64,000 nucleotides of DNA from a virus: positions 35,694-99,693 of the IMG/VR virus record IMGVR_UViG_3300023223_001973; one strand, 5' to 3'. Positions within the stretch are counted from its first letter, which is position 1, and each line of letters starts with the position of its first letter. Positions 1 to 64,000 of the stretch are shown here, piece after piece. Position numbers and translations under genes: made by a program. The notes beneath the pieces were generated by a model. The model had not been told where the DNA came from. It worked only from the letters and a program-made list of their open reading frames with translations, and did no database searches.

Positions 1-1
1 G

Positions 2-2683
2 CCTGAGGACTTCGACAAGGCGAAGCTGCGTATCTTGATCCTGTTTCTCTCCGCAGGCGAGACCCGCGCTGTCTCCTCGACTGACATTGTGCTGACCTCG
101 ATTGTTCAACAGCATCTGGGCGATCAAGCCTTTGTGGACGTGTGCTTCTTGCCCACGCAGCACAATGCTGAGGTCTTGGATAAGCTCAACCTTCCTTGGG
201 TCTTCGGTGGGTTGTCCCATCGCCACATCAACGAATTTGACATGGTGATTGTCTCCAATGCAATCATTGATGAGAAGATCAATATCTTCCCGCTGTTCCT
301 GAAGAGTGACTTCCCTCTATGGTCCACTGAGCGGTTTGATAAGGAACATCCTCTTGTCATGTTGGGTGGGCATGGTGCTTCTGAGGCTGAGCCTCTCTAT
401 GGGGTCTCTGCGGATGGTAAGAACCGTTGCATTCCCGATTGTACCTATACGGGGTTTGCTGAACGCTTCTTCCCAGATATGCTGAAGACTCTTCTGGCCA
501 TGCACACCGAGCAAAGCCTGAGGACCCGGGATAAGAAGGAGCTTGCCTTCGATCTGGTTAAGGATTATGAGAATATCTATATCCCCTGGGCCTATGATCA
601 CATCCTGGCGGAAGATAACTGGACGATTAAGGAGATCGTTCGGAACACCAAGCGGGTGCCTAAGCGTGTGAAGTTCGCTAAGGTCCTGCCTGAGGACTGT
701 GAGAACGTAGCAGGGTTTGAGAACAAGCTCCTGTACAGTCATGGGAACTATGATTCCAATGACATCCAGATCAGCTTTGGGTGCAGTGGTGGCTATGTTT
801 GCAGCTTCTGCCATGAGGGGAACCTACAAGCTTGGCGCGAGAAGTCTGTGGATAAGATCGTGAAGGAGATGCAGGCTGCTCGTAACAAGTCATTGTCCAG
901 TACTATCTCCTTCTATAGTTACAACACGAATTACCACACGCAGTACGAAGACATGATGAAGGCTGCGGCATCTATGTACCCGAAGATCTCAGCCATCGCT
1001 ATGCGTGCTGATGAGATCGCTGCCCGGCCCGACTACTTCAAAATGAACAAGTACCTGGGTCTCTCCCGGATAACTCTAGGCGTGGAAGGTGTCAGCGCCA
1101 GGCTCCGGGATGGCTACATGACCAAGGCTCTCAGTGAGCAGTCGATCTTTGAGGCTGCTAACGCCTGCTTTATGAACCGGTTTATGCAGGTTAAGCTGTT
1201 CTTCATCCTTGCAGGAGTGGAAGAGCAGCAGGACTGGGAGGAAGGCGTGAAGATGATTAAGACTCTGGTTCGTATGCGTGACGAGTCTGGGGCCAATACA
1301 CATCTTCGTGTATCCTTCTCCATTCTGTGCTACTATCCTGACACTTCCATTGCATGGGAGGAACGTAGGGCTGTTAAGCACACCATCGAGAAGGGGCGGA
1401 TCTCGTACTTTATTGAAGAGTGCAAGAAGATGGGTGTAGGAACCCGTTTCTCTTCGCGTGGCATGTCCACTGTCTTCCAGCAGTACAATCTGGATGTTGG
1501 TCGTCCTATGACGGCCATCTACGACCGTCTCTACAATGAGCAGGGGTTCATCTGGTACCGGAACGTACCGGACAGCATAGTTCATAGGCTTCTTGAGCTC
1601 TGTGAGGAATATGGTCTTCCCGACTATAAGAAGATCCTTGATCAGCGTCCCTATGACTGGATCTTCCCTTCTGACACTATCTTCGTCAAGAGTCGTCAGT
1701 TCTTGGTGAAGGCTGCTAAGAAGCTGAAGAACATGGAGCCTGTGATCTACTGTATGCCCACGCAGTCCAAGAATGAAGCACGTGGCTGTGACTCCTGCGG
1801 CCTGTGTAACACCAAGGAGCTGGTGGCTATTACGTCGGGTAGAGTGTCTCATGGGACGAATGTGCCTGTCGATGAGGTTATCCTGACTCTCGCCAAGAAC
1901 AAGCCTTATCATCGGTATCGGTTTGAGTTCAGGGTTCCTAAGGAGGCTGCGTTCCTGGTTAAGAGACCACTGGCTCATTATCACATTGCTAAGCTCCTGC
2001 CTGAGGAGTTCAAGCCAGAAGTGTACAGTGTGGGGTCTGATGGTGACCCGGGACGCTGGACAATCTGCAATGAGACTCCTTACTCCTTCCACGGTAAGTA
2101 CTTCTTCGACCTGTTGACGAAGGTGCCCATGCCAGAGCTTCCCATGGACAGGGATCTGGGACTGCTCAAGCTGAAGGGCATCCATGAGATTCCTCTCAAG
2201 TTTGCTCTCAAGCCCAATGACCTGGTGCTGTCGGTCATGTCAGTAAGGGGAGACTCCAGGCTGTATCAAGGTCTACGGAGTGGCTCTATCAGGTTCCCCT
2301 GGATGAAGAATGACTTCCCGCTGGAGTGGTCTCATGATGCCGGTACAGTTGACTTCAGTCTTGTGAAGGGTGAGATAGATAAGCTGCTTGTGGTGCATCC
2401 TATCCGCTCTAACATGGTGAAGTGGCTGAGCGATCTGACTGGGAAGAATTACATGGGAGCTTATAAGGATAACTTTATAAGCTTGGAGCATGTGACATAT
2501 ATGCGACCTGTTCCTGGATTTGGTTGTCGTCTCTGCACGTCAGATGCGTATATTGATCTGACAACTGGCAAACAGGTCTCCTTGTGCCCAGCTCATACCC
2601 AGTCCCTTGTCCTCAAGGCGCTTTCCAAGGGCAAGAAGGCTCCAGTGGTATCACCTGCGAAGGAGCTTATTCTACAGGCCTAA
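2..2683 (+). CDS. B12-binding-type radical SAM protein (TIGR03960-like) fused to a radical-SAM-linked (TIGR03936/DUF2344-like) C-terminal domain; 5' end lies outside the window
   Basis: Frame is open from base 2 (PEDFDKAKLRILILF...). N-terminal motifs (FDMVIVS..., FPLWSTERFDKEHPLVMLGGHGASEAEPL) resemble TIGR03960. Cys motif GCSGGYVCSFC, ITLGVEGVSARLR, VKLFFILAG, distal CDSCGLC, then HRYRFEF. Confidence 0.75.
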   Translation, partial: PEDFDKAKLRILILFLSAGETRAVSSTDIVLTSIVQQHLGDQAFVDVCFLPTQHNAEVLDKLNLPWVFGGLSHRHINEFDMVIVSNAIIDEKINIFPLFLKSDFPLWSTERFDKEHPLVMLGGHGASEAEPLYGVSADGKNRCIPDCTYTGFAERFFPDMLKTLLAMHTEQSLRTRDKKELAFDLVKDYENIYIPWAYDHILAEDNWTIKEIVRNTKRVPKRVKFAKVLPEDCENVAGFENKLLYSHGNYDSNDIQISFGCSGGYVCSFCHEGNLQAWREKSVDKIVKEMQAARNKSLSSTISFYSYNTNYHTQYEDMMKAAASMYPKISAIAMRADEIAARPDYFKMNKYLGLSRITLGVEGVSARLRDGYMTKALSEQSIFEAANACFMNRFMQVKLFFILAGVEEQQDWEEGVKMIKTLVRMRDESGANTHLRVSFSILCYYPDTSIAWEERRAVKHTIEKGRISYFIEECKKMGVGTRFSSRGMSTVFQQYNLDVGRPMTAIYDRLYNEQGFIWYRNVPDSIVHRLLELCEEYGLPDYKKILDQRPYDWIFPSDTIFVKSRQFLVKAAKKLKNMEPVIYCMPTQSKNEARGCDSCGLCNTKELVAITSGRVSHGTNVPVDEVILTLAKNKPYHRYRFEFRVPKEAAFLVKRPLAHYHIAKLLPEEFKPEVYSVGSDGDPGRWTICNETPYSFHGKYFFDLLTKVPMPELPMDRDLGLLKLKGIHEIPLKFALKPNDLVLSVMSVRGDSRLYQGLRSGSIRFPWMKNDFPLEWSHDAGTVDFSLVKGEIDKLLVVHPIRSNMVKWLSDLTGKNYMGAYKDNFISLEHVTYMRPVPGFGCRLCTSDAYIDLTTGKQVSLCPAHTQSLVLKALSKGKKAPVVSPAKELILQA

Positions 2684-2699
2684 GTTATGAGGCCGCAGA

Positions 2700-3395
2700 G
2701 TGATAGGTCACGTTCAAGATCGTAGTCATTTTACACTGGATGACCGGTGGTCTCTCCATTTGAATAGAATGGGGATCACGAAGACTGGAATCTTCCGGGC
2801 TATTCCTCCTAAGAATAGTGATGGGGACTCCTTCTATGGGCAGCTCCTTCAGGAAGTACCTGAAGGGTATCTCATACCTGCTGTAGCCCACGTCTCCTAC
2901 CTTGGATTCCACTTCTGCCCTCTGGGTCTTCTCTTCAGAAATGTAGCAGATAAGGACTTCAAGATAGCATCCCGGTATAAGACCCGGGTGGCCTTCTATG
3001 TCTCCCAACGGTTTGAAGAGAATCTTAGTCAGTTCTGGTACGGTCGCCCTATCGTCCTGCTTGAGGGCCTGCTTGATGTGGAGGCCTTCGCCTACCTGAC
3101 CGATTATCCCTTCATTATGGGCTATCTGACATCACGAGTTAATGATGCTACAGCTGCCTTTATCTCAACTCTGACTGATAAGGTGCTTCTGGTGCCAGAT
3201 AATGACAGTGCTGGTCGTAGGAGTGTCTCCAAGTCTAAGGTATCCTTGAAGGCTTTTAACGTACAGTCCACGGTTCTGTCAACTCAGGCTAAGGATTTTG
3301 GTAATGTGTTGGAGAATCCAGACCAGGACGTATTAGCAGCAAAGGCAATTCTGTCTTGTTACGGTCAAGGAACCCAACTAGGAGGCACTGGATGA
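2700..3395 (+). CDS. DnaG-type primase catalytic (TOPRIM) core without zinc-binding domain
   Basis: IVLLEGLLD, VLLVPDNDSAG (DxD) and KDFG motifs; no CHC2 finger. Confidence 0.75.
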   Translation: MIGHVQDRSHFTLDDRWSLHLNRMGITKTGIFRAIPPKNSDGDSFYGQLLQEVPEGYLIPAVAHVSYLGFHFCPLGLLFRNVADKDFKIASRYKTRVAFYVSQRFEENLSQFWYGRPIVLLEGLLDVEAFAYLTDYPFIMGYLTSRVNDATAAFISTLTDKVLLVPDNDSAGRRSVSKSKVSLKAFNVQSTVLSTQAKDFGNVLENPDQDVLAAKAILSCYGQGTQLGGTG

Positions 3396-4393
3396 TCTCT
3401 TCCATAGAACGGAATACTATTCTACAAGAGGCTGATCTTGAGCATAATGGACTGAGTCTGCTGGATAGTAATGCTTTGACTGTGGAGGTTCGGCAGGCTC
3501 CCGCCGAAGGTCGGAGACAGCCCCGCCGTGTGATTATGGTGCGTGATGCTGATGGTGAGTTACCGGCCACTACACGATTTAAGAGCAATATGCTGGCCAT
3601 AACAGGAATGACAGGTCGGCTCTTCAAGGAATTGCCTCTGGACCAGCTTAATCGTGATATTACGCATCAGTTACTTACACGGGCTCATAACATTGGTTAT
3701 GTCAAGGCTTCTATTGAGGATGAGATGGCTGCTGTTAGCATCTTCCCGATAGCGGATCGTGGGTATGTTCCTTATGGAACCATGATACCTGAGGGTGATT
3801 TGTCTTCCTTCACGGGGTCACCCCTCTTTGAGGACTCTGTCTCATTTATGACTATGGATAGAACTCTCGATCTAGGTGGGTCGCCCATCTTTATCGGTGT
3901 TCATGCCCGTGCCTCAAGTAATGGTATGGCTAAGACCAAGGTGCATCTTGGGTTTTATAGGACCCAATGCACCAACAGTGCCATCGATATAGGATTTGGT
4001 GGCTTTGATTTAAGGGAGCTTGATGCGTCCCTCTTCAGAAGTGCCCTTGGAGAGATGCAGGGTAGGCTTAATGAGTATACCCAATCTGTGGAGTCCTTCA
4101 TAGAAGGAGCTCAGCGTCTATCTATCTCAGATCAGGTCTTTAGGCAGAATGCCTTGGGCCAGCTGGCCATTCCAACCAAGATGAAGGATCTGGTAGAGTT
4201 ATCTGCTAGTACCCCGGATGTGGTAAGTGAGTTGCTTGAGCGGGCAGGTGTGGAGCATGTTCACAACCTGTGGGAGGCCTTTAATGTTCTTACTCATCTG
4301 AGTTCCTTGGCTCCTACGGTGTCTCAGAGAACGACTTATGCTGCTACATCACTGACCTGGGCTAAGAACCTGATGGGCATAGCTAGGAACTGA
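3392..4393 (+). CDS. DUF932/DUF945-like phage protein
   Basis: LGFYRTQCTNS and NLWEAFNVLT motifs; ATG 3392 follows GGAGG. Confidence 0.6.
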   Translation: MISSIERNTILQEADLEHNGLSLLDSNALTVEVRQAPAEGRRQPRRVIMVRDADGELPATTRFKSNMLAITGMTGRLFKELPLDQLNRDITHQLLTRAHNIGYVKASIEDEMAAVSIFPIADRGYVPYGTMIPEGDLSSFTGSPLFEDSVSFMTMDRTLDLGGSPIFIGVHARASSNGMAKTKVHLGFYRTQCTNSAIDIGFGGFDLRELDASLFRSALGEMQGRLNEYTQSVESFIEGAQRLSISDQVFRQNALGQLAIPTKMKDLVELSASTPDVVSELLERAGVEHVHNLWEAFNVLTHLSSLAPTVSQRTTYAATSLTWAKNLMGIARN

Positions 4394-4436
4394 GCTCTAC
4401 CCTGTCATAACATTTATTCATGGAGTACCTTCCATG

Positions 4437-4444
4437 CGTATTAT
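4437..4444 (+). promoter_or_regulatory. putative promoter element CGTATTAT
   Basis: Same 8-mer recurs in intergenic gaps at 16243, 16280 and 57188. Confidence 0.45.
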
Positions 4445-4491
4445 GGTTTTAGATGAGGATGTGGTGACAGAATTGGAAGGAACCTCCCACT

Positions 4492-5562
4492 GTGCTGACT
4501 ATCGATTACCGACCCAGAAGGTTCTCAGAGATAGTCGGTCAACGTGAACCAATCTCAGTTATGAGAGCTGTGGCTGACCAGCCTGATACAGCTCCCCGTG
4601 TCTATCTTTTCCAAGGAGGGCGTGGTCTAGGGAAGACTACGCTTTCTCGCGTGTTTTCTCGCGTTCTGTTGTGTGCTAACCCTGCTGGTGGTGATGCTTG
4701 TTTAGTCTGTGAGGCCTGCGTAGGATTCACTGATATTGGAACTCACTATCAGGAGTATGATGCAACCCAGGTTGGTAATGTTAAGTTTATGAGGGACCTG
4801 AGTGACCATCTTCGATTTACTGCTGTGGAAGGGTTTCGTGTTGTAGTTCTGGACGAGATTCAGTCAGCTTCCATTCAAGCTATGTCTGCTCTTCTCAAGT
4901 TGCTAGAGGAAGGACCTAAGAATACCTTCTTCCTCTTGTGTACCACCGACCCTGATAAGCTGCTTCAAACCATTCGCTCCCGATCTGTGGAGCTGAGTTT
5001 CTCACCTGTATCTGATACTGAGGTTCGTTCTCTCCTGGTAAGGATCGCTCAGGGTGAGAAGATGGATCTGCCTCAAGCTGTCCTTGATAGCATTGTCTCA
5101 TTCTCCTTTGGGTATGCGCGGGAAGCTGTAATGCGACTCGATGTGTACCTGAAGGTGCAAGACCCGGATAAGTTCTTAGGAATGATGTATATTCCTGAGA
5201 AGGATATTATTCAGATGTTTCTGGCTTTCAAGAGGGGTGATCAGGCAATATTTGAAGAATCTCTGAGCCGTCTTTCTGCTTATCCGATGGCTCATCTACG
5301 GAAGAGCTTTGAGGTATTTACCTTGAATGCAATGAAGGCTCTGGTGGACAATAAGGAGGCAAGTGTTGCCTATGTCCCTATTGTTGAGGCCTATGGAATA
5401 CAGCTCTATCAGGTATTGACTGTTCTGTCTCAAGGATGGGTGGTCAACTGTTTCCAGAGTGATACTATGTTTCAAGCCTTTACTTGGTTCCTATATAGCC
5501 AATTCTCTAAGGAGCAGACTGCCTCTGCTTCTAAGGAAGATGATCGGTTCAAAAAGGGTTAA
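4492..5562 (+). CDS. dnaX: DNA polymerase III gamma/tau-like clamp-loader AAA+ ATPase
   Basis: YRPRRFSEIVGQ, Walker A GGRGLGKTT, Zn motif CANP...CLVCEAC, Walker B VVVLDE, ALLKLLEE, TIRSRS. Confidence 0.85.
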   Translation: MLTIDYRPRRFSEIVGQREPISVMRAVADQPDTAPRVYLFQGGRGLGKTTLSRVFSRVLLCANPAGGDACLVCEACVGFTDIGTHYQEYDATQVGNVKFMRDLSDHLRFTAVEGFRVVVLDEIQSASIQAMSALLKLLEEGPKNTFFLLCTTDPDKLLQTIRSRSVELSFSPVSDTEVRSLLVRIAQGEKMDLPQAVLDSIVSFSFGYAREAVMRLDVYLKVQDPDKFLGMMYIPEKDIIQMFLAFKRGDQAIFEESLSRLSAYPMAHLRKSFEVFTLNAMKALVDNKEASVAYVPIVEAYGIQLYQVLTVLSQGWVVNCFQSDTMFQAFTWFLYSQFSKEQTASASKEDDRFKKG

Positions 5563-6605
5563 TGTTGAAGGACTTTGCAACTTTGCAGGCTCTTCTGAGA
5601 GATGAAGAGTTTGACGCCAATGTGGTGTTAAAGGACATTGAGGATGTCTTATATGTCAATGCGTCCCGCATGCACCGGAGGTTGGACCGGGATCTCATTC
5701 TAGAGCTGCGCTCTGTTTACTTTGAAGATATCTGGACAATGGATAGACCCGTTGAGGAACCTCTCCGGTTTATACATTCCCATGCTAAGAGAGTAATCTA
5801 CGCCTCGACTCCTCGTCATGTCTCTCTAGATAGTCTTCCACCAGTGTTTGTTGCTACTACTCGGACTGAGAACCCCTGTGATATACTTGCCCCTGTCTTA
5901 GGTACGGCTCTACATCAGAAGATCAAGGATACCTATGAGGAGCTGGTCGGGCCAATTACTTATACGCAGGCAGCTGCTATTGCTGCCACCCAGAGTTATC
6001 TAGGTCAGATGATAGCTGGAGCCATGTTTAAGAGGATGGGTCAAGGTGTGACTGGATACGAACCAACCATTATTGCTGATGAGGATGAAGAGGTCTCCTG
6101 TTTGAACCTTTCAACACGGGAGAAGGAGGTTCTGATTGGTGTTATTTGTGCTAAGCTAGGTAAGAAGTGGGCACCCCCTGCCTATGTTTTAATGGGTGAT
6201 ACTTTTGTTCTCGCTCTGTTCTCATTCTTGGGTAGTGCGTTCGCCCCAGAACAGGAGGGCTACTTTCGTAATGTCTTCCTGAGTAGCAGGGTGTACTGTC
6301 ATCTCACCAAGTTATACCGAGAAAGAGGAAAGGAGAGTGCAGAGCGCGCATGTGGCAAGAGATTTGGACTTCGGAGGAGGGACGTCCAGAATAGGTTTGG
6401 TCACATAGTGCGACTGCTAAAACGCTATGACGCTTTCACAGCCACGTACTGTAGGCAGCTCTGGACAGACGCCGTCCATGCTGGAATTGTCAGCCGAGAT
6501 AGGAAGCGTCTGCGAGCAGCTAGTGAGAAGTCTCAGCAAGTTTCGGGATCTGAAGGAGAAGCGCGAAGCCCTGATGGAGAACATTCTGGAGAACCCAGCG
6601 ATTAA
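5562..6605 (+). CDS. hypothetical protein, possibly a degenerate sigma-factor-like regulator
   Basis: 347-aa ORF coupled to dnaX; HVSLD, LSTREKEVL and a C-terminal HTH-like segment (weak). Confidence 0.45.
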   Translation: MLKDFATLQALLRDEEFDANVVLKDIEDVLYVNASRMHRRLDRDLILELRSVYFEDIWTMDRPVEEPLRFIHSHAKRVIYASTPRHVSLDSLPPVFVATTRTENPCDILAPVLGTALHQKIKDTYEELVGPITYTQAAAIAATQSYLGQMIAGAMFKRMGQGVTGYEPTIIADEDEEVSCLNLSTREKEVLIGVICAKLGKKWAPPAYVLMGDTFVLALFSFLGSAFAPEQEGYFRNVFLSSRVYCHLTKLYRERGKESAERACGKRFGLRRRDVQNRFGHIVRLLKRYDAFTATYCRQLWTDAVHAGIVSRDRKRLRAASEKSQQVSGSEGEARSPDGEHSGEPSD

Positions 6606-6879
6606 GGGGGATCCGGATAGGCCGGGATCGGGAGATCCAGCGCTTCAGTTGGAGGTCTGCATGAAACTACACAGGATGGAGATTGACACTGTGGAGTCTC
6701 TCCGGAAGATGATGGCTCAGTCGGACCTGGAGAAGTTCTTGAGGGCTCAGGGCCTGATGGAATTGGTGGGTGTTATGGGTCAGATGGGTCCTGAGGGTAT
6801 TGAAAGGGTTAAGCAGTTTTTGGCAGTATCTGGTAACTCCCCTGAAGTGGAGGGTGTAGGTGAGCGACCTCAGCTTTGA
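6478..6879 (+). CDS. probable terminase small subunit
   Basis: Helical/coiled-coil ORF directly upstream of and overlapping terL; start uncertain (6427 or 6478). Confidence 0.5.
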   Translation: MLELSAEIGSVCEQLVRSLSKFRDLKEKREALMENILENPAIKGDPDRPGSGDPALQLEVCMKLHRMEIDTVESLRKMMAQSDLEKFLRAQGLMELVGVMGQMGPEGIERVKQFLAVSGNSPEVEGVGERPQL

Positions 6880-8779
6880 ACACTTAGGGCCGGATGAGCA
6901 GGATCTTGTACGCGAGCTCATGCGGCTTCAAGATATAACTACCACTCGCTCGGCTGAGGTGGAGATAATACCTGTAGCCGAGTGGTTGAATAGTGACTAT
7001 CATGTAGGTGCTATTAAGGATCACATCTATCCCTTCTGGAAGGAAGAGATAAATGATATATTTGGTGATGGTATTGAGCTTAATTACAATGAGATAATTA
7101 TCACTGGGTCCTTGTCTACAGGTAAGAGTTGGGCGGCCCTAGTGGTGTGGCTACGTCTTCTTTATATCTTCTCTCACTTTGATAATCTGCCTCGTCTGCT
7201 AGGGTTGTATCCTGGCTCACGTGTCTTCATGGCTTATCTCTCTGTCTCCATCTCGGAGGCTGAGTTTACTGGGTTTGGTGACTTCCGGAATATGTTAGAT
7301 GCTACTCCTTACTTCAGGGATCAGTATAAGCGGAATATGAACAAGAGCTCAGTGTTGGAGTTGCCTAACGGTCTGAATATACTCTCAGGATCTGATGTGC
7401 TTCACTTTATTGGTCAGAACCTGTTCTCTGTGATCTTTGACGAAGCCAACTATGTTCGTAGAGGTGGTGGTAATCCTGGTGATGTTGATAAGGCCTTGAC
7501 CATCTACAAGGCTGCCCGTCTGAGAATTAGAACTCGTATGGCTAACTCTAAATCTATGCTTGCAGGTTTGAACATTCTAATCTCGTCTGTGACACATCAG
7601 TCTTCCGCGACAGAACAGATTATTGCGGACTCAAAGACTACATCTGAGACTAAGGTAATTGCTACCAAGGTGTATGAAGCTCGTCCGGCAGGGACCTATA
7701 AGCCTGAGAAGTTTATGTTCTTCGTGGGTAATGATCTTTACAGTCCGCGAGTGTTAGAGTCTCGGGATGACATGTTGACTCTGCTTCCTGAGACTGAGAG
7801 AGTGAAGATCCCACCTGGTGAGTTTACCTCTCCACAGGATGTGATGGGCTTTCTTCCTGAGGATATGAGGGATCTTATAGAGCTGGTTCCTGTTGACTTT
7901 CTAGTTGACTGCCGACGTTACCCTGAACAGGCTCTGATGGACATAATCGGCCACTCTGTGGCCGCTAAGCATAATTTCTTTAGGGATAGGGCCTCTTGGA
8001 ATGCCTGTGTAGAGCTGGGTAAGAAGCTGAATATGAGGCACCCGTTCTCACAGGAGTCAGTGACTGTCAGTGTGAAGGGTGATACCCTGCTCTCTGATTA
8101 CCTTGACCTGCCCTATCTCAAGCAGCTTATTGGAGAACAGCCACTCTTCATGGCCCTTGACCAATCTATCTCTGGTGACGCTACGGGTATGGCTGGTGCC
8201 TTTCCTCTCTTTATGCCTGATCTTGAGGAGTATATCATTGTCTTGGCCTTTGCTCTCCGGATTGTTCCTCCGGGCGGTGATGATGAGATCATGATTGAGA
8301 AGTGTAGGAAGCTGATACCTTATCTGAAGGGTAATGGCATCCGAGTACGCTTGGCCACCTATGACCAGTACCAGTCTCGGTCAAGTATCCAGCTGCTGAT
8401 GGTGCAGGGGATTAATGCTGAGTTATTCTCCGTTGATGCTAATGATGAGTGTTGGATGGAGGCTGCTAACCGAATATATCAGCGTCGTCTTGCCATGTAT
8501 GAGTACGCTCCTTTCCGTACGGAGTGGTTTAAGTTGATACATGATCGAGTGAGGCGTAAGATTGATCATCCCAAGGATGGGTCAAAGGACGTAGCGGATG
8601 CAGCAACGTCAGCCATTTTCCATGCCTGGATGTCTGTCGCTGAGAGAGAGGCCAGGAAGGGCAGCAATGACAGGATGAATGCAGTGCTCAGTGTTCTAAC
8701 CAAAATGGCTAAGCCTGATGAGTCTATGAAGTCCATAACCCAGTCCTTCTTTGGGGATGTTAAACAAATCAGTATTTAG
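6860..8779 (+). CDS. terL: terminase large subunit
   Basis: Walker A GSLSTGKS, Walker B VIFDEAN, nuclease motifs ALDQSISGD, TYDQYQS and KIDHPKDGSKDVADA. Confidence 0.92.
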   Translation: MSDLSFEHLGPDEQDLVRELMRLQDITTTRSAEVEIIPVAEWLNSDYHVGAIKDHIYPFWKEEINDIFGDGIELNYNEIIITGSLSTGKSWAALVVWLRLLYIFSHFDNLPRLLGLYPGSRVFMAYLSVSISEAEFTGFGDFRNMLDATPYFRDQYKRNMNKSSVLELPNGLNILSGSDVLHFIGQNLFSVIFDEANYVRRGGGNPGDVDKALTIYKAARLRIRTRMANSKSMLAGLNILISSVTHQSSATEQIIADSKTTSETKVIATKVYEARPAGTYKPEKFMFFVGNDLYSPRVLESRDDMLTLLPETERVKIPPGEFTSPQDVMGFLPEDMRDLIELVPVDFLVDCRRYPEQALMDIIGHSVAAKHNFFRDRASWNACVELGKKLNMRHPFSQESVTVSVKGDTLLSDYLDLPYLKQLIGEQPLFMALDQSISGDATGMAGAFPLFMPDLEEYIIVLAFALRIVPPGGDDEIMIEKCRKLIPYLKGNGIRVRLATYDQYQSRSSIQLLMVQGINAELFSVDANDECWMEAANRIYQRRLAMYEYAPFRTEWFKLIHDRVRRKIDHPKDGSKDVADAATSAIFHAWMSVAEREARKGSNDRMNAVLSVLTKMAKPDESMKSITQSFFGDVKQISI

Positions 8780-8787
8780 GAGTTCTC

Positions 8788-10599
8788 ATGGCAGATGATT
8801 TCAAACTGTCGTTCAATCCCGCTAACCTTCTTCAGAAGATCTTTAGGCAGCCAGACGTTGTCAGAGCGGATGTTGTAACTGATAGGACTCCTTTGGGTCC
8901 TGGTGATGAACAGAGGTTAATGCGTTATGGCTTCTCAATGCAGGACCTTGGCTCTTTGGTGGCCAAAGAGACCCTGGTTAACTTTGAGCGTACGGCCCTC
9001 TATAGGGAGATTGATCGAGCTCTCCTATATCCGTTGATGAGTGCCGCTATGGAGCTCTATGCGGATGTGAGTACCAACTTCTCTCAGCTTCATAACTCTA
9101 CGGTCTGGGTAACAGGTGAGGGAAAGCATGCTAATGAAGTGACCAAGTTGTTTGAGAGGATTAACGTTGAGGAGCGCATCTTCGACTGGGCCTATAGTAC
9201 TGGGAGCTTTGGTGACTTGTTTGCCATAATTCACGCTCATCCTGGGCTTGGCATCCTCAGTGTTGAGGATGATGACCACCCTATTAACATCTCTCGTATT
9301 GACTATAATGGTCGCCTTGTTGGGTTCTTCGATACACCCTTTGGTCAGGCTAAAGCAGAGAGGGAGTTAAGACCTCCTTGGTCGATGGTTCACTTTCGTC
9401 TGCTTGGTGCTAAGCGCAAGCGGCCTATGTTTAATGATCCTCTGTATTCTGAATTCCGCACCGTCAGCATGATCGATCCTGATACCCGCCATATTACTGC
9501 TAGGTATGGTTCTTCTCTTCTTGGTAATGGTCTACCGACATACAAGCGTCTGCGCATGGCTGAGGACTCCTTACTCATAGCACGGCTGTCTAAGGGCCCT
9601 CTCCACTACGTTTATAAGGTGAAGGTGGAAGGTGATAATGCTCAGGCCATCGATGCCATCATGCAGAACTATGAGAACTTGCTTAAGAGGAGTAAGGCCA
9701 TTGATACCCAGCGGGGTGAGGCTGGTGGTCAAGCCAATTATGAGAACGTCTATGCTGCTCTTCCCAACGCTGAAGATGTGTTTCTGCCTGTCTGGGGTGA
9801 TGCTAAGAATGATCTTGTTATTGACAAGATGGGTGGCGAGACTGACATCAAGTGGATTAAGGATGTGGACGCTCTGAGGAGTCAGCTGGCTTGTGCTCTA
9901 CGTGTACCGCTTCAGTTGCTTGGTGGCTTTACGAGTGAGCTACCTGGATCTCTAGGTAGGAGTGCTATTGAGACTCTGGATATCCGGTTCGCTAGGTCTG
10001 CTCGTAGGTTACAGCGTGCTGTGATTGAGGGTTTATATCGTATAGCTCAGATTCACTTGTCCTATATGGGTCTATCTCCTGATACTAGGCACTTCGAGAT
10101 CCATATGGCTGAAACTTCCACGGCTGAGGAGGAAGAGCTCAAGGATGCCCTGGACAGGGGCGTTGACATCGTGGATCGCATGTATGAGATGACAATTAAG
10201 TTTCTGGGTGAGGAGATTGACAAGAAGGCTCTGTTGAACTATCTTAACCAGAAGATACTGAAGCTTAATGACTTTAATATTAATGACTTTATTGAGCAGA
10301 AGCCTACCGTATCGAAGGAGGGTCTGCCTCTTGAGACGGCTCCTCCTGATGCAGGTGAGTTGCCAGCAGAGGCTAGGCAGTATGCTAATGCCTTGCTTGA
10401 TACTATCTCTGAGCATAAGAATGGTAAGCAGAATGGTGGGCCGATGAAGGGCAAACACCGGGATGGTAGTTCGCAGTCTTCGGATCTTAAGGCCTATACC
10501 TATTATCAGAAGGGTCTATGGGAGAAGAGGTTTAAGGATCGTAAGGTGATGGTTACTGACTCTCGCGAGTCGGAAGGAGGAAGTGATGTCAACTCATGA
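8788..10599 (+). CDS. portal protein, T4 gp20-like
   Basis: YREIDRALLYPLMSAAMELYAD, YGSSLL, LRMAEDSLLIARLSKGP, EDVFLPV, LRVP; directly after terL. Confidence 0.88.
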   Translation: MADDFKLSFNPANLLQKIFRQPDVVRADVVTDRTPLGPGDEQRLMRYGFSMQDLGSLVAKETLVNFERTALYREIDRALLYPLMSAAMELYADVSTNFSQLHNSTVWVTGEGKHANEVTKLFERINVEERIFDWAYSTGSFGDLFAIIHAHPGLGILSVEDDDHPINISRIDYNGRLVGFFDTPFGQAKAERELRPPWSMVHFRLLGAKRKRPMFNDPLYSEFRTVSMIDPDTRHITARYGSSLLGNGLPTYKRLRMAEDSLLIARLSKGPLHYVYKVKVEGDNAQAIDAIMQNYENLLKRSKAIDTQRGEAGGQANYENVYAALPNAEDVFLPVWGDAKNDLVIDKMGGETDIKWIKDVDALRSQLACALRVPLQLLGGFTSELPGSLGRSAIETLDIRFARSARRLQRAVIEGLYRIAQIHLSYMGLSPDTRHFEIHMAETSTAEEEELKDALDRGVDIVDRMYEMTIKFLGEEIDKKALLNYLNQKILKLNDFNINDFIEQKPTVSKEGLPLETAPPDAGELPAEARQYANALLDTISEHKNGKQNGGPMKGKHRDGSSQSSDLKAYTYYQKGLWEKRFKDRKVMVTDSRESEGGSDVNS

Positions 10600-10888
10600 T
10601 CAACTGCGTGAGGCTATGATTAACCGACTTACTGAGAACCAGTCAGGAGGATCAACATCTCCTAATACCCCACCCCCAGTTCCTATCCATGATCAACCTG
10701 TTGAGGAGTCCACTGAGGTACCTTCCGAGTCTAAGATCTTTGAGGGCATGGACCTGACCGAACTCCTTACCAGTCAGCTCAAAGATAGGGTTCCAACCAC
10801 AGGCATGTCACCAAGAGTCAGTGATGAGGTTCGTGAAACTGCTATTAAGAACTCTCAGATTGACTTAATCCGGACATTGAACCTGTGA
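10586..10888 (+). CDS. small prohead core/internal protein candidate
   Basis: Between portal and protease; leader ...MINRLTE and an ESKIFE motif. Confidence 0.5.
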   Translation: MSTHDQLREAMINRLTENQSGGSTSPNTPPPVPIHDQPVEESTEVPSESKIFEGMDLTELLTSQLKDRVPTTGMSPRVSDEVRETAIKNSQIDLIRTLNL

Positions 10889-11262
10889 ACCCGGAGCTGT
10901 TAAACCAGGTCACTTCTGCAGAGAAGTATTTCGAGAACACTCGGTATCATAGGGAGTTAACTGCTGTTCTTGATGCGTTTAAGCGCGAGGATGAGGCAGA
11001 ACTGAAGGTATCCCTTAGCAAGTTACCGACGTACTCCGAGCTACTGAAGACGTTGATTCGGAAGCTTAAAGGTAAGTCGGTGTACAGTACCTTGAAACGC
11101 TTGTCTACGGGGAATCCAAGGAGTAAGTGGGATGCGTTGAAGGGGCTTACTTCTCTGGCAACTCATGCCTGTATTGAGTGTGAGAGGGGGAGTACTGAGT
11201 ATCGCTTGGTTTTAGCTCATCTTTACGAGAAGATTGGTGCTAGTCTGTTTTCTAAGGAGTGA
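10885..11262 (+). CDS. hypothetical protein (head module)
   Basis: 125-aa ORF with GTGA overlaps at both ends. Confidence 0.6.
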   Translation: MNPELLNQVTSAEKYFENTRYHRELTAVLDAFKREDEAELKVSLSKLPTYSELLKTLIRKLKGKSVYSTLKRLSTGNPRSKWDALKGLTSLATHACIECERGSTEYRLVLAHLYEKIGASLFSKE

Positions 11263-12962
11263 ACATGCAGGGTGACTTTCAGTCTTATATGCGTGAACAG
11301 GAAAGTATTGTTCCTCTTCCTCTGAGGCACCCTGATGGGAATAAGGTCAGGCCAATAGGTCTGGATGAGGCTGAAGGTGATGAACCCCCTGAGGCTGGTA
11401 ATGATGAGAAGGAGTTCTTTGGGTCTAAGGGGCCGGACCAGAACTTTTACTTCACCCGTGATGGTGAGGACCTCGTCATTATTGATGCTGAAGGCATCAT
11501 CGTATTCTCTGCCGAGCAGCGTGATATTCCCACAGAAGACCTTGTCGATTTCCTGATCTCTGCTGCCCGTGACCTTGAATTGGACGCTGTGGCAATGGAG
11601 GTTCTCCAGCGTTATGATCTGCTTGCTCCTCGCAAGGATGAAGAGCAACCTGATGTTGTTACTCCTCCGCGCAGAGATACGGGTGCTGAGGAACCTGACT
11701 TGGGTTCCCAGGGGCCAACTGAACCTGTTGAAGATCCTCCGATGCCTGAATCTCGTGTGAACGAGATAAAGAAAGAAGATCACCCTTACTACGCTGTGGC
11801 TATGGACTTTGTTCAGAAGTTCAATGATCTTGGTATCTCCGTTGATGTGCCTGAGGATACTATAGAGTTAGCAGGCCCTGGTGAGGAGTATGATCCTCAT
11901 GATACTGAGTATGGTACAGTTCATGAAGAGTCTATAATGCTGTATCGTCCTTCGGATACAGGAAATGTTGCGGATTCTATTAACATCCAGAGTGATGGAA
12001 TGGTCCATAGCTTGGGTGACTTTGGTCAGTTTAATAAGCAGATGTCTGTTGAGGAAGTGGCTGTAATGCTTGACCAGCATCTGGCAAGGCTCAAGGGTCA
12101 GTCCACCACTGAGCCTGCTATGCCAGAGGGTAAGGTACCTACCCACGCTCAGGATGATGAGAAAACCAAGAAGTCTCTCCTTGAGGAAGGTGAGCCTGTT
12201 GCTCCCTCTGAGGAGACTGATCTTGAGGATGAGGTAAAGCCCACTGAGACTCTCCCGAAGGAGAAGCTGGATGACGTGCCTGCTAAAGGTGCTGAAGCTA
12301 CTCCGGGTGCTTCTACTTCGGGAACTGAGCCTGATGCTATTCCTGCAGAAGCCCCTGCTGTTGAGGAGCCTGCTGTTGAGGTTCCTGTTGAGGGGAAGCT
12401 TCCCACTCTTCCTGTTAAGTCGGAAGAGCAGTTGATTAATCAGCTTCGGGAGGAGTTCTTGGAAGAGGGTGATGCCAAGGGTCAGACCCACTATCAAGCT
12501 TCGAGGTCTCAGCAGCAGAACAAGAACTCAGCAGATGCATCGGCTACGTCGGCTTCTAAGTCTGGTGACACTCCTTCCAGTGATGCGATGTCTCAGTCTA
12601 AGACGTCGGCTTCCAAGTCACAGCAGCAGAATGCTAACTCATCCTCCGCTAAGACCTCTTCTGCTATGAATACAGGTGAGTCTGGTGGAACGGCTGCGCA
12701 TCCGGGTGGTAAGTCCAAGCAGCAGAATGCTAATGCACCGGCGGCTTCTGACACGGCGGCTTCGAGGACTGGTGATCAACCCCCGAGTGATGCACTGGCT
12801 CAGGGTGGAGTGAGGACTCCAAAGTCTGGTCAGCAGAATACCAACAAGAAGGACGCTCCTGCTACATCTTCTCAGCGTGCTTCCAGTGAGCGTAGGCGTC
12901 GTCTGCGCATGAGGACTGCAGTTGAGCGTAGGAAACGTCGGTTAGCGAGGGAAAGTAAGTAG
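11259..12962 (+). CDS. acidic, low-complexity prohead core/scaffold-like protein with Arg-rich C-terminus
   Basis: Position before the protease; ESRVNE motif; S/Q/N repeats; tail RRRRLRMRTAVERRKRR. Confidence 0.55.
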   Translation: MNMQGDFQSYMREQESIVPLPLRHPDGNKVRPIGLDEAEGDEPPEAGNDEKEFFGSKGPDQNFYFTRDGEDLVIIDAEGIIVFSAEQRDIPTEDLVDFLISAARDLELDAVAMEVLQRYDLLAPRKDEEQPDVVTPPRRDTGAEEPDLGSQGPTEPVEDPPMPESRVNEIKKEDHPYYAVAMDFVQKFNDLGISVDVPEDTIELAGPGEEYDPHDTEYGTVHEESIMLYRPSDTGNVADSINIQSDGMVHSLGDFGQFNKQMSVEEVAVMLDQHLARLKGQSTTEPAMPEGKVPTHAQDDEKTKKSLLEEGEPVAPSEETDLEDEVKPTETLPKEKLDDVPAKGAEATPGASTSGTEPDAIPAEAPAVEEPAVEVPVEGKLPTLPVKSEEQLINQLREEFLEEGDAKGQTHYQASRSQQQNKNSADASATSASKSGDTPSSDAMSQSKTSASKSQQQNANSSSAKTSSAMNTGESGGTAAHPGGKSKQQNANAPAASDTAASRTGDQPPSDALAQGGVRTPKSGQQNTNKKDAPATSSQRASSERRRRLRMRTAVERRKRRLARESK

Positions 12963-12990
12963 GTTCTTTCTGACTCTGTAGGAGAGTAAT

Positions 12991-14592
12991 ATGTTTCTTA
13001 ATGAACGGTTCCTGGTCAAGTCTGAACTTCTTGAGATGGAGACCAAGAACCTCCCTCAGGGTGTGCTTCTTCGTGTTACTTACCCCGTATGCAACATTGG
13101 GGAGAGGAACCACAACAACCGGATCTATGAGGTACAACTGTGGGAGCAAGTCCTGGCAGAGAAGGATCTAAAGGAGAAGCTTGCTGCTCGCACGCTCTTC
13201 GGTCATGCTGAGCACCCGGAAACCACAGCATCCAATGTGGAGAAGGTCTCCCATGTCATTACCAAGATGTGGCTGGATGAGGAGATTGGAAAGCTGAAGC
13301 AGACCTTCGAGGTCCTGGACACTCCTTATGGTCGTATTGTAGCCACTCTTCTGAATGCTAACTGTGGCCTGGGTTGCTCGACTCGTGCAGAGGGTGACCT
13401 GGAGGAGAAGGAAGACGACAAGGGCAAGTACCATCGCGTTATCCCTGAATCCTACCGCTATATTACTACAGACTTTACCGCTGATCCTTCTACGATTGGT
13501 GTATATCCCGAGAGTATTGAGAACCATCTGGTTAGTCAGGTTAAGGCTGGTATGGAAGCCAAGAAGATGGATCCAGCCTTTGCGTGTGCTCTGCTGGAGG
13601 GGATGAAGAGTAAGGATGCCAAGGTCCTCCTTGAGTCTATCAAGGAAATGCATGGTGGTGATGCACATTCTAAGCCTGCCTCAGACATGGAATCTCCACC
13701 TATGCCACCGGCAACCAATCCTGAAGCAGCTCTGGAAGCCATGTATACCTGTCCCAAGTGTGGCAAGGAAGCCATGTATGAGATCACCTCTGAGAAGATC
13801 AACTGCGAGTGTGGCTCCTTCATGAAGAAGAACGAGCAGTATGAGTCTCGCTTGGTCTTCGAGGACTTTGATGCTGCAGTGGCCTGGTTTACTGAGGCAT
13901 TTGCCAAGATTGCTGATGAGGAGCTTCAGGATAAGGTCAGGCAGGTTAAGGGTGCTCTGACTGAGAGCAGACCCTCTGCCATTTCCAAGCAGATGCGGTC
14001 ACTTCGTGGTCAACTTGCTGAGTCTAAGGCTGAACTCTCGGTCTTGGGTGAGATTGATGAGGAACGAGCCTCTGGTCTGATTGCTGCCATAAAGCAGGTT
14101 GCGGAATTAGAGGCACTCATGGCTACTGTGGAGTCCAAGTCCCATGAAGATAAGGAAGCTTTCGGAAGGAAGCTCATGAAGTCTCTTAAGGCTTCCATGA
14201 AGGAGAGACTTGCCACTGAAGCTACAAGCAGGCAGAAGTTAGAGGCTAAGTATAGTACAGTTTCTTCTGAGACTGGAACCTTAAGGGCAAAGATTGAGGA
14301 GCTTCAGGGGCAGGTAGCCACGCAGGCCAAAGCCCATAATCAGGAGCTTATCAAGAAGTACGCTCAGGTTACCGTGGAGAAGACAGGACTGAAGCTTTCG
14401 AAGCAGTTTCAAGCACTTCTTGAAAAGGCATCCTCGGAAACTGAAGTCGATAACATGCTTGATCGAGTCAGGGATGAAATAACTGAAGGGATGATACATT
14501 CTGCGATCCCTGCCCTGAAGGTTAAGCCTGATGCCTCGGAACCAAAGGATGTGATCTCGGAAAGTATTCACAGTGCTATGGAAGGTATGTAA
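12991..14592 (+). CDS. prohead protease (T4 gp21-like) fused to a Zn-ribbon and coiled-coil scaffold
   Basis: NHNNRIY, FGHAEHP, VSHVIT, LDTPYG, GCSTRAEG and DFTADPS motifs; long heptad-rich C-terminus. Confidence 0.88.
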   Translation: MFLNERFLVKSELLEMETKNLPQGVLLRVTYPVCNIGERNHNNRIYEVQLWEQVLAEKDLKEKLAARTLFGHAEHPETTASNVEKVSHVITKMWLDEEIGKLKQTFEVLDTPYGRIVATLLNANCGLGCSTRAEGDLEEKEDDKGKYHRVIPESYRYITTDFTADPSTIGVYPESIENHLVSQVKAGMEAKKMDPAFACALLEGMKSKDAKVLLESIKEMHGGDAHSKPASDMESPPMPPATNPEAALEAMYTCPKCGKEAMYEITSEKINCECGSFMKKNEQYESRLVFEDFDAAVAWFTEAFAKIADEELQDKVRQVKGALTESRPSAISKQMRSLRGQLAESKAELSVLGEIDEERASGLIAAIKQVAELEALMATVESKSHEDKEAFGRKLMKSLKASMKERLATEATSRQKLEAKYSTVSSETGTLRAKIEELQGQVATQAKAHNQELIKKYAQVTVEKTGLKLSKQFQALLEKASSETEVDNMLDRVRDEITEGMIHSAIPALKVKPDASEPKDVISESIHSAMEGM

Positions 14593-14625
14593 ACTTTAAC
14601 TTCACTCTCTAAGGAGACGGGTACC

Positions 14626-16116
14626 ATGAAGAATAATAACGAAGCTATTGCGGCAGCAGTACAGAGTCGCATGGATGAGATGACGAACCGTCGTTCAGCT
14701 CTGGTTAATAGCTGGGCCAAGTACGTCAACGCCGTGGATACCTACGTCAAGGAGAAGCGGGGTAACTCCCTGTCGGACTGGGAGAAGATGAACATCGCCC
14801 AGTGTCTCGAAAACGCTCTTATTGAGGGTGGGCTTCGCCAGAATGCCCTGTTCGAGACGACCTTCGCCGACAACATCACCTTCCTGGGCATTCAGCTGCC
14901 CGTGATTGCTGCCTTGCTGCCGTCTCTCGTGCTGAACGAGATCGGCATGGTGCAGGCTCTGGATCGCCGGCAGGGTGCGGTGTTCTATCTGGACCTGCAG
15001 TATGGTACCACGAAGGGTAACGTGGCCTCCGGAACGGACATGATCAACGCCCAGACGGGCCATGATCGGACCACGCAGGGTCGGAGGTTTGCTACGAACC
15101 GAATCAATCAAGAAGCCCTCGGCACTGGTGACGGATCGACGGCCACCTTCGCCGGGACTCTGGACTTCAAGCCCGTGAGAGTAGATGGTGACGTCACAGT
15201 GCTTCCTGATGGCGCCATTTCGATCACTGATGGTCTTGAGACCTTCACGGACTCCACGGGGAGTGGGACGCTCACTGGCGACCTTGGTGGCACGGGTACC
15301 ATCACATACGCCACAGGCGTGTTCAGCGTCACCTTTAACACCGCTCCTGTGTTGGCTGCCGTTGTCTCCGCGTCCTACCGCTTCAACATGGATCGGGATA
15401 CGACCGGGATCGGTGAGGTCAACGTCTCGATGCGGTCCGAGAATATTACCGCTGAGGACTTCAAGCTGCGGGCAAACTTCTCCCTGGGTGCAGCCATTGA
15501 CCTGGAGAAGGCACATGGGCTGAAGTTGGAGTCCGAGCTGGTCAAGTTCCTGGGTGGAGAGATCAAGTTCGAGATTGACCACTTGGGTATCGACGTGATC
15601 AGGGAAGCTGCGGAAGGGGCCAATGCAGCCACGGCGGTGGGTACCTGGACCGCTACCCCGACCGATGGACAGGAATGGCTCTGGAAGAAGTACGAGTTCA
15701 ACGACCAGATCGAAAAGGGCTCGAACTTCATCTTCGCCAAGACGTTGCGCGGGATGGCGACCTTCATCCTATGCGGAAACAACGTGGCGCGGGTATGCAA
15801 GCAGCTGACCCCGCACTTCAAGGCAGCCCCGGGTCTGGACAAGCAGAAGCCCACGGGCCCGATGGTTATCGGCACACTCGACGGCCGCACCGTGGTTCAG
15901 GACCCCTTCCTCCCGATCAACCGGTACTACCTGGGATTCAAGGGTGACAGTTACCTGTTCTCCGGCTTCATATATGCCCCATACATTCCGCTGTTCGCAA
16001 CCCCCACCCTGGTAACCGCTGACACCCTTGCCCAGAAGGGCTTCTTCAGTGCTGCCGGCTTCAAGATGATTAATGAAGGTCTGTACAACTTCGGCGATAT
16101 CGCAGGCCTGCTCTAA
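14626..16116 (+). CDS. major capsid protein, T4 gp23-like
   Basis: IGMVQAL, AVFYLDLQYG, KLRANFSLGAAIDLEKAHGL, EIKFEID, GFIYAPYIPL; strong SD AAGGAG; followed by a terminator. Confidence 0.93.
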   Translation: MKNNNEAIAAAVQSRMDEMTNRRSALVNSWAKYVNAVDTYVKEKRGNSLSDWEKMNIAQCLENALIEGGLRQNALFETTFADNITFLGIQLPVIAALLPSLVLNEIGMVQALDRRQGAVFYLDLQYGTTKGNVASGTDMINAQTGHDRTTQGRRFATNRINQEALGTGDGSTATFAGTLDFKPVRVDGDVTVLPDGAISITDGLETFTDSTGSGTLTGDLGGTGTITYATGVFSVTFNTAPVLAAVVSASYRFNMDRDTTGIGEVNVSMRSENITAEDFKLRANFSLGAAIDLEKAHGLKLESELVKFLGGEIKFEIDHLGIDVIREAAEGANAATAVGTWTATPTDGQEWLWKKYEFNDQIEKGSNFIFAKTLRGMATFILCGNNVARVCKQLTPHFKAAPGLDKQKPTGPMVIGTLDGRTVVQDPFLPINRYYLGFKGDSYLFSGFIYAPYIPLFATPTLVTADTLAQKGFFSAAGFKMINEGLYNFGDIAGLL

Positions 16117-16140
16117 ATCACGAAGCATACAAAGTTGCTA

Positions 16141-16182
16141 AGGAAGGGGGAGGACCTAAAATCCTTCCCCTTCTTTCGTTTT
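16141..16182 (+). terminator. rho-independent terminator after MCP
   Basis: AGGAAGGGGGAGGA-loop-TCCTTCCCCTTCTT followed by TCGTTTT. Confidence 0.8.
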
Positions 16183-16242
16183 AATTAAGTCACTTGGCTC
16201 GTACCTGGCATTAATTAGGCTTCTTGAGTAGACCACTCCCTC

Positions 16243-16287
16243 CGTATTATATCTTCTACTTCAGACAAGGCATTCCTCGCGTATTAT
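16243..16287 (+). promoter_or_regulatory. tandem putative promoter elements CGTATTAT (16243, 16280)
   Basis: Two exact copies in the gap right after the MCP terminator. Confidence 0.5.
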
Positions 16288-16326
16288 CTTGAGATGCATT
16301 ATCTTTCCACTTGAAAGGAGGTTGGC

Positions 16327-16770
16327 ATGATCACTGAACGTATGGTTTGTTCTTCTAACATGAAGCTTGGTGCTAACAAGAAGGTCTATGACCTTAAGGC
16401 TCATGTTCCTCAGGAAGTTGAGTTTGCTGATAAGGCTGAGCTGGATGCTCTTAAGGCTGTAATACCCGGGTTTACGGTCGCTCCTATCGCTCCTGCTGGC
16501 CCTGGTGTTGAGAACTTGTCGGCTCCTGCCACTCCTCCTGCACCACCCCCGGTTCCTACAACTATTCCTCCTACTCCTCAGCCTCCTGAAGAGGTAGATG
16601 ATTCCAAGGACCCACGTCTTCCCAGTGACACCGGTGGCGAGGTTAAGCTGCTGACTGGGTTGAAGTCGATGAAGAAGGCTGAGCTGATCAAGCTCTGTAC
16701 AGATAAGGGGTTGGATTCCAAGGGAACTAAACCTGAACTGGTCGAGAGGCTCGAAGCTTTGCAGCTCTAA
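16327..16770 (+). CDS. SAP/HeH-domain protein with Pro-rich linker
   Basis: C-terminal LKSMKKAELIKLCTDKGLDSKGTKPELVERL. Confidence 0.75.
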   Translation: MITERMVCSSNMKLGANKKVYDLKAHVPQEVEFADKAELDALKAVIPGFTVAPIAPAGPGVENLSAPATPPAPPPVPTTIPPTPQPPEEVDDSKDPRLPSDTGGEVKLLTGLKSMKKAELIKLCTDKGLDSKGTKPELVERLEALQL

Positions 16771-16785
16771 ATTCCTGGGGTAAAC

Positions 16786-17820
16786 ATGACTCTGCTAGAG
16801 ATCCAGCGGTGGCTGGCTCGTGAGTTTGATCCGATTAAGCTAGCTACCCCTGGTGAGACAATTGAGCAGCACGTTCTGAATGCGGTCCGCTATTGGAATA
16901 ACCATTCCGCTTATCGTTTCATTCGCATGTATAATGCGACTACGGCACGTGACCCTAATAATCCTAATACCTTCGGTACAAGGATACAGATCTCCTCTCA
17001 GTATAAGCATGTGGCTCAGGTGTTCCCTGCCTCTGATACTGAGTTTGTCTTTAGGTCGCATCCCCTTTGGACTCTCCTTGGATTTACCATAGTTGATAAT
17101 GTCACTTCGGATCTTATCCTCCTGGGTGAGACCTATCGGAACTATCGCTACTATATTGGTGAAGATTTCAAGTGGCAGTTCGAGCCTGAATTTGATCCTG
17201 CTGTGGGTGGTTTCCTCTATCTTCATCAGCTGCCTATAGATTCCAACAGAGTTGCAGTAGTGGGTTCAAGAAGGATTGTTCTCTCAACGACTGCTGCTAT
17301 TCTAACGGGTAATCGATCTACTTTTACTCAGAGGGCAGGTGATACGATCAAGATTATTGCTGACGGTGTCGTATTTGATGACATTGACATGAATGTAGCC
17401 ACTGTGTCCGAAGTAGCAGTCAATATTAATGGTGCCGCAGGCCAGACTATAGCTACTTTGAATGTTAATGGATTCCTGGTTCTTACTTCCCTTGCCCAGG
17501 GCTATAATGCGACTATGCAGATCCTGGATGGCACTAATAGCAATGGTGGTGAGGCCAATAAGTTGTATGCTGGTATTCCTCAGTTTATTGATGGTATTGG
17601 TGATGCTGACATTGTGGATCAGTATATTCTGGACTTCCTTCTGTATTATTCTAAGGCTCTTCTTCAGCAGGCTGAGGGGCGTCTGCTTCGGAAAGGTGAC
17701 ATCATTGGTGCTAAGAATGATGGTGATACCATGATGAAGGAAGGTAAGCAAGAGCAGACAGAGCTGGAGAAGAGGTTGTCCTATGAAGGTAGGTGGCTCG
17801 CGTTAACCCGGAAGGGGTAG
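16786..17820 (+). CDS. neck/head-tail adaptor protein (T4 gp13-like) with inserted beta domain
   Basis: Position; N-terminal IEQHVLNAVRYW and C-terminal FLLYYSKALL...GRLLRK...NDGDTMMKEG..E.TELEKRL pattern. Confidence 0.65.
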   Translation: MTLLEIQRWLAREFDPIKLATPGETIEQHVLNAVRYWNNHSAYRFIRMYNATTARDPNNPNTFGTRIQISSQYKHVAQVFPASDTEFVFRSHPLWTLLGFTIVDNVTSDLILLGETYRNYRYYIGEDFKWQFEPEFDPAVGGFLYLHQLPIDSNRVAVVGSRRIVLSTTAAILTGNRSTFTQRAGDTIKIIADGVVFDDIDMNVATVSEVAVNINGAAGQTIATLNVNGFLVLTSLAQGYNATMQILDGTNSNGGEANKLYAGIPQFIDGIGDADIVDQYILDFLLYYSKALLQQAEGRLLRKGDIIGAKNDGDTMMKEGKQEQTELEKRLSYEGRWLALTRKG

Positions 17821-17822
17821 CA

Positions 17823-18620
17823 ATGAGCCGGGAACTGCTAGAAGTCACTCTAGATGCTCTCCTTAAGCAGCAGAGTTCTATTACACAGGCCTTTCCCCAG
17901 TTTTATGATAGGGTTAAGGCTATTGCTCGTAAGGGCGGAGTGCGACTGAAGGAGTTGAGACCTGATGGTGTATGGCGTTTCTCTTGCCAGTCAGGGACTA
18001 AACAAAATGTACGGTATGATGTCTTTGTTAGGTTCTCTGGGATCGGTAGGGCTATCGAGCAGGCTGCCTCTGATGCTCAGTATTGGAAGAAGGATAAGTC
18101 TGGCCTGAATGCCACGGCTCTAGCCAATGATGTTATCTACAACTCCGACATCCAAACCTACTGCGAGTGTCCCGCGGATCTATACTGGGCCCACCAGTAT
18201 ACTCGATCTAAGTCCACTTTTAATGCCAAGTACACGCTCGACATTACCCAAGCTCCGTCCAGAAACAATGTTGCTCAGAGAGGGGCCTTCTGTAAGCACA
18301 CCCAGCTGGTCATCGATGTCCTCCCGATGTACCATAGCTCGGTGGCTAAGTATCTTAAAGACCACTACGCCAAGGAGATGAAGGCTGCTGAGGATGTTAA
18401 TCGAACTGCGATTACTGGAAAGGAACCTGAAAAGAAGATCATAGTTCCTGGCGAGGTGAAGCCTAAGCCTGGGAAGAGGATTATTACTCCTACGGAAGAA
18501 CCTGAAGAGGAACCCGAGGAGAAGAAACCTAAGGAAGAGCCTGAGAAGGAGCCGGAAGAAGACGAGGAAGAGGAGACTGAGGAAGAGCCTGAAGACGAGG
18601 AAGAGGAGAATAAAAAGTGA
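17823..18620 (+). CDS. SWIM-type Zn-finger protein with acidic tail
   Basis: YCECPADLYW...GAFCKH; E/P/K-rich C-terminus. Confidence 0.65.
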   Translation: MSRELLEVTLDALLKQQSSITQAFPQFYDRVKAIARKGGVRLKELRPDGVWRFSCQSGTKQNVRYDVFVRFSGIGRAIEQAASDAQYWKKDKSGLNATALANDVIYNSDIQTYCECPADLYWAHQYTRSKSTFNAKYTLDITQAPSRNNVAQRGAFCKHTQLVIDVLPMYHSSVAKYLKDHYAKEMKAAEDVNRTAITGKEPEKKIIVPGEVKPKPGKRIITPTEEPEEEPEEKKPKEEPEKEPEEDEEEETEEEPEDEEEENKK

Positions 18621-19537
18621 ATGTTCCTGACCTGACCAATCGCATCATTAATGAGACGACGTTTGCTGATGCTATTGCCTTCCTCCCATCCCACCTTCCT
18701 GATATGAAGAAGGCTATTCTGCCTCTGACCAAGGATAAGAAGAAATGGAAGATAGAGATCCTTGAGCAGGACCTTGATACTTATTATGTCAAGTTTGAGG
18801 ACCGCCTGGCAGTCTCTGTCAAGAAGAGGTATATGGAGCACTTCATGAGGAACATATTTGGTTCCCGTGCTCCTGTTATCCAGCACATAATGGAGGTTGA
18901 CCTGTCATTATCTCTCTCGGAGGCTGTAGAGGACACTATTAAGGATGAGATGAAGCGTCTGAAGAGGGTGTTGAAGGGTCTGCCTAGGCGTAATCCTTAC
19001 CGTCAGAGTGTTGTGAATTTTGCTGCCTTTAAACAGTACTTGGGGCCTAATCTTCAGGATATAACAGGTGCTGAAGTTCTCATCAATCTCAATCAGTATG
19101 ACCAGGATGTTGACAACCTTCTGACAGCTGTGAAGAGGGAGTACAACGATGACTTGGGTCAACTCCAGTTGCTGATTCAGGCCATGGAGCAGTCCCGACC
19201 TGTCGGGCAGTTCCCCATCTTTGACCGGTATACCACATTTATGGGTGCAACACTACGCCGTCCTGACCCAGACGTAGAGTTGGAGTATCAGGTCGGTGTG
19301 TTTATGACCCAAGTACCGTTTGAGTCTGTCACTGCCAGTGATGATGAGTTCCTTGAAGAGTTAGATGATGCTTTGGTCAAGACTAGTGGGATGAAAGCTT
19401 ACCCCCGGGGTAAGAACTTTACTGGTGGGTTCTTCGTGAGTTTAGCTGATGAGATAATGGACGCTGAAGAAGAGGAGGAGCCTGCTGCTCCCCCTGAAGA
19501 GGAGGACGAAGATGGCGACGGCGAAGAAAGCCCTTGA
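18617..19537 (+). CDS. candidate diverged capsid-protein paralog (vertex-protein-like)
   Basis: NETTFADAIAFLPSHLP matches MCP FETTFADNITFLGIQLP. Confidence 0.5.
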   Translation: MNVPDLTNRIINETTFADAIAFLPSHLPDMKKAILPLTKDKKKWKIEILEQDLDTYYVKFEDRLAVSVKKRYMEHFMRNIFGSRAPVIQHIMEVDLSLSLSEAVEDTIKDEMKRLKRVLKGLPRRNPYRQSVVNFAAFKQYLGPNLQDITGAEVLINLNQYDQDVDNLLTAVKREYNDDLGQLQLLIQAMEQSRPVGQFPIFDRYTTFMGATLRRPDPDVELEYQVGVFMTQVPFESVTASDDEFLEELDDALVKTSGMKAYPRGKNFTGGFFVSLADEIMDAEEEEEPAAPPEEEDEDGDGEESP

Positions 19538-19937
19538 GGTTTATAAGGCTCTTCTCAGGGTCTTTGGTGATTATGCAGACGATGTCCCTGCCACTGGTGT
19601 TGATCGTTATTTTAACATGGCAGTGGAGAAGGGTCAGTCTGTCATTCCTCGGGATGAGAAGGCTCTTCAGATCCTACATTCTATCCTCTGTCAGGGGGAT
19701 CATACCTCAGCTTACAGGACCTCAGCCTTGCTGAATATGCGGTTTGCTGACCTTGCTGCTAACTATAGCCCTGTCTATGTGGATGGTGAGCATCAGGGTG
19801 AGGCCTACTGGAAGAAGGGTGATGATCTCTATGACAGGGTACAGGCGTTGTTGAATTTCGAGGGGCCGAAAGGGTCATGGACTGACGCTGAAGGTAAAAA
19901 CGTTACGGTTCAGATCCCTCCCCCTAAGGAGGAGTAA
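19512..19937 (+). CDS. hypothetical protein
   Basis: 141-aa ORF, SD GGAGGA, fills the gap. Confidence 0.6.
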   Translation: MATAKKALEVYKALLRVFGDYADDVPATGVDRYFNMAVEKGQSVIPRDEKALQILHSILCQGDHTSAYRTSALLNMRFADLAANYSPVYVDGEHQGEAYWKKGDDLYDRVQALLNFEGPKGSWTDAEGKNVTVQIPPPKEE

Positions 19938-19939
19938 GG

Positions 19940-22900
19940 ATGGATGCAGCTACTTCGCTTGAAGGTTTGCTTCAGGGGCTCATGACTGAGCTTGAAACGC
20001 AGGATCTCCACCCTGTTGCTGTTGTAGAGCAGGATGACATGGATCTTCCGCGGGATGCTCTTCCTGATGAGGAAGAGGAGCCTGAAGAGGATGATATTCC
20101 TGTTCCTGAAGAGCCAGAGGAGCTTGCTCCCGAGCTTCCTGAGATCACAGATGCCCTCGCCCAGGAGTTCTACGAGAAGTTAGAGGTACCCGATACCATC
20201 GAAGTCTCTGCTCTTAAGTCGGGCATGGAGGCTGAGCTTGAGCATTGGGAGACCTCTGGTGAGAGCATGGAAGTGGTTGCCCGCATTGCTGTTGATCACT
20301 TGCTTGAGTCTCCTACCTACTATGAAGCTCTGGCTGCTATGATAGCTGACCTTGAGGCTGAGCAGGGCCCGACCGATCCTGAAGAGCCTCTTGAAGAGCC
20401 AGAGGAACCTGTTGAAGAACCTGAAGAGGAAGAGGAGGAGCCTACTGAGTCTCGTGTTCAAGAGCAGGCTGGTTCTAAGTATGCTATGGGTGAAGTGGGG
20501 GAGTGGGATGCTATTAGTGTTAACCTGACTTCTGACCGGTTGGAGTTTACTTCTCATGATGAGAGTGAGGGTCCTGAGGGTTATGACTTCACGATGAAAA
20601 AGGAAGGGAACGAGTGGGTGGTTGATAGGGAGGAGACTTCTTATAATGTTCAAGGCAGTCATGTTCTTTGGCTTATAGCTAGTGGGTATAAGGATTGGGA
20701 TGAGGCAGGGGAGAAGGCTCCAAAGCGGGATGAGGATGTCCGTATTCCTGATGCTAAGATGTTCGATGCTGTGAAGCAGATGGCAGAGGAAGAGGCAGCC
20801 TCTCTTACTTTGGGATCTTCTGAGGGACCTGAAGAGGCCCGTATTCGTGAGCAGGCCGAGGGTGAGTCTGAGAATGTGTTAGGGCTCGAATGGAAGTACC
20901 CGAAGCCTGTTGCCCGCGTGGATCAGCTTGTCGCAGAGTATGGTCAGCCTCAGACTGTGGCTGATGATCGGGTAATCTGGACTGAAGGCATTGAACCCTT
21001 TAGCGAGATTAGGGTTGTTGATGAGGAGATACCTCATGATAAGCCCAAGCCTCATGCTGACTATCTTTATGCCTCCATGCCTTATAATGTTCCTGAGGAT
21101 AAGGTGGCTGACGTTGAGAAGATCAGTAAGTCGGTAATGTATGATCCTCTCAAGCAGGTCATTACAGCTCGCTGTGATAACATGGCTGCCAATGTTACAA
21201 GCCTGTATCTTGCCCAGCAGATAGCTGATGGTGAGATGACTGCTGATGAAGCCTCTGAGCAGTATGGTGACACCATTATGAAGGCTATGGAGGATGAGGC
21301 ACTGGTTCAGGACATGAAGGGCAAGCTCAAGCCTATGATGGGTGAACTACCTCCTGAGGATGGTGAGCCTGAAGAACGTATCGTGAATCCCATGATTGGT
21401 GCTAATGAGGCTAAGGGTGCCGTCAAGGGCCTTGCCAAGAAGGCTGGCCGCTCTGTTAAGAAGGCTGAGGAGATCTGGAAGTCCGTCAAGAAGGACTATC
21501 TCACGCGCAACAAGAAGACCGAAGATGAGATGACTGATCGTGACTGGGAGAAGGTTACTGGAGCAGTCAAGCACTCTCTCGGTCTTAAGGCTGGTGAGTC
21601 TCGTGTAAGTGAAGACAAGGGCTGGATTGCGTTTGGGAAGAACCATAATGAGTATGTCCTCCTAAGTGAGGATAGGGAGCAGTTCTGGGCTGGTAATGAG
21701 AAGGGCTGGACCAAGACCTATGAAGAGGCTAAGGTATTCTCCTCTCAAGAGGAGGCTGAGAAGGCTGCTAAGTCACTAGGCCTTGATCCCTATGAGTCTC
21801 GCGATAAGGAGTCCCGTGCTGATGAACTCCAGTCTGGTATGTTTATTGAGGGCCATGAGGGTGATGACATTAAGGAGCCCGACATTCCCAGGGATTTTGA
21901 TGAGGAAGAGTTTGAGGCCTGGCAAGAGGCTGGTGGTACCTCTCTAGCTGATCTTTCCTTAGAACAGCAGAAGAAGCTGTTTCAGGAGGAAGATTCTGGG
22001 GGACCCCCCGCTGACGAGACTAAGGGACGCGGATTTGGCTCTTCAGGAGTCTCTCGTGAGGAGGAGATGAAGGCTGAGGGAGCAGTCATGGATGCTGGTA
22101 TCAAGTATGATACCAAGAATTATGACATCGCTAATGGTCGCCTTGAGTTTGCACAGTCTTTACCTGGTCGAGGAGCTTCAGCTGATGTTGTCGCTGTCTG
22201 GGACCTGAAGGCTCATAAGCTTATTGACATGGAGGAAGGTAGAGTTCCTAATGTTACAGCTCCTGAGGCTGACAAGATTAAGGACCTTCGTGAACAGGGT
22301 TATATGCCTTTAGCCAAGGGTCTTACGCAAGAGGATGCTGATAATATGGCCAAGGTGAAGGATGGTGTGGTCTCTCCTGATCCTGAGAACCCTGAGAAGT
22401 TTATGGTCCTGGTTAAGGAATCTCTGTGGGAGGAAACCCCTTCTGAGGAAGGTCCTCCTAAGGAGGATAATGGTCCCCGTATTGAGTTCCGTAGTGAGGC
22501 TGAGGAGGATCTCTGGGATACTGAGCTGCTGGGTCAGATCTCGGATGGGGCTTATGAGAACTATCGTGGATCTCATTATCGGCACTGGGATCAGCTTCCT
22601 ACAAGGGTTAACCCTGATCTACGTCGTCCGCGGGTGGTTAACAGTCAGTATAAGAATTACTTCCCATTTCATAAGGACCTGATGGATGCCGTTGGTCCGC
22701 GGATGTTGAAGATTGTCAGGCGGACCATGCCTGAGGCTACTTCGGAGGATCTCCGCAAGATGCTGGTTCATATCAGCAATGCTGTGAGATACCCCGTTCG
22801 TGAGGTTAGAGAATCGATGCGTGAAGGATTGACCACTACTCCTAATGATGTTGCTAAGTCCGGTGGTGGTACCTTTGCCAAGAAGGGTGAGACTGTCCAA

Positions 22901-23932
22901 GCTGAGAGGATCTCTGATGAGTCTGGTGGCACGACATTGATCCTGACCAACCCTGAAGAGGGTACTCGTGAGATCCTCCAGTTTGAGTCTGAGCAGGCTA
23001 TGTCAGATGCTGGCTGGAAGGTAGAGGAGACCAAGATGAATGAGGAAGGCATTATACCTCCTGTGAAGCAAGGTAAGGACGAACCTCATCCTATCAAGGA
23101 TCCCATTGCATCCGATGTGGATACCTTGAAGGATAAGGACATGGAGGATGAGCGTGTGAAGCCTGCTGAGATGGACTTTGATGAGCAGGGTAAAATGTAT
23201 ATGGATGCTGTCCTCAGCACAGAGGGTTTGCCTGGCGCTGGACCGTCCGGTCAGGAAGGTACAACTGAATCTATGGAAGAGGCAGACGTACCTAAAGTAG
23301 CACTGCCTCGCGGGTTCCCAAAGTTGGATCAGGACACTTGGGAGAAGGCTGTTGCCTCGCTGCACAAGCGAGGTACCTTGAAGAAAGGTGATAAATACAA
23401 TTATGCAGCTCTTATAGCTGTGTATAGGAATATGGAGGCTAAGGCTGAGAGAGAAACAATGACGCCTACTAAGGAATTCCGGGATCTTCATGGGTTACTC
23501 TCTGGTTTAGGAGGTCCTGTGAATGAGCAGGGTAACTTCGCTGTTGCTCGTCCTGATGATATTGGGACTACTGAGGTTAGGGGAGATACATACTATCAGA
23601 CCTATGGTGGACCGGGTGGTAGTGAGCCTCCCATTCCTGAGTGGCTTCCCTCGGCTGTTGTCGAGCAGTTCAAACAAGCTTGGACGGATGAGTTTAAGGC
23701 CCAGGCTGAGGCAGAAGCTGGGGAGGGTGAGGACCTTGACGATGTGATGTTTAACATGTCTCAGACTACTTATGATGACGCCTCTGGGTTCCTTGTTGTG
23801 GGACCAAGTATGTCTGAGGATTTCTCAGGTGTTGATCACTGGACAGTGGGCCCCTTCAAGGCTCAGGTTAAGCTGCCTGGCTCTGAGGAAGAGTCAGCTG
23901 TTGAGGTTTGGGGTGGTATCTCTGGGGTGTAG
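19940..23932 (+). CDS. large acidic modular polyprotein, candidate internal virion protein; includes a DUF5661-like module
   Basis: 1330 aa; GMEAELEH...IAVDHLLESPTYY module; unrelated modules separated by ESRVQE, EARIRE, ESRVSE, ESRADE, ESLWEE and similar. Confidence 0.7.
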   Translation: MDAATSLEGLLQGLMTELETQDLHPVAVVEQDDMDLPRDALPDEEEEPEEDDIPVPEEPEELAPELPEITDALAQEFYEKLEVPDTIEVSALKSGMEAELEHWETSGESMEVVARIAVDHLLESPTYYEALAAMIADLEAEQGPTDPEEPLEEPEEPVEEPEEEEEEPTESRVQEQAGSKYAMGEVGEWDAISVNLTSDRLEFTSHDESEGPEGYDFTMKKEGNEWVVDREETSYNVQGSHVLWLIASGYKDWDEAGEKAPKRDEDVRIPDAKMFDAVKQMAEEEAASLTLGSSEGPEEARIREQAEGESENVLGLEWKYPKPVARVDQLVAEYGQPQTVADDRVIWTEGIEPFSEIRVVDEEIPHDKPKPHADYLYASMPYNVPEDKVADVEKISKSVMYDPLKQVITARCDNMAANVTSLYLAQQIADGEMTADEASEQYGDTIMKAMEDEALVQDMKGKLKPMMGELPPEDGEPEERIVNPMIGANEAKGAVKGLAKKAGRSVKKAEEIWKSVKKDYLTRNKKTEDEMTDRDWEKVTGAVKHSLGLKAGESRVSEDKGWIAFGKNHNEYVLLSEDREQFWAGNEKGWTKTYEEAKVFSSQEEAEKAAKSLGLDPYESRDKESRADELQSGMFIEGHEGDDIKEPDIPRDFDEEEFEAWQEAGGTSLADLSLEQQKKLFQEEDSGGPPADETKGRGFGSSGVSREEEMKAEGAVMDAGIKYDTKNYDIANGRLEFAQSLPGRGASADVVAVWDLKAHKLIDMEEGRVPNVTAPEADKIKDLREQGYMPLAKGLTQEDADNMAKVKDGVVSPDPENPEKFMVLVKESLWEETPSEEGPPKEDNGPRIEFRSEAEEDLWDTELLGQISDGAYENYRGSHYRHWDQLPTRVNPDLRRPRVVNSQYKNYFPFHKDLMDAVGPRMLKIVRRTMPEATSEDLRKMLVHISNAVRYPVREVRESMREGLTTTPNDVAKSGGGTFAKKGETVQAERISDESGGTTLILTNPEEGTREILQFESEQAMSDAGWKVEETKMNEEGIIPPVKQGKDEPHPIKDPIASDVDTLKDKDMEDERVKPAEMDFDEQGKMYMDAVLSTEGLPGAGPSGQEGTTESMEEADVPKVALPRGFPKLDQDTWEKAVASLHKRGTLKKGDKYNYAALIAVYRNMEAKAERETMTPTKEFRDLHGLLSGLGGPVNEQGNFAVARPDDIGTTEVRGDTYYQTYGGPGGSEPPIPEWLPSAVVEQFKQAWTDEFKAQAEAEAGEGEDLDDVMFNMSQTTYDDASGFLVVGPSMSEDFSGVDHWTVGPFKAQVKLPGSEEESAVEVWGGISGV

Positions 23933-23934
23933 TT

Positions 23935-24813
23935 ATGGAAGAGTTTGAGCCCCTCTTTAACTTTCTAATGGAAGGAAACGTCGGACCTCTCATTGAGCAG
24001 GAACCTGCCACTGGGATGAAGCAGGACCGTCTTCCACGTGAGGAGGCTCTCAAGCGCTTCGACCTTGTGAAGGCCACTCTTGTTGAGTTGGGGATTGACG
24101 CTGATGCCATAGAACCTGGTGGCTCCATACGACGGGGTAAGGACACTGTTGGTGATCTTGATGTTGGCATCTTCGACTATGACAAGATAAGCAAAGGATT
24201 CTACAGCCGGTTTGTTGAGACTATGAAGGCTAAGGGTCATGAGGTTACGCCTAAGACCTTGGGAGCCTCTCAGACCTCTCTTCTCATTGATGGGTTTCTG
24301 GTTGAGCTGAAGAAGTTCCCTACGGAGTCTTACGGTGCGGCCATGATCTTTATTACGGGTCCTGGCCAGTACAACCTTGACATGAGGGGCTGGGCTAAGG
24401 GTAAGGGCTACAAGCTGAATCGCTATGGTCTCTTTGATGCTGCCTCTGGTAAGATGTATCCCTCCGACAAGGAGGAAGGGATCTACAAGCAGTTGGGCAT
24501 CCCTTATGAGCAACCTAGTGCAAGGCTTAAGTTTAGTCCTCCACGTGAGGAGAGACCTGCAGACCCGAAGCCTGATGAGACTCAGATACCTGAAGAGCTC
24601 TGGAACAAGGTCCCTGATGACGTTAAGGCTAAGCTGAAAGACTTCGATGTTCCTGCCGTTGATGAGAACGGGATTCGACTGGGCAAGGACTTCCTCTGGA
24701 ACAAGAAGGTCAGGCAGAGGTACCATATCACATACTCCCAGGCGAAGAGGTCTGGTCAGGAGATGAAACCCAAGTTTGAGCTTCCTGCGGAGTTCAAGCT
24801 GGATCGCTATTAG
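23935..24813 (+). CDS. polX: minimal family X DNA polymerase (palm + thumb)
   Basis: GGSIRRGKDTVGDLD, FITGPGQYNLDMR, GYKLNRYGLF, EEGIYKQLGIPYEQPSAR. Confidence 0.85.
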   Translation: MEEFEPLFNFLMEGNVGPLIEQEPATGMKQDRLPREEALKRFDLVKATLVELGIDADAIEPGGSIRRGKDTVGDLDVGIFDYDKISKGFYSRFVETMKAKGHEVTPKTLGASQTSLLIDGFLVELKKFPTESYGAAMIFITGPGQYNLDMRGWAKGKGYKLNRYGLFDAASGKMYPSDKEEGIYKQLGIPYEQPSARLKFSPPREERPADPKPDETQIPEELWNKVPDDVKAKLKDFDVPAVDENGIRLGKDFLWNKKVRQRYHITYSQAKRSGQEMKPKFELPAEFKLDRY

Positions 24814-24821
24814 GAGAGGTT

Positions 24822-25127
24822 ATGTCCTTTGAAGAGATTTATGAGAAGGTAGAGGAAGCTCGACCTACTCAGGCTGACTATGAGAGATTCCAGCAGGAGT
24901 ATAAAACTTTTCTTGATGGATCTGGCCTAGATGGTGACATCAATAATGTCGCTGATGAGGTATTTTATGAGATATGGCCGGTCTCTGAGGAGGAAGAAGG
25001 AAAAGCTGTAGACTTTCTTCAGAGGCTTGCTTCTAAGTATAAAATGCGGTATAGCCACTATGGTACGAAGGGTGATGGACAGTTTCATAACCATTATGTA
25101 GCATGGGACTTACAGTGGATGGTTTGA
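24822..25127 (+). CDS. leader-tagged small protein (candidate internal protein)
   Basis: N-terminus MSFEEIYEKVEE; SD GGAG. Confidence 0.7.
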   Translation: MSFEEIYEKVEEARPTQADYERFQQEYKTFLDGSGLDGDINNVADEVFYEIWPVSEEEEGKAVDFLQRLASKYKMRYSHYGTKGDGQFHNHYVAWDLQWMV

Positions 25128-25139
25128 TAGGAGGTTGTT

Positions 25140-25706
25140 ATGGAGTTTGGTGATATCTTCGAGAAGGTGAACGAGGTTAAGATCAACGAGGGTTGGGAAG
25201 CCTACCCACTTCCTAAAACTCTAGAAGATCTAATGTATACCCTTAAGGGTATGAAAGTGGGTGAGTATGCTATTACTGATGTGGTGAAGAATAAGGGTGG
25301 AGAGGGTGTTACCATTACTGGTGAATGGGGTCCGGAGAAGGTTGATTTGTACCCTTGGGGTCCTAATGCTCTTGAGCTCAGTCTTTCTGGTGATATTTAC
25401 GAAGAGGGTGAGTATCCTGCTTCCCCAGAAAGGGGTCCTAGACTCAACCAGGATGCTAGTCTTTTTCAGGAAATGTTTGACGATATGAGGAACTTTGATG
25501 TTATTGATCAGACTAACTCTGATGTCTCTGTTGACAATATTGAGCGGCTTGGGTTTGGTGAGTATAAGACTGGTGAGGATGAAGCTGGTGAACCTGAGTA
25601 TACTATTCCTGTTGAGGTTCTTCAGAAGAGAATGGAAGAGGCCGACACTGGAGTTACTGAAGAGGCTGTATTAGATTTCATTGATGATCTTTTGACTTCT
25701 AGGTAG
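25140..25706 (+). CDS. leader-tagged acidic protein (candidate internal protein)
   Basis: N-terminus MEFGDIFEKVNEVKINE; SD AGGAGG. Confidence 0.7.
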   Translation: MEFGDIFEKVNEVKINEGWEAYPLPKTLEDLMYTLKGMKVGEYAITDVVKNKGGEGVTITGEWGPEKVDLYPWGPNALELSLSGDIYEEGEYPASPERGPRLNQDASLFQEMFDDMRNFDVIDQTNSDVSVDNIERLGFGEYKTGEDEAGEPEYTIPVEVLQKRMEEADTGVTEEAVLDFIDDLLTSR

Positions 25707-25714
25707 GATCAACT

Positions 25715-26269
25715 GTGTACTTTGATGAAATCTTCGACAAGGTGAATGAAGACTCTAATTACGTCTACACCGCTCAGGTAGACCTTGGCACCAATCGTAA
25801 AGGCTATCAGCAAATGGGCCCATACACTGTGCCTGAAGGGAAAACCTTTGCTGGTGATAATTATCCATCTGAGCAGGACTATATTGCTGATCTTATAGCA
25901 AAGGGTTATGATGAGACTGGGCAACTGAGGAATGTTACTGATCCTCGTTATAGTGTTCAATATGAGGCTCAAGTGAATGAGACTAACATGATAGGCTTCG
26001 CAGCTGGCACTCTCCCTCTTAAGGTTACTCAGGAGCAAGAGACAAGGGAGGTATGGACCTGTCCTCATTGTGATAAGGAAATTCAAGAGAAGACTCTCTT
26101 CTGCGAGGACTTGGATTCTAAGGAATACACTCATAGTCCTTGTAAAGGAAAGGTTTCTCTACCACAGACCACGGAGGGTGAGGATGATATTACTCGCTTC
26201 CTAAGTGGCAAGGATAGTCATGGCCAGGGTGAGGATGTATCCTTTTATGCTATGACCCCGAGAGGTTGA
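25715..26269 (+). CDS. leader-tagged protein with Zn-finger (candidate internal protein)
   Basis: N-terminus MYFDEIFDKVNE; CPHC...HSPC. Confidence 0.7.
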   Translation: MYFDEIFDKVNEDSNYVYTAQVDLGTNRKGYQQMGPYTVPEGKTFAGDNYPSEQDYIADLIAKGYDETGQLRNVTDPRYSVQYEAQVNETNMIGFAAGTLPLKVTQEQETREVWTCPHCDKEIQEKTLFCEDLDSKEYTHSPCKGKVSLPQTTEGEDDITRFLSGKDSHGQGEDVSFYAMTPRG

Positions 26270-26270
26270 T

Positions 26271-26552
26271 GTGTTTGGTGAGCTATATGAAGCAATTTTA
26301 GAGAAGCGTGGAACTGGAAAGAGGGCTCGTGTCCCTGGTATACTAGATGTACCAAGGGGTAGATCTGCCTTTAGTATGGGGATTGGTCATTATGTGAAGT
26401 TGGCCAAGCAGCATGGTAAGTCGAAGATCCTGAGTGCTCTCAAGAACCTGGAGCAGCTGAATAAGATACCGTTTCCTAAGTCTTCAGCTGCTGCGAATAA
26501 ACTGATTAACCGGCTTACAGCCTCTTCCAAGTGGAAGAAGCTCAAGAGGTAA
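26271..26552 (+). CDS. leader-tagged highly basic small protein
   Basis: MFGELYEAILE followed by a K/R-rich body. Confidence 0.65.
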   Translation: MFGELYEAILEKRGTGKRARVPGILDVPRGRSAFSMGIGHYVKLAKQHGKSKILSALKNLEQLNKIPFPKSSAAANKLINRLTASSKWKKLKR

Positions 26553-26553
26553 T

Positions 26554-26826
26554 ATGTTTCACGGCCTGTTTGAACGTTTGAGTGAGGATCAAGAGCACGG
26601 CCGCGTTCTCCTCATTAAGATGAATGAAGAGGGTTATGAGTCTCTGATGCCTATGCTACAGCATCTAGAGAATGCTGGCAACGTTGGACACTCTCTATCT
26701 GTGGAAATGGATGATGACAAGTATGGGTGGGATGGTGACGGTAATGCTAGGATCTTGGGAATTATTGACTTAACTGCTGAAGAGGTCAAAGCGGCTTCTG
26801 AAGCTGAGCCTGTTGAAGGAGAGTAA
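26554..26826 (+). CDS. leader-tagged small acidic protein
   Basis: MFHGLFERLSE; GNVGHS...GWDGDG motif. Confidence 0.65.
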   Translation: MFHGLFERLSEDQEHGRVLLIKMNEEGYESLMPMLQHLENAGNVGHSLSVEMDDDKYGWDGDGNARILGIIDLTAEEVKAASEAEPVEGE

Positions 26827-26827
26827 G

Positions 26828-28114
26828 ATGTCGGACAAGAATCCTAACCTTGGTTTCCAGGGCTTGCTTGAGTCCATGAATGCTGTGGAGCTCAATGAAG
26901 AGACTCTCCCTGTGGAAGAGGCCCGTATTAATGAAGTCTTAACTTCTGATGAGCGGAAAGCTATTAATGATTGGCTTGAGCCTTATGACGCTCGGTTGAT
27001 GCCGCATGACTCCTCCGCTGAAGATGATGTGATGATCTCAACTAAGCGTCTTGAGAGTCCTGAGCAGTTTTCTAAGCTCCAGAGTGAGGCTGCGAAACGC
27101 TGGCCTCGCTTTGAATGGGATCAGGGTGGAGATTTCTTAGTGGGTAATGTGAAGGAATCCCGCGTTGATGAGGCTGTCCGTCAGCGTCGTAAGTGGTATC
27201 CTGATGGTACTGTTGAGGAAGAGATTGAGTGGGATGAGGACCACCATATGGCTGCTATGGCTGATGGTGCTAAGCTCCCTGAGAGTCTCGTGAAGGAGAA
27301 CGCTGAGGAGCTGATCGCCAAGTTCGTCCAGTCCGAGCATAAGAAGGACAAGGATCGTTATACCGTTGAGTATGGTGGTCAAACCTACACTGGCGAGAGT
27401 GTTGATGATCTCATCGAGCAGCTGACCTCTAAGGGTCCTGACGAGTCCAAGGTGGAGGAGAATGAGGAATATGATCCTAAGCAAACTCGGGGGGCAAATG
27501 CCGCTAATTGGATTAGGAACCGTTCTCGCGAGACAGGTGGGTGGGTCAATATCCCTTGGGGTGAAGGTGTTCGCTTTGGTTTGACCGATGTTGTTAAGGA
27601 TCAGGTTCCTGAGGGGGAGAAGATTGTTGGTGATCCTTCACAAGAGTGGATTCTTAATCAACCAGATGCTGAGTATGGTGATTATATGTATGAGCCTCCT
27701 CAGACTTTAACAGGGATTTATCTTCCTTATTTGGATGATTTTCAGGGAGATCCTTCTTTTGAGGAGATGATGACTGCCTTGAAAAGGGCAAATGAGAGTC
27801 AGGTAATTGAGCAAGGACCAGGAAGGAGGGGTGGCCCTGGGAGCACTCCTATAGTTCAGGTACCATTTGGTGCTGGTAGTGGCCCTGGAAGGAAAGATGG
27901 TCTGTTGTCGATCTCTGTTGTTAATGACGCTGATCCTCCTGAGTCCTGGCAATGGAACCTGAACATTTTGGTATCTACTGGCGATAGTGTTGAGTTGACG
28001 GGCGTGACTCCGGATTCGATTGAGACATTGATGATTCAGCTTGGACAGGCTAAGGATGAGCTTGCTAAGCAGCCTCCCTTTAAGGACAAGGACGAGTCTC
28101 TCGACTATGCTTAA
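26828..28114 (+). CDS. second modular acidic polyprotein (candidate internal protein)
   Basis: GFQGLLESMNAVELNE leader; EARINE, ESRVDE, ESLVKE, ESKVEE and ESQVIE junctions. Confidence 0.7.
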   Translation: MSDKNPNLGFQGLLESMNAVELNEETLPVEEARINEVLTSDERKAINDWLEPYDARLMPHDSSAEDDVMISTKRLESPEQFSKLQSEAAKRWPRFEWDQGGDFLVGNVKESRVDEAVRQRRKWYPDGTVEEEIEWDEDHHMAAMADGAKLPESLVKENAEELIAKFVQSEHKKDKDRYTVEYGGQTYTGESVDDLIEQLTSKGPDESKVEENEEYDPKQTRGANAANWIRNRSRETGGWVNIPWGEGVRFGLTDVVKDQVPEGEKIVGDPSQEWILNQPDAEYGDYMYEPPQTLTGIYLPYLDDFQGDPSFEEMMTALKRANESQVIEQGPGRRGGPGSTPIVQVPFGAGSGPGRKDGLLSISVVNDADPPESWQWNLNILVSTGDSVELTGVTPDSIETLMIQLGQAKDELAKQPPFKDKDESLDYA

Positions 28115-28538
28115 AGATCTTCTCGAAAGACTGACTGAGCAGGAGGAGCCTGTACAAGAACATCTCCCCAAGGCTTGGGGTATTCTATACGCCAACCCCA
28201 ATCCTGATGACTCTCGCAAGCAGTGCCTTAACTGTATAATGTGGTCTAGGGACAACCGTTGCAGCATTCATGAGTCTGATGAGGAGACTACAGAGGATCA
28301 CACCTGTGGGTACCATGTATATGGTAATCCCATGGAGGAGAGGATGGTCCATGAGGGTATGGATGCTGTAACTCCAGACCTGTCTGGCCTTGAACTCATT
28401 CCTGGTGGTACCAGCTGCGACATCTGTGAGTACTATGTGGAGGACTCTTCAACATGCCGTGTGGCTGTTGGAGATGATGGCAAACACTTGCAGGTAGCCC
28501 CCAAGGGTTGTTGTGCACGATGGGATGCTAAGGAGTAG
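28107..28538 (+). CDS. leader-tagged Cys-rich protein with two HiPIP-like repeats
   Basis: MLKDLLERLTE; CLNC..W...C...C and CDIC..Y...C...VAPKGCCARW. Confidence 0.6.
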   Translation: MLKDLLERLTEQEEPVQEHLPKAWGILYANPNPDDSRKQCLNCIMWSRDNRCSIHESDEETTEDHTCGYHVYGNPMEERMVHEGMDAVTPDLSGLELIPGGTSCDICEYYVEDSSTCRVAVGDDGKHLQVAPKGCCARWDAKE

Positions 28539-28540
28539 TA

Positions 28541-29005
28541 GTGTCACGTCTTATCCCACAACAGACCATTGATACCCTTCGCCAGTACTCTACCATCGCG
28601 GTAGACTTGTATGGCATTGACTGCGATCTCTTCATTCCTAAGACTGAGCACCTGGAGATGCAGGAGGAGCTTGATATCTATGATGAGAAACCTGCAGGTG
28701 ATGATGGACTGAAGTATGACTACCACCAGACGACCGTCTATATTGATTGGGCACCCAATATCTATAGGCTTCGTGCCCTTGGCATCTTTGTTGAGGATCA
28801 GAAGCCTATTCTGGCCTGGTTCGACCCTCAGCTTATAGTCCCCAGGAAGTCATACTTCCGGATTAAGCTTGAGTTCCTTCCTAAGGATAGGTTCGCTACT
28901 AATGAGTTTGAGGTTGTAGAGAATGTTATTAAGGCATTGCATGATGCCAGTGTCGTCAATGCCTGGCTGATTGCCCCACGCCGCAAAGAAAAGACCAATC
29001 CGTAG
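28541..29005 (+). CDS. neck/head-closure protein (T4 gp14-like)
   Basis: AVDLYGIDCDLFIPK motif, size and position. Confidence 0.65.
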   Translation: MSRLIPQQTIDTLRQYSTIAVDLYGIDCDLFIPKTEHLEMQEELDIYDEKPAGDDGLKYDYHQTTVYIDWAPNIYRLRALGIFVEDQKPILAWFDPQLIVPRKSYFRIKLEFLPKDRFATNEFEVVENVIKALHDASVVNAWLIAPRRKEKTNP

Positions 29006-29094
29006 ATCACCAACCCAGACAGTCTAGACTGGTGAATTAGGTAAGGATGCATTCAGCTTCTGAGCCTATGTTCTCCTGATAAGGTGTCTGAACT

Positions 29095-30171
29095 GTGACC
29101 GGTCTGCTTGAAAAGCCTCTTCGTTATCATCAGCTTGATCCAGGCAATGTTGTGGCTTTGGATCGAACTTATGTTGTGATGAATGAGGTCGATGGGAGCA
29201 AGATTCTTGTGTCCGCATCAGGCCCTGTCTTGAGGCTAGCCCCAAACGGGTGTCTCTATCGCGGCTCTGAGGTGATTGATCTGGATGAGTCCGCGGTCAG
29301 TTTTCCTCGTCCTACGCTGTCTCCCCTAGTCTGGGACAAGATGGATGATGGCGTCTATGAGCTTAAGCCTGATGTTCGTGGTTCTATTATGAAGAGGCTT
29401 GAGGCCTATCCAGGCTTTAACCTAGTGGATGCCGCTGAGGAGATCCATATTGTAGGAAGTATCGGAACCAACCAGTATGATGATGACTCCGATATTGATG
29501 TCCACGTGGTACCCCGCCTTGATGCCCTTCCTGATAATATGTCTCCTGAAGACTGGGTTACTGATGTTAAGCGCTTTAACCGAGTGGGTTTAACCCATAT
29601 TGGAGACCATCCTATTGAGCTGTATCTTCAGCTTGATAAGAGTCAGGACTTCCTGTCAGATGCTGTCTACGATTTTGATGACAGTGTTTGGAGGGTAGGA
29701 CCTCTTCTTCAGCCTCTGGACTTTGATCCATTTGAGGCTTATGGAGAGGCATATGACTCTATCAAGGAACTGGCTAGGGATACTGATGTTGCTCTTGGTG
29801 AACTGAAGCGTGATGTCATCGATTACCAGGTTGTGCGTGCTGCTATCTTCGAACTCCCACCTGAATATCATTCTAAGCTGCGTGATCGTCTTCAACAGAA
29901 GCTTGATGAGGTAGAGGCGAGTATTGATGAACTCCTGAAGGACAAGAAGGAGTGGATCGAGATGCGTCGTAATGCTTCCAAGCCTCTTACCAAGTCGCAG
30001 GCTATCCAGGATGTGGAGCTGGTCAGGAATTGGAAGGATAAGAATGCAAGGTTTAAGTTCCTGGTTCGCTTCGGCTATGTTAAGCTCATTACTGAGCTTG
30101 AACGCATGATTGAGGACAAAGAGCTGGATGACAGTGAGATAGGTGCTATCCAGCATTTAGTGGGGGTGTAA
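29095..30171 (+). CDS. Pol-beta-superfamily nucleotidyltransferase with C-terminal coiled coil
   Basis: IHIVGSIGTNQYDDDSDIDVHV (hG[S]...DxD) and HPIELY; start uncertain. Confidence 0.8.
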   Translation: MTGLLEKPLRYHQLDPGNVVALDRTYVVMNEVDGSKILVSASGPVLRLAPNGCLYRGSEVIDLDESAVSFPRPTLSPLVWDKMDDGVYELKPDVRGSIMKRLEAYPGFNLVDAAEEIHIVGSIGTNQYDDDSDIDVHVVPRLDALPDNMSPEDWVTDVKRFNRVGLTHIGDHPIELYLQLDKSQDFLSDAVYDFDDSVWRVGPLLQPLDFDPFEAYGEAYDSIKELARDTDVALGELKRDVIDYQVVRAAIFELPPEYHSKLRDRLQQKLDEVEASIDELLKDKKEWIEMRRNASKPLTKSQAIQDVELVRNWKDKNARFKFLVRFGYVKLITELERMIEDKELDDSEIGAIQHLVGV

Positions 30172-30172
30172 C

Positions 30173-30451
30173 ATGGGTGTCAAGGTTACCAAGATGATCA
30201 ACACCAGCCGGCATACGTTGCCTATTATCTTGAAAGGAGGGGAAGCCGTGCAAGTTCCTCCCCGTGGTCAACTGGAGAATGTGGAAGTGGAAAACCTTGA
30301 GAAGAACGAGAAATACTTCCGAGTGCAGCGTGATCTGTCGGAAGTGGGACGGACTCCGCCTCCTGCTCCGTTACAGAACTTGACTGAGGTAGGCAGGAAA
30401 CCACCTCCGGGGGCTAAGCCTGCTCGGAAACGGCGCCGCTTAGACGGTTAG
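30173..30451 (+). CDS. small hypothetical protein with duplicated L[ST]EVGR.PPP motif
   Basis: DLSEVGRTPPP / NLTEVGRKPPP; basic C-terminus. Confidence 0.6.
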   Translation: MGVKVTKMINTSRHTLPIILKGGEAVQVPPRGQLENVEVENLEKNEKYFRVQRDLSEVGRTPPPAPLQNLTEVGRKPPPGAKPARKRRRLDG

Positions 30452-30458
30452 GAGAGGC

Positions 30459-31091
30459 ATGATCGGCCTTACAGATGTAGCAATGGGCCTGTCACTTCTT
30501 AACCGTTTTAAGGATGTAGTGCCGGGTCTGTCTATGGTTAATAGGGACATCGTCTTTGCACCAGAAGACGTTGCTCTACGTGTTCATGCTGAGAGAGTAG
30601 GGGAGGATAACCTTGAGTTCTTGAGCTACTGGCGTGAGGGGACTACGTTCAGCTGGAAGAGGAATCAGTCGGTAGCCGCTAACAAGGGGCTGTTCACTCA
30701 TGTGGAGGATGGAGTCTTCAAAGGATTGTTGGCAGTACCTGTAGACCTGCGTTATCGTGTAGTTTACTGGACCAACAAGAAACGCAGTGCCAATGACTTT
30801 TTCAAGCAATACCTGTTCTGGGTACATGATAATCCTGAGTTATCCTTTAAGATCTTTAAGCAGGAGATTGAGAACTGCCTGGACATGCACTTTGAGGACC
30901 CTACAGAACAGGTCACGGACTGGTTTAAGGACTCTCGCTACTATACAGTTCGTGCTGATATCATGATTGATGGTTACGTGGTGAAGGATACCAGAGACTT
31001 CCAGGTTACCAAAGTTATACTCACTGCTTTCTTAACAGGGGTAGGTGAGGATGTGCAGGCCTTTGTGAGAACGATAACCGAAGGACCCTAG
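30459..31091 (+). CDS. tail terminator / sheath stabiliser (T4 gp15-like)
   Basis: VPVDLRYRVVYWT motif; immediately upstream of the sheath. Confidence 0.6.
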   Translation: MIGLTDVAMGLSLLNRFKDVVPGLSMVNRDIVFAPEDVALRVHAERVGEDNLEFLSYWREGTTFSWKRNQSVAANKGLFTHVEDGVFKGLLAVPVDLRYRVVYWTNKKRSANDFFKQYLFWVHDNPELSFKIFKQEIENCLDMHFEDPTEQVTDWFKDSRYYTVRADIMIDGYVVKDTRDFQVTKVILTAFLTGVGEDVQAFVRTITEGP

Positions 31092-31109
31092 TTTTAGGAG
31101 GTATGACCA

Positions 31110-32672
31110 ATGGGTTTCTACGTATCACCTGGCGTGTTTACAAGAGAGATTGACCTTAGTGACATTGTTCCTAATGTTGCTACGTCAATCATGGCTCTCG
31201 TCGGTGCGCCTAACAGAGGCAACATTGATGAGCCTGTCCTCATCACCAACCTGGAGCAGTTCTACCGGGAGTATGGTGAGCCGGTGGTAGGAAACTACTT
31301 TGGTTATGCAGGCCTTGGTTATCTGACTCATGGTCAGCAGCTCCAAGCTATGCGTGTGGTCAATGGTGCACTGGTTGGTGGTCTTGAGATCAAGGAGGCT
31401 GGCTCCTCTCAGGATAATGCTGCCTTTGTTGTTGGCGAGGCTGACCCCACGACTCATTCCTTCGGTCTGGATGGTCTTTTAGCTATCTTCGCCAAGGACC
31501 CTGGGGTCTGGAATAATGGCCTCAAGATTATCTTGGACAATATCGATACCACGGAGCATACCTTTGACATCTCGGTGTTTGAGGTCAATGTTGACAACGT
31601 GGATGTGCTGAAGGAGAAGTTTACGGGATGCTCCCGTCAGACCAAGTTGGATGGGTTTGGCATCCAGGCCTTTGTCGAGGAGCGGGTTAACGAGTTCAGC
31701 AATTATATCCGGGTGCTGGACAATACCGCCGAGGTTGACACCATCGATCCAAAGGAGCAGGCTACCGCACTGGCTATGGCTGGTGGTACCAACGGTGCTG
31801 CCGTAACGGACGGCATCGTGAACATAGGATGGGATCAGTTTGCCAACCCTGAAGTAATCAACATCAATCTGTTGGTAAGTGGTGTGGCTCCGACGGTGGC
31901 TATCTCTAACAAGATGATTGCCCTTGCTGAGTCCCGGCTGGATTCTATAGCCCTCCTGGATATACCACTTACTGATAATACTGTGACAGAGATGACGACT
32001 TACCGCAGTACCACCCTTAATGCAAATACCAGCTATGCTGCCCTGTACAGTCACTGGATCAAGATATTTGACCAGTGGAATGATCAGGTGGTCACTATTC
32101 CATCTACAGGCTTCGTGGCAGGGCAGTTTGCCTTCAATGACTTCATCAGGGACCCCTGGTTTGCGGCTGCTGGATTCAACAGAGGTCGCTTGAATGTCCA
32201 GGGTGTGAATGTGGTCTTCTCGGAGGGTGACCGTAACACGCTCTATCCTGTTCAGATCAATCCCATCCAGTCCTTTAAGGGTGAGGGTATTGTGATTTGG
32301 GGAACCAGGACTCTCCAGGTCAAGCAGTCTGCTCTCAGCCAGATCAGTATTCGACGGATGCTGATTACTATTGAGAAGTCTGTATCCACGGCTCTCAAGT
32401 TCTTCGTCTTCGAGCCTAACGATGATGCAACTCGCCTGCGGATTACCTCGATGGTTGAGGAGTTCTTAGAAGTGGTCTTGCAGCGTCGTGGTCTGGAGGA
32501 GTTCTCGGTGGTCTGTGATGAGACCAATAATACTCCTGCTGTGAGGGAGAGGGGTGAGCTGCTTGTTGATGTGTTCATCAAGCCTGTCTTCCCTGCAGAG
32601 TTCATTCAGCTCAGTATGATCATCACCCGTCTTGGTGCAAGCTTCGAAGAGACACTTGCTCTGGGAGCATAG
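31110..32672 (+). CDS. tail sheath protein (gp18-like)
   Basis: YVSPGVFTREIDLS, PWFAAAGFNRG, INPI, IWGTRTL, ISIRRMLITIEK, FVFEPND, CDETNNTP. Confidence 0.95.
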   Translation: MGFYVSPGVFTREIDLSDIVPNVATSIMALVGAPNRGNIDEPVLITNLEQFYREYGEPVVGNYFGYAGLGYLTHGQQLQAMRVVNGALVGGLEIKEAGSSQDNAAFVVGEADPTTHSFGLDGLLAIFAKDPGVWNNGLKIILDNIDTTEHTFDISVFEVNVDNVDVLKEKFTGCSRQTKLDGFGIQAFVEERVNEFSNYIRVLDNTAEVDTIDPKEQATALAMAGGTNGAAVTDGIVNIGWDQFANPEVININLLVSGVAPTVAISNKMIALAESRLDSIALLDIPLTDNTVTEMTTYRSTTLNANTSYAALYSHWIKIFDQWNDQVVTIPSTGFVAGQFAFNDFIRDPWFAAAGFNRGRLNVQGVNVVFSEGDRNTLYPVQINPIQSFKGEGIVIWGTRTLQVKQSALSQISIRRMLITIEKSVSTALKFFVFEPNDDATRLRITSMVEEFLEVVLQRRGLEEFSVVCDETNNTPAVRERGELLVDVFIKPVFPAEFIQLSMIITRLGASFEETLALGA

Positions 32673-32702
32673 TTTATCTTTGACGAGTAATGGAGGTCTG
32701 TC

Positions 32703-33257
32703 ATGGGTAGAATGTCAGTTCAGACTCTTAAGGCTAACCTGCAGAACCCTGCCAGGATCTATCTATGGGAGATGTTCATTCCTATCGTTCCTGGTGGTGG
32801 TGACATTGATGCTCTGCGGACTCGCTGCCAGACTTCCGTCATTCCCGGGGTATCAAGTGGAAATATCCACATTGACTACAAGGGCACGGGAGGGTTCAAT
32901 GTGCCTGGTAGACTCCGGTTCCCGCAGACGATTACTCTTGAGTTCCTTGAGGGGGAAGATAGTAAAATCTTCGATACCATCAACAGCTGGCGTCAGCTGA
33001 TCACAGATCACCTCCTTGGTGTTGGTGAACCTGATGTTGTCGTGAAGGTTCCCATGTATCTGAAGCTCATTACCAAGCAGGATACAGAGTGGAATGGTAC
33101 TCTGTTCCAAGGTGCCTGGCCACAGGACCGGGCTGATGTCCCTCTAAATTACACCACAGATGCGGAGGTCAGGTTCTCGGTTACCTTCCAGTATGACTTG
33201 TGGACTCCGATATCCACAGCGGCCGGGGCAGATCAGGTCTCGCGTCTCGTCGTTTAA
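32703..33257 (+). CDS. tail tube protein (gp19-like)
   Basis: After the sheath; CQTSVIPG, GAWP, FSVTFQYD. Confidence 0.85.
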   Translation: MGRMSVQTLKANLQNPARIYLWEMFIPIVPGGGDIDALRTRCQTSVIPGVSSGNIHIDYKGTGGFNVPGRLRFPQTITLEFLEGEDSKIFDTINSWRQLITDHLLGVGEPDVVVKVPMYLKLITKQDTEWNGTLFQGAWPQDRADVPLNYTTDAEVRFSVTFQYDLWTPISTAAGADQVSRLVV

Positions 33258-33275
33258 GAGACATTGGGAGACTTG

Positions 33276-33935
33276 ATGGCCACACTTAGGTCATTATTAG
33301 GTTTAAGTCTGACAGCTAACCTCCAGAGGAACTACCTCTGGGAGGTTACCATGCCTGCCCTCGATCCTCGGGGGAATGCAAGGGCACAACAGGCCTCGTC
33401 AGCGTCTATAGCCACAGCCCTCTTACCTGGTGTCCAAGGTATTCGGCTTGATCCTGGATCTGAATCTAGCAAATATCAGACTCCTCAGACAGCTGAAGAA
33501 GTGAGTATAAGATGTGCCACCGTGGGTGTAGGGGATTATAGGTTTGATGTCCAACCATATCGAATTGGACCTGTTCACCTTAAGTTTGCAGGTCTAGGTA
33601 CCATAGACGTACTTAGATTAACATTCCGTGAGAATGAAGTGGGGATAGTTCGTGGCTACTTTAATGAGTGGCTGAACCAGATGGTTAATGGTGATGGCCT
33701 CTATAGTGAGAAGAATCATTATTCTCGTACGATATCTATTCAACTGCTTAATGTACGAGGTCAGAGGGAGCTACGTCTTGATTGTAGAGGTTGCTTCCCG
33801 CTTGGAAAGCCTAGATTCGACTTAAGCTTTTCTGAAGACAACTATGTTATCCATAGGATAGACTTCGCTGTGGATCGAATTGATCATCAGGAAGCCGAGG
33901 GCTTCCGGTTATTTAGGGCACAGGGAATTCTCTAA
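33276..33935 (+). CDS. tube-fold baseplate/tube initiator (gp54/gp48-like)
   Basis: ANLQRNYLWEV parallels the tube ANLQ...YLWEM; GCFP. Confidence 0.65.
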   Translation: MATLRSLLGLSLTANLQRNYLWEVTMPALDPRGNARAQQASSASIATALLPGVQGIRLDPGSESSKYQTPQTAEEVSIRCATVGVGDYRFDVQPYRIGPVHLKFAGLGTIDVLRLTFRENEVGIVRGYFNEWLNQMVNGDGLYSEKNHYSRTISIQLLNVRGQRELRLDCRGCFPLGKPRFDLSFSEDNYVIHRIDFAVDRIDHQEAEGFRLFRAQGIL

Positions 33936-33951
33936 GTGAAAGGAATGTAAG

Positions 33952-34752
33952 ATGGAGAATGAGGACACTTTCCTCGAGTTGGAGCTGCCTTCTAAGCTGT
34001 TACCCTATCGAGACCTGAAAGTAACCAAGATTGAGGCACGGGTGATGAGGGGGTCAGATGAGAAGATTCTGGCTGAGATGACCTCGGATAACATCGAGCG
34101 TCAGACTCTTACCTTATTGACCCGAATCATACGAGGAATTGATCCTGCTGAGTTAACGCTTGGTGATCGTCTGGTGTGCATGCTCTGGAACACTATTAAC
34201 TCTTATACCAAGGACTATCCGATTGATGGTGCCATGTGTGCTCACTGTCTTAAGAAGAGTGATGGCATCATACTGGACTTACAGGAGCTGGAGACGGTAG
34301 ACCTCCCTGATGACTACCTTGAGCCGTTCCCTGTGGAGTTGCCAGTTTGTGGTCAGAAGGTTATGATGCGGAGCTATCGAATCAAGGATGAGCTCCAGTT
34401 CAATCGGTATGAGAAGAATGCTACGGCTGAGCAGGATGATATCTGGCTCTATAAGCTGGCTCTCAGCATTGTTGATGATAAGACAGTATGGGATAGGGTG
34501 GAGTGGCTGAAGACACAGTCTACTAAGGATCTTGCTATGATGAGGGCCTTTCATGAGAAGTACTCTCATGGAGTGAAGCTTATCTCTAAGTTCACCTGTA
34601 CTCATTGTGAGGAGGAATCTCCGACGGAGGTTCCCTTTCGTCCCCAGTTATTTATTCCGGATGGTGCCACTGTTGCCAGATCTGTTGGAGCGGAACTTCG
34701 CCCTAATGTACCATCTAAAGATCCCAATCCAGTACCTGGAGCAGTTGGATAG
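33952..34752 (+). CDS. baseplate hub assembly / tail chaperone (T4 gp26-like)
   Basis: LELPSK, DEKIL, LTLGDR, CAHC and CTHC Zn pairs. Confidence 0.8.
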   Translation: MENEDTFLELELPSKLLPYRDLKVTKIEARVMRGSDEKILAEMTSDNIERQTLTLLTRIIRGIDPAELTLGDRLVCMLWNTINSYTKDYPIDGAMCAHCLKKSDGIILDLQELETVDLPDDYLEPFPVELPVCGQKVMMRSYRIKDELQFNRYEKNATAEQDDIWLYKLALSIVDDKTVWDRVEWLKTQSTKDLAMMRAFHEKYSHGVKLISKFTCTHCEEESPTEVPFRPQLFIPDGATVARSVGAELRPNVPSKDPNPVPGAVG

Positions 34753-34837
34753 GTCGGAGCTGGCTTGGTACTACAATCGGCTTCATAGGCAGAAGCAGGA
34801 TGAGAAGGAGGCCTCGGATCCTCCTGGAGATTTTTAG
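34661..34837 (+). CDS. gp51-like chaperone, overlapping gp26-like gene in the +1 frame
   Basis: NFALMYHLKIPIQYLEQLDRSELAWYYNRL resembles T4-like gp51; start or frameshift fusion uncertain. Confidence 0.6.
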   Translation: MVPLLPDLLERNFALMYHLKIPIQYLEQLDRSELAWYYNRLHRQKQDEKEASDPPGDF

Positions 34838-34840
34838 TTA

Positions 34841-36904
34841 ATGGCTAAGTTCTTCGACTTTGACGCTGCTGATGTTCTCAAGACAGTCCAACGGGCTGCT
34901 CGGCGGGGTGGAATCGATCCCGATAGTGATATTGGGCGTGCTGTTAAGTTGCTTGCCATTAAGATAGATCATGAGTATGTTCCCTTTCTAAGGGGAATGG
35001 ATGCTATCTACAAACGTCGAAGAGGGCAGGCTGAAATACAACAGCGCTTAGCTGAGACTATTAAGGCAGCCGCTGCTGCCTCCTTTGGTCTGCATGGGAT
35101 TGCAGCTGGTAACATTGACAATGAGGTAATAGCGAAGACCTTTGATCAGATATTTGCTCTTGAAGGGAATATGACTTATCTCTTCGAGACTGGGATGTCT
35201 GATATTCTGCTTCGTCAGAGGATGGAGGCAGTACAAGCCTCGACTGGGGTTGATCCGCATAATCTACGAGAAGCACTCAATACGTTTCGTCAGTATGCAG
35301 CTAAAGCTGCACCTCCTCCTATAGGGCGACGTGCTGCTGCAGGCGCATTCAGGTTAGCTGGGGCTGCGGGGAGAGGTCTTGGGCCTGCTGGAGCGACAGG
35401 GCTTAAGGCTGCTGCGCTTGGAGCTTTAGGTCCCTTCGCAGGATTTGGCATAGCTGCTGGGGCTGGTCTTCGAGGTTTGTTTAAGCGGATGAGAGGTGGA
35501 GGAGCACCCCCTGATGGTCAGCCTCCAGCTCCCGCAGGAGGCCTTGGAAGTCCATTTGGTGGTGCTATGCAGCCAATTTCTGCTATGGCTGGAGGTATGG
35601 GTGCAACTGTGCCTACTGATTCACCTGCTAGGAAGATGTTCGCTCGCCTGCCTGGTGGGATGCATCCTGGTGTGGGTATTCTAGTCCAGTTTTATAGTCG
35701 GTATGCTCATCGGACTAGGTATCTTAGAGACCTATTAAAGGCTACCAAGAAGGGTGCTACGGCTGCTGCAGCTGGTGGTGGATCTCTTTCGTCTCTTCTG
35801 GGAATAGGTGTTGCTGGCGGTGCTGCTAGAGGTCTATTAGGTAATATTGCTAGACTTCTACCAATACTGGCTCCTGTGGCAGGTGTTGGTATTGGTGCCT
35901 TCCAAGCGTGGCAGGCACAGTCTAAAGGCCAGGAATGGCTCGGTACTGACCAACCAAACATAAAGCAGCGTATAGCCCTTGGTGTGGGAGGCTTCTTCGG
36001 AGGGACAAGTCCTGGCATTGGTGAGGGTGGTACTTGGTCTGCCTTGTTAGCTGGATTGGGGGTGGGTGCACTTAAGGGATTCTTGATAGGTGCACCGTTC
36101 GGTCCTGTTGGCATGGTAGTAGGGGCCGTTCTGGGTCTTGTATTCGCTGCCATTGGTGGTAAACGCATTACTCAGGCAACGGACTGGTTGATTGATCAGA
36201 GTTTCAAGGGGTGGGTCTGGATCTCTGATAAAGTTTCAATAGCCTGGGAATGGTGGGGCAAGCAGTTTGAGGTTGTTAAGGAATGGGCCTTTAAGACTAC
36301 AATGCGGTTGATTACCTGGTTTAGCGATGTTCATGATAATACTGTAATATTCTGGGCAGATGCTCTTATCTCAATTGGTGATTGGTTGAGCATGTGGAAA
36401 GATGAGATGATTGGTGGTTTCAAGGTAGCTTGGGGCCTTCTCGTGCAATTGCCTGTAGATGTTGTAACCTGGTTTGCTACAGGGAGTCCTGCAGCTAAGA
36501 AGCGTATTGAGGAGAATCTTGCGCTTGTCTTCGATGCTTTCACCGGGTTTATAAGTCAAGCTTGGCTACTGATAAAGGGTTGGGCTAGGGATTCTATTAA
36601 GTTCTTAAAGAGCAAGCTGGATCCACGGAACTGGTTTACAGATGAAGGTGGGGATGTAGCTAGCGCTGGTCCTGCGATTGGGCTTCCTTCTGAGGGTGCA
36701 GCTGGATCTGCTACAGGAGAAGCGCCTATAGCTCCTGTTCAATCTTCAACAGCTAGGGACTTTGGTTCTAGGATTCATGCTGAGTTGAGGGAGATGAATC
36801 GACGTGAAGGTCAAGCTCGAACTGTTGCTCCAGAGAGGATACGTCAGCCTATGGGATATGGCGCTGATCCTGTTCTGGATTCCTTGAACGTTGTATCAAG
36901 CTAA
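34841..36904 (+). CDS. tape measure protein
   Basis: After the chaperones; Gly/Ala-rich hydrophobic segments and periodic Trp/Phe helical region. Confidence 0.75.
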   Translation: MAKFFDFDAADVLKTVQRAARRGGIDPDSDIGRAVKLLAIKIDHEYVPFLRGMDAIYKRRRGQAEIQQRLAETIKAAAAASFGLHGIAAGNIDNEVIAKTFDQIFALEGNMTYLFETGMSDILLRQRMEAVQASTGVDPHNLREALNTFRQYAAKAAPPPIGRRAAAGAFRLAGAAGRGLGPAGATGLKAAALGALGPFAGFGIAAGAGLRGLFKRMRGGGAPPDGQPPAPAGGLGSPFGGAMQPISAMAGGMGATVPTDSPARKMFARLPGGMHPGVGILVQFYSRYAHRTRYLRDLLKATKKGATAAAAGGGSLSSLLGIGVAGGAARGLLGNIARLLPILAPVAGVGIGAFQAWQAQSKGQEWLGTDQPNIKQRIALGVGGFFGGTSPGIGEGGTWSALLAGLGVGALKGFLIGAPFGPVGMVVGAVLGLVFAAIGGKRITQATDWLIDQSFKGWVWISDKVSIAWEWWGKQFEVVKEWAFKTTMRLITWFSDVHDNTVIFWADALISIGDWLSMWKDEMIGGFKVAWGLLVQLPVDVVTWFATGSPAAKKRIEENLALVFDAFTGFISQAWLLIKGWARDSIKFLKSKLDPRNWFTDEGGDVASAGPAIGLPSEGAAGSATGEAPIAPVQSSTARDFGSRIHAELREMNRREGQARTVAPERIRQPMGYGADPVLDSLNVVSS

Positions 36905-36913
36905 GGATATATT

Positions 36914-37735
36914 ATGACTATACGTGGGCCACTAACACAGGGTAGAAAACCTTCTGGCTCTGAGGGGCAAAGGATTACCTTTCAGGGTGGTACAGGTGAT
37001 GTCAAACAAGGTGAAATCCCTGCACGGCTAGGATTCAAGGATTTCCCCTTTGCGAAAACACCCTACATAGTTACTATATTCTCACGTCTTTTGAATACTA
37101 CTGTGTATGCCTTCTTGCAGGAGGATATCCAGTTCCGAGTGGACTCTAACTGGGCTACGATGGTTCCTAGCATAACCACTTCACCTGTAGGAGAGCTTAT
37201 CAATCTTGTAGCTCAGGCTGCTTCCTCTGGTCGGTTCTCTCTTGTGAATAAGATGACTTCTCGCCGGTATTGGAAGGGTTCAACTCCCATTACTCTGAAC
37301 CTGAACTTACGCTTTGAGGCTCTTGAGGATGCACGTACGGAGGTTCACCTTCCTTGTATGGCACTTCAGCAGATGGCCTCTCCTTCTGATGCTAAGGGTA
37401 ATTTCCTGGCTCCTCCAGGACCGAGTCCCTTTAAGTTCTTTCCTAGTGAGAAGGTGCCTGGTGGATCGAAGACTGTCCTCGCTGCTCAGGAGAGGCTTAC
37501 TCAGATTTCCAAGTTTGTGACAGCTGGGGCGGATACGTTAACATGCCAGATAGGCAGGGCCCTGACGTTTAACAACGTTATCTTGAAGTCTGTTGGTATT
37601 AGGATGGCACCACGGATGAATGCTGCTGGATTCCCTGTAGCGGCCGTGGCTGACGTTGTTATAGAAACATATGAAGTCCTTACTAAGGATGCCTTGCGTG
37701 TCGTCTATAATGAATCACCTAAGAGTGTGAGATGA
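36914..37735 (+). CDS. baseplate/tube-initiator protein
   Basis: Position; tube-like beta pattern (ITLNLNLRF, APPGP, GFPVAAVADVVIET). Confidence 0.55.
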   Translation: MTIRGPLTQGRKPSGSEGQRITFQGGTGDVKQGEIPARLGFKDFPFAKTPYIVTIFSRLLNTTVYAFLQEDIQFRVDSNWATMVPSITTSPVGELINLVAQAASSGRFSLVNKMTSRRYWKGSTPITLNLNLRFEALEDARTEVHLPCMALQQMASPSDAKGNFLAPPGPSPFKFFPSEKVPGGSKTVLAAQERLTQISKFVTAGADTLTCQIGRALTFNNVILKSVGIRMAPRMNAAGFPVAAVADVVIETYEVLTKDALRVVYNESPKSVR

Positions 37736-38043
37736 ATAGGAATCTGTTCTTTAGCATTGTAACCGTTGATGGGGTCCAAGAGTTGGATCTAATGGATGAG
37801 GCATTGGATGGGTTTAAGCTGGAGATCAAGCGGCAGGTTGAGTTCTACCGTGTTACTGATGCAGACCTTGTTAGACCTGATTTTATATCCTTTAAGTTCT
37901 ATGGGAACGAGAGGTTCTGGTGGATTATTATGGTTATCAACGATATTATTGATATTAGAGCTGATCTGGTTGCAGGAATGTTGTTACAAATCCCTGATGT
38001 ACTGGATATCTATGATTACTTTAAGAAGAAACGGAAGCGTTAG
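37732..38043 (+). CDS. LysM-like baseplate wedge protein (gp53-like)
   Basis: RPDFISFKFYGNERFWWIIMVINDI...GMLLQIP. Confidence 0.85.
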   Translation: MNRNLFFSIVTVDGVQELDLMDEALDGFKLEIKRQVEFYRVTDADLVRPDFISFKFYGNERFWWIIMVINDIIDIRADLVAGMLLQIPDVLDIYDYFKKKRKR

Positions 38044-38046
38044 TCT

Positions 38047-39291
38047 ATGCCAGAATCAGATGCACAACGTAGGCAGATTAAGCGTGGGGTTGAGGGCAAC
38101 TATGCTCTGAGGCTCAAGCTAGGGGAGTCAACGATACCATCGACTCCTCCTGAGATGCAATGGGTGGAGGTGTCTGCGGGCATTGACCGATTCTTACCAT
38201 CGATTGACATGTCTGTTCAAGATGCTTTTGGGATTATTACACATCTTGTCCCTGCTGATAGGCAGACCAATAATGTAACGGTTGGGCTAGGTGACCAAGA
38301 GTATGTGGAGATGAAGTTTGACCTCTATAGGAGGAAGTCTCAGGCTGAGAATGTGATTCAGTCTTATTGGTCTCCGATAGGGTTGCTTCAGGTGCCTGGC
38401 CTGTTTACCCCTTCTCGTGTGCGGACGTTTAGGCAGAGTGGTGCTGCCTTGACTGTGAAGGCTGTGATTGAGAAGATTGCCGAAGAGATGGACTTGGACC
38501 ATGACGTTTCTCCGGACTTGAACTTTATTATTGAGAATCTGTATCAGCCAAGTGTTCCTAATCATCTGTTTCTACGCTATCTTAGCACACGGTTGAAGGG
38601 CTTTTCGGGGACTTTGGCCTTTTACTGCTTTGTTATTCCAACACAGAGGAAGCCCAAGTTGATATTTCTGGGCATAGAGGAGCTACTCCGGGCTGCTCCC
38701 TCTGTAAGGTTTGTCTATAATGATTCTCCTATTAGAGACCTGTCACCAGCTTATAACCTTCAGGTGATGGACAACTATGCTTTCTTTCGTACACGGGGCA
38801 CCGCTGGGTTTGATTACGGTTTCTTCGACTGGGATAAAGGTTCTTTTGAGACAGTTCAGAAGACGCTCTCTGATATCAATGTAGAAAGTTTATCTCGGTT
38901 CTACCTGGTGGATCAGAATGACTCTGAGACTGATTTCTATAGTATCAGACGGTACGGAAGGACGAATGAGTTCCAGGATAAGCTTGGTGATTTTGAGGGG
39001 CAGGCTCTTAATACTTATCTTAAGCGTCTAAATAACCTGGTACAGATTTGGATTGATACTGATGGTGATGCTACCATCTGGCCGGGACAAGTGGTGAATA
39101 TTTACTTTCCTTCTGGTCAGGAGGAAGCTAAGATATTAGCCTTCCAGTATAGTGGGTCTTGGCTGGTGTCTAGGGTTGTTCATCATTGGCAGTCTACTTA
39201 TCACACGAGGCTCCTGCTTATCAGACCTGGTGTTGACACCTCTGAGGAGACGACACTGGTGAGACCTAACTTTGTCTATACGAGGGGCTAA
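38047..39291 (+). CDS. baseplate hub protein (gp27/gpD-like)
   Basis: Position; GDATIWPGQVV and YSGSWLVSRVVH C-terminal motifs. Confidence 0.75.
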   Translation: MPESDAQRRQIKRGVEGNYALRLKLGESTIPSTPPEMQWVEVSAGIDRFLPSIDMSVQDAFGIITHLVPADRQTNNVTVGLGDQEYVEMKFDLYRRKSQAENVIQSYWSPIGLLQVPGLFTPSRVRTFRQSGAALTVKAVIEKIAEEMDLDHDVSPDLNFIIENLYQPSVPNHLFLRYLSTRLKGFSGTLAFYCFVIPTQRKPKLIFLGIEELLRAAPSVRFVYNDSPIRDLSPAYNLQVMDNYAFFRTRGTAGFDYGFFDWDKGSFETVQKTLSDINVESLSRFYLVDQNDSETDFYSIRRYGRTNEFQDKLGDFEGQALNTYLKRLNNLVQIWIDTDGDATIWPGQVVNIYFPSGQEEAKILAFQYSGSWLVSRVVHHWQSTYHTRLLLIRPGVDTSEETTLVRPNFVYTRG

Positions 39292-39943
39292 CGTGGAGGA
39301 AGGGTTAGAAGAGAGACAAAAGCTTGGGGACCTGAATGGGTTCTACCGGGGCGTTGTTGTGGACACTGCAGACCCGAAGAAGAAGGGTCGTGTCCGTGTA
39401 AGAGTCTTCGCTGTGATGGAGGAGTTGACTGATACTGATAAAGACTCTATACCTTGGGCGGTGCCTGCACAAGGTCTTACCTCTGGTGGAGCTGGTATAG
39501 GCTTTGGGGTCTTCTCTGTTCCACAAGTGGACTCTTTTGTCTTTGTATTCTTTGAAGCTGGTGATCCGTTCCAGCCTGTGTATTTTGCTGAAGCTACTGA
39601 TGGGGTGCACGGTCAACCAACCTTTAAGGATACAAATTACCCCGATAGAAGGGGCTTCCGTCTCAAGAATGGAGTAGAGTTCTTCGTTGATGAGGTAAAT
39701 GATCTCATCAAGTTGACCCACCCTTCTGGGACGGAAGTCACTATTGATGAAAGTGGTAAGGTAGCCATTAAGTCAACCCAAGTGGAGATAGGTTCAGCCT
39801 CTTTTAAGAAGTTGGTGAATGAGGCCTTTCAAGCTGTGTATAATAGTCATACGCATGTTGCACCTGGTGGGGGTGGGCCTACTTCTGCACCATCGGTACT
39901 GATAACGCCGAGTGAGTTGACACAGGAAACTAAGGCTAGTTAG
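39272..39943 (+). CDS. baseplate central spike (gp5 OB-fold / gpV-like), no lysozyme domain
   Basis: YRGVVVDTADPKKKGRVRVRV, IPWAVP, VFFEAGDPFQPV, HPSGT, apex HTH motif. Confidence 0.88.
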   Translation: MSIRGANVEEGLEERQKLGDLNGFYRGVVVDTADPKKKGRVRVRVFAVMEELTDTDKDSIPWAVPAQGLTSGGAGIGFGVFSVPQVDSFVFVFFEAGDPFQPVYFAEATDGVHGQPTFKDTNYPDRRGFRLKNGVEFFVDEVNDLIKLTHPSGTEVTIDESGKVAIKSTQVEIGSASFKKLVNEAFQAVYNSHTHVAPGGGGPTSAPSVLITPSELTQETKAS

Positions 39944-39951
39944 AGGTTCTT

Positions 39952-40332
39952 ATGGCAGAACAACTTCAATGGAGTGATCTTGACCGCCAGTTTAACCTTG
40001 ATGGTAAGGGTGACATCAAGGTTGCACGTAATACTGAAGCGGTTCGTCAGTCCATTCTAAACATAATGGAGACCCTGTTAGGGCAGCGTGTGATGTTGGT
40101 ATCCTTTGCCTCTACTGCCGGTATTAATCTGTTTGAGCCTCTGGATGAGCTATTGCGCTATCAGTTTGCTGTTGAGATCAAGGATACAGTGGAGAAGTGG
40201 GATGACAGGGTCTCAGTGCAGGAGGTTATCTTCAATCCTGATCCTGAGCATGGGTTTGCTGATGTGACTGTTAGATTTGCCATTGTTGGCTACTCTCAGA
40301 TATTCGCAGCTGAAAAGAGGTTTTTACAATGA
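39952..40332 (+). CDS. baseplate wedge gp25-like protein
   Basis: AVRQSILNIMET..GQRVM, LFEPLD, WDDRV. Confidence 0.88.
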   Translation: MAEQLQWSDLDRQFNLDGKGDIKVARNTEAVRQSILNIMETLLGQRVMLVSFASTAGINLFEPLDELLRYQFAVEIKDTVEKWDDRVSVQEVIFNPDPEHGFADVTVRFAIVGYSQIFAAEKRFLQ

Positions 40333-42011
40333 GCCCACTGAACTTTGTTGAGACTGACTTTGACGAGCTGGTAAAGCAGTTGCAGGACATCGTCAAGGAC
40401 AAGGATACCTGGAAGGACATCTTCTCTTCTGGGACGGGGCAGATGCTCATTGAGTTGTTCTCCTTCGTTAGCGAAATGCTAATGTTCTATATTGAGCGTA
40501 GAGCTCAGGAGTCTTATCTTGACACTGCCCAGCTCAGAAGCTCAGTAGTTAACCTGGTTAAGCTAATCAACTATCAACCTAAGAGGAATGTATCAGCAGT
40601 TGGTGATGTTCAGTTTACGCTGGCTGCTGCCCATACTGAGAATATCTTTATTAGTAAGTTCACGAACCTTGAGTCTGCCGCGGGTGTTCCTTACCTGACT
40701 AATGAAGAGGGTGTTATCTCTGCGGGGACCTTGCAGGTAACTTTGGAAGCTATCCAAGGTGAAAGGATCACAGCCAACTTCACAGGTGATGGTACGATTA
40801 ATCAGTCCGTGCTGGTGAATGATAAAGAGGTTGAGAACACTGAAATTGATGTCTTTGTTGATAGTATCAAGTGGACCTCTGTTACTAGCTTTGTAAGGTC
40901 TACGGGCACGGATCAGCATTATAAGATTGAGGCTGGACTGGATGGGACGATTACTATCCAGTTTGGTGATGGTCAGTTTGGTGCTGTTCCTGGTAATACT
41001 CTACAGATTCAGGTTCAGTATATCCGCTCTAAGGGTGACGCTGGTAATGTCTTCTCTGATACGGGTGTGGTCACTTCTATCGTGGATACCATTCTAGATG
41101 CTCTGAATGCTCCTGTAACTGACATCTCTGTAAACAACACTTCCAAGTTCTTGAGTGGGGATGATGCTGAGAGTATTGATGAAATCAAGTTTGAGGCTCC
41201 TCGTGTCTTCGCAACGGGTGATAGGGCTGTTACCAGAGCTGACTATATTGCTATTCTTGAGAACCAACCTGGTGTAGTGTCAGCTAACGTCTTTGGTGAG
41301 AATGAGTTGAATCCACCTGACATAACCAAGTTCAACCTTGTCCGTATCCTCCTGGTGCTGGCGAACTATGCCTTTCCAGATACAGCCTTTAAGCTTGACC
41401 TTCAGGACTTCTTGCTGACTAAGGCTCAGATTACTGTGCACTATGAGTTCGTAGACCCCACTATTATTGATGTAGTAGCTATCGATGTGGCTACGGTCCC
41501 TCTTGACCAGTCTTTATCTGCGGTGGATGCTGCTATTAAGGCAGTGCTTGATGCTCAGTTCCTCCTTGGTACTGTTACCATTGCCTCTCCTATTAGGTTC
41601 TCTGATGTGAGTCGTGCTATTGATGAGATTGTGGGTGTGGATTTTCATACTCTCAGACTTCGCATCCGGCAGACTCTAGGTACTGGTGATGGATCAACGA
41701 ACCTTTACACTGGCACCTTGTTTCTTACTCCTACTGAGGACTTTGTTCAAGTCTTCCAGGACACTACTCTGGTGGCTGAGGATGATGGGCTAGGGAATCT
41801 TACTGAAGTGGCAGGTTCTGGGGTGACAGGTACTATAAACTATGTGACCCGGGTCATATCAGTGACGTTCTCTATTGCACCCCCTCTGACGACAACTGTC
41901 TTTGCCCGTTACAAGATGAATCCTGGAGACGGGTCTGACGACCTGATTGTGGCACGGGATATGATCCTTCGATTGGTTACTAAGGAAATAACGGTAGGCT
42001 TTGTATCATGA
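40329..42011 (+). CDS. baseplate wedge gp6/J-like protein
   Basis: DFDEL, ESYLDTAQLRSSV, FGDGQFG, ESIDEIK, RAVTRADY. Confidence 0.9.
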   Translation: MSPLNFVETDFDELVKQLQDIVKDKDTWKDIFSSGTGQMLIELFSFVSEMLMFYIERRAQESYLDTAQLRSSVVNLVKLINYQPKRNVSAVGDVQFTLAAAHTENIFISKFTNLESAAGVPYLTNEEGVISAGTLQVTLEAIQGERITANFTGDGTINQSVLVNDKEVENTEIDVFVDSIKWTSVTSFVRSTGTDQHYKIEAGLDGTITIQFGDGQFGAVPGNTLQIQVQYIRSKGDAGNVFSDTGVVTSIVDTILDALNAPVTDISVNNTSKFLSGDDAESIDEIKFEAPRVFATGDRAVTRADYIAILENQPGVVSANVFGENELNPPDITKFNLVRILLVLANYAFPDTAFKLDLQDFLLTKAQITVHYEFVDPTIIDVVAIDVATVPLDQSLSAVDAAIKAVLDAQFLLGTVTIASPIRFSDVSRAIDEIVGVDFHTLRLRIRQTLGTGDGSTNLYTGTLFLTPTEDFVQVFQDTTLVAEDDGLGNLTEVAGSGVTGTINYVTRVISVTFSIAPPLTTTVFARYKMNPGDGSDDLIVARDMILRLVTKEITVGFVS

Positions 42012-43126
42012 ACTGGGAAACTGACCTTCCTCTTCTGCTTCCTGAATCATACCGCCAAGAACAGCGGGTAAGGGAACTCTTCGAGGCTATCGGGGAGTGG
42101 ATAGATACCTTTCCTCAGACTAAGGCAACCGAGTTAATTGAGTTGGTCAGTCCTCTGACTGTACCCTTAGAATTCAAGCAGTTATTGTCTGACCTGATAG
42201 GGTTCCAGATCAGTACTTTTGATGATCCGGCTGAGTTCCAGATACGCAGGCAGATGCAGGAAGCAGTTGAGTGGTATAAGCTAAAAGGTACCTATGTTGC
42301 TATAGAAATAGTAATCTTCTCTACGGGTCTGTCTGTAACTGTATTTGACAAGTATACCATCGACTATGTGAACTTTATTCGTACCCCCTGGTTTGTCAGT
42401 GGCATTGGTATCGACCCTGTCCCACCTGGCTTCTTTAAGTCAGCCCACTTCGACCTTGATTTTAACTTGTCGTTCTTCTTTGGGGCCTCTCCTACATGGT
42501 ATTTGGTGAATGAGCCTAAGTTTACTGAGATAGCCCGCAGGGTTGAGGAGTTTCGACCTGCAAATACTGTTCCACATTTTGTGATGGCTCTTAGTCCTAT
42601 TACGGATCAACAGAAGGATATTCTTAAGTCCTTATCTTATGAGTTAGCATTCCCATTAGATGCAAGCTTAGAGACTTCTTTAGCTTTTACTATACCTGAA
42701 TCTCAAATTAGCACCATAGTAACAAATCTATGGGTGTCTGCTAACCAAACGTTTGATATAGGACTGCTCCTTGATGACTCTCTGCTCCTTGATATAAGCC
42801 CTTCCGGGTTTCTTGCCAGTGTTACTAATTTTAAGGTGGGGATTGGGCGTCGTGGATCAACTCCCCGATCTTCTTTTACTGATCTTGAGACACCCGTCTT
42901 TTCCGCTACTCTTACTAGTAAAGCAATCTTTGCTGATAGGGTGGAGATTGAGTTTGTTGTACCGACAGGAGTGTCGATACCGACAGGAGTCACAGAGTGG
43001 GGTCTATTTAATAGTGTTCTGTCAGAGATGTATGTTGTCGGTACCCATCCATTTATCTTTAAGGACACTATTGCTGAGATACGTTATAGTGTCACAATCT
43101 TCTTTGATGATCAGGTTAGGCCGTAG
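42008..43126 (+). CDS. baseplate wedge gp7/tail protein I-like
   Basis: WYKLKGT and FRPANT motifs; after gp6. Confidence 0.7.
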   Translation: MNWETDLPLLLPESYRQEQRVRELFEAIGEWIDTFPQTKATELIELVSPLTVPLEFKQLLSDLIGFQISTFDDPAEFQIRRQMQEAVEWYKLKGTYVAIEIVIFSTGLSVTVFDKYTIDYVNFIRTPWFVSGIGIDPVPPGFFKSAHFDLDFNLSFFFGASPTWYLVNEPKFTEIARRVEEFRPANTVPHFVMALSPITDQQKDILKSLSYELAFPLDASLETSLAFTIPESQISTIVTNLWVSANQTFDIGLLLDDSLLLDISPSGFLASVTNFKVGIGRRGSTPRSSFTDLETPVFSATLTSKAIFADRVEIEFVVPTGVSIPTGVTEWGLFNSVLSEMYVVGTHPFIFKDTIAEIRYSVTIFFDDQVRP

Positions 43127-43138
43127 GAGGAGAGACCA

Positions 43139-45184
43139 GTGTCAACTGCTGTAGATAAAGGGACCCAGGATATCCAGTTCTCTTTCAAGGACCCGTTGAA
43201 CTCATCGGAGTTTGACTTGCGGAACAAGGATATCATTTCTCCCGGCATGTATAAGGGCGGGTTCCTGACTAAGGTCACTGACGCATCCGTGACTGTCTCT
43301 CCTGTTCGGATTGAGATTGATGATGGGACCAATCAGGTTCGCATGCAGAATGTCCTTGCTGTAGCAGTTACTGTAAGCTCTGCTGCTCCCTTTGTAATCC
43401 TGCGTTGGACTTATAATCCAGTGGTATCCTGGTTTGTTGACTTTCTGGCTGTGGCCGAGTCTGCAATCACGGCTACCGATCTAATAGTTGGTGAGGCTTT
43501 GTACTCGGGTCCCACTCTTACTGGATTCTCTTACGCCAGACGCTCGGTGCCTTGGTCTGCAAATGAGCAGCTTAAGGTAGTTCCTTTAGAAACCCCTGTT
43601 ATGAAGGTTCACATTAATGGTGGATTTTATCGTGATGGTGGGGTGAATACGAGGATCCAGGATCAGGACTCTAATACTATAGTTGCCCCTGTGACCTTTC
43701 CGCGAATTGACCTTGTGTTGGTTAACCGTTTTAACACGATTGAGATCTTAGCAGGTGCTGAGGCTGCAACTCCTGTAGCCAAGAACCCTGGTAATGCAAC
43801 GGTGTTAGCAGAGCTTCATCTTAAGATAACTACTATAGCTATCAATGAGATTGAGATTAGAGACGCACGAGCCTTCGCTTCGGGTCCTGTGAAGGTTAAG
43901 TGGATAATGCTCCACCCTGATCGGGGTACTTTGAATGCACAGTTGGCTGTTATTACGGCAGGTGATCGGTACTATCTCGCACCTGGCACCTATACTTTGG
44001 GTGCTAACCTGACCATAACTCAGGATGATGTTGAGCTTCAGGGTGCTGGAGAAGACGAGGTTACCATTAATACAGGAGCCTTTAACCTGGCCTTCTCAGG
44101 TGATCTGTGTTCAGCGACAGACCTATCTATCGATAACTCTGCAGGCCTCGTGGGTCTGGCTGGTGCTGATCGAGTAGAACGAGTTACAATCATTGATGCT
44201 GGTACCACAGGCTTTAGTGATTGTCACAACATGTATTCTCCTACGGTTACCTTAGCGGGGACTAATGGTTTCCTGAACTGCACCAATATTATCAATCCCA
44301 CAGTTGGTGGAGGGGTTCCTACACCGTTCTCAGGCACAGACTCTGTCATTGATACCAATGGCATGGAGGCTTCCTTTGCAGCTGTTAATCCTAGCGTTGA
44401 TAACCCGTTCCTTACTCAGCAGTTGGCGATCTTTAACTTAGATGCTGATTATGGTATTGTAGACTCGCATAGTGTTAGGATTAACAGTGGCTCTATTATT
44501 CAGTTGTTCGATACTGTTCCTACGGGGGCTCCTACAAAGGCTATCTTGGCTAAGCCTAGTTCTCTCATAACTGTAGATCTTGATGCTAGTGGGGCTAACG
44601 GTTTAGACACAGGAATCCCTGCTGTTACCACTTGGTATAATTTATTCCTAATAGGGGATACCACTGGGGTAGCTGCTTTGGCCGGTCTACTGTCCCTGAG
44701 TGCTACAGCACCAACTCTACCTGGGACTTATGATGTGTTCCGTAGAATAGGTTCTGTGCGTTGTGATTCTTTAGGTCCTACAGTTGTTCTTGAGGCTTAC
44801 AACAAGAATGGTAAATTGTACTATCTGGAGGAGCATGTATTCAGGACTACGGACCCTGGAACTTCATTTACGGCAGTGCATCCTACGTCACCAAGTAACT
44901 TCATTCCACCTACCTCTAAGAGAGGCATATTCGGGATACTTGTAGATGAGGGCACTGGATCTGTTGACTCAGCATTTGCTGCACACCCGGATGTGATAAC
45001 GACTGGAGGAGCAGGAAAACAAATAGCAGGTTCTGGAACAGCATTCCCTGCTGGTGTCTCGATGTTGGATACTAACGAGTATGAGTGTGATCTTGATTCC
45101 AGCCAGGATATTGCATTAAAGAGCACTTCGGGGGTCTTTGATAACCAGCGCCATTGGGTCATTGGTTATATAGAATCATTGTAG
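43139..45184 (+). CDS. tail fibre/spike protein
   Basis: PRIDLV anchor region, beta-helix start YLAPGTY...VELQGAG, GANGLDTG...SATAPTLP...RRIGSV module. Confidence 0.7.
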   Translation: MSTAVDKGTQDIQFSFKDPLNSSEFDLRNKDIISPGMYKGGFLTKVTDASVTVSPVRIEIDDGTNQVRMQNVLAVAVTVSSAAPFVILRWTYNPVVSWFVDFLAVAESAITATDLIVGEALYSGPTLTGFSYARRSVPWSANEQLKVVPLETPVMKVHINGGFYRDGGVNTRIQDQDSNTIVAPVTFPRIDLVLVNRFNTIEILAGAEAATPVAKNPGNATVLAELHLKITTIAINEIEIRDARAFASGPVKVKWIMLHPDRGTLNAQLAVITAGDRYYLAPGTYTLGANLTITQDDVELQGAGEDEVTINTGAFNLAFSGDLCSATDLSIDNSAGLVGLAGADRVERVTIIDAGTTGFSDCHNMYSPTVTLAGTNGFLNCTNIINPTVGGGVPTPFSGTDSVIDTNGMEASFAAVNPSVDNPFLTQQLAIFNLDADYGIVDSHSVRINSGSIIQLFDTVPTGAPTKAILAKPSSLITVDLDASGANGLDTGIPAVTTWYNLFLIGDTTGVAALAGLLSLSATAPTLPGTYDVFRRIGSVRCDSLGPTVVLEAYNKNGKLYYLEEHVFRTTDPGTSFTAVHPTSPSNFIPPTSKRGIFGILVDEGTGSVDSAFAAHPDVITTGGAGKQIAGSGTAFPAGVSMLDTNEYECDLDSSQDIALKSTSGVFDNQRHWVIGYIESL

Positions 45185-45193
45185 GGAGTCCTT

Positions 45194-45580
45194 GTGCCTG
45201 TTGATCAGATTATAGTACCCATTAACTTCAACCTGCGTGGACCGCAGATTGATCCTATTACGTTGAAGGCAGGACAGGATCGCGCAATTCTCTTCCAACT
45301 CCGACAGGAGGATGGTACTAAATTAGATTGCTCTAGTTGTGTCTACTCTATGACAGTAAAGATCTCTCCCTTCCTTAAACGTATAATATTAGCCTTCTCT
45401 GGACCGGATTTTGACATTACTGATGAGGAGGATGGTGATGTTGTTCTGAATATAAGTGGCTCTCTCCTGGATATAGAGCCTAGGGCTTACTTTGCTGAGC
45501 TTCAGGTGACATTTCCGGTTGAGGGTGTGTTTAAGTCCAAGACCTTTGGATTCACCGTGCTAGCGGCTCTTACTGCTTGA
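45194..45580 (+). CDS. BppU-N-like Ig-fold adaptor protein
   Basis: ITLKAGQD...GTKLD...DGDVVL...YFAELQVT pattern; paralog of 55060..55395. Confidence 0.55.
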   Translation: MPVDQIIVPINFNLRGPQIDPITLKAGQDRAILFQLRQEDGTKLDCSSCVYSMTVKISPFLKRIILAFSGPDFDITDEEDGDVVLNISGSLLDIEPRAYFAELQVTFPVEGVFKSKTFGFTVLAALTA

Positions 45581-45602
45581 GATTAGATGAGGGGATAACC
45601 TG

Positions 45603-47639
45603 ATGGCTCCTTTAGTAGAGAGTTACCCGGAAACACTTGCGACATTTGATCAAAAGAAAGATGTTACTCCTCCTCCCGTTGGTAAAGAGGATGAGCACGT
45701 CGGTGCTACCGATACTAATATACGTACTGACCCATTGTCTGCTATAGCACGTGCACTGAGGGTTCAGGCTGTCATTACAGCTATTACTGGACCTGCTGAA
45801 GCTATTGATAAAAAGGTTGTTCGGTTTACGGGAGTAATTACGAGTGGGTTGCCTGTAGCGACAGCCGTTCTTACAACAGAATTGGATAGACTCTTTTCCG
45901 TTTCTAGGGAGAGGCTAACCAAGGGCGGGACTTCGACTGGTACTGCTGCTGGTACAGGTTTTTTCGGTAACCAAAGTGGTTTAATTACGGGATCCTTCGC
46001 TGTAGACCAGTTGTATGGGTTGTCGTCTGATGGGAGTCTTGTTTCTTATGTATCAGGAGCCCTTCCACCTATTGCTCGAGGACTTTCTTCTACGACTGCT
46101 TATCTTGACCTTAGTGGTCGTGTTCGTACTGATAATGTCACGGTCAGGTTTAATAATTCTGGACAGCTTGTTGCCATAGGTGGCGGTGAGTATGGGGATG
46201 GTGGAGAATCTAAGGGCACAAACCGTACTCTTGGGCAAAACGATGCCTTTAGCTTTGGGTTAAAAACTAATAACATCGTTCGGGTACATATCCAGAGTGG
46301 TGGTAATGTTGGTGTCGGTCCTGCCTTTACTGCGCCTGACGAACTCTTTCATATATCCCAGGCTGTTGACGATGGTGATGTTGCCTTCCTGATTGAAAAC
46401 TCTCAAGCAAATGCAGATACGAACGAGACGGTTAGCTTAAAGTTTGGATTCGGTGGCGTCAATGATGCTGCACGTATCCGGGTGGTAAAGCAAGCTGATT
46501 TCACTGTTAGTGGTAATGAAACTGCTTCTCTGGAATTCATGATAGCGAATGCTGGAGTTCAAAATACGCAGATGAAGCTGCATGGAGGTAGAGGGCTATT
46601 TATTGGTGAGCCCGGTGCAGCTTTTGAACCGACTGTGCCACAAGCTCCATTTCATGTAGGAGCAGAGATAGATGTAGCGATTAGCGGCAACACAGTTGCC
46701 CTCTTCGGTGCTCAGTCTGGCGTTACTTACCTAACTGTAGCGGGCAATACTGAAACTCGAATTCAGTTTGGAGATACGGTTAATGGGGTGGATAGAGCGC
46801 ACATAAAGTGGCAACGGTCGTCGGGACTTCGGCTGGTAAATCTAGGCCCTGGTGGGACTTCTCAAATCTTCCTGAATGAAAATTCTCTTGGTATTGAGAT
46901 GTCATTCCCGGCGGGCGGTAGTGTACATATAACTGATGGAGGATCAGGAAATGCTCCTGGTGCCGACACAAGGTTGACTGTTGGTTCAAATAGTGGCACT
47001 AATAATATAGTTATAGCTGCGGGAAGTACGCAAGTTGCTGGCCTCCTTTTCAGTACGGCCGGTGACGAGGATAGGGGCAGTATTGAATACGATAATCCAG
47101 ATAACGCTATGTTTATTACTGTGGCTACGGTTGAGGCTATAAGAATAGATTCCAGCCAGAACGTAGGTATAGGAGATTTCAGCTCTAATACAATAGACGA
47201 AGAATTCCATATTGCAAGAGCCGTTGATGATGGCGATGTTGGTTTCCTGATTGAGAATAGTCAGGCTAATGCGGACACGAATGAGACAGTAAGTCTGAAC
47301 TTCGGCTTTGGTGGTGTGAATACGGCAGCTAGAGTCCAGATCGGTAAGGCTGGCATCTTCACGACGTCCGCTACTGAAGAATCCTTTATGAAGTTTGAGG
47401 TTAGTGCGGGGGCTGGTGGGCTTACTGAAGTTCTGCGACTTGAGGGTGAAGAGAGTGGTGTGGGTAAGTTTGCCTTCTTTGCTGCATCCCCTACGGCACT
47501 GCAAACTGGGTTCACTCTCTTTGGAAATCTTACGACTGTACGCACTTTGGATGCAGATGCCACGACGCTTGCAGAAGTAGCTGATGTTCTTGGAACATTG
47601 GTTGAGGATCTTAAGTCTAAGAACCTTATTAGTGCATAG
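45603..47639 (+). CDS. tail fibre protein with internal duplication
   Basis: GNVGVG/NVGIG fibre repeats; duplicated ~50-aa AVDDGDV.FLIENSQANADTNETVSL module. Confidence 0.75.
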   Translation: MAPLVESYPETLATFDQKKDVTPPPVGKEDEHVGATDTNIRTDPLSAIARALRVQAVITAITGPAEAIDKKVVRFTGVITSGLPVATAVLTTELDRLFSVSRERLTKGGTSTGTAAGTGFFGNQSGLITGSFAVDQLYGLSSDGSLVSYVSGALPPIARGLSSTTAYLDLSGRVRTDNVTVRFNNSGQLVAIGGGEYGDGGESKGTNRTLGQNDAFSFGLKTNNIVRVHIQSGGNVGVGPAFTAPDELFHISQAVDDGDVAFLIENSQANADTNETVSLKFGFGGVNDAARIRVVKQADFTVSGNETASLEFMIANAGVQNTQMKLHGGRGLFIGEPGAAFEPTVPQAPFHVGAEIDVAISGNTVALFGAQSGVTYLTVAGNTETRIQFGDTVNGVDRAHIKWQRSSGLRLVNLGPGGTSQIFLNENSLGIEMSFPAGGSVHITDGGSGNAPGADTRLTVGSNSGTNNIVIAAGSTQVAGLLFSTAGDEDRGSIEYDNPDNAMFITVATVEAIRIDSSQNVGIGDFSSNTIDEEFHIARAVDDGDVGFLIENSQANADTNETVSLNFGFGGVNTAARVQIGKAGIFTTSATEESFMKFEVSAGAGGLTEVLRLEGEESGVGKFAFFAASPTALQTGFTLFGNLTTVRTLDADATTLAEVADVLGTLVEDLKSKNLISA

Positions 47640-47648
47640 GAGAATGTA

Positions 47649-47981
47649 ATGGGACTACAGAAGACGAAGAGGTCGAAGCACGGTCATTCTAGCAACTACT
47701 GGAACATCAGTGTAAACAACCAATCTAGAATGGCTGAGAAGGTTGGCGTAGTCACTTTGTGTCTCTACAAGGATCGAGCCGCATACATTGCGGGAGACGA
47801 CATTACAGAGTCGTATGGAATGATCTGTGAAGGTGATGACTGGGATGATAACCTGGCCCCGAGAGTGTTGGAAGCTGTGGGGGTTAATCCGAGGAAGAAG
47901 CTGTATCCGTGGGTTAAGGCTAATGCAACCGCTCAGATCGGATTCAACTTGTCAGATGCGGTGGATATTGACCCTGACTAA
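47649..47981 (+). CDS. hypothetical protein (possible fibre-associated protein)
   Basis: SD GGAG; directly after the fibre gene. Confidence 0.55.
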   Translation: MGLQKTKRSKHGHSSNYWNISVNNQSRMAEKVGVVTLCLYKDRAAYIAGDDITESYGMICEGDDWDDNLAPRVLEAVGVNPRKKLYPWVKANATAQIGFNLSDAVDIDPD

Positions 47982-48013
47982 TATCGTGGAGTTCACTTAA
48001 TAGGGAGGTAGGC

Positions 48014-48553
48014 ATGAGTAAGGAGAAGAAGAAGTCGAAGGGGACGAAGTATAAGCGGTTCTCGTTGGATGAACGTCAGTGTGTGATGTTACTGGCCTTT
48101 CTGAGACAGTGTGAGCATGATGACGCTAAAGACGAGGTTGCTTATGGCATTGTGCAGACCTTGGAGGGCCTGGGGGAGAAGGTAGAGGGGGATGAGGAAG
48201 TTAAGGATGGAGAGTATAGGTATGAAGACGGAGCTGATGTGGTCATATCCGTCGAGGCACATGAGTATCTTCCTACCAGGTGGCGTCAGTGTAAACCTAT
48301 CGGGCTTATGCTTTCGACGTGGATAGGCCTTAAGAAGGCTGTCGCGAATGCCGAGACAGTCTACGACAAAAAGCTGTCGGAGGAGGGCTGGAAACAAGTA
48401 GACGACTTGTGGTTTCCCGGCGACGGTAGTGGTGATTCTGGAGACGATGAGGTCAGTGCTCCTGAGGAAGTGGAAGAGGACTCAGTGGAGGCGCCGGCAG
48501 AAGGTGAAGAGGCGCCGGCAGAAGAACCCGTTCTTGCAGCTGTAGATGATTAG
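48014..48553 (+). CDS. hypothetical protein with acidic tail
   Basis: SD GGGAGG; 179 aa. Confidence 0.6.
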   Translation: MSKEKKKSKGTKYKRFSLDERQCVMLLAFLRQCEHDDAKDEVAYGIVQTLEGLGEKVEGDEEVKDGEYRYEDGADVVISVEAHEYLPTRWRQCKPIGLMLSTWIGLKKAVANAETVYDKKLSEEGWKQVDDLWFPGDGSGDSGDDEVSAPEEVEEDSVEAPAEGEEAPAEEPVLAAVDD

Positions 48554-48586
48554 ACGTTCGGGTCAATGCCAGGATAGGAATTTAAG

Positions 48587-48919
48587 ATGACACTTGTAGA
48601 AGGCGATCGAAGCTTCCGTTCTGAAGGTTCCGGCGCTGGACCTGATGGTGCGCTTACTCGTGACCAGAAGATGACTAATGCCACAAACGGGGTTCGGCGT
48701 GGCTTCATGAACATACATGGCGCAATACACATGTTCCTTAAGGAGATTGAGGAGTCTGTTCGCGATGCCCCAGGTACGCCACAGGAAGTTTATGATGGGC
48801 TAGGAGTGGACGATGCAGCTGAGGCAGCGATTGTCGGTCCGATACTGCGGGATATTATTAACAGGCCGCTCAGTCGGCATTCGACATGGACGGAGGATGC
48901 TACCTGGAACGGTCTCTAA
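48587..48919 (+). CDS. hypothetical protein
   Basis: 110-aa ORF, coupled to the next gene (TAATG). Confidence 0.55.
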   Translation: MTLVEGDRSFRSEGSGAGPDGALTRDQKMTNATNGVRRGFMNIHGAIHMFLKEIEESVRDAPGTPQEVYDGLGVDDAAEAAIVGPILRDIINRPLSRHSTWTEDATWNGL

Positions 48920-49353
48920 TGGCTGAACCGCCCAGGACCTTTGACTCGCTTGATCAAGCGTTGGAGGATGCTAGGAAGGGTGCACGTGACCCTGGCGAGT
49001 TCATATATTTTCAACTCGGTAAATGGACAGGCGTACGTGGTCAGCGCATGTTCGTTTCAAACATTAAGAACAATCGGATTACGTTCGTAGATGAAGGCCA
49101 GGAGTTGACCGTCCGAGAGAAGAGGATTCTCGAAGATAGCAAGGGCAAGCCTCCTAAGTGCCTGCGCCTCCTGTCAAGATCAGCCCGGCTGAAGGATATT
49201 GAGGACAAGAAATCGCAGGACAAGAAAATCAAGGAGAAGGAACGACGGTTACTTCGGGGCGTTGATAAGACGAGTGGTGGCGAACCCCGTGAAATTGTAG
49301 TTAGCTGTACTGCCGCGTGGGGTGGAAGGAAGCGGAAAAGTAAGGGACGATAA
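48919..49353 (+). CDS. basic hypothetical protein
   Basis: TAATG coupling at both ends. Confidence 0.55.
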   Translation: MAEPPRTFDSLDQALEDARKGARDPGEFIYFQLGKWTGVRGQRMFVSNIKNNRITFVDEGQELTVREKRILEDSKGKPPKCLRLLSRSARLKDIEDKKSQDKKIKEKERRLLRGVDKTSGGEPREIVVSCTAAWGGRKRKSKGR

Positions 49354-50684
49354 TGGCTGACAAACTTCCCAGGGCGATTGGTACAGACGATACAGACGGA
49401 AACACTGGTGCCGCTACCATGGAGATTGCGGCGGGGGTGTTGACGGCCAGTGCAGGATTGGAGGACGAGGTCGGCGTGGGCAAGGTTATTACCTGGACTA
49501 CTACAGGGCCGGTGCTCCACATGTCCGTTATTGTTAGCCGGACAAGTGCTACTCAATTTAATGTTGAAGATGTGGCTGGCGGTGCTTCGGATACCGCGAC
49601 TGCTGGGCAGTCGTTTGCTATCTATATTCCCTATCAGTCTCTTGCCTTTGCGAATTCGCAAGCTGAGAATGCTAATATACCGGAGCCTAGTGAGAATGAC
49701 ATCAACCCCAGTAAGGGTATGGTTGCTGCTGACACGCAGGTGGATTTCCCGTGTTATGCGGGCGGCGCCGTTACCACCGACGCGGGCACTGGTGGATGGA
49801 CGGCTGATGCGACTCATTTCCTAGCGTTCTTTACTCCGATACAGTTAACGGAGGTTGGTGTAACGCAGCGTCATAACGGAACGCTTCAGGCGGCGAGCGT
49901 TGCGTTCCGGATTGAAACAACGAACGAATCTGATTCCGCTATTCAGCCACATACAGATTTCTCTCAGTACGTTGGTCTGCAAATTGTGATCAACGAAGAC
50001 ACGAATGAACGAAGCGCGATTGCGACGACCTTTGGTCCCGGTGACGGCATTACGTATTCCCATAACATCCTGAAGGGTGTTTATACTGGCACCGGCTCTG
50101 GTAATGGTATTTTCATCAACCAAGCCCCGGATGCTCTTATATTCAATAATATTATTTACGACTTCTCGCTGGAGGGGGTTAAGTCGCACGGGTCCGGTTC
50201 CGATTTCACGGTTGCCTACAACAACACTGTAATCAACTGCGATGTTGGATTTATAGTTAGCGGCAGCGGGAAGATGTTACTTAAGAATAACATCACACAG
50301 GACTGCGCGAGCGGTTGCTACATAGCGAACTTCAGCGCCGTGTTTGAGATCGGCAGTACTAACAACCTTGCCGATGATAGTACCGCAGATGACGCTGCTG
50401 AGAATATGGTGAACGGCGTTGACGATATAACCTTAACCTTTACCAACAAGGCAGGTGATGACTTCAGCCTGGCAGCTGTTGATACTGATGCCATTGACGG
50501 AGGGGCTGATCTGTCGGCTGATGCGCTTATAGCCATTTCGGATGATGTAATCGGCACGTCAAGACCGCAGGGATCTGCTTTTGATATAGGAGCATTTGAA
50601 CTAATCTCAGGCGCTTCCGGATCTGCTACTAGTAGGAGAAGGTTGAAGTCTTTGGTCCATGGGGCCTTGACAGGAGCAGCGTAG
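49353..50684 (+). CDS. right-handed beta-helix protein (tailspike/adhesin-like)
   Basis: IFNNIIY, YNNTVINC and KNNITQ rungs; C-terminal DFSL...AIDGG...D..G..RPQGSAFDIGAFE. Confidence 0.75.
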   Translation: MADKLPRAIGTDDTDGNTGAATMEIAAGVLTASAGLEDEVGVGKVITWTTTGPVLHMSVIVSRTSATQFNVEDVAGGASDTATAGQSFAIYIPYQSLAFANSQAENANIPEPSENDINPSKGMVAADTQVDFPCYAGGAVTTDAGTGGWTADATHFLAFFTPIQLTEVGVTQRHNGTLQAASVAFRIETTNESDSAIQPHTDFSQYVGLQIVINEDTNERSAIATTFGPGDGITYSHNILKGVYTGTGSGNGIFINQAPDALIFNNIIYDFSLEGVKSHGSGSDFTVAYNNTVINCDVGFIVSGSGKMLLKNNITQDCASGCYIANFSAVFEIGSTNNLADDSTADDAAENMVNGVDDITLTFTNKAGDDFSLAAVDTDAIDGGADLSADALIAISDDVIGTSRPQGSAFDIGAFELISGASGSATSRRRLKSLVHGALTGAA

Positions 50685-53600
50685 ATGTATCTTGGTGATT
50701 ACAAAGAAGATGATAGTCTTTTCTTTGCCTGGAGTACCAACGACAAGGATGGTGCTTCAATCACTCGTGCAACTGATGGAACCATTAGCGTCTATAGGAA
50801 TGCTGCTGATGCCCAGTCTACGGCTGGAATCACGGATGCCGAGGACTTTGATGGTCTCACCGGTATTCATATGTGTACGATTGATCTCAGCTCTGATTCA
50901 TTCTACTCTGTACAAGGCGACTATTCTGTAGTACTCTCTGCGGCCACGATAGATGGCGAGACTGTAAACGCTGTCCTGGCCACCTTCTCCATTGAGAACC
51001 GTATTGCCGGGGGTCGTGGACTTGCCTCTCAGGCTCGGATTGATGCTCTGGGATTTGTTTCAGGTATTGTTGATGATTCCGGGGCCTTAGTTAGTAGCTT
51101 TATCTCTGATCTGACTGAGGTTACAGATGATCACTTTAATGACTTGGTCATTATCTTTACGACTGGTGTTCTCCTTGGTCAGGCTCGTAGGATCTCTGAC
51201 TACAATGGTACTACAAAAGTTATTTCTGTAACACCTGACCTTACGGATGCCCCTGACTTTAATGATACCTTTGTTATAGCTTCTGCTTCCTTCTTGCAGG
51301 TGATTGCTGAGAGTTTGGGTACTCAGGCTAAGGCTGATGTTAATGCCGAAGTTGACACTGCCTTGATTGATCTTGGACTTGACCACCTGCTATCTGCCTC
51401 TGTTGCGGGTGCGGATGTCGCGGATAACTCTATATTCGCTAGAATGGTCTCCTCCGCTGGAACAGCAGATTGGGATACCTTTGTCAACACGACTGACAGT
51501 CTCCAAGCTATTAGGGATCGTGGTGACGCAGCTTGGATAACTGCTGTTCCTCCCACTGCCGCTGCTATAGCTGATGCTGTTTGGGATGAGGCACGAGCGG
51601 GTCATGTGGCAGCAGGTTCCTTCGGCGCAGGTGTTCTTGTTGAGGATGTTAATGCTGCTGGACTGGCCAGCATTAACGCCGAGGTTGACACAGCCTTGGT
51701 TGATATAGGATTGGATCACCTGGTATTTGCCGCAGTTGTAGGTGCTGACATAACAGACAATTCTATTATAGCCCGGATGGTATCATCCGCTGCAACAGCC
51801 GACTGGGATACCTTCGTCAACACCACGGACTCTTTGCAAGCAATACGCGATCGTGGTGATACAGCCTGGACTACAGCCGCCGCTGGTCCCACCGCAGCTG
51901 CTATTGCGGATGCTGTATGGGATGAAGCTCGTGCTGGACATGTGGCTGGAGGCTCCTTCGGTGAGGGGGTTGCATCCGTTCAGGGTAGCGTCACAGGGTC
52001 CGTGGCCTCTGTCACTGGTGCCGTTGGATCTGTGGCAGGTAACGTCGATGGCAATGTGACTGGGTCCGTTGGATCTCTCGCTGCTCAGGCTAAGTTGGAT
52101 GTTAACGCTGAAGTTGATACGGCTCTGTCTGATATTGGATTGGACCATCTGCTTTCCGCAGCAGTTGTTGGAGCCGATGTTACCGATGACTCTGTATTCG
52201 CTCGGTTGGTGTCTTCTGCTGCTACTGCTGATTGGGATACGTTTGTCAATACTACCGATTCTTTACAGGCTATCAGGGACCGCGGCGATGTTGCTTGGAT
52301 CACGGCAGCTGCCGGTCCGACTGCCGCTGCTATCGCTGACGCAGTCTGGGATGAAGCCAAGGCTGACCATACGGGTGCTACGACCTTTGGCGATCTTGGC
52401 AATAAGATTGACCAGGTGCTGTCTACGACTGAGAGTAACATCCGTGGTGCGGATAGTGATGATCTTAAGACCATCTCTGACCAGGTGGATGGTATTCAGA
52501 CTACTGTTGATGGTATCTCGAATGTTACCCGCCTGTCTTGTGCGTTGCCCAAGTTCATGCAGAGACCTCCTGCGGGGAACACTGCGGTTCTCGTTAGGAT
52601 TGCTCTTAAGGATCTTGATGGTAATATGGAGGACCCAGACCTTAATGATCTGGCCCTTAAGGTCTACAACTCTGCCGACGTGTCCCGGAATGCTCAGCTC
52701 TTCAAGGATCAGGCTCTTACCACTGTGCTTGACAACTCGCTATACCCGTCATACAAGAAGACCGAGAGGGTTAGTGTTGGGGTTTATGAGTTCTACTATA
52801 AGGTTGAGTCTGTAGCCACTGAGGAAGAGCTTACCCTTGAGTTTACCTGGGTGGAGCTGTCTACACCCCTTATTGAGTTCAAGAGTACTCAGATCCTGGA
52901 TGCCACGAACGACATTAACGCTATCAAGGCTAAGACCGACTTACTTGACTTCACGGGAGTTGGTGGTCGCTTAGTTGCTGATTCTGAAGCCATCTCGAAT
53001 AGTGTTGCGGCAGCAGACTCCGTTGAAGCTAACATTGGTAATCTGGATGCTGCAATAACCACGAGAGCAACACCTGCACAGGTCAACACTGAAGTTGATA
53101 CTGCTCTTGTTGATATTGGTCTTGACCATCTGCTCTCCACATCGGTAGCAGGGGCTGATGTCACTGATAACTCTATCTTCGCCCGGCTCGCTTCTAAGGC
53201 TGCGACTGCGGATTGGGATACCTTTGTTAATACAGATGATTCTCTTGAAGCTATCCGTGACAGAGGAGATGCGGCGTGGACCTCCGCTGCGGCGGGGCCA
53301 TCTGCTGCTGACATCGCGGATGCTGTCTGGGACGAGTTACGGTCAGGACATGTCATTGCAGGCTCGTTTGGTCAGGGTGTTGCTTCTGTCCAGGGTAGTG
53401 TGACGGGTAGCGTTGCTTCCGTTACGGGCGCGGTGGGTTCTGTGGCCGGTAATGTTGACGGTAATGTGACAGGATCTATAGGTTCGCTTGCCGCACAGGC
53501 TAAGTTGGATGTCAATGCTGAGGTTGATACAGCCTTGGTTGATATTGGCTTAGATCACTTGATCTCGGCTGCGGTCGCTGGTGCTGATGTTACTGATGAC

Positions 53601-54854
53601 TCTATAATCGCTCAGCTTGTATCTAAGGCAGCCACTGCCGACTGGGATACCTTTGTTAATACTACTGATTCTCTTGAGGCTATAAGGGATAGGGGTGACG
53701 TTGCCTGGATTACTGCTGCAGCAGGACCGACAGCCGCAGTAATTGCAGATGCTGTTTGGGACGAGGCAAGAGCAGGCCATGTCGCTGCTGGTTCCTTCGG
53801 AGAAGGTGTTGCTTCAGTTCAGGGTAGTGTGACGGGATCAGTCGCCTCTGTAACGGGTGCTGTTGGATCGGTTACCGGTGCTGTTGGCTCAGTTGCTGGA
53901 AATGTTGATGGTAATGTTACCGGTTCAATCGGTAGCCTTGCTGCGCAGGCTAAACTTGATGTTAATGCTGAAGTTGATACAGCCCTAACCGACATTGGTC
54001 TGGATCATCTGTTGTCAGCTGCCGTGGTTGGTGCCGATGTTACCGATAACTCCATCTTCGCACGGTTAGCATCCAGCGCCGCGACCGCTGACTGGGATAC
54101 CTTCGTCAATACGACCGAGTCCTTGCAGGCTATTCGAGATAGAGGGGATGTAGCCTGGATAACTGCCATTCCACCAACTGTTGGGGCGATTGCAGATGCC
54201 GTCTGGGATGAGGTTCTTGCTGGGCATTTGACAGCTGGAACCACTGGTAAGGCGCTTGATGATGCTAAGGATGCGGCTGATGCTGCAACCATTGCTGATG
54301 CTGTCTGGGATGAGGCCATGTCAGGGCACACGACTCTGGGCACCTTTGGTCAGTCCTTACAGAAGATCAGTTTTGGTACTGCTCAGGCTGGTGCGATCGG
54401 GTCGATTACTCTGGCTGCTTCATCAAGTGCCTTAGATGACTTCTTCAATAATGGTCTTATATGTATCACTGCTGGTGTGGGTGTTGGTCAGGCACGCAGG
54501 ATACTAGACTATGATGGCACTACTAAGGTGGTCACTGTTGCTAACAACTGGGTGACTGCTCCTGATGATACTACTGAGTATCTGATTATACCTCAGGCTG
54601 AGGTACAGGCAGATGTTACTCAGACTGACATTGATAACATTGTGGCCGCTGTCTTCTCCGAGACTGGGATAACTTCTTCTGGCACCAGGACCTTCCGTCA
54701 GTTAGTTAACATCCTGTTCGCCATTGCCTCTGGACGTTGGTTGCGTCGAAGTGCAACCTCTAATCTGTATGATATCTTTGATGAAGATGGTTCGACATTG
54801 CTCTTGACACTACAGCAGCTCTCTGCAACTGAGTATAGGACAATCTTCCCATGA
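50685..54854 (+). CDS. large repeat-built virion fibre/adhesin protein
   Basis: Six ~100-aa repeats (VN.EVDTAL.D.GLDHL...DWDTFVNT..SL.AIRDRGD..W...IADAVWDE) plus GSV-rich repeats. Confidence 0.75.
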   Translation: MYLGDYKEDDSLFFAWSTNDKDGASITRATDGTISVYRNAADAQSTAGITDAEDFDGLTGIHMCTIDLSSDSFYSVQGDYSVVLSAATIDGETVNAVLATFSIENRIAGGRGLASQARIDALGFVSGIVDDSGALVSSFISDLTEVTDDHFNDLVIIFTTGVLLGQARRISDYNGTTKVISVTPDLTDAPDFNDTFVIASASFLQVIAESLGTQAKADVNAEVDTALIDLGLDHLLSASVAGADVADNSIFARMVSSAGTADWDTFVNTTDSLQAIRDRGDAAWITAVPPTAAAIADAVWDEARAGHVAAGSFGAGVLVEDVNAAGLASINAEVDTALVDIGLDHLVFAAVVGADITDNSIIARMVSSAATADWDTFVNTTDSLQAIRDRGDTAWTTAAAGPTAAAIADAVWDEARAGHVAGGSFGEGVASVQGSVTGSVASVTGAVGSVAGNVDGNVTGSVGSLAAQAKLDVNAEVDTALSDIGLDHLLSAAVVGADVTDDSVFARLVSSAATADWDTFVNTTDSLQAIRDRGDVAWITAAAGPTAAAIADAVWDEAKADHTGATTFGDLGNKIDQVLSTTESNIRGADSDDLKTISDQVDGIQTTVDGISNVTRLSCALPKFMQRPPAGNTAVLVRIALKDLDGNMEDPDLNDLALKVYNSADVSRNAQLFKDQALTTVLDNSLYPSYKKTERVSVGVYEFYYKVESVATEEELTLEFTWVELSTPLIEFKSTQILDATNDINAIKAKTDLLDFTGVGGRLVADSEAISNSVAAADSVEANIGNLDAAITTRATPAQVNTEVDTALVDIGLDHLLSTSVAGADVTDNSIFARLASKAATADWDTFVNTDDSLEAIRDRGDAAWTSAAAGPSAADIADAVWDELRSGHVIAGSFGQGVASVQGSVTGSVASVTGAVGSVAGNVDGNVTGSIGSLAAQAKLDVNAEVDTALVDIGLDHLISAAVAGADVTDDSIIAQLVSKAATADWDTFVNTTDSLEAIRDRGDVAWITAAAGPTAAVIADAVWDEARAGHVAAGSFGEGVASVQGSVTGSVASVTGAVGSVTGAVGSVAGNVDGNVTGSIGSLAAQAKLDVNAEVDTALTDIGLDHLLSAAVVGADVTDNSIFARLASSAATADWDTFVNTTESLQAIRDRGDVAWITAIPPTVGAIADAVWDEVLAGHLTAGTTGKALDDAKDAADAATIADAVWDEAMSGHTTLGTFGQSLQKISFGTAQAGAIGSITLAASSSALDDFFNNGLICITAGVGVGQARRILDYDGTTKVVTVANNWVTAPDDTTEYLIIPQAEVQADVTQTDIDNIVAAVFSETGITSSGTRTFRQLVNILFAIASGRWLRRSATSNLYDIFDEDGSTLLLTLQQLSATEYRTIFP
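51315..54350 (+). repeat. intragenic tandem repeats (six long units)
   Basis: TGGGATAC core (WDT) at about 51471, 51804, 52233, 53214, 53643 and 54093; synonymous divergence between copies. Confidence 0.9.
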
Positions 54855-55051
54855 CTCTGCTGAATAGGTTGAGGACCTTTGGTAGGTGGCCTCAGACAGG
54901 AGATAGGCTTGTACGGTTGAGGACCTTTGGTAGGTTTCCTCTCTCTGCTTCTCAAGAGATCTTTATTCGAGTTAAGGGTCTAGCCATGTCTGTAAGGGTA
55001 AAGGTGCAGAAGTTGTTAATACGTGTTAAAGGAAGGCGTATAAGGTCTTAG
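54851..55051 (+). CDS. small very basic protein with RLRTFGR and IRVK repeats
   Basis: ATGA overlap with the upstream gene; fills the gap. Confidence 0.55.
   Translation: MTLLNRLRTFGRWPQTGDRLVRLRTFGRFPLSASQEIFIRVKGLAMSVRVKVQKLLIRVKGRRIRS
54867..54935 (+). repeat. exact 21-bp direct repeat GGTTGAGGACCTTTGGTAGGT
   Basis: Copies at 54867-54887 and 54915-54935. Confidence 0.9.
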
Positions 55052-55059
55052 GAGTAGTT

Positions 55060-55395
55060 GTGATAGACATACATCTTAAGTCAGGTGAAGCTTTCCCGAT
55101 TGAGTTTACCTTTGTGGACTCTGAAGGTGATCTTGTGGATGTTACTGAAGGTGCCTTCACCTTTACGATTAAAGAGGATGAGTTCGCTACTATCAATGAG
55201 GTTGAGATTGTTGATTCGGACCCTGCCTGGAATAAGGTTGATGTAGCAGACGGTAAGGTCATTCTTAGCCTTAGTAGTGCAAACCTGACACTGCCCCGTG
55301 GTAAACATAATGGAGAATGTAAGGTTGTTTTGGGAGTTAACGTGTTGAAATCAGAGTCAATCCGCTTCTGGGTTGGCACAGCGCTTTCAGCGTAG
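55060..55395 (+). CDS. BppU-N-like Ig-fold adaptor protein
   Basis: IHLKSGE...GDLVDV...DGKVIL...KSESIRF; paralog of 45194..45580. Confidence 0.55.
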   Translation: MIDIHLKSGEAFPIEFTFVDSEGDLVDVTEGAFTFTIKEDEFATINEVEIVDSDPAWNKVDVADGKVILSLSSANLTLPRGKHNGECKVVLGVNVLKSESIRFWVGTALSA

Positions 55396-55404
55396 GAGAA
55401 GGTT

Positions 55405-55824
55405 ATGCCGACTTATTTGAATTCTACTGCCGCTCGGGTTACTATTGGTGTTTTGACAATTGAGCCCGGACTGACCGCGGAATCCGATGTGTACATTCTC
55501 GCTAGTGAGTTACCTGCTGGCGTTACACTTCAATCTGATAGTCCTTTCTATAACGATGTGGTACTGTCCCAGCGTGTGGATGGTGGTGGTTCTCTTTCTA
55601 TTCCTGAGACTGTTGGATCTCAGTCTGTAAGGGGTGTTAAGGTTACCATCTTCTGTGTATCAGGCCAGTTTACTGTTACCTGGAACTCAGTCAGTAACGT
55701 ACCTGCAATTAACCTTGAGGCTGGGCAACAGATTGGAAGGGTCTTCCGTGATAGGGTGATAAAGTCTATTGAATTCAATGAGCTTGATGCTGGCATCCTC
55801 TCCGTGCTGGTTGTACGCCTTTAG
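55405..55824 (+). CDS. hypothetical beta-rich virion protein
   Basis: SD GGAG; beta-strand composition. Confidence 0.55.
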   Translation: MPTYLNSTAARVTIGVLTIEPGLTAESDVYILASELPAGVTLQSDSPFYNDVVLSQRVDGGGSLSIPETVGSQSVRGVKVTIFCVSGQFTVTWNSVSNVPAINLEAGQQIGRVFRDRVIKSIEFNELDAGILSVLVVRL

Positions 55825-55852
55825 ATCTTTTCTCAGCTAGGAGGATACTTGC

Positions 55853-56104
55853 ATGGAAACAGTGATGCACGCAAAGGAGTGGTTCGAGTATGGCATTTTG
55901 GGTGTGATAGCCCTGTCCTTTGTCGCCTATGTGTGGTGGAATGCCAGGAACACCGCCAAGGTGCTGGACAAGAAGGATGAGTATATTATCAGGCTAAACG
56001 ACAAGCGTGAAGAGACTGCTGAGAAGTTCCAGAAGACTGTGGATGAGTTGACTCAGCAGATTAAAGACTTGTTGCAGATGCTTGACAGGAGGACTCCGAC
56101 ATGA
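55853..56104 (+). CDS. single-TM membrane protein with coiled coil (holin-like)
   Basis: YGILGVIALSFVAYVWW TM segment then heptads. Confidence 0.55.
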   Translation: METVMHAKEWFEYGILGVIALSFVAYVWWNARNTAKVLDKKDEYIIRLNDKREETAEKFQKTVDELTQQIKDLLQMLDRRTPT

Positions 56105-56328
56105 AGATCTTCCAGTACTTGACTGGCCGGATCAAGGAGAAGAACCCCCCAGAGGATAAGGCATTGCAGGCTGAGGGTGCAGCCTTGGATACCTTTAACC
56201 GGGCATCATCGGATGCTAAGAAGAGGCAGACCGATATAGATGCCTTGAAGGTGAGGGTCAAGAAGAATGGGAAGCCTGACATCCTGAGTAATGGCGAGGA
56301 TGTAGGTGGTGAAGTATCACGCGTATAA
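56101..56328 (+). CDS. hypothetical protein
   Basis: ATGA overlap; SD GGAGG. Confidence 0.5.
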   Translation: MKIFQYLTGRIKEKNPPEDKALQAEGAALDTFNRASSDAKKRQTDIDALKVRVKKNGKPDILSNGEDVGGEVSRV

Positions 56329-56367
56329 AAGTTCTACTCTGAAGGTTTCCCACTCTGGAGGAATTAC

Positions 56368-56667
56368 ATGGATATCACCAATATCTTTGGTGCTGCTGGT
56401 GGAGCAGCTATTCTGCTCACTGGTTTACTGGCTGCCTTACGTAAGGCTGGTGTTCCCACGAGGTTCATCCCTCTGATAGGTCTCACCCTGGGTGCAATCC
56501 TTGGTATCGTGGTATCTTCAACCGGATTGGTACCTGATCTGGCACTCTGGCAGGCTATTGTCTCTGGGGTTGCTGTTGCAGGAACCAGTGGTGGTGTCGT
56601 CTATGCTGTTCCGAAGGAACTGTTCAAGGAGTCCCCAAAAGTCCTACACCTTAAGAAGGAAGACTGA
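56368..56667 (+). CDS. holin-like multi-TM protein
   Basis: Three hydrophobic segments; RFIPLIGLTLG. Confidence 0.65.
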   Translation: MDITNIFGAAGGAAILLTGLLAALRKAGVPTRFIPLIGLTLGAILGIVVSSTGLVPDLALWQAIVSGVAVAGTSGGVVYAVPKELFKESPKVLHLKKED

Positions 56668-56852
56668 TGGGTTGGGGCGATGCTATCTCCAGTGTTCCTA
56701 AGATCTTCTTGAAGCTCTGGGATCACTTCGCTAAGAAGAGGAAGGAAAAGAAGGAAGCACTGGTTGAGGCTAAGAAGAAAGTGGACGAAGGGGTGGAAGA
56801 GAGGGATCCATCGAAGATTACTGAAGGGTTTGATGAGGCGAACCGAGAATGA
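56667..56852 (+). CDS. small protein, possible spanin partner
   Basis: Amphipathic N-terminus and basic coiled coil; coupled to the lipoprotein gene. Confidence 0.4.
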   Translation: MGWGDAISSVPKIFLKLWDHFAKKRKEKKEALVEAKKKVDEGVEERDPSKITEGFDEANRE

Positions 56853-57076
56853 GATATCTTGCTCTTCTTCTGCTTCTGGTTTCTGCTGGCTGCCTATCCT
56901 CTGGTCCTACCGTTCTACATCCGATAGAAAAAGCTGATATCTTCAGCGTAATGAAGGGAGAGAAGATAACCCGAGCTGATGGCTCAGTGCTTATTGTTGA
57001 AAAGAATGGGTGGTTTCTCTCTGACTTCTACGTGAAAGCTGTAATGGATGCTAAGATCCGTGCTAAAACCAAATAG
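56849..57076 (+). CDS. lipoprotein, o-spanin-like
   Basis: Signal peptide MRYLALLLLLVSAG-C (lipobox). Confidence 0.6.
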   Translation: MRYLALLLLLVSAGCLSSGPTVLHPIEKADIFSVMKGEKITRADGSVLIVEKNGWFLSDFYVKAVMDAKIRAKTK

Positions 57077-57130
57077 TTGATCGCTACAGTTCCTTTTTGG
57101 CCCCTCCAAAAGAGGACTGGTGCTGATCCG

Positions 57131-57168
57131 AGCCCCGGGGGTTCTCTTCTCCCCTTGGGGCTTGTTTT
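57131..57168 (+). terminator. rho-independent terminator ending the structural/lysis operon
   Basis: AGCCCCGGGGG-loop-CCCCTTGGGGCT then TGTTTT. Confidence 0.75.
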
Positions 57169-57187
57169 ATTAGTATGGATTCTCATA

Positions 57188-57195
57188 CGTATTAT
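57188..57195 (+). promoter_or_regulatory. putative promoter element CGTATTAT
   Basis: Just after the terminator, as at 16243. Confidence 0.45.
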
Positions 57196-57200
57196 ATCAG

Positions 57201-57686
57201 GTGATTATGATGCTCGACAAGGTAGGAATTGGTGAAGCTATTACTTTTAATAGTGCTGCCCCCTGTGACACCTGCAAGGCTCCTGAAGAGGAGTCTACCG
57301 AGCACAAGTCACCTTTCCACTGTAAGGGGTGTGGTGCTCTCCACTTTCCTCTCCAATATACAGGTGACAAGGTTGCTATTTGGCCTATTGATCCACCTGA
57401 TATGGTTGGTGACATCTGGATACCCGAGACTGCCCGTGAACCTAAGTACCTGGGCATTGTCCTCAATGTGGGTCCTGGCTACTATGTCAATGTAGCTAAA
57501 CCTTACCAGACTCCTAAGTATAAGTTCCGTGCTCCTAGTACGATGCTGGAGCCTAATACCGTGGTTGTTTTTGATGAGACTGTTCCATTCAAGATGGAGG
57601 TACGTGGTCTTGATGGCAAGATGCATTACATCACGCTGATGGGTGCTATGGATGTCATTATGTTCTGGGAAGAGATTGATGCCTAA
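57201..57686 (+). CDS. GroES-like co-chaperonin with N-terminal Zn-ribbon
   Basis: GDKVAI...GDIWIPETARE...GIVLNVGPG; CDTC...CKGC. Confidence 0.75.
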   Translation: MIMMLDKVGIGEAITFNSAAPCDTCKAPEEESTEHKSPFHCKGCGALHFPLQYTGDKVAIWPIDPPDMVGDIWIPETAREPKYLGIVLNVGPGYYVNVAKPYQTPKYKFRAPSTMLEPNTVVVFDETVPFKMEVRGLDGKMHYITLMGAMDVIMFWEEIDA

Positions 57687-57933
57687 CTTTCGAGAGATGA
57701 CTGCGGATGACCATGTGAAATATTATGCTGCCACGATAGCTGGTGGTGTGATGGCCAACTCTCGGTGGGATAACCCTACGGATAATATGCTACGTGAGCG
57801 TGTAGCAGATGCTATTGTGGATATGGCTTGGGAACTGCACAAGGCATTGAATCGTCGTGCTGGGGGTGAGAAGCCACAAGTGTCGGTTGACTCTGGCGAA
57901 CCTGACCATCTTGGTTGGGGAGACGCCCAATGA
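57679..57933 (+). CDS. hypothetical protein
   Basis: Overlapping coupled ORF. Confidence 0.5.
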   Translation: MPNFREMTADDHVKYYAATIAGGVMANSRWDNPTDNMLRERVADAIVDMAWELHKALNRRAGGEKPQVSVDSGEPDHLGWGDAQ

Positions 57934-58271
57934 CTCTTGAAGAAGACATCAAGAAGCTGGCTGCCCATAAGGATCCTACTCCCGAAGAGCGTCGCAAGGT
58001 GATGTTAGCATTGGTTGCTCGGGAGATTGCAATAGTGGGTGAGTGGATGGTCATGGAGGGTGTTCCCACTTTGGGGCCTGGAATGTCTATCAAGCTTCTG
58101 GAAATTGTTGATGAGATGATGAAGAAAGTAGACAATTTACCTACTCCTGAGACTAAAGAAATGGTAGTGAAGTATGCTGGCATCATTCGTATGACTGCTG
58201 TACTGTTGGGCAGCGCTTCCGGAGCTGTTATTGCACAGTTGGCTGATGTCTTGGGGAAGAAGGATGCCTGA
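57930..58271 (+). CDS. hypothetical protein
   Basis: ATGA coupling; SD GGAG. Confidence 0.5.
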   Translation: MTLEEDIKKLAAHKDPTPEERRKVMLALVAREIAIVGEWMVMEGVPTLGPGMSIKLLEIVDEMMKKVDNLPTPETKEMVVKYAGIIRMTAVLLGSASGAVIAQLADVLGKKDA

Positions 58272-58443
58272 GGAAACTAAGAAGCAAGAGAAGTGTCTTC
58301 ACTGTGGTGAAGAGATTACTACTGAGAACCAGATGTTTACTTGCATCGACTGTGAGACAGATGGTTGTCCGAAGTGTATCATGCCTCATGGTATAGGTAC
58401 TAAGTGCGACCTCTGTATGCAGACATGGGACGATGATGAGTGA
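58264..58443 (+). CDS. small Cys-rich Zn-finger protein
   Basis: CLHC, CIDC, CPKC, CDLC. Confidence 0.55.
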   Translation: MPEETKKQEKCLHCGEEITTENQMFTCIDCETDGCPKCIMPHGIGTKCDLCMQTWDDDE

Positions 58444-59344
58444 TATTGTCATAGTGGACTTCTCTTGGCTGTTCTATCGTTCCTTCCATGCCTTTCAGGA
58501 CCTGGAGTACAAGCGTGGGAATTGGATAATCAAGACTGGTGGCATGTTCGGCTGCCTCCGTGAATTGAAGTATGCCTATGACAAGTTTCAATGTATGATC
58601 CTGGTTGCCATTGAGCCCCCCGACAATACAGCAAGGACTAGTCTATTTGAGGAATACAAGGCTGATAGGGACCGTCCTGATGATATAAGTGTCTGTTGGG
58701 ATGATACTATCAAGGCTGCTGCCCTGTTCCCCTTCGTGAAGATTGTCTCTGCTAAAGCTGGTGAGGCTGATGATGTTATCTATTCTCTGGCCCAACAGTG
58801 CATCCCTCACTGTGATCGTGTCCTACTTAAGGCCAATGATAATGACCTGCTTCAGATTGGTGAGTTTGAAGAAGCTCAGTCTAAGGTGCATTTCCTCGGT
58901 AGTAAGAACAGCCTGATCTCTATCACTGACAAATCCCAGAAGGCATTCCCTGATGTGACCGGCAGAAGTCTGGCTATGTTCCGGTCTATCTGTGGTGACA
59001 AGTCTGACAATCTGGATGGTCCTATTCAGAGGTTTCCCAAGCGTGTAGCCTCGATAATAGCGGAGAAGTTCGAGACTCCTGGTCAGTGTGTTTCTCTGAT
59101 GGGTGACATGAGCCCTGTTATGCTGGCTCGTCACTTCGGGAATGATAAGACTGCGCACAAGTATCTGGCTCTACTGTTGCAGAAGTTTACCATCTGGGAC
59201 CGTAACTACCAGATCATGAAGTTGCGACCTGTTGAGGTTATCTATCCTGAGATTGATCATATCCTGGTAGGCGACCTTGTTGAGATGTATGGTATGATCT
59301 CCATGTCGCGTATGTTAAGTAATGATCCTAACCCCTCTTCTTGA
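58433..59344 (+). CDS. 5'-3' exonuclease / flap endonuclease (PolI N-domain / T4 RNase H-like)
   Basis: VIVDFSWLFYRSFHA, YKADR, EADDVI, NDNDLLQ, GDKSDN. Confidence 0.9.
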   Translation: MMSDIVIVDFSWLFYRSFHAFQDLEYKRGNWIIKTGGMFGCLRELKYAYDKFQCMILVAIEPPDNTARTSLFEEYKADRDRPDDISVCWDDTIKAAALFPFVKIVSAKAGEADDVIYSLAQQCIPHCDRVLLKANDNDLLQIGEFEEAQSKVHFLGSKNSLISITDKSQKAFPDVTGRSLAMFRSICGDKSDNLDGPIQRFPKRVASIIAEKFETPGQCVSLMGDMSPVMLARHFGNDKTAHKYLALLLQKFTIWDRNYQIMKLRPVEVIYPEIDHILVGDLVEMYGMISMSRMLSNDPNPSS

Positions 59345-60746
59345 TTATCAGCAAGCCTGTGTAACTGAAGCCCTGAAGATGAAGCGACTTATCCTCGCTT
59401 TGGACACAGGCTCCGGTAAGACTCTGGCTGCTTTGGCTATAATAGAGGAACTCCGCAATAGATATGGTGTTAACGACGTCGTAGTCTCCTGCCCTAAGAG
59501 TGGTCTACCAACCTGGCGTAGTGAGATACCTAAGCATACCGACTTCTCTTACTCTATCGGTGAGTACAACCCCCGGGTTACCATCAAGGTTCTTCAAGAG
59601 ACTAAGCTGTACAAGGTTCTCCCCGAGCTTAGAGCTCAACCTTCCTGCCTGATTGTGGATGAGAGTCACTTCATGTGCTCACCCACTTCTCTGAAGGCTG
59701 CTCAGTTCCGTGGTGGCATGGTTAAGAAGGGTAATCAAGAGCTAGTCCTTAATAACACCATGGGTACCTTTAACTACAATTATGGCATGACTGCCACTCC
59801 CATGATGAACCACATTGAGGATCTCTACTACCAGGTAGAGTCCTACTTCCCTGGGTACTTTGGTCCTCTTCCACACTTCGTGAATCGTTATACTGAGGGA
59901 GAGGTCAAGCGTGTTGGCGTTCGTGGTGGTGGCTCTCGCATGATACGAGAAGTGACTGGTTTCTGTAACCTGGGTGAGCTGAACATGAGGTTACGACCTG
60001 TCATGTTCCGTCATGCCATGCAGTACCCTGTCAAGTTTTTCTTCAAGTTTGTTGATCCACCTCTCAATGAGTGGTCTCTCTATCTTCGAACTGGTCAGGG
60101 TATCCTTCGTGATCATGAACGGAACTTTGTCGGTAGGCTTCCGGATCTCCAACGTGTGGCTAATGGATCCTCTGATGAAGAGGGTAATTATAGAAGAGAT
60201 CCTAAGCTGTCCTGTAAGGAGCAGCTTCTGACTGATGGTCTGAATTATATTGTAGATCACCACCATGGTTGTGTAGTGTTCACGTCCTCTCTGGATACTC
60301 ACAAGCGCTTCCGCGATAGGATAGCAACCAAGGTTAGAGCTGAGAAGTGCTGGTTCATGACGGGTGCAACTGACGACCATCAAAGGGATCACATTGCCCG
60401 CAACTTCGGACCCAATGACGTTCTCTTCGCCACTGGAGTAGGCGGTGTATCCCTGAACCTTCAGGCTGTTAACAATGTCATCTTCTACGATATCCCGTGG
60501 TCTGTTGGCAAGGTGATGCAGTATCTGGGAAGGGTAACCCGCACTGACTCCACATTTGATAGTATGAATGTGATCTTCCTTGGCGTACAGCGTACTATAG
60601 ATGAGTACAAGTTGGCGCTGGTCTCAAGCAACCTGCATGTGCTCCGATCCATCCTTTCAGGGTTTGGGTTTGTTGAGGCGTATTTTACTATGGTGAAGAA
60701 GGCTGCTATTATCCAGATGAGGAGGTCTCTGCTGTGGGGGAAGTAG
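59322..60746 (+). CDS. SNF2-like superfamily 2 helicase
   Basis: LLDYQ, LDTGSGKT, IVDESH, TATP, SLNLQ..N.VIFYD.PW, Q..GRV.R. Confidence 0.88.
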   Translation: MILTPLLDYQQACVTEALKMKRLILALDTGSGKTLAALAIIEELRNRYGVNDVVVSCPKSGLPTWRSEIPKHTDFSYSIGEYNPRVTIKVLQETKLYKVLPELRAQPSCLIVDESHFMCSPTSLKAAQFRGGMVKKGNQELVLNNTMGTFNYNYGMTATPMMNHIEDLYYQVESYFPGYFGPLPHFVNRYTEGEVKRVGVRGGGSRMIREVTGFCNLGELNMRLRPVMFRHAMQYPVKFFFKFVDPPLNEWSLYLRTGQGILRDHERNFVGRLPDLQRVANGSSDEEGNYRRDPKLSCKEQLLTDGLNYIVDHHHGCVVFTSSLDTHKRFRDRIATKVRAEKCWFMTGATDDHQRDHIARNFGPNDVLFATGVGGVSLNLQAVNNVIFYDIPWSVGKVMQYLGRVTRTDSTFDSMNVIFLGVQRTIDEYKLALVSSNLHVLRSILSGFGFVEAYFTMVKKAAIIQMRRSLLWGK

Positions 60747-61315
60747 AATCCAAGGATTGCCCTGTCTGTAAGGGCACCAATTATACCATCAAGGATGGTG
60801 TTAAGGAGGCCTGTATCTGTGTTAGGATGAGGCGTCTGGCTATCTATTTCCCTGCTGTGACTGAGGCCTTAGCTGCTCCTGCTCAGACTCGTGAAGCGAT
60901 CCTGGCTATGGAGTTTAAGCCTCTGACCTATTGTCATATTCAGAGAGGATTGTCTGAGCGTGAATCTCATCTGTTCAAGCTGGCCTACCTCTTATCTCTG
61001 GACTGTCCTCATTATCGAGAGTTCAATGTATATGAGCTTATCGAGATCTATCTGCGTCAGCATCCTGACTTCGACAGTCTGTTCAAGATTAGTTTCCCTG
61101 CTACCATCCTGACTGAAGGATATAACGAGTTCCCCAACGTCCGTCAGAATGATGCTATTCTCCAGTACCTTGACATCGTGAAGCGTCAGCGTGGAACGGT
61201 ACTTTTCCTGTCACGCAAACGAGAGTCAGACCCCGTACTGTTGGAGTACTTCGAGAGGAATGACTGGCAGATCATGGATCTGACTAGGGGAAGAGGTGGT
61301 GCCCGTGCCGTTTAA
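60734..61315 (+). CDS. Zn-finger protein, probable degenerate helicase loader (DnaC/IstB-like)
   Basis: CPVC...CIC N-terminus; directly upstream of DnaB; no Walker A visible. Confidence 0.5.
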   Translation: MGEVESKDCPVCKGTNYTIKDGVKEACICVRMRRLAIYFPAVTEALAAPAQTREAILAMEFKPLTYCHIQRGLSERESHLFKLAYLLSLDCPHYREFNVYELIEIYLRQHPDFDSLFKISFPATILTEGYNEFPNVRQNDAILQYLDIVKRQRGTVLFLSRKRESDPVLLEYFERNDWQIMDLTRGRGGARAV

Positions 61316-62678
61316 CATTAATGACTCTTCTAGCAGGCTTGAGGCCATTACCTGTGTCCTTCTCAATGAGGCCTTCCCTCATACGGACAGGTTGGATCTT
61401 TATAAGTTGATGCATCAGAGTGAGATGTTCTTTGAGTTCATGCCCTACTGTGTTCAAGATGAGTTCCTGTCACCAGAGTCCCTGGCTGCTACTGGTGTCC
61501 TTAAATATGGTTTCCACCCTGATGCTGTAGCCCGAGTGATGGATGGTAGAGCTGCCTTCCGTGTTGAGTTGGAGTTACGTAAGAAGACATTTACCAGCCA
61601 GCGACTGATCGAGATAGCCCAAGGTGCAGATGGTAAGACCACCGCTGATATGCGTGCTCAGATAGATGAAGTAGCATCCACTCTCCAGGTCCGTTCTACC
61701 CGGGGTCATATGGTCTCTGGTGATGAGGCTTACCAGAAGATTATTGATAAGCCTTTGGGTATACTGACTGGTGCCAAGTCTCTTGATGATGTCCTTTCTG
61801 GACTGATGTATGGAACCATGGCAGTGGTGTTCGGGTTCGTGTCCGCTGGTAAGTCCACTTTCCTGCTGAACTGCATGTATCAGGCCATTACCCGCGGGTT
61901 CAATGTCTGCTTCATGACTCTGGAGGTAACAAGGGAGTTGATGCATCACCAGTTGTTATCTCTGCACTCCTTCCGAGCAGCCGAGAAGTTGAAGGGTGAC
62001 CCTGTTCCATACTTGGACATTATCAAGGGTAAGTTAAATGATAAGCAGAGGGAATATATCTTCGGCACTGTTGAGTCTGACTTGAATGGCCAATCGGGGA
62101 AGTTTACTTTTGCTGAGATTGACGACGTGGAGGATTTCTCTTATGCTGGGCTCAAGTCTTACCTGGATAGTTTACCGTTCTTCTCAGATGTAGTGGTCCT
62201 TGACTACGCTCAGAAGCTGTTGCCCTACCTGAAGGGCGGTCGAGATCCGAATATGGTGCAGGCCCGAATGGTGTCGGACTTCACGCACTTGGCTGTAGGA
62301 ACTGGCAAAGAAGACGCTCGTATTGTGTTAATGGGTGCACAAGCTAATCGCGAGGGACACAAGGAAGCTGAAGAAGCTAAGGGAATGTACAACATCCGGG
62401 CTATTGCCAACATTAATTCATTGGAGAGGGATGCTTATTACTGTATATCCCTGTTCACTGATGATGACCTGCGTAGGTCACAGGAGACCAAGATCTGTCT
62501 ACTCAAGAATAAGTCTGGTCCTCTGATACCTGAGCCTGTTGTGGTCCCGTTTGATCCTCGGTTCTATGCCATTGGGAATGACATTCAGGGGTATGAGGCC
62601 AATGTTACTGCATCCGACTTGGGTAGTATTATGGGTGGTAGTTTCGACCTTGGTGCCATGCTTGGAGGTACCGGATGA
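61296..62678 (+). CDS. dnaB: DnaB-like replicative helicase
   Basis: GILTG...LDDVL.G, Walker A GFVSAGKST, FMTLE, VVLDYAQ, AQANR, LERDA, LKNKSG. Confidence 0.85.
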   Translation: MVPVPFNINDSSSRLEAITCVLLNEAFPHTDRLDLYKLMHQSEMFFEFMPYCVQDEFLSPESLAATGVLKYGFHPDAVARVMDGRAAFRVELELRKKTFTSQRLIEIAQGADGKTTADMRAQIDEVASTLQVRSTRGHMVSGDEAYQKIIDKPLGILTGAKSLDDVLSGLMYGTMAVVFGFVSAGKSTFLLNCMYQAITRGFNVCFMTLEVTRELMHHQLLSLHSFRAAEKLKGDPVPYLDIIKGKLNDKQREYIFGTVESDLNGQSGKFTFAEIDDVEDFSYAGLKSYLDSLPFFSDVVVLDYAQKLLPYLKGGRDPNMVQARMVSDFTHLAVGTGKEDARIVLMGAQANREGHKEAEEAKGMYNIRAIANINSLERDAYYCISLFTDDDLRRSQETKICLLKNKSGPLIPEPVVVPFDPRFYAIGNDIQGYEANVTASDLGSIMGGSFDLGAMLGGTG

Positions 62679-62872
62679 GTTCTGTTCCTTCTAATTCTAT
62701 CTGTGCAGCTATTGGATGTAATAGAACTGCTGTAGTGGCCATTACTCAAGATTTACCTACTAACTCTGTCATGGTCTTTTATCTATGTGAGTATCATGTT
62801 GGCAAGATGAGGAATGACAAACTTTTATCAGAGAAAATAAAGCTGCATGGGTTAGATTCTAAGGACAGTTGA
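62675..62872 (+). CDS. small Cys/His Zn-finger protein
   Basis: CAAIGC...LCEYH; ATGA coupling. Confidence 0.45.
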   Translation: MSSVPSNSICAAIGCNRTAVVAITQDLPTNSVMVFYLCEYHVGKMRNDKLLSEKIKLHGLDSKDS

Positions 62873-62873
62873 C

Positions 62874-63125
62874 ATGGCTAAGAAACAGCTGACTCCTGGT
62901 GAGCTGGCATACAAATACAGTTGTGGTGACACAAAAAAGTTTATGCAGTCCCTTGAGAAGGACATGAAGGCCTATGGCAGCCAGTGTGCTATCTCTGTGT
63001 TGGAATCAGCAGTGGAGGATGTGTTGAAGTTGCCTGCCACTGACTCCAGAAGTCTCGTTCTTGTGATGCTGCGGCGTGTGATTGGTGCCTTGGAACGTGA
63101 AGCTAAGGGAGAATCTAATGGATAG
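62874..63125 (+). CDS. hypothetical protein
   Basis: Fills the gap. Confidence 0.45.
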   Translation: MAKKQLTPGELAYKYSCGDTKKFMQSLEKDMKAYGSQCAISVLESAVEDVLKLPATDSRSLVLVMLRRVIGALEREAKGESNG

Positions 63126-63531
63126 TCAGCTTCTTAAGGATTTATATGAGCTTCGCGGTATTGAGGAACCTTGTAGAACCTGCAGTGGTTTTGGTGTAAG
63201 GGGTTATGCCAATACCTCTACATGGATGCATGGTATTGGTGGTCAGGCGATAACTCGAGATATCTGTGATAAATGTTGGGGTAGTGGTGATTCAAATCGT
63301 ACTTGGACTGACCTGCGTAAGCTGAACTCACAGATACGTTTACTAAAGGCTGAAAGAGATAAGGCATACATGGGTGGTCTGGAGCAAGCCTGTAAAGCGA
63401 TATGTTACTATTGTAGATCTCATGGTATTCCTGTTGAGATCGGGCATATGTTGTGGGCTCATGATTGTGGTGCCTGTAAAGCAGGTGCTATCCGCCATCT
63501 CATGAAGGAAGTGCATGCCACGACAGGATAA
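63118..63531 (+). CDS. protein with DnaJ-type CxxCxGxG Zn repeats
   Basis: CRTCSGFG and CDKCWGSG. Confidence 0.6.
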   Translation: MDSQLLKDLYELRGIEEPCRTCSGFGVRGYANTSTWMHGIGGQAITRDICDKCWGSGDSNRTWTDLRKLNSQIRLLKAERDKAYMGGLEQACKAICYYCRSHGIPVEIGHMLWAHDCGACKAGAIRHLMKEVHATTG

Positions 63532-64000
63532 ACAACTCCAAAGACAGCGTGCCCGCATCCGTTACTTTGTGAACGAGAAGATGCAGGTTCAGACTCTTCT
63601 GCGTCAGATGTTCCAGATTGACATTGACTCTGGACTTACCTTCCGTTGTCCCTTTCACGATGATAACCGGAAGTCAGCCAAGCTGTTTGATGACAACGCC
63701 TTCTGGTGCTTTGCCTGCCAGGTCCAGTATACCCCGTATCGCATGCTCCGTCAGGCTGGTTACGACCTGGACCAGATAGCAGCCCACATCCCTCCTGACT
63801 TCAGGCCTGACCTATCCTCTGAGATAGAGCGTAAGGAGAGGTTGGAGAGACTAAAGCTGGTAGCCTTCAATCTCAGGGCACAACATATTAAGCATGGTGA
63901 TCTGAAGAAACTCAATGAGGCATGGGTTGCTGAGTTTTGTAAGACTGAAGTCCTGTCAGAGCAAGACGCAGATGTTACTCCATCAGAGACAGTGAACTAA
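63515..64000 (+). CDS. stand-alone primase CHC2 zinc-binding domain protein
   Basis: FRCPFHDDNRKSAKLFDDNAFWCFAC; ends with TAA at 64000. Confidence 0.8.
   Translation: MPRQDKQLQRQRARIRYFVNEKMQVQTLLRQMFQIDIDSGLTFRCPFHDDNRKSAKLFDDNAFWCFACQVQYTPYRMLRQAGYDLDQIAAHIPPDFRPDLSSEIERKERLERLKLVAFNLRAQHIKHGDLKKLNEAWVAEFCKTEVLSEQDADVTPSETVN

Follow-up and report, generated by a model that had tools for sequence, protein, structure and literature searches.

A candidate capsid-cargo polyprotein in the late operon of an uncultured jumbo phage with a T4-type head

Introduction

Why should a single late gene of a tailed phage encode a chain of mutually unrelated modules, separated by a recurring glutamate-containing peptide? 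The question is raised by a 1330-aa ORF of an uncultured jumbo phage with a T4-type head, present in an IMG/VR record (IMGVR_UViG_3300023223_001973) that represents a phage fragment of 99.7 kb, about 41% complete. The window that we analysed is a stretch of 64,000 nucleotides of this record (positions 35,694 to 99,693), and all coordinates are those of the window. The initial annotation proposed that the ORF encodes a polyprotein, delivered into the capsid by one leader and released there by the prohead protease of the phage.

Genomic setting

The ORF is part of a late structural operon, in which it is preceded by the head genes and followed by a series of small genes with similar leaders. The genes for a T4-type portal (Portal_T4 in Pfam, E 6.7e-26), a gp21-type protease and a gp23-type capsid protein are all found upstream on the same strand.

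12991..14592, + strand: prohead protease, gp21/S77-like N-terminal domain and coiled-coil scaffold-like tail (phrog_207, E 2.4e-28)
14626..16116, + strand: gp23-type major capsid protein (PF07068, E 3.6e-39)
19940..23932, + strand: candidate polyprotein ORF, open throughout (1330 aa, 148 kDa, pI 4.4, Glu 14.4%)
19940..19990, + strand: amphipathic N-terminal leader, aa 1-17, ending Met-Thr-Glu, a candidate capsid-targeting sequence by leader resemblance
26813..28114, + strand: second, smaller candidate polyprotein of 433 aa with five canonical junctions, an independent source of the motif

That the phage encodes a gp21-type protease, as had been claimed, was borne out by the match to the head maturation protease family of the PHROGs (phrog_207) and by conserved blocks seen in relatives; the Pfam Peptidase_S77 score was 23.6 bits, under the cut-off of 27. 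When solved structures were searched with the protease domain by phmmer, T4 gp21 was not among the matches, and no solved gp21 structure was found. We presume that this protease is the enzyme that would cut the polyprotein. Proteases of the gp21 family cut after Glu at short motifs, and a leader of 10 residues is enough for loading proteins into T4 heads (PMC9026906, PMC5694885, PMC3012670). The first 17 residues of the ORF are loosely similar to the leaders of the genes at 23935-28538 and to those of L002 orthologues and genes, a resemblance that makes them a candidate capsid-targeting leader.

The junction motif

The ORF and the eight motif strings reported for it were all found at the exact nucleotide positions given before.

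20447..20464, + strand: junction 1, ESRVQE, aa 170-175, canonical 6-mer (block pLDDT 41)
20834..20851, + strand: junction 2, EARIRE, aa 299-304, canonical 6-mer (short inter-module helix, pLDDT 54-71)
21596..21613, + strand: junction 3, ESRVSE, aa 553-558, canonical 6-mer (block pLDDT 38; position conserved in L037)
21794..21826, + strand: junction 4, ESRDKESRADE, aa 619-629, the weakest, no hydrophobic P3 (pLDDT 70 down to 38)
22418..22435, + strand: junction 5, ESLWE-E, aa 827-832, 5-mer form (pLDDT 63 down to 48)
22811..22825, + strand: junction 6, ESMRE, aa 958-962, 5-mer form (opens the low-confidence stretch after module B)
23027..23044, + strand: junction 7, ETKMNE, aa 1030-1035, Thr variant (block pLDDT 32)
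23267..23281, + strand: junction 8, ESMEE, aa 1110-1114, 5-mer form (pLDDT 31-50; the preceding aa 1036-1109 are predicted to be disordered)

The junctions are heterogeneous: three are canonical 6-mers and three are 5-mers, one is a Thr variant and one has no hydrophobic P3. The earlier statement that they end in, or close to, hydrophobic-x-Glu fails for one of the listed sites, ESRDKESRADE. The bare pattern [LIVM]-x-E is uninformative, since its count in the protein (34) matches the expectation from shuffles (37.9). The strict 6-mer E-[SA]-x-[VI]-x-E, in contrast, was found 3 times in the ORF and 5 times in the neighbouring 433-aa ORF, against 0.38 and 0.08 in composition-matched shuffles, and the 5-residue form E-[SA]-h-x-E and the 6-residue forms together were found 8 times in the 1330-aa protein against 1.86 expected, numbers that are to be read with the provisos that the pattern was partly set after the data had been seen (the strict form being derivable from the 433-aa ORF alone) and that acidic linkers should contain more Glu/Ser-rich strings than shuffling of the whole protein suggests. 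Over the whole 99.7-kb record the motif was enriched only in the head gene block (18 versus 4.0 expected), the other 100 ORFs being near expectation (8 versus 6.4). The enrichment was modest in the records of two relatives (14 versus 9.9 and 7 versus 2.8). The predicted maturation site of the capsid protein (aa 61-66), which is conserved in three phages (L002, L003 and the present one), has the same spacing, Glu-x-x-hydrophobic-x-Glu, as the junctions.

One could regard the junction as a DNA-level scar of recombination during module exchange, or as a chance pattern in a protein of which 14% is Glu, and the modules are indeed clearly shuffled between relatives (see below). At 18 junctions, however, the synonymous positions vary freely and Ser is encoded by both TCN and AGT codons, which indicates that selection acts on the peptide and speaks against a DNA-level recombination signal. 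With the explanation largely refuted by this variation, and with the shuffle expectations and the rest of the genome also against it, we consider it very improbable indeed.

In the AlphaFold2 models, all eight listed sites lie in or at the edge of low-confidence linkers and not in folded domains, with about 42% of the modelled residues at a pLDDT below 50, so that linker placement of any one site is not very improbable. A ninth motif-like string (aa 659-663) lies within a moderately confident helix. Another is present inside the helical unit of a stand-alone ORF of a relative, and the string alone can therefore not specify cutting.

The modules between the junctions

At least six distinct modules with differing sets of homologues are combined in the one polypeptide.

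20195..20341, + strand: DUF5661 (PF18905) module, aa 86-134 (Pfam, 49.1 bits versus a cut-off of 27)
20486..20812, + strand: module C, aa 183-291 (43% identity to P0095 aa 162-275 of 278; pLDDT 60-77)
20867..21346, + strand: module A, aa ~310-469, a widespread uncharacterised domain (homology; pLDDT 94-98)
21401..21577, + strand: basic three-helix unit, aa 488-546 (pLDDT 90-97)
22217..22417, + strand: small module ending ...KFMVLVK, aa 760-826 (matches P0003 aa 1003-1082 of 1085, the C-terminus)
22457..22804, + strand: module B, aa 840-955 (homologues; pLDDT 79-98)
23282..23929, + strand: C-terminal segment, aa 1115-1330, partly helical (aa 1120-1173, 1238-1275), for which the searches gave no homologues

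AlphaFold2 predicted confident domains at aa 310-469, 488-546 and 840-959. Several of the units that had been picked out by eye turned out to be real: the DUF5661-like unit is a genuine Pfam match, and homology defines module A (the YGQP...ARCD unit) and module B (the ELLGQISDGAYEN unit, aa ~840-955) as domains. BLAST gave no internal repeats, in line with the view that the modules are mutually unrelated; the same comparison aligned nothing between the two supposedly related basic helical units (~21410-21590 and ~23300-23440), which are both predicted to be helical, and a relation between them was rejected along with internal repeats in general.

The DUF5661 module is embedded in a very acidic segment (aa 18-175, net charge -52). 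It is N-terminal in the L002 orthologue (54.5 bits) and C-terminal in the L037 orthologue (53.2 bits), the latter position ruling out a role as a fixed N-terminal targeting head. Module A has hundreds of homologues, many of them stand-alone proteins of 180-260 aa and some of them bacterial, with conserved Glu, His, His, Asp and Arg-Cys columns. Module B occurs on its own as gp666 of Bacillus phage G (a stand-alone gene of 123 aa with small hypothetical genes as neighbours) and as P0011 (122 aa), and its homologues were found in 19 viral contigs, mostly in ORFs of 110-290 aa. Two separate alignments were used, because the rows of module B were misplaced when all modules were aligned jointly.

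Other searches returned little. Pfam, searched with the whole protein and six segments up to E = 5, gave only DUF5661; none of the PHROG families corresponds to the protein; among 50,697 phage records, gp666 of phage G was the only tblastn match; and a word-indexed protein search (the whole protein at near and shorter lengths, the DUF5661 part at longer lengths) retrieved only the query itself. No loci were found for P0002, P0003, P0043/P0151 and P0047 in viral, genome and metagenome collections, P0151 had no tblastn match in the phage records, and an alignment search of viral contigs with module A gave no relative. Foldseek against the PDB found nothing at E <= 0.001 with both models. VIA-align gave weak ties, with Z up to 7.1 to many helical proteins for the three-helix unit, about 5-5.5 to YbjN and type-III-chaperone-like folds for module A and up to 4 for module B, none strong enough for naming a fold, and the ESM Atlas returned unnamed clusters for module A.

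Junctions and the ends of related proteins

For three modules, stand-alone or terminal homologues were found to end at the junctions, as the polyprotein proposal had anticipated. The C-terminus of P0095 lies no more than about 10 aa from junction 2. The end of P0003 coincides with junction 5, and the alignment of this protein to module B begins at the residue after that junction. The KFMV module also matches L037 aa 1002-1048 and L036 aa 333-383, both beginning right after a junction. The homologue of the three-helix unit in L037 (aa 752-822) is directly followed by a junction as well, and the unit is found in addition in a separate 201-aa ORF of the relative G001. P0143 has a junction at the place equivalent to junction 6, and the motif precedes module A also in P0002, P0043, P0047 and others. 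Other metagenomic proteins that bear module A are enriched in the motif (26 versus 1.3 expected in P0002, 7 versus 1.1 in P0151, 5 versus 0.9 in P0043), whereas it was absent from module A proteins of the bacterial type.

In related phages, whose capsid proteins are 54-62% identical, the corresponding genomic position is occupied by polyproteins of 1186, 534 and 444 aa, and these positional orthologues agree with the original proposal in that some shared modules are reordered and flanked by the same motif. For instance, L037, with 4 strict motifs versus 0.26 expected, has three units in common with the present protein (the three-helix unit, the KFMV module and DUF5661), which stand in a different order and each have a junction at their border. 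That the module content varies while the genomic position is fixed (1330, 1186, 534 and 444 aa) suggests a locus that evolves fast in an arms race.

The protein might nevertheless remain uncut, as a multidomain component of the virion or an internal protein like the 'polyvalent proteins', in which case the recurring peptide would be a linker or a docking element, e.g. a repeated scaffold or portal contact. Multidomain phage proteins that are packaged whole are known, such as the virion RNA polymerase of N4 (PMC5512222), acidic, Ser-rich strings are natural linker sequences, and a motif-like string can lie within a folded helix. We judge this unlikely, as the motif ends in hydrophobic-x-Glu (the rule of the gp21 family), has the spacing of the conserved capsid-protein maturation site, is enriched in head-block proteins only and coincides with natural protein ends in homologues, while Pfam shows neither a catalogued polyvalent-protein domain nor an embedded peptidase.

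The cuts could also serve to clear a scaffold or core component from the prohead, as for gp22, gp67 and gp68 of T4 or the long propeptides of phiKZ and SPN3US, and not to deliver cargo. Cutting at multiple sites into small removable fragments is a known role of such sites (PMC5694885, PMC10052503), and a highly acidic protein with long disordered stretches, the gene of which differs greatly in length among relatives, would suit it. Several pieces are confident compact domains, however, with module homologues that are free-standing in other phages and bacteria, outside any head module, and the protease itself already bears a coiled-coil scaffold-like tail. A scaffold of this kind is in our opinion quite unlikely.

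Proposed function as packaged cargo

On the sequence evidence we regard it as probable, with some reserve, that the ORF encodes a capsid-targeted cargo polyprotein that is cut by the prohead protease. The computational checks suggested with the initial annotation all turned out in favour of this reading. The recurring Glu-Ser-x-Val/Ile-x-Glu fits the phage's own head-maturation protease, and one gene therefore probably loads about nine proteins into the capsid. The 148-kDa precursor would enter the assembling prohead core via its short amphipathic leader, like the internal proteins of T4, and the gp21-type serine protease would cut every exposed junction of the form E-[S/A]-x-[V/I/L/M]-x-E or E-S-[L/M]-x-E on the C-terminal side of its final Glu. 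The products, about nine pieces of 7-28 kDa, would comprise folded units (DUF5661, the three-helix unit and modules A, B and C) together with spacer peptides, acidic or disordered, that may leave the capsid. The folded pieces would remain with the DNA and probably be ejected into the host. Packaging, cuts, retention of the fragments and an effector function of the pieces are what we infer from these data.

Tentatively, the arrangement may be a wider one, and phages with T4-type heads might commonly use exchangeable 'beads-on-a-string' cargo polyproteins, in which unrelated small effectors lie between extended prohead-protease sites (Glu-Ser-(x)-hydrophobic-x-Glu). A single leader would thereby bring between about 9 separately released proteins (in the case of this gene) and about 30 (in that of the 3246-aa metagenomic P0002) into each capsid. 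Some of these would stem from bacteria, as module A, or from phage genes that are otherwise free-standing, as module B, and the module content would turn over fast between close relatives. If the junctions are cut, a simple sequence rule would predict which proteins uncultured large phages package and inject, DUF5661 and modules A, B and C would be likely first-minute host-takeover or anti-defence factors, and a natural design for loading T4-type capsids with several foreign proteins from one construct would be at hand. Polyproteins are regarded as characteristic of RNA viruses and retroviruses and lie outside the standard picture of tailed phages. No paper describing such a phage cargo polyprotein was found in the literature that we searched, and the suggestion that the strategy has rarely been described for tailed phages holds within that literature.

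Comparison with known systems

A close parallel in design is that with the internal proteins IPI-III and Alt of T4 (PMC9026906, PMC3012670). Both phages have a T4-type portal, protease and gp23 capsid protein and clustered, diverse cargo genes; in the present protein the short N-terminal leader ending in hydrophobic-x-Glu is a candidate one, and cutting after Glu inside the prohead is a prediction. T4 makes one cargo protein per gene with a single N-terminal cut (Alt has a C-terminal cut in addition), whereas the present protein has about eight internal candidate sites between unrelated folded modules. Its recognition string extends further, to Ser/Ala at P5 and Glu at P6, and the protein is strongly acidic, unlike the basic internal proteins of T4. 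No homology to IPI-III or Alt was detected with Pfam, PHROG or tblastn of the 50,697 phage records. If the junctions are cut, the leader-plus-gp21 loading of T4 would be extended from one protein per gene to a true polyprotein.

Cutting of head proteins at multiple sites after Glu is already known from the jumbo phages phiKZ, 201phi2-1 and SPN3US with their S80 prohead protease, which processes head and ejection proteins (PMC5694885, PMC10052503); many head proteins are cut there at a short motif ([S/A/G]-x-E), several sites per substrate. In these phages the additional sites belong to N-terminal propeptides, the destruction of which leaves a single mature C-terminal protein, while the candidate sites described here span aa 170 to aa 1114 of 1330 and separate autonomous domains.

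Capsid-packaged multidomain proteins are likewise known, as the 'polyvalent' proteins of phages and conjugative elements (Iyer et al. 2017, PMC5512222). In these, 2-15 unrelated domains are strung together in a long, extensively shuffled chain, which is encoded by phages with portal-terminase systems and thought to travel with the DNA. These carry catalogued effector domains and often an embedded zincin-like peptidase (MPTase) for self-processing. The present protein, in contrast, has only DUF5661 in Pfam, and its processing is predicted to occur in trans at a regular consensus junction.

Retroviral Gag-Pol and the polyproteins of picornaviruses and potyviruses offer an analogy only: one product is cut by a virus-encoded protease at a consensus between its units, in retroviruses inside the assembling particle. 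The phage differs in the fold of its protease, its DNA genome and its ordinary gene-by-gene expression, and its polyprotein would comprise accessory cargo, whereas those of the eukaryotic viruses comprise the core replication or structural set.

A recurrent peptide string in a large head-region ORF

The open reading frame that the initial annotation had placed at 19940-23932 (+) is indeed open and encodes a protein of 1330 aa (148 kDa, pI 4.4, 14.4% Glu), in which all eight proposed junction strings were recovered at exactly the nucleotides claimed and the DUF5661-like unit was confirmed by Pfam (aa 86-134). The basic T4 rule [LIVM]-x-E is uninformative alone, as it occurs 34 times in the protein against 37.9 in shuffles. 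The longer pattern E[SA].[VI].E was found three times against 0.38 expected, and together with the five-residue form E[SA]h.E eight times against 1.86 expected. As an independent source for the junction motif we used a second polyprotein-like ORF (26813-28114, 433 aa), which holds five canonical E-[SA]-x-[VI]-x-E strings (0.08 expected) at a spacing of 40-115 aa. Of the 121 ORFs of the record, 21 make up the head block (window 10000-30200), and these contain the motif 18 times (4.0 expected); the remaining 100 contain it 8 times (6.4 expected). The motif thus belongs to the head-region proteins and does not follow from genome composition.

The observation is real and non-random. That the strings represent a DNA recombination scar or a chance pattern is highly improbable, being contradicted by their excess over shuffles, by their restriction to the head block and by their codons: the 18 junctions differ synonymously (GAG/GAA, CGT/CGC, GTT/GTA/GTG, and Ser encoded by both TCN and AGT), which argues for selection on the peptide and not for a DNA signal. 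A search for internal repeats in the 1330-aa protein returned none, and the recurring motif is therefore not a by-product of duplicated units.

Head genes and the predicted link to the prohead protease

The window takes up the final 64 kb of an IMG/VR virus record (99,693 bp) for which CheckV estimates a completeness of ~41%; the whole genome would thus measure about 240 kb, the size of a jumbo phage. Four head genes precede the large ORF on the same strand:

8788-10599 (+): T4-type portal (Portal_T4, E 6.7e-26)
11259-12962 (+): 567-aa ORF of the head block
12991-14592 (+): head-maturation protease, 533 aa, the protease being the N-terminal third (domain at aa ~1-215; phrog_207, E 2.4e-28)
14626-16116 (+): gp23-type major capsid protein (E 3.6e-39)

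The capsid protein shares at most ~32% identity with that of any isolated phage, and the phage belongs to a lineage without cultured members, whose head is of the T4 type. The Pfam Peptidase_S77 score of the protease protein is 23.6 bits, slightly below the cut-off, and the rest of this protein is a coiled coil with a scaffold-like C-terminus. In the related-phage loci L002 (7302-9992) and L003 (7233-9935) the prohead protease is ~900 aa long and carries additional modules, including zinc-ribbon-like CxxC pairs, between protease domain and coiled coil, with motif-like strings near these inserted modules. The 567-aa ORF has one canonical junction (aa 164) behind a Pro-rich linker; it also has a long low-complexity region rich in Gln, Ser, Asn and Ala, and its C-terminal tail is Arg-rich and strongly basic.

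The capsid protein contains a predicted maturation site, Glu-Asn-Ala-Leu-Ile-Glu (aa 61-66, window 14806-14823; cut predicted after aa 66), close to residue 65, where the T4 capsid protein is cleaved. L002 and L003 retain the site as Glu/Asp-Asn-Ala-Leu/Met-x-Glu, and in each of the three phages compared its spacing (Glu-x-x-hydrophobic-x-Glu) equals that of the junctions. Residues 1-17 of the predicted polyprotein form an amphipathic leader ending in Met-Thr-Glu, with a loose likeness to the leaders of the next eight genes (23935-28538) and to those of L002 genes. Both the spacing and the leader, we infer, would fit gp21-type processing. Proteases of the gp21 family cleave after Glu within very short motifs, and for the internal proteins of T4 a 10-residue leader suffices for head entry, with positions 8 and 10 as processing determinants (PMC9026906, PMC5694885, PMC3012670). 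Replacing the P1 residue by Asp prevents processing in T4 (PMC9026906).

The eight following genes are small and consecutive, and combine unrelated bodies with similar amphipathic leaders ending in hydrophobic-x-Glu, like the capsid-targeting sequences of T4. The first (23935-24813) encodes a minimal Pol X-type nucleotidyltransferase with Pfam matches to palm and thumb. In L002 and in another related-phage locus, L037, genes located downstream of the polyprotein counterparts begin with comparable leaders.

Junctions and module borders

Two AlphaFold2 models, based on module-specific alignments and covering aa 160-830 and 820-1330, contained confident domains at aa 310-469 (pLDDT 94-98), 488-546 (pLDDT 90-97) and 840-959 (pLDDT 79-98), and moderate-confidence domains elsewhere. 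All eight junctions lie in linkers or at domain edges; none was found within a folded domain, the placement that the initial annotation had named as speaking against its polyprotein reading. With ~42% of the modelled residues at low confidence, this placement is supportive and not decisive.

Predicted confidence (block pLDDT) at the eight junctions
Junction 1 (aa 170-175): 41
Junction 2 (aa 299-304): 54-71
Junction 3 (aa 553-558): 38
Junction 4 (aa 619-629): 70 falling to 38
Junction 5 (aa 827-832): 63 falling to 48
Junction 6 (aa 958-962): 75 falling to 46
Junction 7 (aa 1030-1035): 32
Junction 8 (aa 1110-1114): 50

In the relative G001 the three-helix unit (aa 488-546 here) is carried by an ORF of its own (201 aa), which lies upstream of the head genes (L004 1264-1869; G001 34127-34732). 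A motif-like string lies inside a helix of this ORF, so that the presence of the string does not by itself establish a junction.

When aa 170-1330 were compared by HMMER with 1.84 billion representative proteins, the 1190 matches sorted into separate modules. For module A (aa ~310-469) there are hundreds of relatives, many being free-standing proteins of 180-260 aa; it belongs to a large uncharacterised family (>1000 representative matches overall in this search) that is not in Pfam and in which columns of Glu, His, Pro, His, Asp, Ser, Asp, Arg-Cys and Tyr are nearly invariant. Its likeness to YbjN/type-III-chaperone-like folds is weak (Z about 5, under the tool's stated noise level), and relatives were not found among IMG/VR viral contigs. 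Among the bacterial members, signal peptides and tandem copies are common, as are fusions to GSDH, HbpS-like or DUF285 domains. Module B (aa ~840-955) matches proteins of 101-122 aa and also gp666 of Bacillus phage G (a stand-alone 123-aa gene), and occurs in 19 viral contigs, mostly in ORFs of 110-290 aa without the motif. Module C (aa 183-291) matches the final 114 residues of P0095, a homologue of 278 aa. In BLAST alignments with P0003 (1085 aa, metagenomic), module B starts at the first residue after junction 5, and the 67 residues preceding that junction align to the extreme C-terminus of P0003. As to module function, no reliable name was obtained from Pfam, PHROGs, Foldseek, VIA-align or the ESM Atlas.

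Two other explanations were weighed. A polyvalent-type protein that acts uncut is unlikely; it would give no reason for a string that follows the protease rule and falls at the natural ends of proteins. A protein of scaffold type, cut for removal, would share the cleavage step with the cargo polyprotein; it appears slightly less probable still and sits uneasily with compact domains that have free-standing genes as homologues elsewhere.

Relatives and other proteins with the motif

Relatives were located via the capsid protein (54-62% identity) and have the same gene order, with ORFs of very different length at the position of the 1330-aa protein:

L002: 444 aa, with leader, DUF5661 and two 5-mer motifs
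L036: 534 aa
L037: 1186 aa

The L037 protein has four strict motifs against 0.26 expected, or seven against 1.0 including 5-mers, and has three modules in common with the 1330-aa protein, in a different order. For instance, DUF5661 is near the N-terminus here and at the C-terminal end in L037. As in the 1330-aa protein, a canonical junction directly follows the three-helix unit in L037, and in both L037 and L036 the KFMV module (aa 760-826 here) begins directly after a junction. Judged from these sequences, modules move between relatives while the junction remains at module borders.

The same punctuation was found outside this lineage, in large metagenomic proteins containing module A. P0002 (3246 aa; 21-kb contig of an ENA metagenome) has 26 motif matches against 1.3 expected, and 29 sites, 55-324 aa apart, when Asp is allowed at the second position (E-[SD]-[LIVM]-x-E); P0151 and P0043 have seven (1.1 expected) and five (0.9 expected). 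In 9 of 45 cases a junction precedes module A by no more than 60 aa, where the rate for background windows is 0.077. Bacterial-type module A proteins contain no motif match. Locus searches for the large metagenomic proteins in viral, genome and metagenome collections gave no match. The strings of P0002 are mostly Glu-Ser-Leu-Asp-Glu followed by Ala, its N-terminus is leader-like, some of its units are paralogous, and its module A is 43% identical to that of the 1330-aa ORF.

Proposed processing and comparison with known systems

The polyprotein reading is consistent with every in-silico test applied, and predicts cleavage and packaging. Cleavage at the junctions is probable, and on balance we favour the full reading as a cargo polyprotein. 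The precursor would enter the prohead core by means of its N-terminal leader and would be cut after Glu 17, 175, 304, 558, (629), 831, 962, 1035 and 1114, resulting in pieces of 7.8-28 kDa. Like T4 propeptides, the spacers of acidic or disordered sequence (aa 18-85, 135-175 and 1036-1109) may then leave the capsid, and the folded modules would stay in the head to be ejected along with the DNA; speculatively, small pieces might pass the tail more easily.

In the literature covered, which is incomplete, we found no paper that describes, for a tailed phage, a cargo polyprotein punctuated by a consensus junction for the prohead protease. The architecture is similar to that of Aravind's polyvalent proteins, whose domains and embedded peptidase are nevertheless absent here. 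Multi-site processing is also known from phiKZ and SPN3US, in which, however, the extra sites serve the destruction of N-terminal propeptides. The system predicted here would work like the targeting leader and gp21 of T4.

Follow-up and report, generated by a model that had tools for sequence, protein, structure and literature searches.

In bacteriophage T4, the internal proteins IPI, IPII, IPIII and Alt carry an N-terminal capsid-targeting sequence (CTS) that is removed by the prohead protease gp21 (Mullaney and Black 1996, as reviewed in PMC9026906, PMC3012670, PMC5694885). Residues 4 and 7 of the CTS target the protein, and residues 8 and 10 direct its processing (PMC9026906, PMC3012670). 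The internal proteins of T-even phages are diverse, with the CTS as their only common conserved part (PMC3012670, PMC9026906); a constant tag on diverse cargo is thus not a new idea, being already described in these T4 reviews. In giant phages, many head proteins, enzymes included, possess N-terminal propeptides that are cut by a gp21-family protease after x-x-E, and several sites per protein are possible (PMC5694885). In phage P1, an N-terminal signal of at most 30 residues suffices for head loading and delivery of DarB (PMC9024508).

In this work, we analyzed a window of 64,000 nucleotides (the whole stretch of DNA considered here, with 67 proteins) from an uncultured, distantly T4-like phage whose genome comprises 126 genes and 99.7 kb. 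Judging by homology, its head module is of the T4 type, with a gp20-like portal, a gp21-like protease and a gp23-like capsid protein:

8788 to 10599, plus strand: gp20-like portal protein (PF07230, 6.7e-26; phrog_1497, 2.3e-30).
10586 to 10888, plus strand: small acidic protein occupying the place of T4 gp67/gp68; its N-terminus is leader-like and it has one junction motif.
11259 to 12962, plus strand: 567-aa low-complexity protein between portal and protease, with a leader-like start ending in M-R-E, one junction motif and an Arg-rich C-terminus.
12991 to 14592, plus strand: prohead protease with an S77/gp21-like domain (residues ~1-200), a Cys4 knuckle and a helical scaffold-like tail (phrog_207, 2.4e-28).
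14626 to 16116, plus strand: gp23-like major capsid protein (PF07068, 3.6e-39), whose propeptide is predicted to end at the junction ...LFE77↓TTFAD.

The protease aligned with T4 gp21 (BLASTP, E = 3e-5), including its His and Ser motifs (GELNH85P and GVS140SR), and matched Pfam S77 (PF03420) at 4e-5 and 23.6 bits, below the 27-bit gathering cutoff; its tail is rich in [LIVM]-x-E sites, with 25 candidate sites. The capsid junction, ~77 residues in, is kept in the capsid proteins of relatives and is the counterpart of ...LTE65↓AEIGG in T4 gp23.

The genes of main interest form a block at positions 23935-28538:

23935 to 24813, plus strand: leader-tagged minimal family-X DNA polymerase (Pol X; palm and thumb) with a C-terminal extension of ~95 aa; leader at residues 1-13.
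24822 to 25127, plus strand: leader-tagged 101-aa acidic protein; leader at residues 1-12.
25140 to 25706, plus strand: leader-tagged 188-aa acidic protein with the top-scoring leader of the set.
25715 to 26269, plus strand: leader-tagged 184-aa protein with four Cys (CxxC...C...C) and a GTG start.
26271 to 26552, plus strand: leader-tagged 93-aa very basic protein (body pI 11.9).
26554 to 26826, plus strand: leader-tagged 90-aa acidic protein with a weak match to phrog_10928.
26828 to 28114, plus strand: acidic protein of 428 aa whose leader is offset and degenerate; four E-[SA]-[RKL]-[VI]-x-E junction motifs lie within it.
28107 to 28538, plus strand: leader-tagged 143-aa Cys-rich protein (9 Cys), whose start overlaps the upstream stop codon.

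The initial annotation had described near-identical leaders on all eight genes. The eight N-termini that it quoted are all found at the coordinates it gave, but only seven of these consecutive genes open with the same leader, of 11-13 residues and the form F-x-x-[IL]-[FYL]-[ED]-x-[VLI]-x-E; in the gene at 26828 the motif is offset to residue 10 and reads ...LLESMNA, then VELNE. A search of the 67 window proteins with the expression [FYLM]..[ILV][FYL][EDN].[VLIM].E gave seven matches, all at residues 2-4, in the products of the genes at 23935, 24822, 25140, 25715, 26271, 26554 and 28107. With a score matrix built from these seven leaders and run over the 30,875 positions of the whole genome, they scored 18.8-28.5, versus 13.7 for the best other position, and on leave-one-out ranking five of the seven fell within the top 11 (the other two at ranks 25 and 51). 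Outside the seven N-termini, neither the matrix scan of the genome nor the expression in the window found the pattern; tail genes, replication genes and all the rest lack it, so that the case which would have told against the initial annotation, an equal frequency on non-head genes, does not apply. All-against-all BLASTP with leaders removed detected no significant similarity between the bodies of the block proteins (best E-values 0.01-0.4), as had been proposed from the first reading. Synonymous codons differ between the leaders, which places their conservation at the level of the peptide and not of the DNA.

All seven leaders terminate in V-x-E, I-x-E or L-x-E, in keeping with the gp21 cleavage rule, and this ending is the same as the predicted junction after the capsid propeptide. 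Of the 12 occurrences of the junction motif E[SAT][KRLM][VILMW].E in the proteome, 11 fall in head-module or block proteins. Leader-bearing genes, and the conserved genes that border the variable region, are also found on either side of the block:

17823 to 18620, plus strand: conserved protein with a 7-residue leader and a C-x-C-P...C-K-H (SWIM-like) motif.
18617 to 19537, plus strand: conserved leader-bearing 306-aa head-module protein, with TTFAD after the junction Glu as in the capsid protein.
19512 to 19937, plus strand: conserved 141-aa gene at the upstream border of the variable region (alignment A1), present in 10/10 related loci searched.
19940 to 23932, plus strand: hyper-acidic modular protein of 1330 aa; its leader is looser, and it contains a DUF5661 module and five E-[SAT]-x-[VIMW]-x-E junction motifs.
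28541 to 29005, plus strand: conserved 154-aa gene, retained in 8 related loci, that delimits the variable block on its downstream side.
29095 to 30171, plus strand: conserved nucleotidyltransferase (NTase)-fold protein whose 65-residue N-terminal extension ends at an invariant Glu-Ser junction (alignment A5).

In three conserved families (alignments A2, A5 and A6), variable leaders end at an invariant Glu that is followed by a conserved body; these families, like the conserved ...LFE↓TT junctions of the capsid proteins, are consistent with cleavage of head proteins at the same motif. The family of the gene at 17823 (A6) is conserved in 8/10 related loci searched, and that of the 306-aa protein (A2) has 259 representatives; 80 of the 150 listed members of the latter show the junction pattern leader-E/D↓TT...LP, 76 of these having leaders no longer than 30 residues. 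The homologs of the NTase-fold protein in relatives have short leaders; the core of its AF2 model has a pLDDT of ~90, its Foldseek matches are weak (best E 0.009) and mostly NTases, and a GS...DxD motif is present in the sequence. These alignments uphold two of the four looser leaders of the initial annotation (17823 and 18617), those at 10586 and 19940 being plausible but weaker. Its placement of the block between gp13-like and gp14-like neck genes, in turn, found no backing, as the genes at 16786, 17793, 18617, 19512, 28541, 30173 and 30459 gave no Pfam or PHROGs neck-protein match at E ≤ 1.

Comparison with ten related loci gave no homolog for any of the eight block genes, while the flanking genes are conserved; metagenomic relatives show leader variants of their own in the corresponding position, including relatives with less than 60% capsid-protein identity, and only isolated modules of the 1330-aa protein are shared with them. 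When the matrix trained on the window was applied to the relatives, 4/138 N-termini scored 8 or more, versus 4/2374 internal windows, which indicates N-terminal enrichment. The absence of block homologs, the conserved flanks and the distinct leader variants together suggest that the block is a hypervariable cargo island, probably equivalent to the internal-protein loci of T-even phages, in which the leader alone stays constant; the initial annotation had anticipated cargo that varies behind an unchanging leader.

The only recognisable enzyme among the block genes is Pol X, so that the enzyme-containing payload initially proposed holds for this one protein. It matched PF14791 (5.5e-17) and PF14792 (1.8e-6) and, in the PDB, Thermus PolX (8e-15), Pol lambda/beta and ASFV-type Pol X. 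The alignment with residues 182-314 of Thermus PolX takes in GSxRR...GDLD; the Pol beta-type palm (GS...DxD) and thumb are present, but no 8-kDa, fingers or PHP domain. Two close homologs (71% and 61% identity) retain the leader; in bacterial PolX enzymes the similarity is confined to the palm-thumb half, and cellular PolX lacks the leader. Family searches detected no function for six of the eight block genes. The proteins encoded at 24822 and 25140 had neither a family match nor a homolog in the relatives' loci, the one at 28107 gave a weak HiPIP-like Atlas lead and nothing else, and the one at 26828, with no family or Atlas match, is from its internal motifs a candidate multi-module cargo.

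Taking all this evidence into account, we favor, with a probability of roughly 0.7, the reading that the N-terminus in common serves this lineage as a capsid-targeting and processing propeptide of its own, acting as the T4 CTS does. The gp21-like protease, the [VLI]-x-E ending and the recurrence of the same junction in the capsid protein and three conserved families all point to the behavior that the initial annotation had suggested. As the leader is most likely this phage's version of the T4 capsid-loading signal, it is a real feature of an already known type of system. The tagged proteins might be packaged, cleaved and ejected in the following way. Given their location inside the head-tail structural operon, they would be produced alongside the head proteins. 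The leader, a short amphipathic stretch in which three to four residues separate the members of an aromatic/hydrophobic pair, would dock each protein on the prohead core, most likely on the helical scaffold tail of the protease. Once the shell is assembled, the gp21-like serine protease would, judging by motif and homology, cut after the [VLI]-x-E of the leader, and might also cut the 1330-aa and 428-aa proteins at their internal junctions of the E-S-R-V-x-E type. The mature bodies may then stay in the head and perhaps exit with the DNA, this being the weakest step. The cargo of the island would comprise the minimal Pol X, the small basic protein, the Cys-rich protein and five others without assigned function. 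That the proteins remain in the mature head, are injected, or act in anti-defence or takeover is purely conjectural.

The same leader could instead be an assembly and processing signal of the prohead core, most tagged proteins being scaffold or core components that are chopped and expelled before DNA packaging, as T4 gp22, gp67 and gp68, and not retained, injected cargo. The bodies of the block proteins are indeed mostly acidic (pI 4.1-4.7), like gp67, similar leader-like N-termini are found on gp22, gp67 and gp68, and candidate cleavage sites are dense in the 1330-aa and 428-aa proteins. However, neither a folded Pol X nor the conserved NTase-fold protein nor the basic protein of 93 aa would be well suited to a scaffold role, scaffold genes are normally conserved whereas the eight block genes are not found in related loci, and such variability is the pattern of T-even internal proteins (PMC9026906). 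We consider this account unlikely for most of the tagged proteins, although the acidity of most bodies, unlike the basic internal proteins of T-even phages (which only the protein at 26271 resembles), means that some of them may be core or scaffold, degraded and expelled rather than delivered.

Two further possibilities concern the nature of the tag itself. That it addresses the proteins to non-capsid machinery, namely a modifying enzyme (RiPP/radical-SAM), a chaperone, or secretion or membrane targeting, seems very improbable, even though a radical-SAM enzyme is encoded in this genome. The leaders are acidic and, as read from their sequence, have neither a hydrophobic core nor a twin-Arg motif, and therefore are not signal peptides; besides, the tagged proteins reach 1330 aa, are restricted to the head module, and carry a tag ending in the head-protease motif in common with the capsid propeptide junction. 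The neighbouring SPASM/radical-SAM maturase expected with a RiPP-like tag was not found: the sole radical-SAM gene is of class B, B12-binding, without SPASM, and ~50 kb away in a glycosyl-/methyl-/sulfotransferase cluster. Nor do we give more than a slight chance to the likeness being a by-product of recently duplicated gene starts, of recombination at conserved start-codon DNA, or of coincidence: the three most similar leaders do belong to adjoining genes (24822, 25140 and 25715), but the synonymous codon differences and the non-conserved DNA upstream of the starts speak against copying of DNA, the bodies are unrelated, the motif does not recur at 30,000 other positions, and leader variants are seen again in relatives with less than 60% capsid-protein identity.

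Read as a capsid-targeting propeptide, the leader resembles the T4 CTS in being a short N-terminal segment common to unrelated proteins, with hydrophobic or aromatic residues followed by [ILV]-x-E, in its association with a gp21-family protease and gp20- and gp23-type portal and capsid proteins, and in its retention on cargo genes that are hypervariable between related phages. The sequence itself differs from that of T4, MKTYQEFIAE, and is longer (11-13 residues versus 10), and the N-termini of T4 ipI, ipII, ipIII, gp22, gp24, gp67 and gp68 scored 0.2 or less with the leader matrix of the window. At least 12 proteins are tagged in this phage, versus about four cargo proteins with the CTS in T4 (IPI-III and Alt), and the cargo forms one island in the head-tail operon instead of being scattered. 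Also unlike T4, the cargo includes Pol X and the NTase-fold protein, a scaffold-like tail is fused to the protease, and the system is known from sequence alone. As with T4 gp24, gp22, gp67 and gp68, structural or core proteins bear the same type of leader as the cargo; the start of gp24, MAKINELLRE↓STTT, closely resembles ...IIRE↓TTTS in the family of the 306-aa protein, where ...IINE↓TTFAD is also found. Homology of this protein, which was used for calibration, to gp24 is not established, because no HK97/gp24 fold match was obtained: with its AF2 model (pLDDT 75), Foldseek gave no PDB match at E ≤ 0.001 and no capsid or vertex protein of HK97 fold among the matches listed.

Processing of head and ejection proteins by a gp21-like protease, as proposed here, is known from the giant phages phiKZ, SPN3US and 201phi2-1. 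Their propeptides, however, mostly exceed 100 residues, follow the motif [AS]-x-E and include no common short leader on unrelated proteins, and their genomes exceed 200 kb, versus about 100 kb here. The P1 Dar anti-restriction proteins have no N-terminal consensus (PMC9024508), in contrast to the clear one described here.

The leaders are more alike within than between genomes, none of 5000 permutations reaching the observed value, for leaders chosen by eye; recent paralogy may account for some of the likeness within a genome. It is possible, if still doubtful, that the leader acts as a genome-specific address code, co-evolving with the scaffold and protease of each phage across a large lineage of uncultured phages (at least 259 family clusters). 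If so, the packaged, and possibly injected, proteome of uncultured phages could be read straight from sequence; in this phage it would contain a minimal Pol X and an enzyme of NTase fold, both entering with the DNA. Ahead of phage gene expression, such enzymes might, for instance, repair or modify the arriving genome or targets in the host. A Shine-Dalgarno-like purine run lies upstream of six of the eight block starts.

The eight N-termini that the initial annotation had quoted for the genes between 23935 and 28538 (the block) were all found in place. The moderately strict pattern [FYLM]..[ILV][FYL][EDN].[VLIM].E matched the window's proteins seven times, always at residue 2-4 and in consecutive genes from 23935 to 28107; in the eighth gene, 26828, the copy of the leader is offset and degenerate. 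With a matrix built from the same seven leaders that it scores, these reached 18.8-28.5, and the best other position among the 30,875 of the 126 predicted proteins reached 13.7. When the leaders were left out of the matrix one at a time, five of the seven ranked within the top 11 and the remaining two ranked 25 and 51. The genome-wide scores bear out the proposed enrichment of the motif in the block over other genes and rule out a chance origin of the leader. An origin by DNA-level repeat or recombination is ruled out by the synonymous codons, which differ between leaders. In addition, the DNA 5' of the starts is not conserved and a Shine-Dalgarno-like purine run lies upstream of six of the eight starts, which, together with the codon differences, argues for selection on the peptide at true N-termini. 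The bodies, compared pairwise after removal of the leaders, showed no significant similarity. The shared leader is a real and statistically unambiguous feature.

The source is a single 99,693-bp contig with nearly all genes on the plus strand, from a tailed phage with a T4-type head module, whose assigned features, together with the block's polymerase and the tail genes downstream of the head module, are as follows:

8788-10599, portal protein (PF07230, 6.7e-26; phrog_1497, 2.3e-30)
12991-14592, head-maturation protease (phrog_207, 2.4e-28; Pfam S77, 4e-5, below cutoff)
14626-16116, gp23-type capsid protein (PF07068, 3.6e-39)
23935-24813, family-X polymerase, palm and thumb (PF14791, PF14792; Thermus PolX, 8e-15)
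31110-32672, tail sheath
32703-33257, tail tube

The genes flanking the block, which had been taken as gp13- and gp14-like, received no profile support for that identity. Cultured phages are distant: capsid-protein identity reaches 32% at best, and megablast with the 19-31 kb region returned no match. The protein database places the window's proteins on a 124,723-base contig, so the 99,693-base genome may be incomplete. Adjacent genes abut or overlap, and co-expression of the block with the head genes is plausible. The sole strong terminator-like hairpin in 14-33.5 kb (16140-16176, 15-bp stem, T-tailed) stands immediately 3' of the capsid gene and is probably an attenuator raising capsid mRNA; predicted promoters and terminators in this interval were not more frequent than in shuffled sequence.

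The seven leaders all terminate in [VLI]-x-E, which is the rule for cleavage by the T4 prohead protease gp21 (PMC5694885, PMC9026906). BLASTP of the phage's own protease against gp21 (from NC_000866) gave an E value of 3e-5. The alignment pairs GHAEHP with GELNH85P and GCSTR with GVS140SR, with what we take to be the catalytic His and Ser of S77 proteases. The same polypeptide continues into a Cys4 knuckle (CPKC...CEC) and a long helical, coiled-coil-like tail, which holds 25 [LIVM]-x-E sites, the highest density among proteins of more than 200 residues, and which looks like a scaffold. In two relatives (L001 and L002), the counterpart of this protein has about 900 residues.

Junctions of the same type recur in the neighbouring proteins. 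The capsid protein reads ...NALFE77|TTFADNITFLG, where relatives have ...LFE|TTY... or ...VFE|TTY..., and this junction corresponds to ...FLTE65|AEIGG of T4 gp23. The 306-aa protein at 18617-19537 has a 13-residue leader ending in I-N-E and followed by TTFAD; in a six-member alignment of its family, the junction Glu is invariant behind leaders of differing length and sequence. A profile search of this family found 259 representatives, and in 80 of the 150 listed Glu or Asp closes the leader and the conserved TT(T)xxxIxYLPSGF comes next; 76 of the 80 have a leader of at most 30 residues, mostly 10-24. The junction resembles those of gp24 and the capsid protein, yet the AF2 model of the 306-aa protein gave no HK97 match, which leaves its reading as a gp24-like capsid paralogue unsupported. 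For the same protein, tblastn against cultured phages gave no match and a word-based homolog search returned only itself. Furthermore, the SWIM-like family of 17823 has an invariant Glu 7 at the end of its leader, and the nucleotidyltransferase-fold family of 29095 an invariant Glu-Ser junction behind extensions that range from 6 to about 98 residues. Of the 12 matches to a junction motif, E[SAT][KRLM][VILMW].E, in the whole proteome, five fall in the 1330-aa protein (19940-23932), four in the 428-aa protein of gene 26828, two in proteins of the portal-protease interval and one elsewhere.

Related loci were found in metagenomic and IMG/VR sequences through the conserved upstream 141-aa gene (19512-19937) and the 306-aa family; their capsid proteins are 54-59% identical or less. 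At the position of the block, each relative has several genes with its own variant of the leader, such as MRELVT.L.E, MKKLLE..L.E or M.ELLEKML...NE. The window-trained matrix scored at least 8 in 4 of 138 N-termini of the relatives vs 4 of 2374 internal windows, and at a threshold of 6 the N-terminal enrichment had a Fisher p of about 9e-4. Leaders resemble one another more within a genome than across genomes (the observed value was reached in 0 of 5000 label permutations), in a comparison of leaders picked by inspection and with some within-genome paralogy likely. The pattern is compatible with leaders that co-evolve with a receptor or protease specific to each genome. In tblastn searches of ten related loci, none of the eight block genes had a homolog, while six to ten of the loci retain each of the flanking genes 16786, 17823, 18617, 19512, 28541, 29095, 30173 and 30459; of the 1330-aa protein, the relatives share only isolated modules. 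The block is thus a hypervariable island with the leader as its sole constant, and the variable cargo behind a kept leader type that the initial annotation had anticipated was found, between conserved flanks. In L007 (1649-5106) and L010 (2538-8582), several leader-tagged paralogues have a second motif right behind the leader (...[DE]..FKP[AP][ST].[ED]E...). L014 has it too (IFKPPTEEE), and it may be a second conserved propeptide element in some lineages.

In T4, the N-terminus of ipII and ipIII is MKTYQEFIAE and that of ipI is MKTFKEF...ITE. Residues 4 and 7 of IPIII direct targeting and residues 8 and 10 processing, and Asp at position 10 blocks cleavage with targeting retained (PMC9026906). 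The leaders described here follow the same two-part logic, a hydrophobic/aromatic pair and then [VLI]-x-E, and the variable bodies behind a constant leader recall the internal proteins of the T-even phages (PMC3012670, PMC9026906). The sequence of the leaders, however, is different (T4 leaders score at most 0.2 with the window matrix), and they are 2-3 residues longer and present on many more proteins. The junction MAKINELLRE|STTT of T4 gp24 is a close parallel to that of the 306-aa family. In contrast to this short shared leader with its clear consensus, giant phages have long propeptides with no common short tag (PMC5694885) and the Dar proteins of phage P1 no N-terminal consensus (PMC9024508).

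Taken together, the leader probably represents a targeting and cleavage signal of the kind of the T4 capsid-targeting sequence, in a distant uncultured lineage and with new cargo; from the sequence evidence, we put the probability of this reading at about 0.72. That the tagged proteins serve only as scaffold fits in part, as most bodies are acidic and the long proteins rich in candidate cleavage sites, but such a role is ill-matched to a Pol X, to a basic protein and to complete gene turnover. Recognition of the leader as a tag of the radical-SAM or RiPP type finds no support: the genome's sole radical-SAM gene belongs to class B, lacks a SPASM domain and is part of a transferase cluster at a distance of about 50 kb.

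Tag-directed capsid loading has been known in principle from T4 since the 1990s, and the gain of a T4-like targeting signal here would therefore be one of breadth and new cargo, not of mechanism. A short recognisable tag would mark the capsid-loaded proteins of an uncultured lineage, candidate injected proteins could be listed from sequence alone, and the leader would be a compact, lineage-specific packaging tag candidate for protein delivery. Injection of the tagged proteins is conceivable at slightly under even odds, and an anti-defence function of the cargo is rather doubtful. Complete turnover of the block between relatives is the pattern expected for arms-race genes.

The nearest relatives of the block's polymerase (71% and 61% identity) retain its leader, altered conservatively, and bacterial PolX enzymes match only its palm-thumb half; it looks like a cellular domain captured behind the tag, and a mini Pol X, if packaged, would be unusual among virion enzymes. 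The 26271 protein is small and very basic (pI 11.9), the remaining bodies being acidic. The protein at 28107-28538 has nine Cys, and a HiPIP-like iron-sulfur domain associated with phage heads is a weak lead; its nearest Atlas clusters include viral ones with HiPIP domains in a minority of members, one of them a portal-protein cluster. Searches of Pfam, PHROGs and NCBIfam and two look-ups in the Atlas yielded no firm assignment for the remaining cargo.

Among the conserved neighbours, the 29095 protein has a confident GS...DxD core, and its Foldseek matches, mostly nucleotidyltransferases, are too weak to assign a subfamily. In the 17823-18620 family, C-x-C-P ... C-K-H (SWIM-type zinc finger) is invariant, and the C-terminus is acidic and of low complexity; an Alt-like ADP-ribosyltransferase was rejected, the NCBIfam match (E 0.004) being far below cutoff and the motif seen in the family alignment being the SWIM-like CxC...CxH. 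Two relatives have this protein fused to much longer C-terminal regions, and the homolog at L006:6872-8692 has an insertion of about 350 residues exactly at the C-K-H motif (...GAHC|FAGDT ... VHN|CKH) that looks like an intein. In the same relative, the capsid-protein gene (L006:929-4285) is in two ORFs, 929-2749 and 2882-4285, with additional sequence both separating the matching parts and lying inside them, suggestive of insertion of an intron, intein or homing endonuclease.

Directly past the capsid gene, 16327-16770 encodes a 147-aa protein with a C-terminal SAP DNA-binding motif (PF02037, 9.3e-10), unusual in a head-module gene. The portal and protease genes are separated by, among others, 11259-12962, whose low-complexity 567-aa product is acidic in its N-terminal half, has an Arg-rich C-terminal tail and repeated segments rich in Ser/Gln/Ala/Asn, and is a candidate internal DNA-binding or core protein. 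Outside the window, G000:C1:6000-14100 (L018) encodes a class-B (B12-binding) radical-SAM enzyme, two glycosyltransferases, two methyltransferases and a sulfotransferase-like protein, which may form a DNA or surface-glycan modification module.
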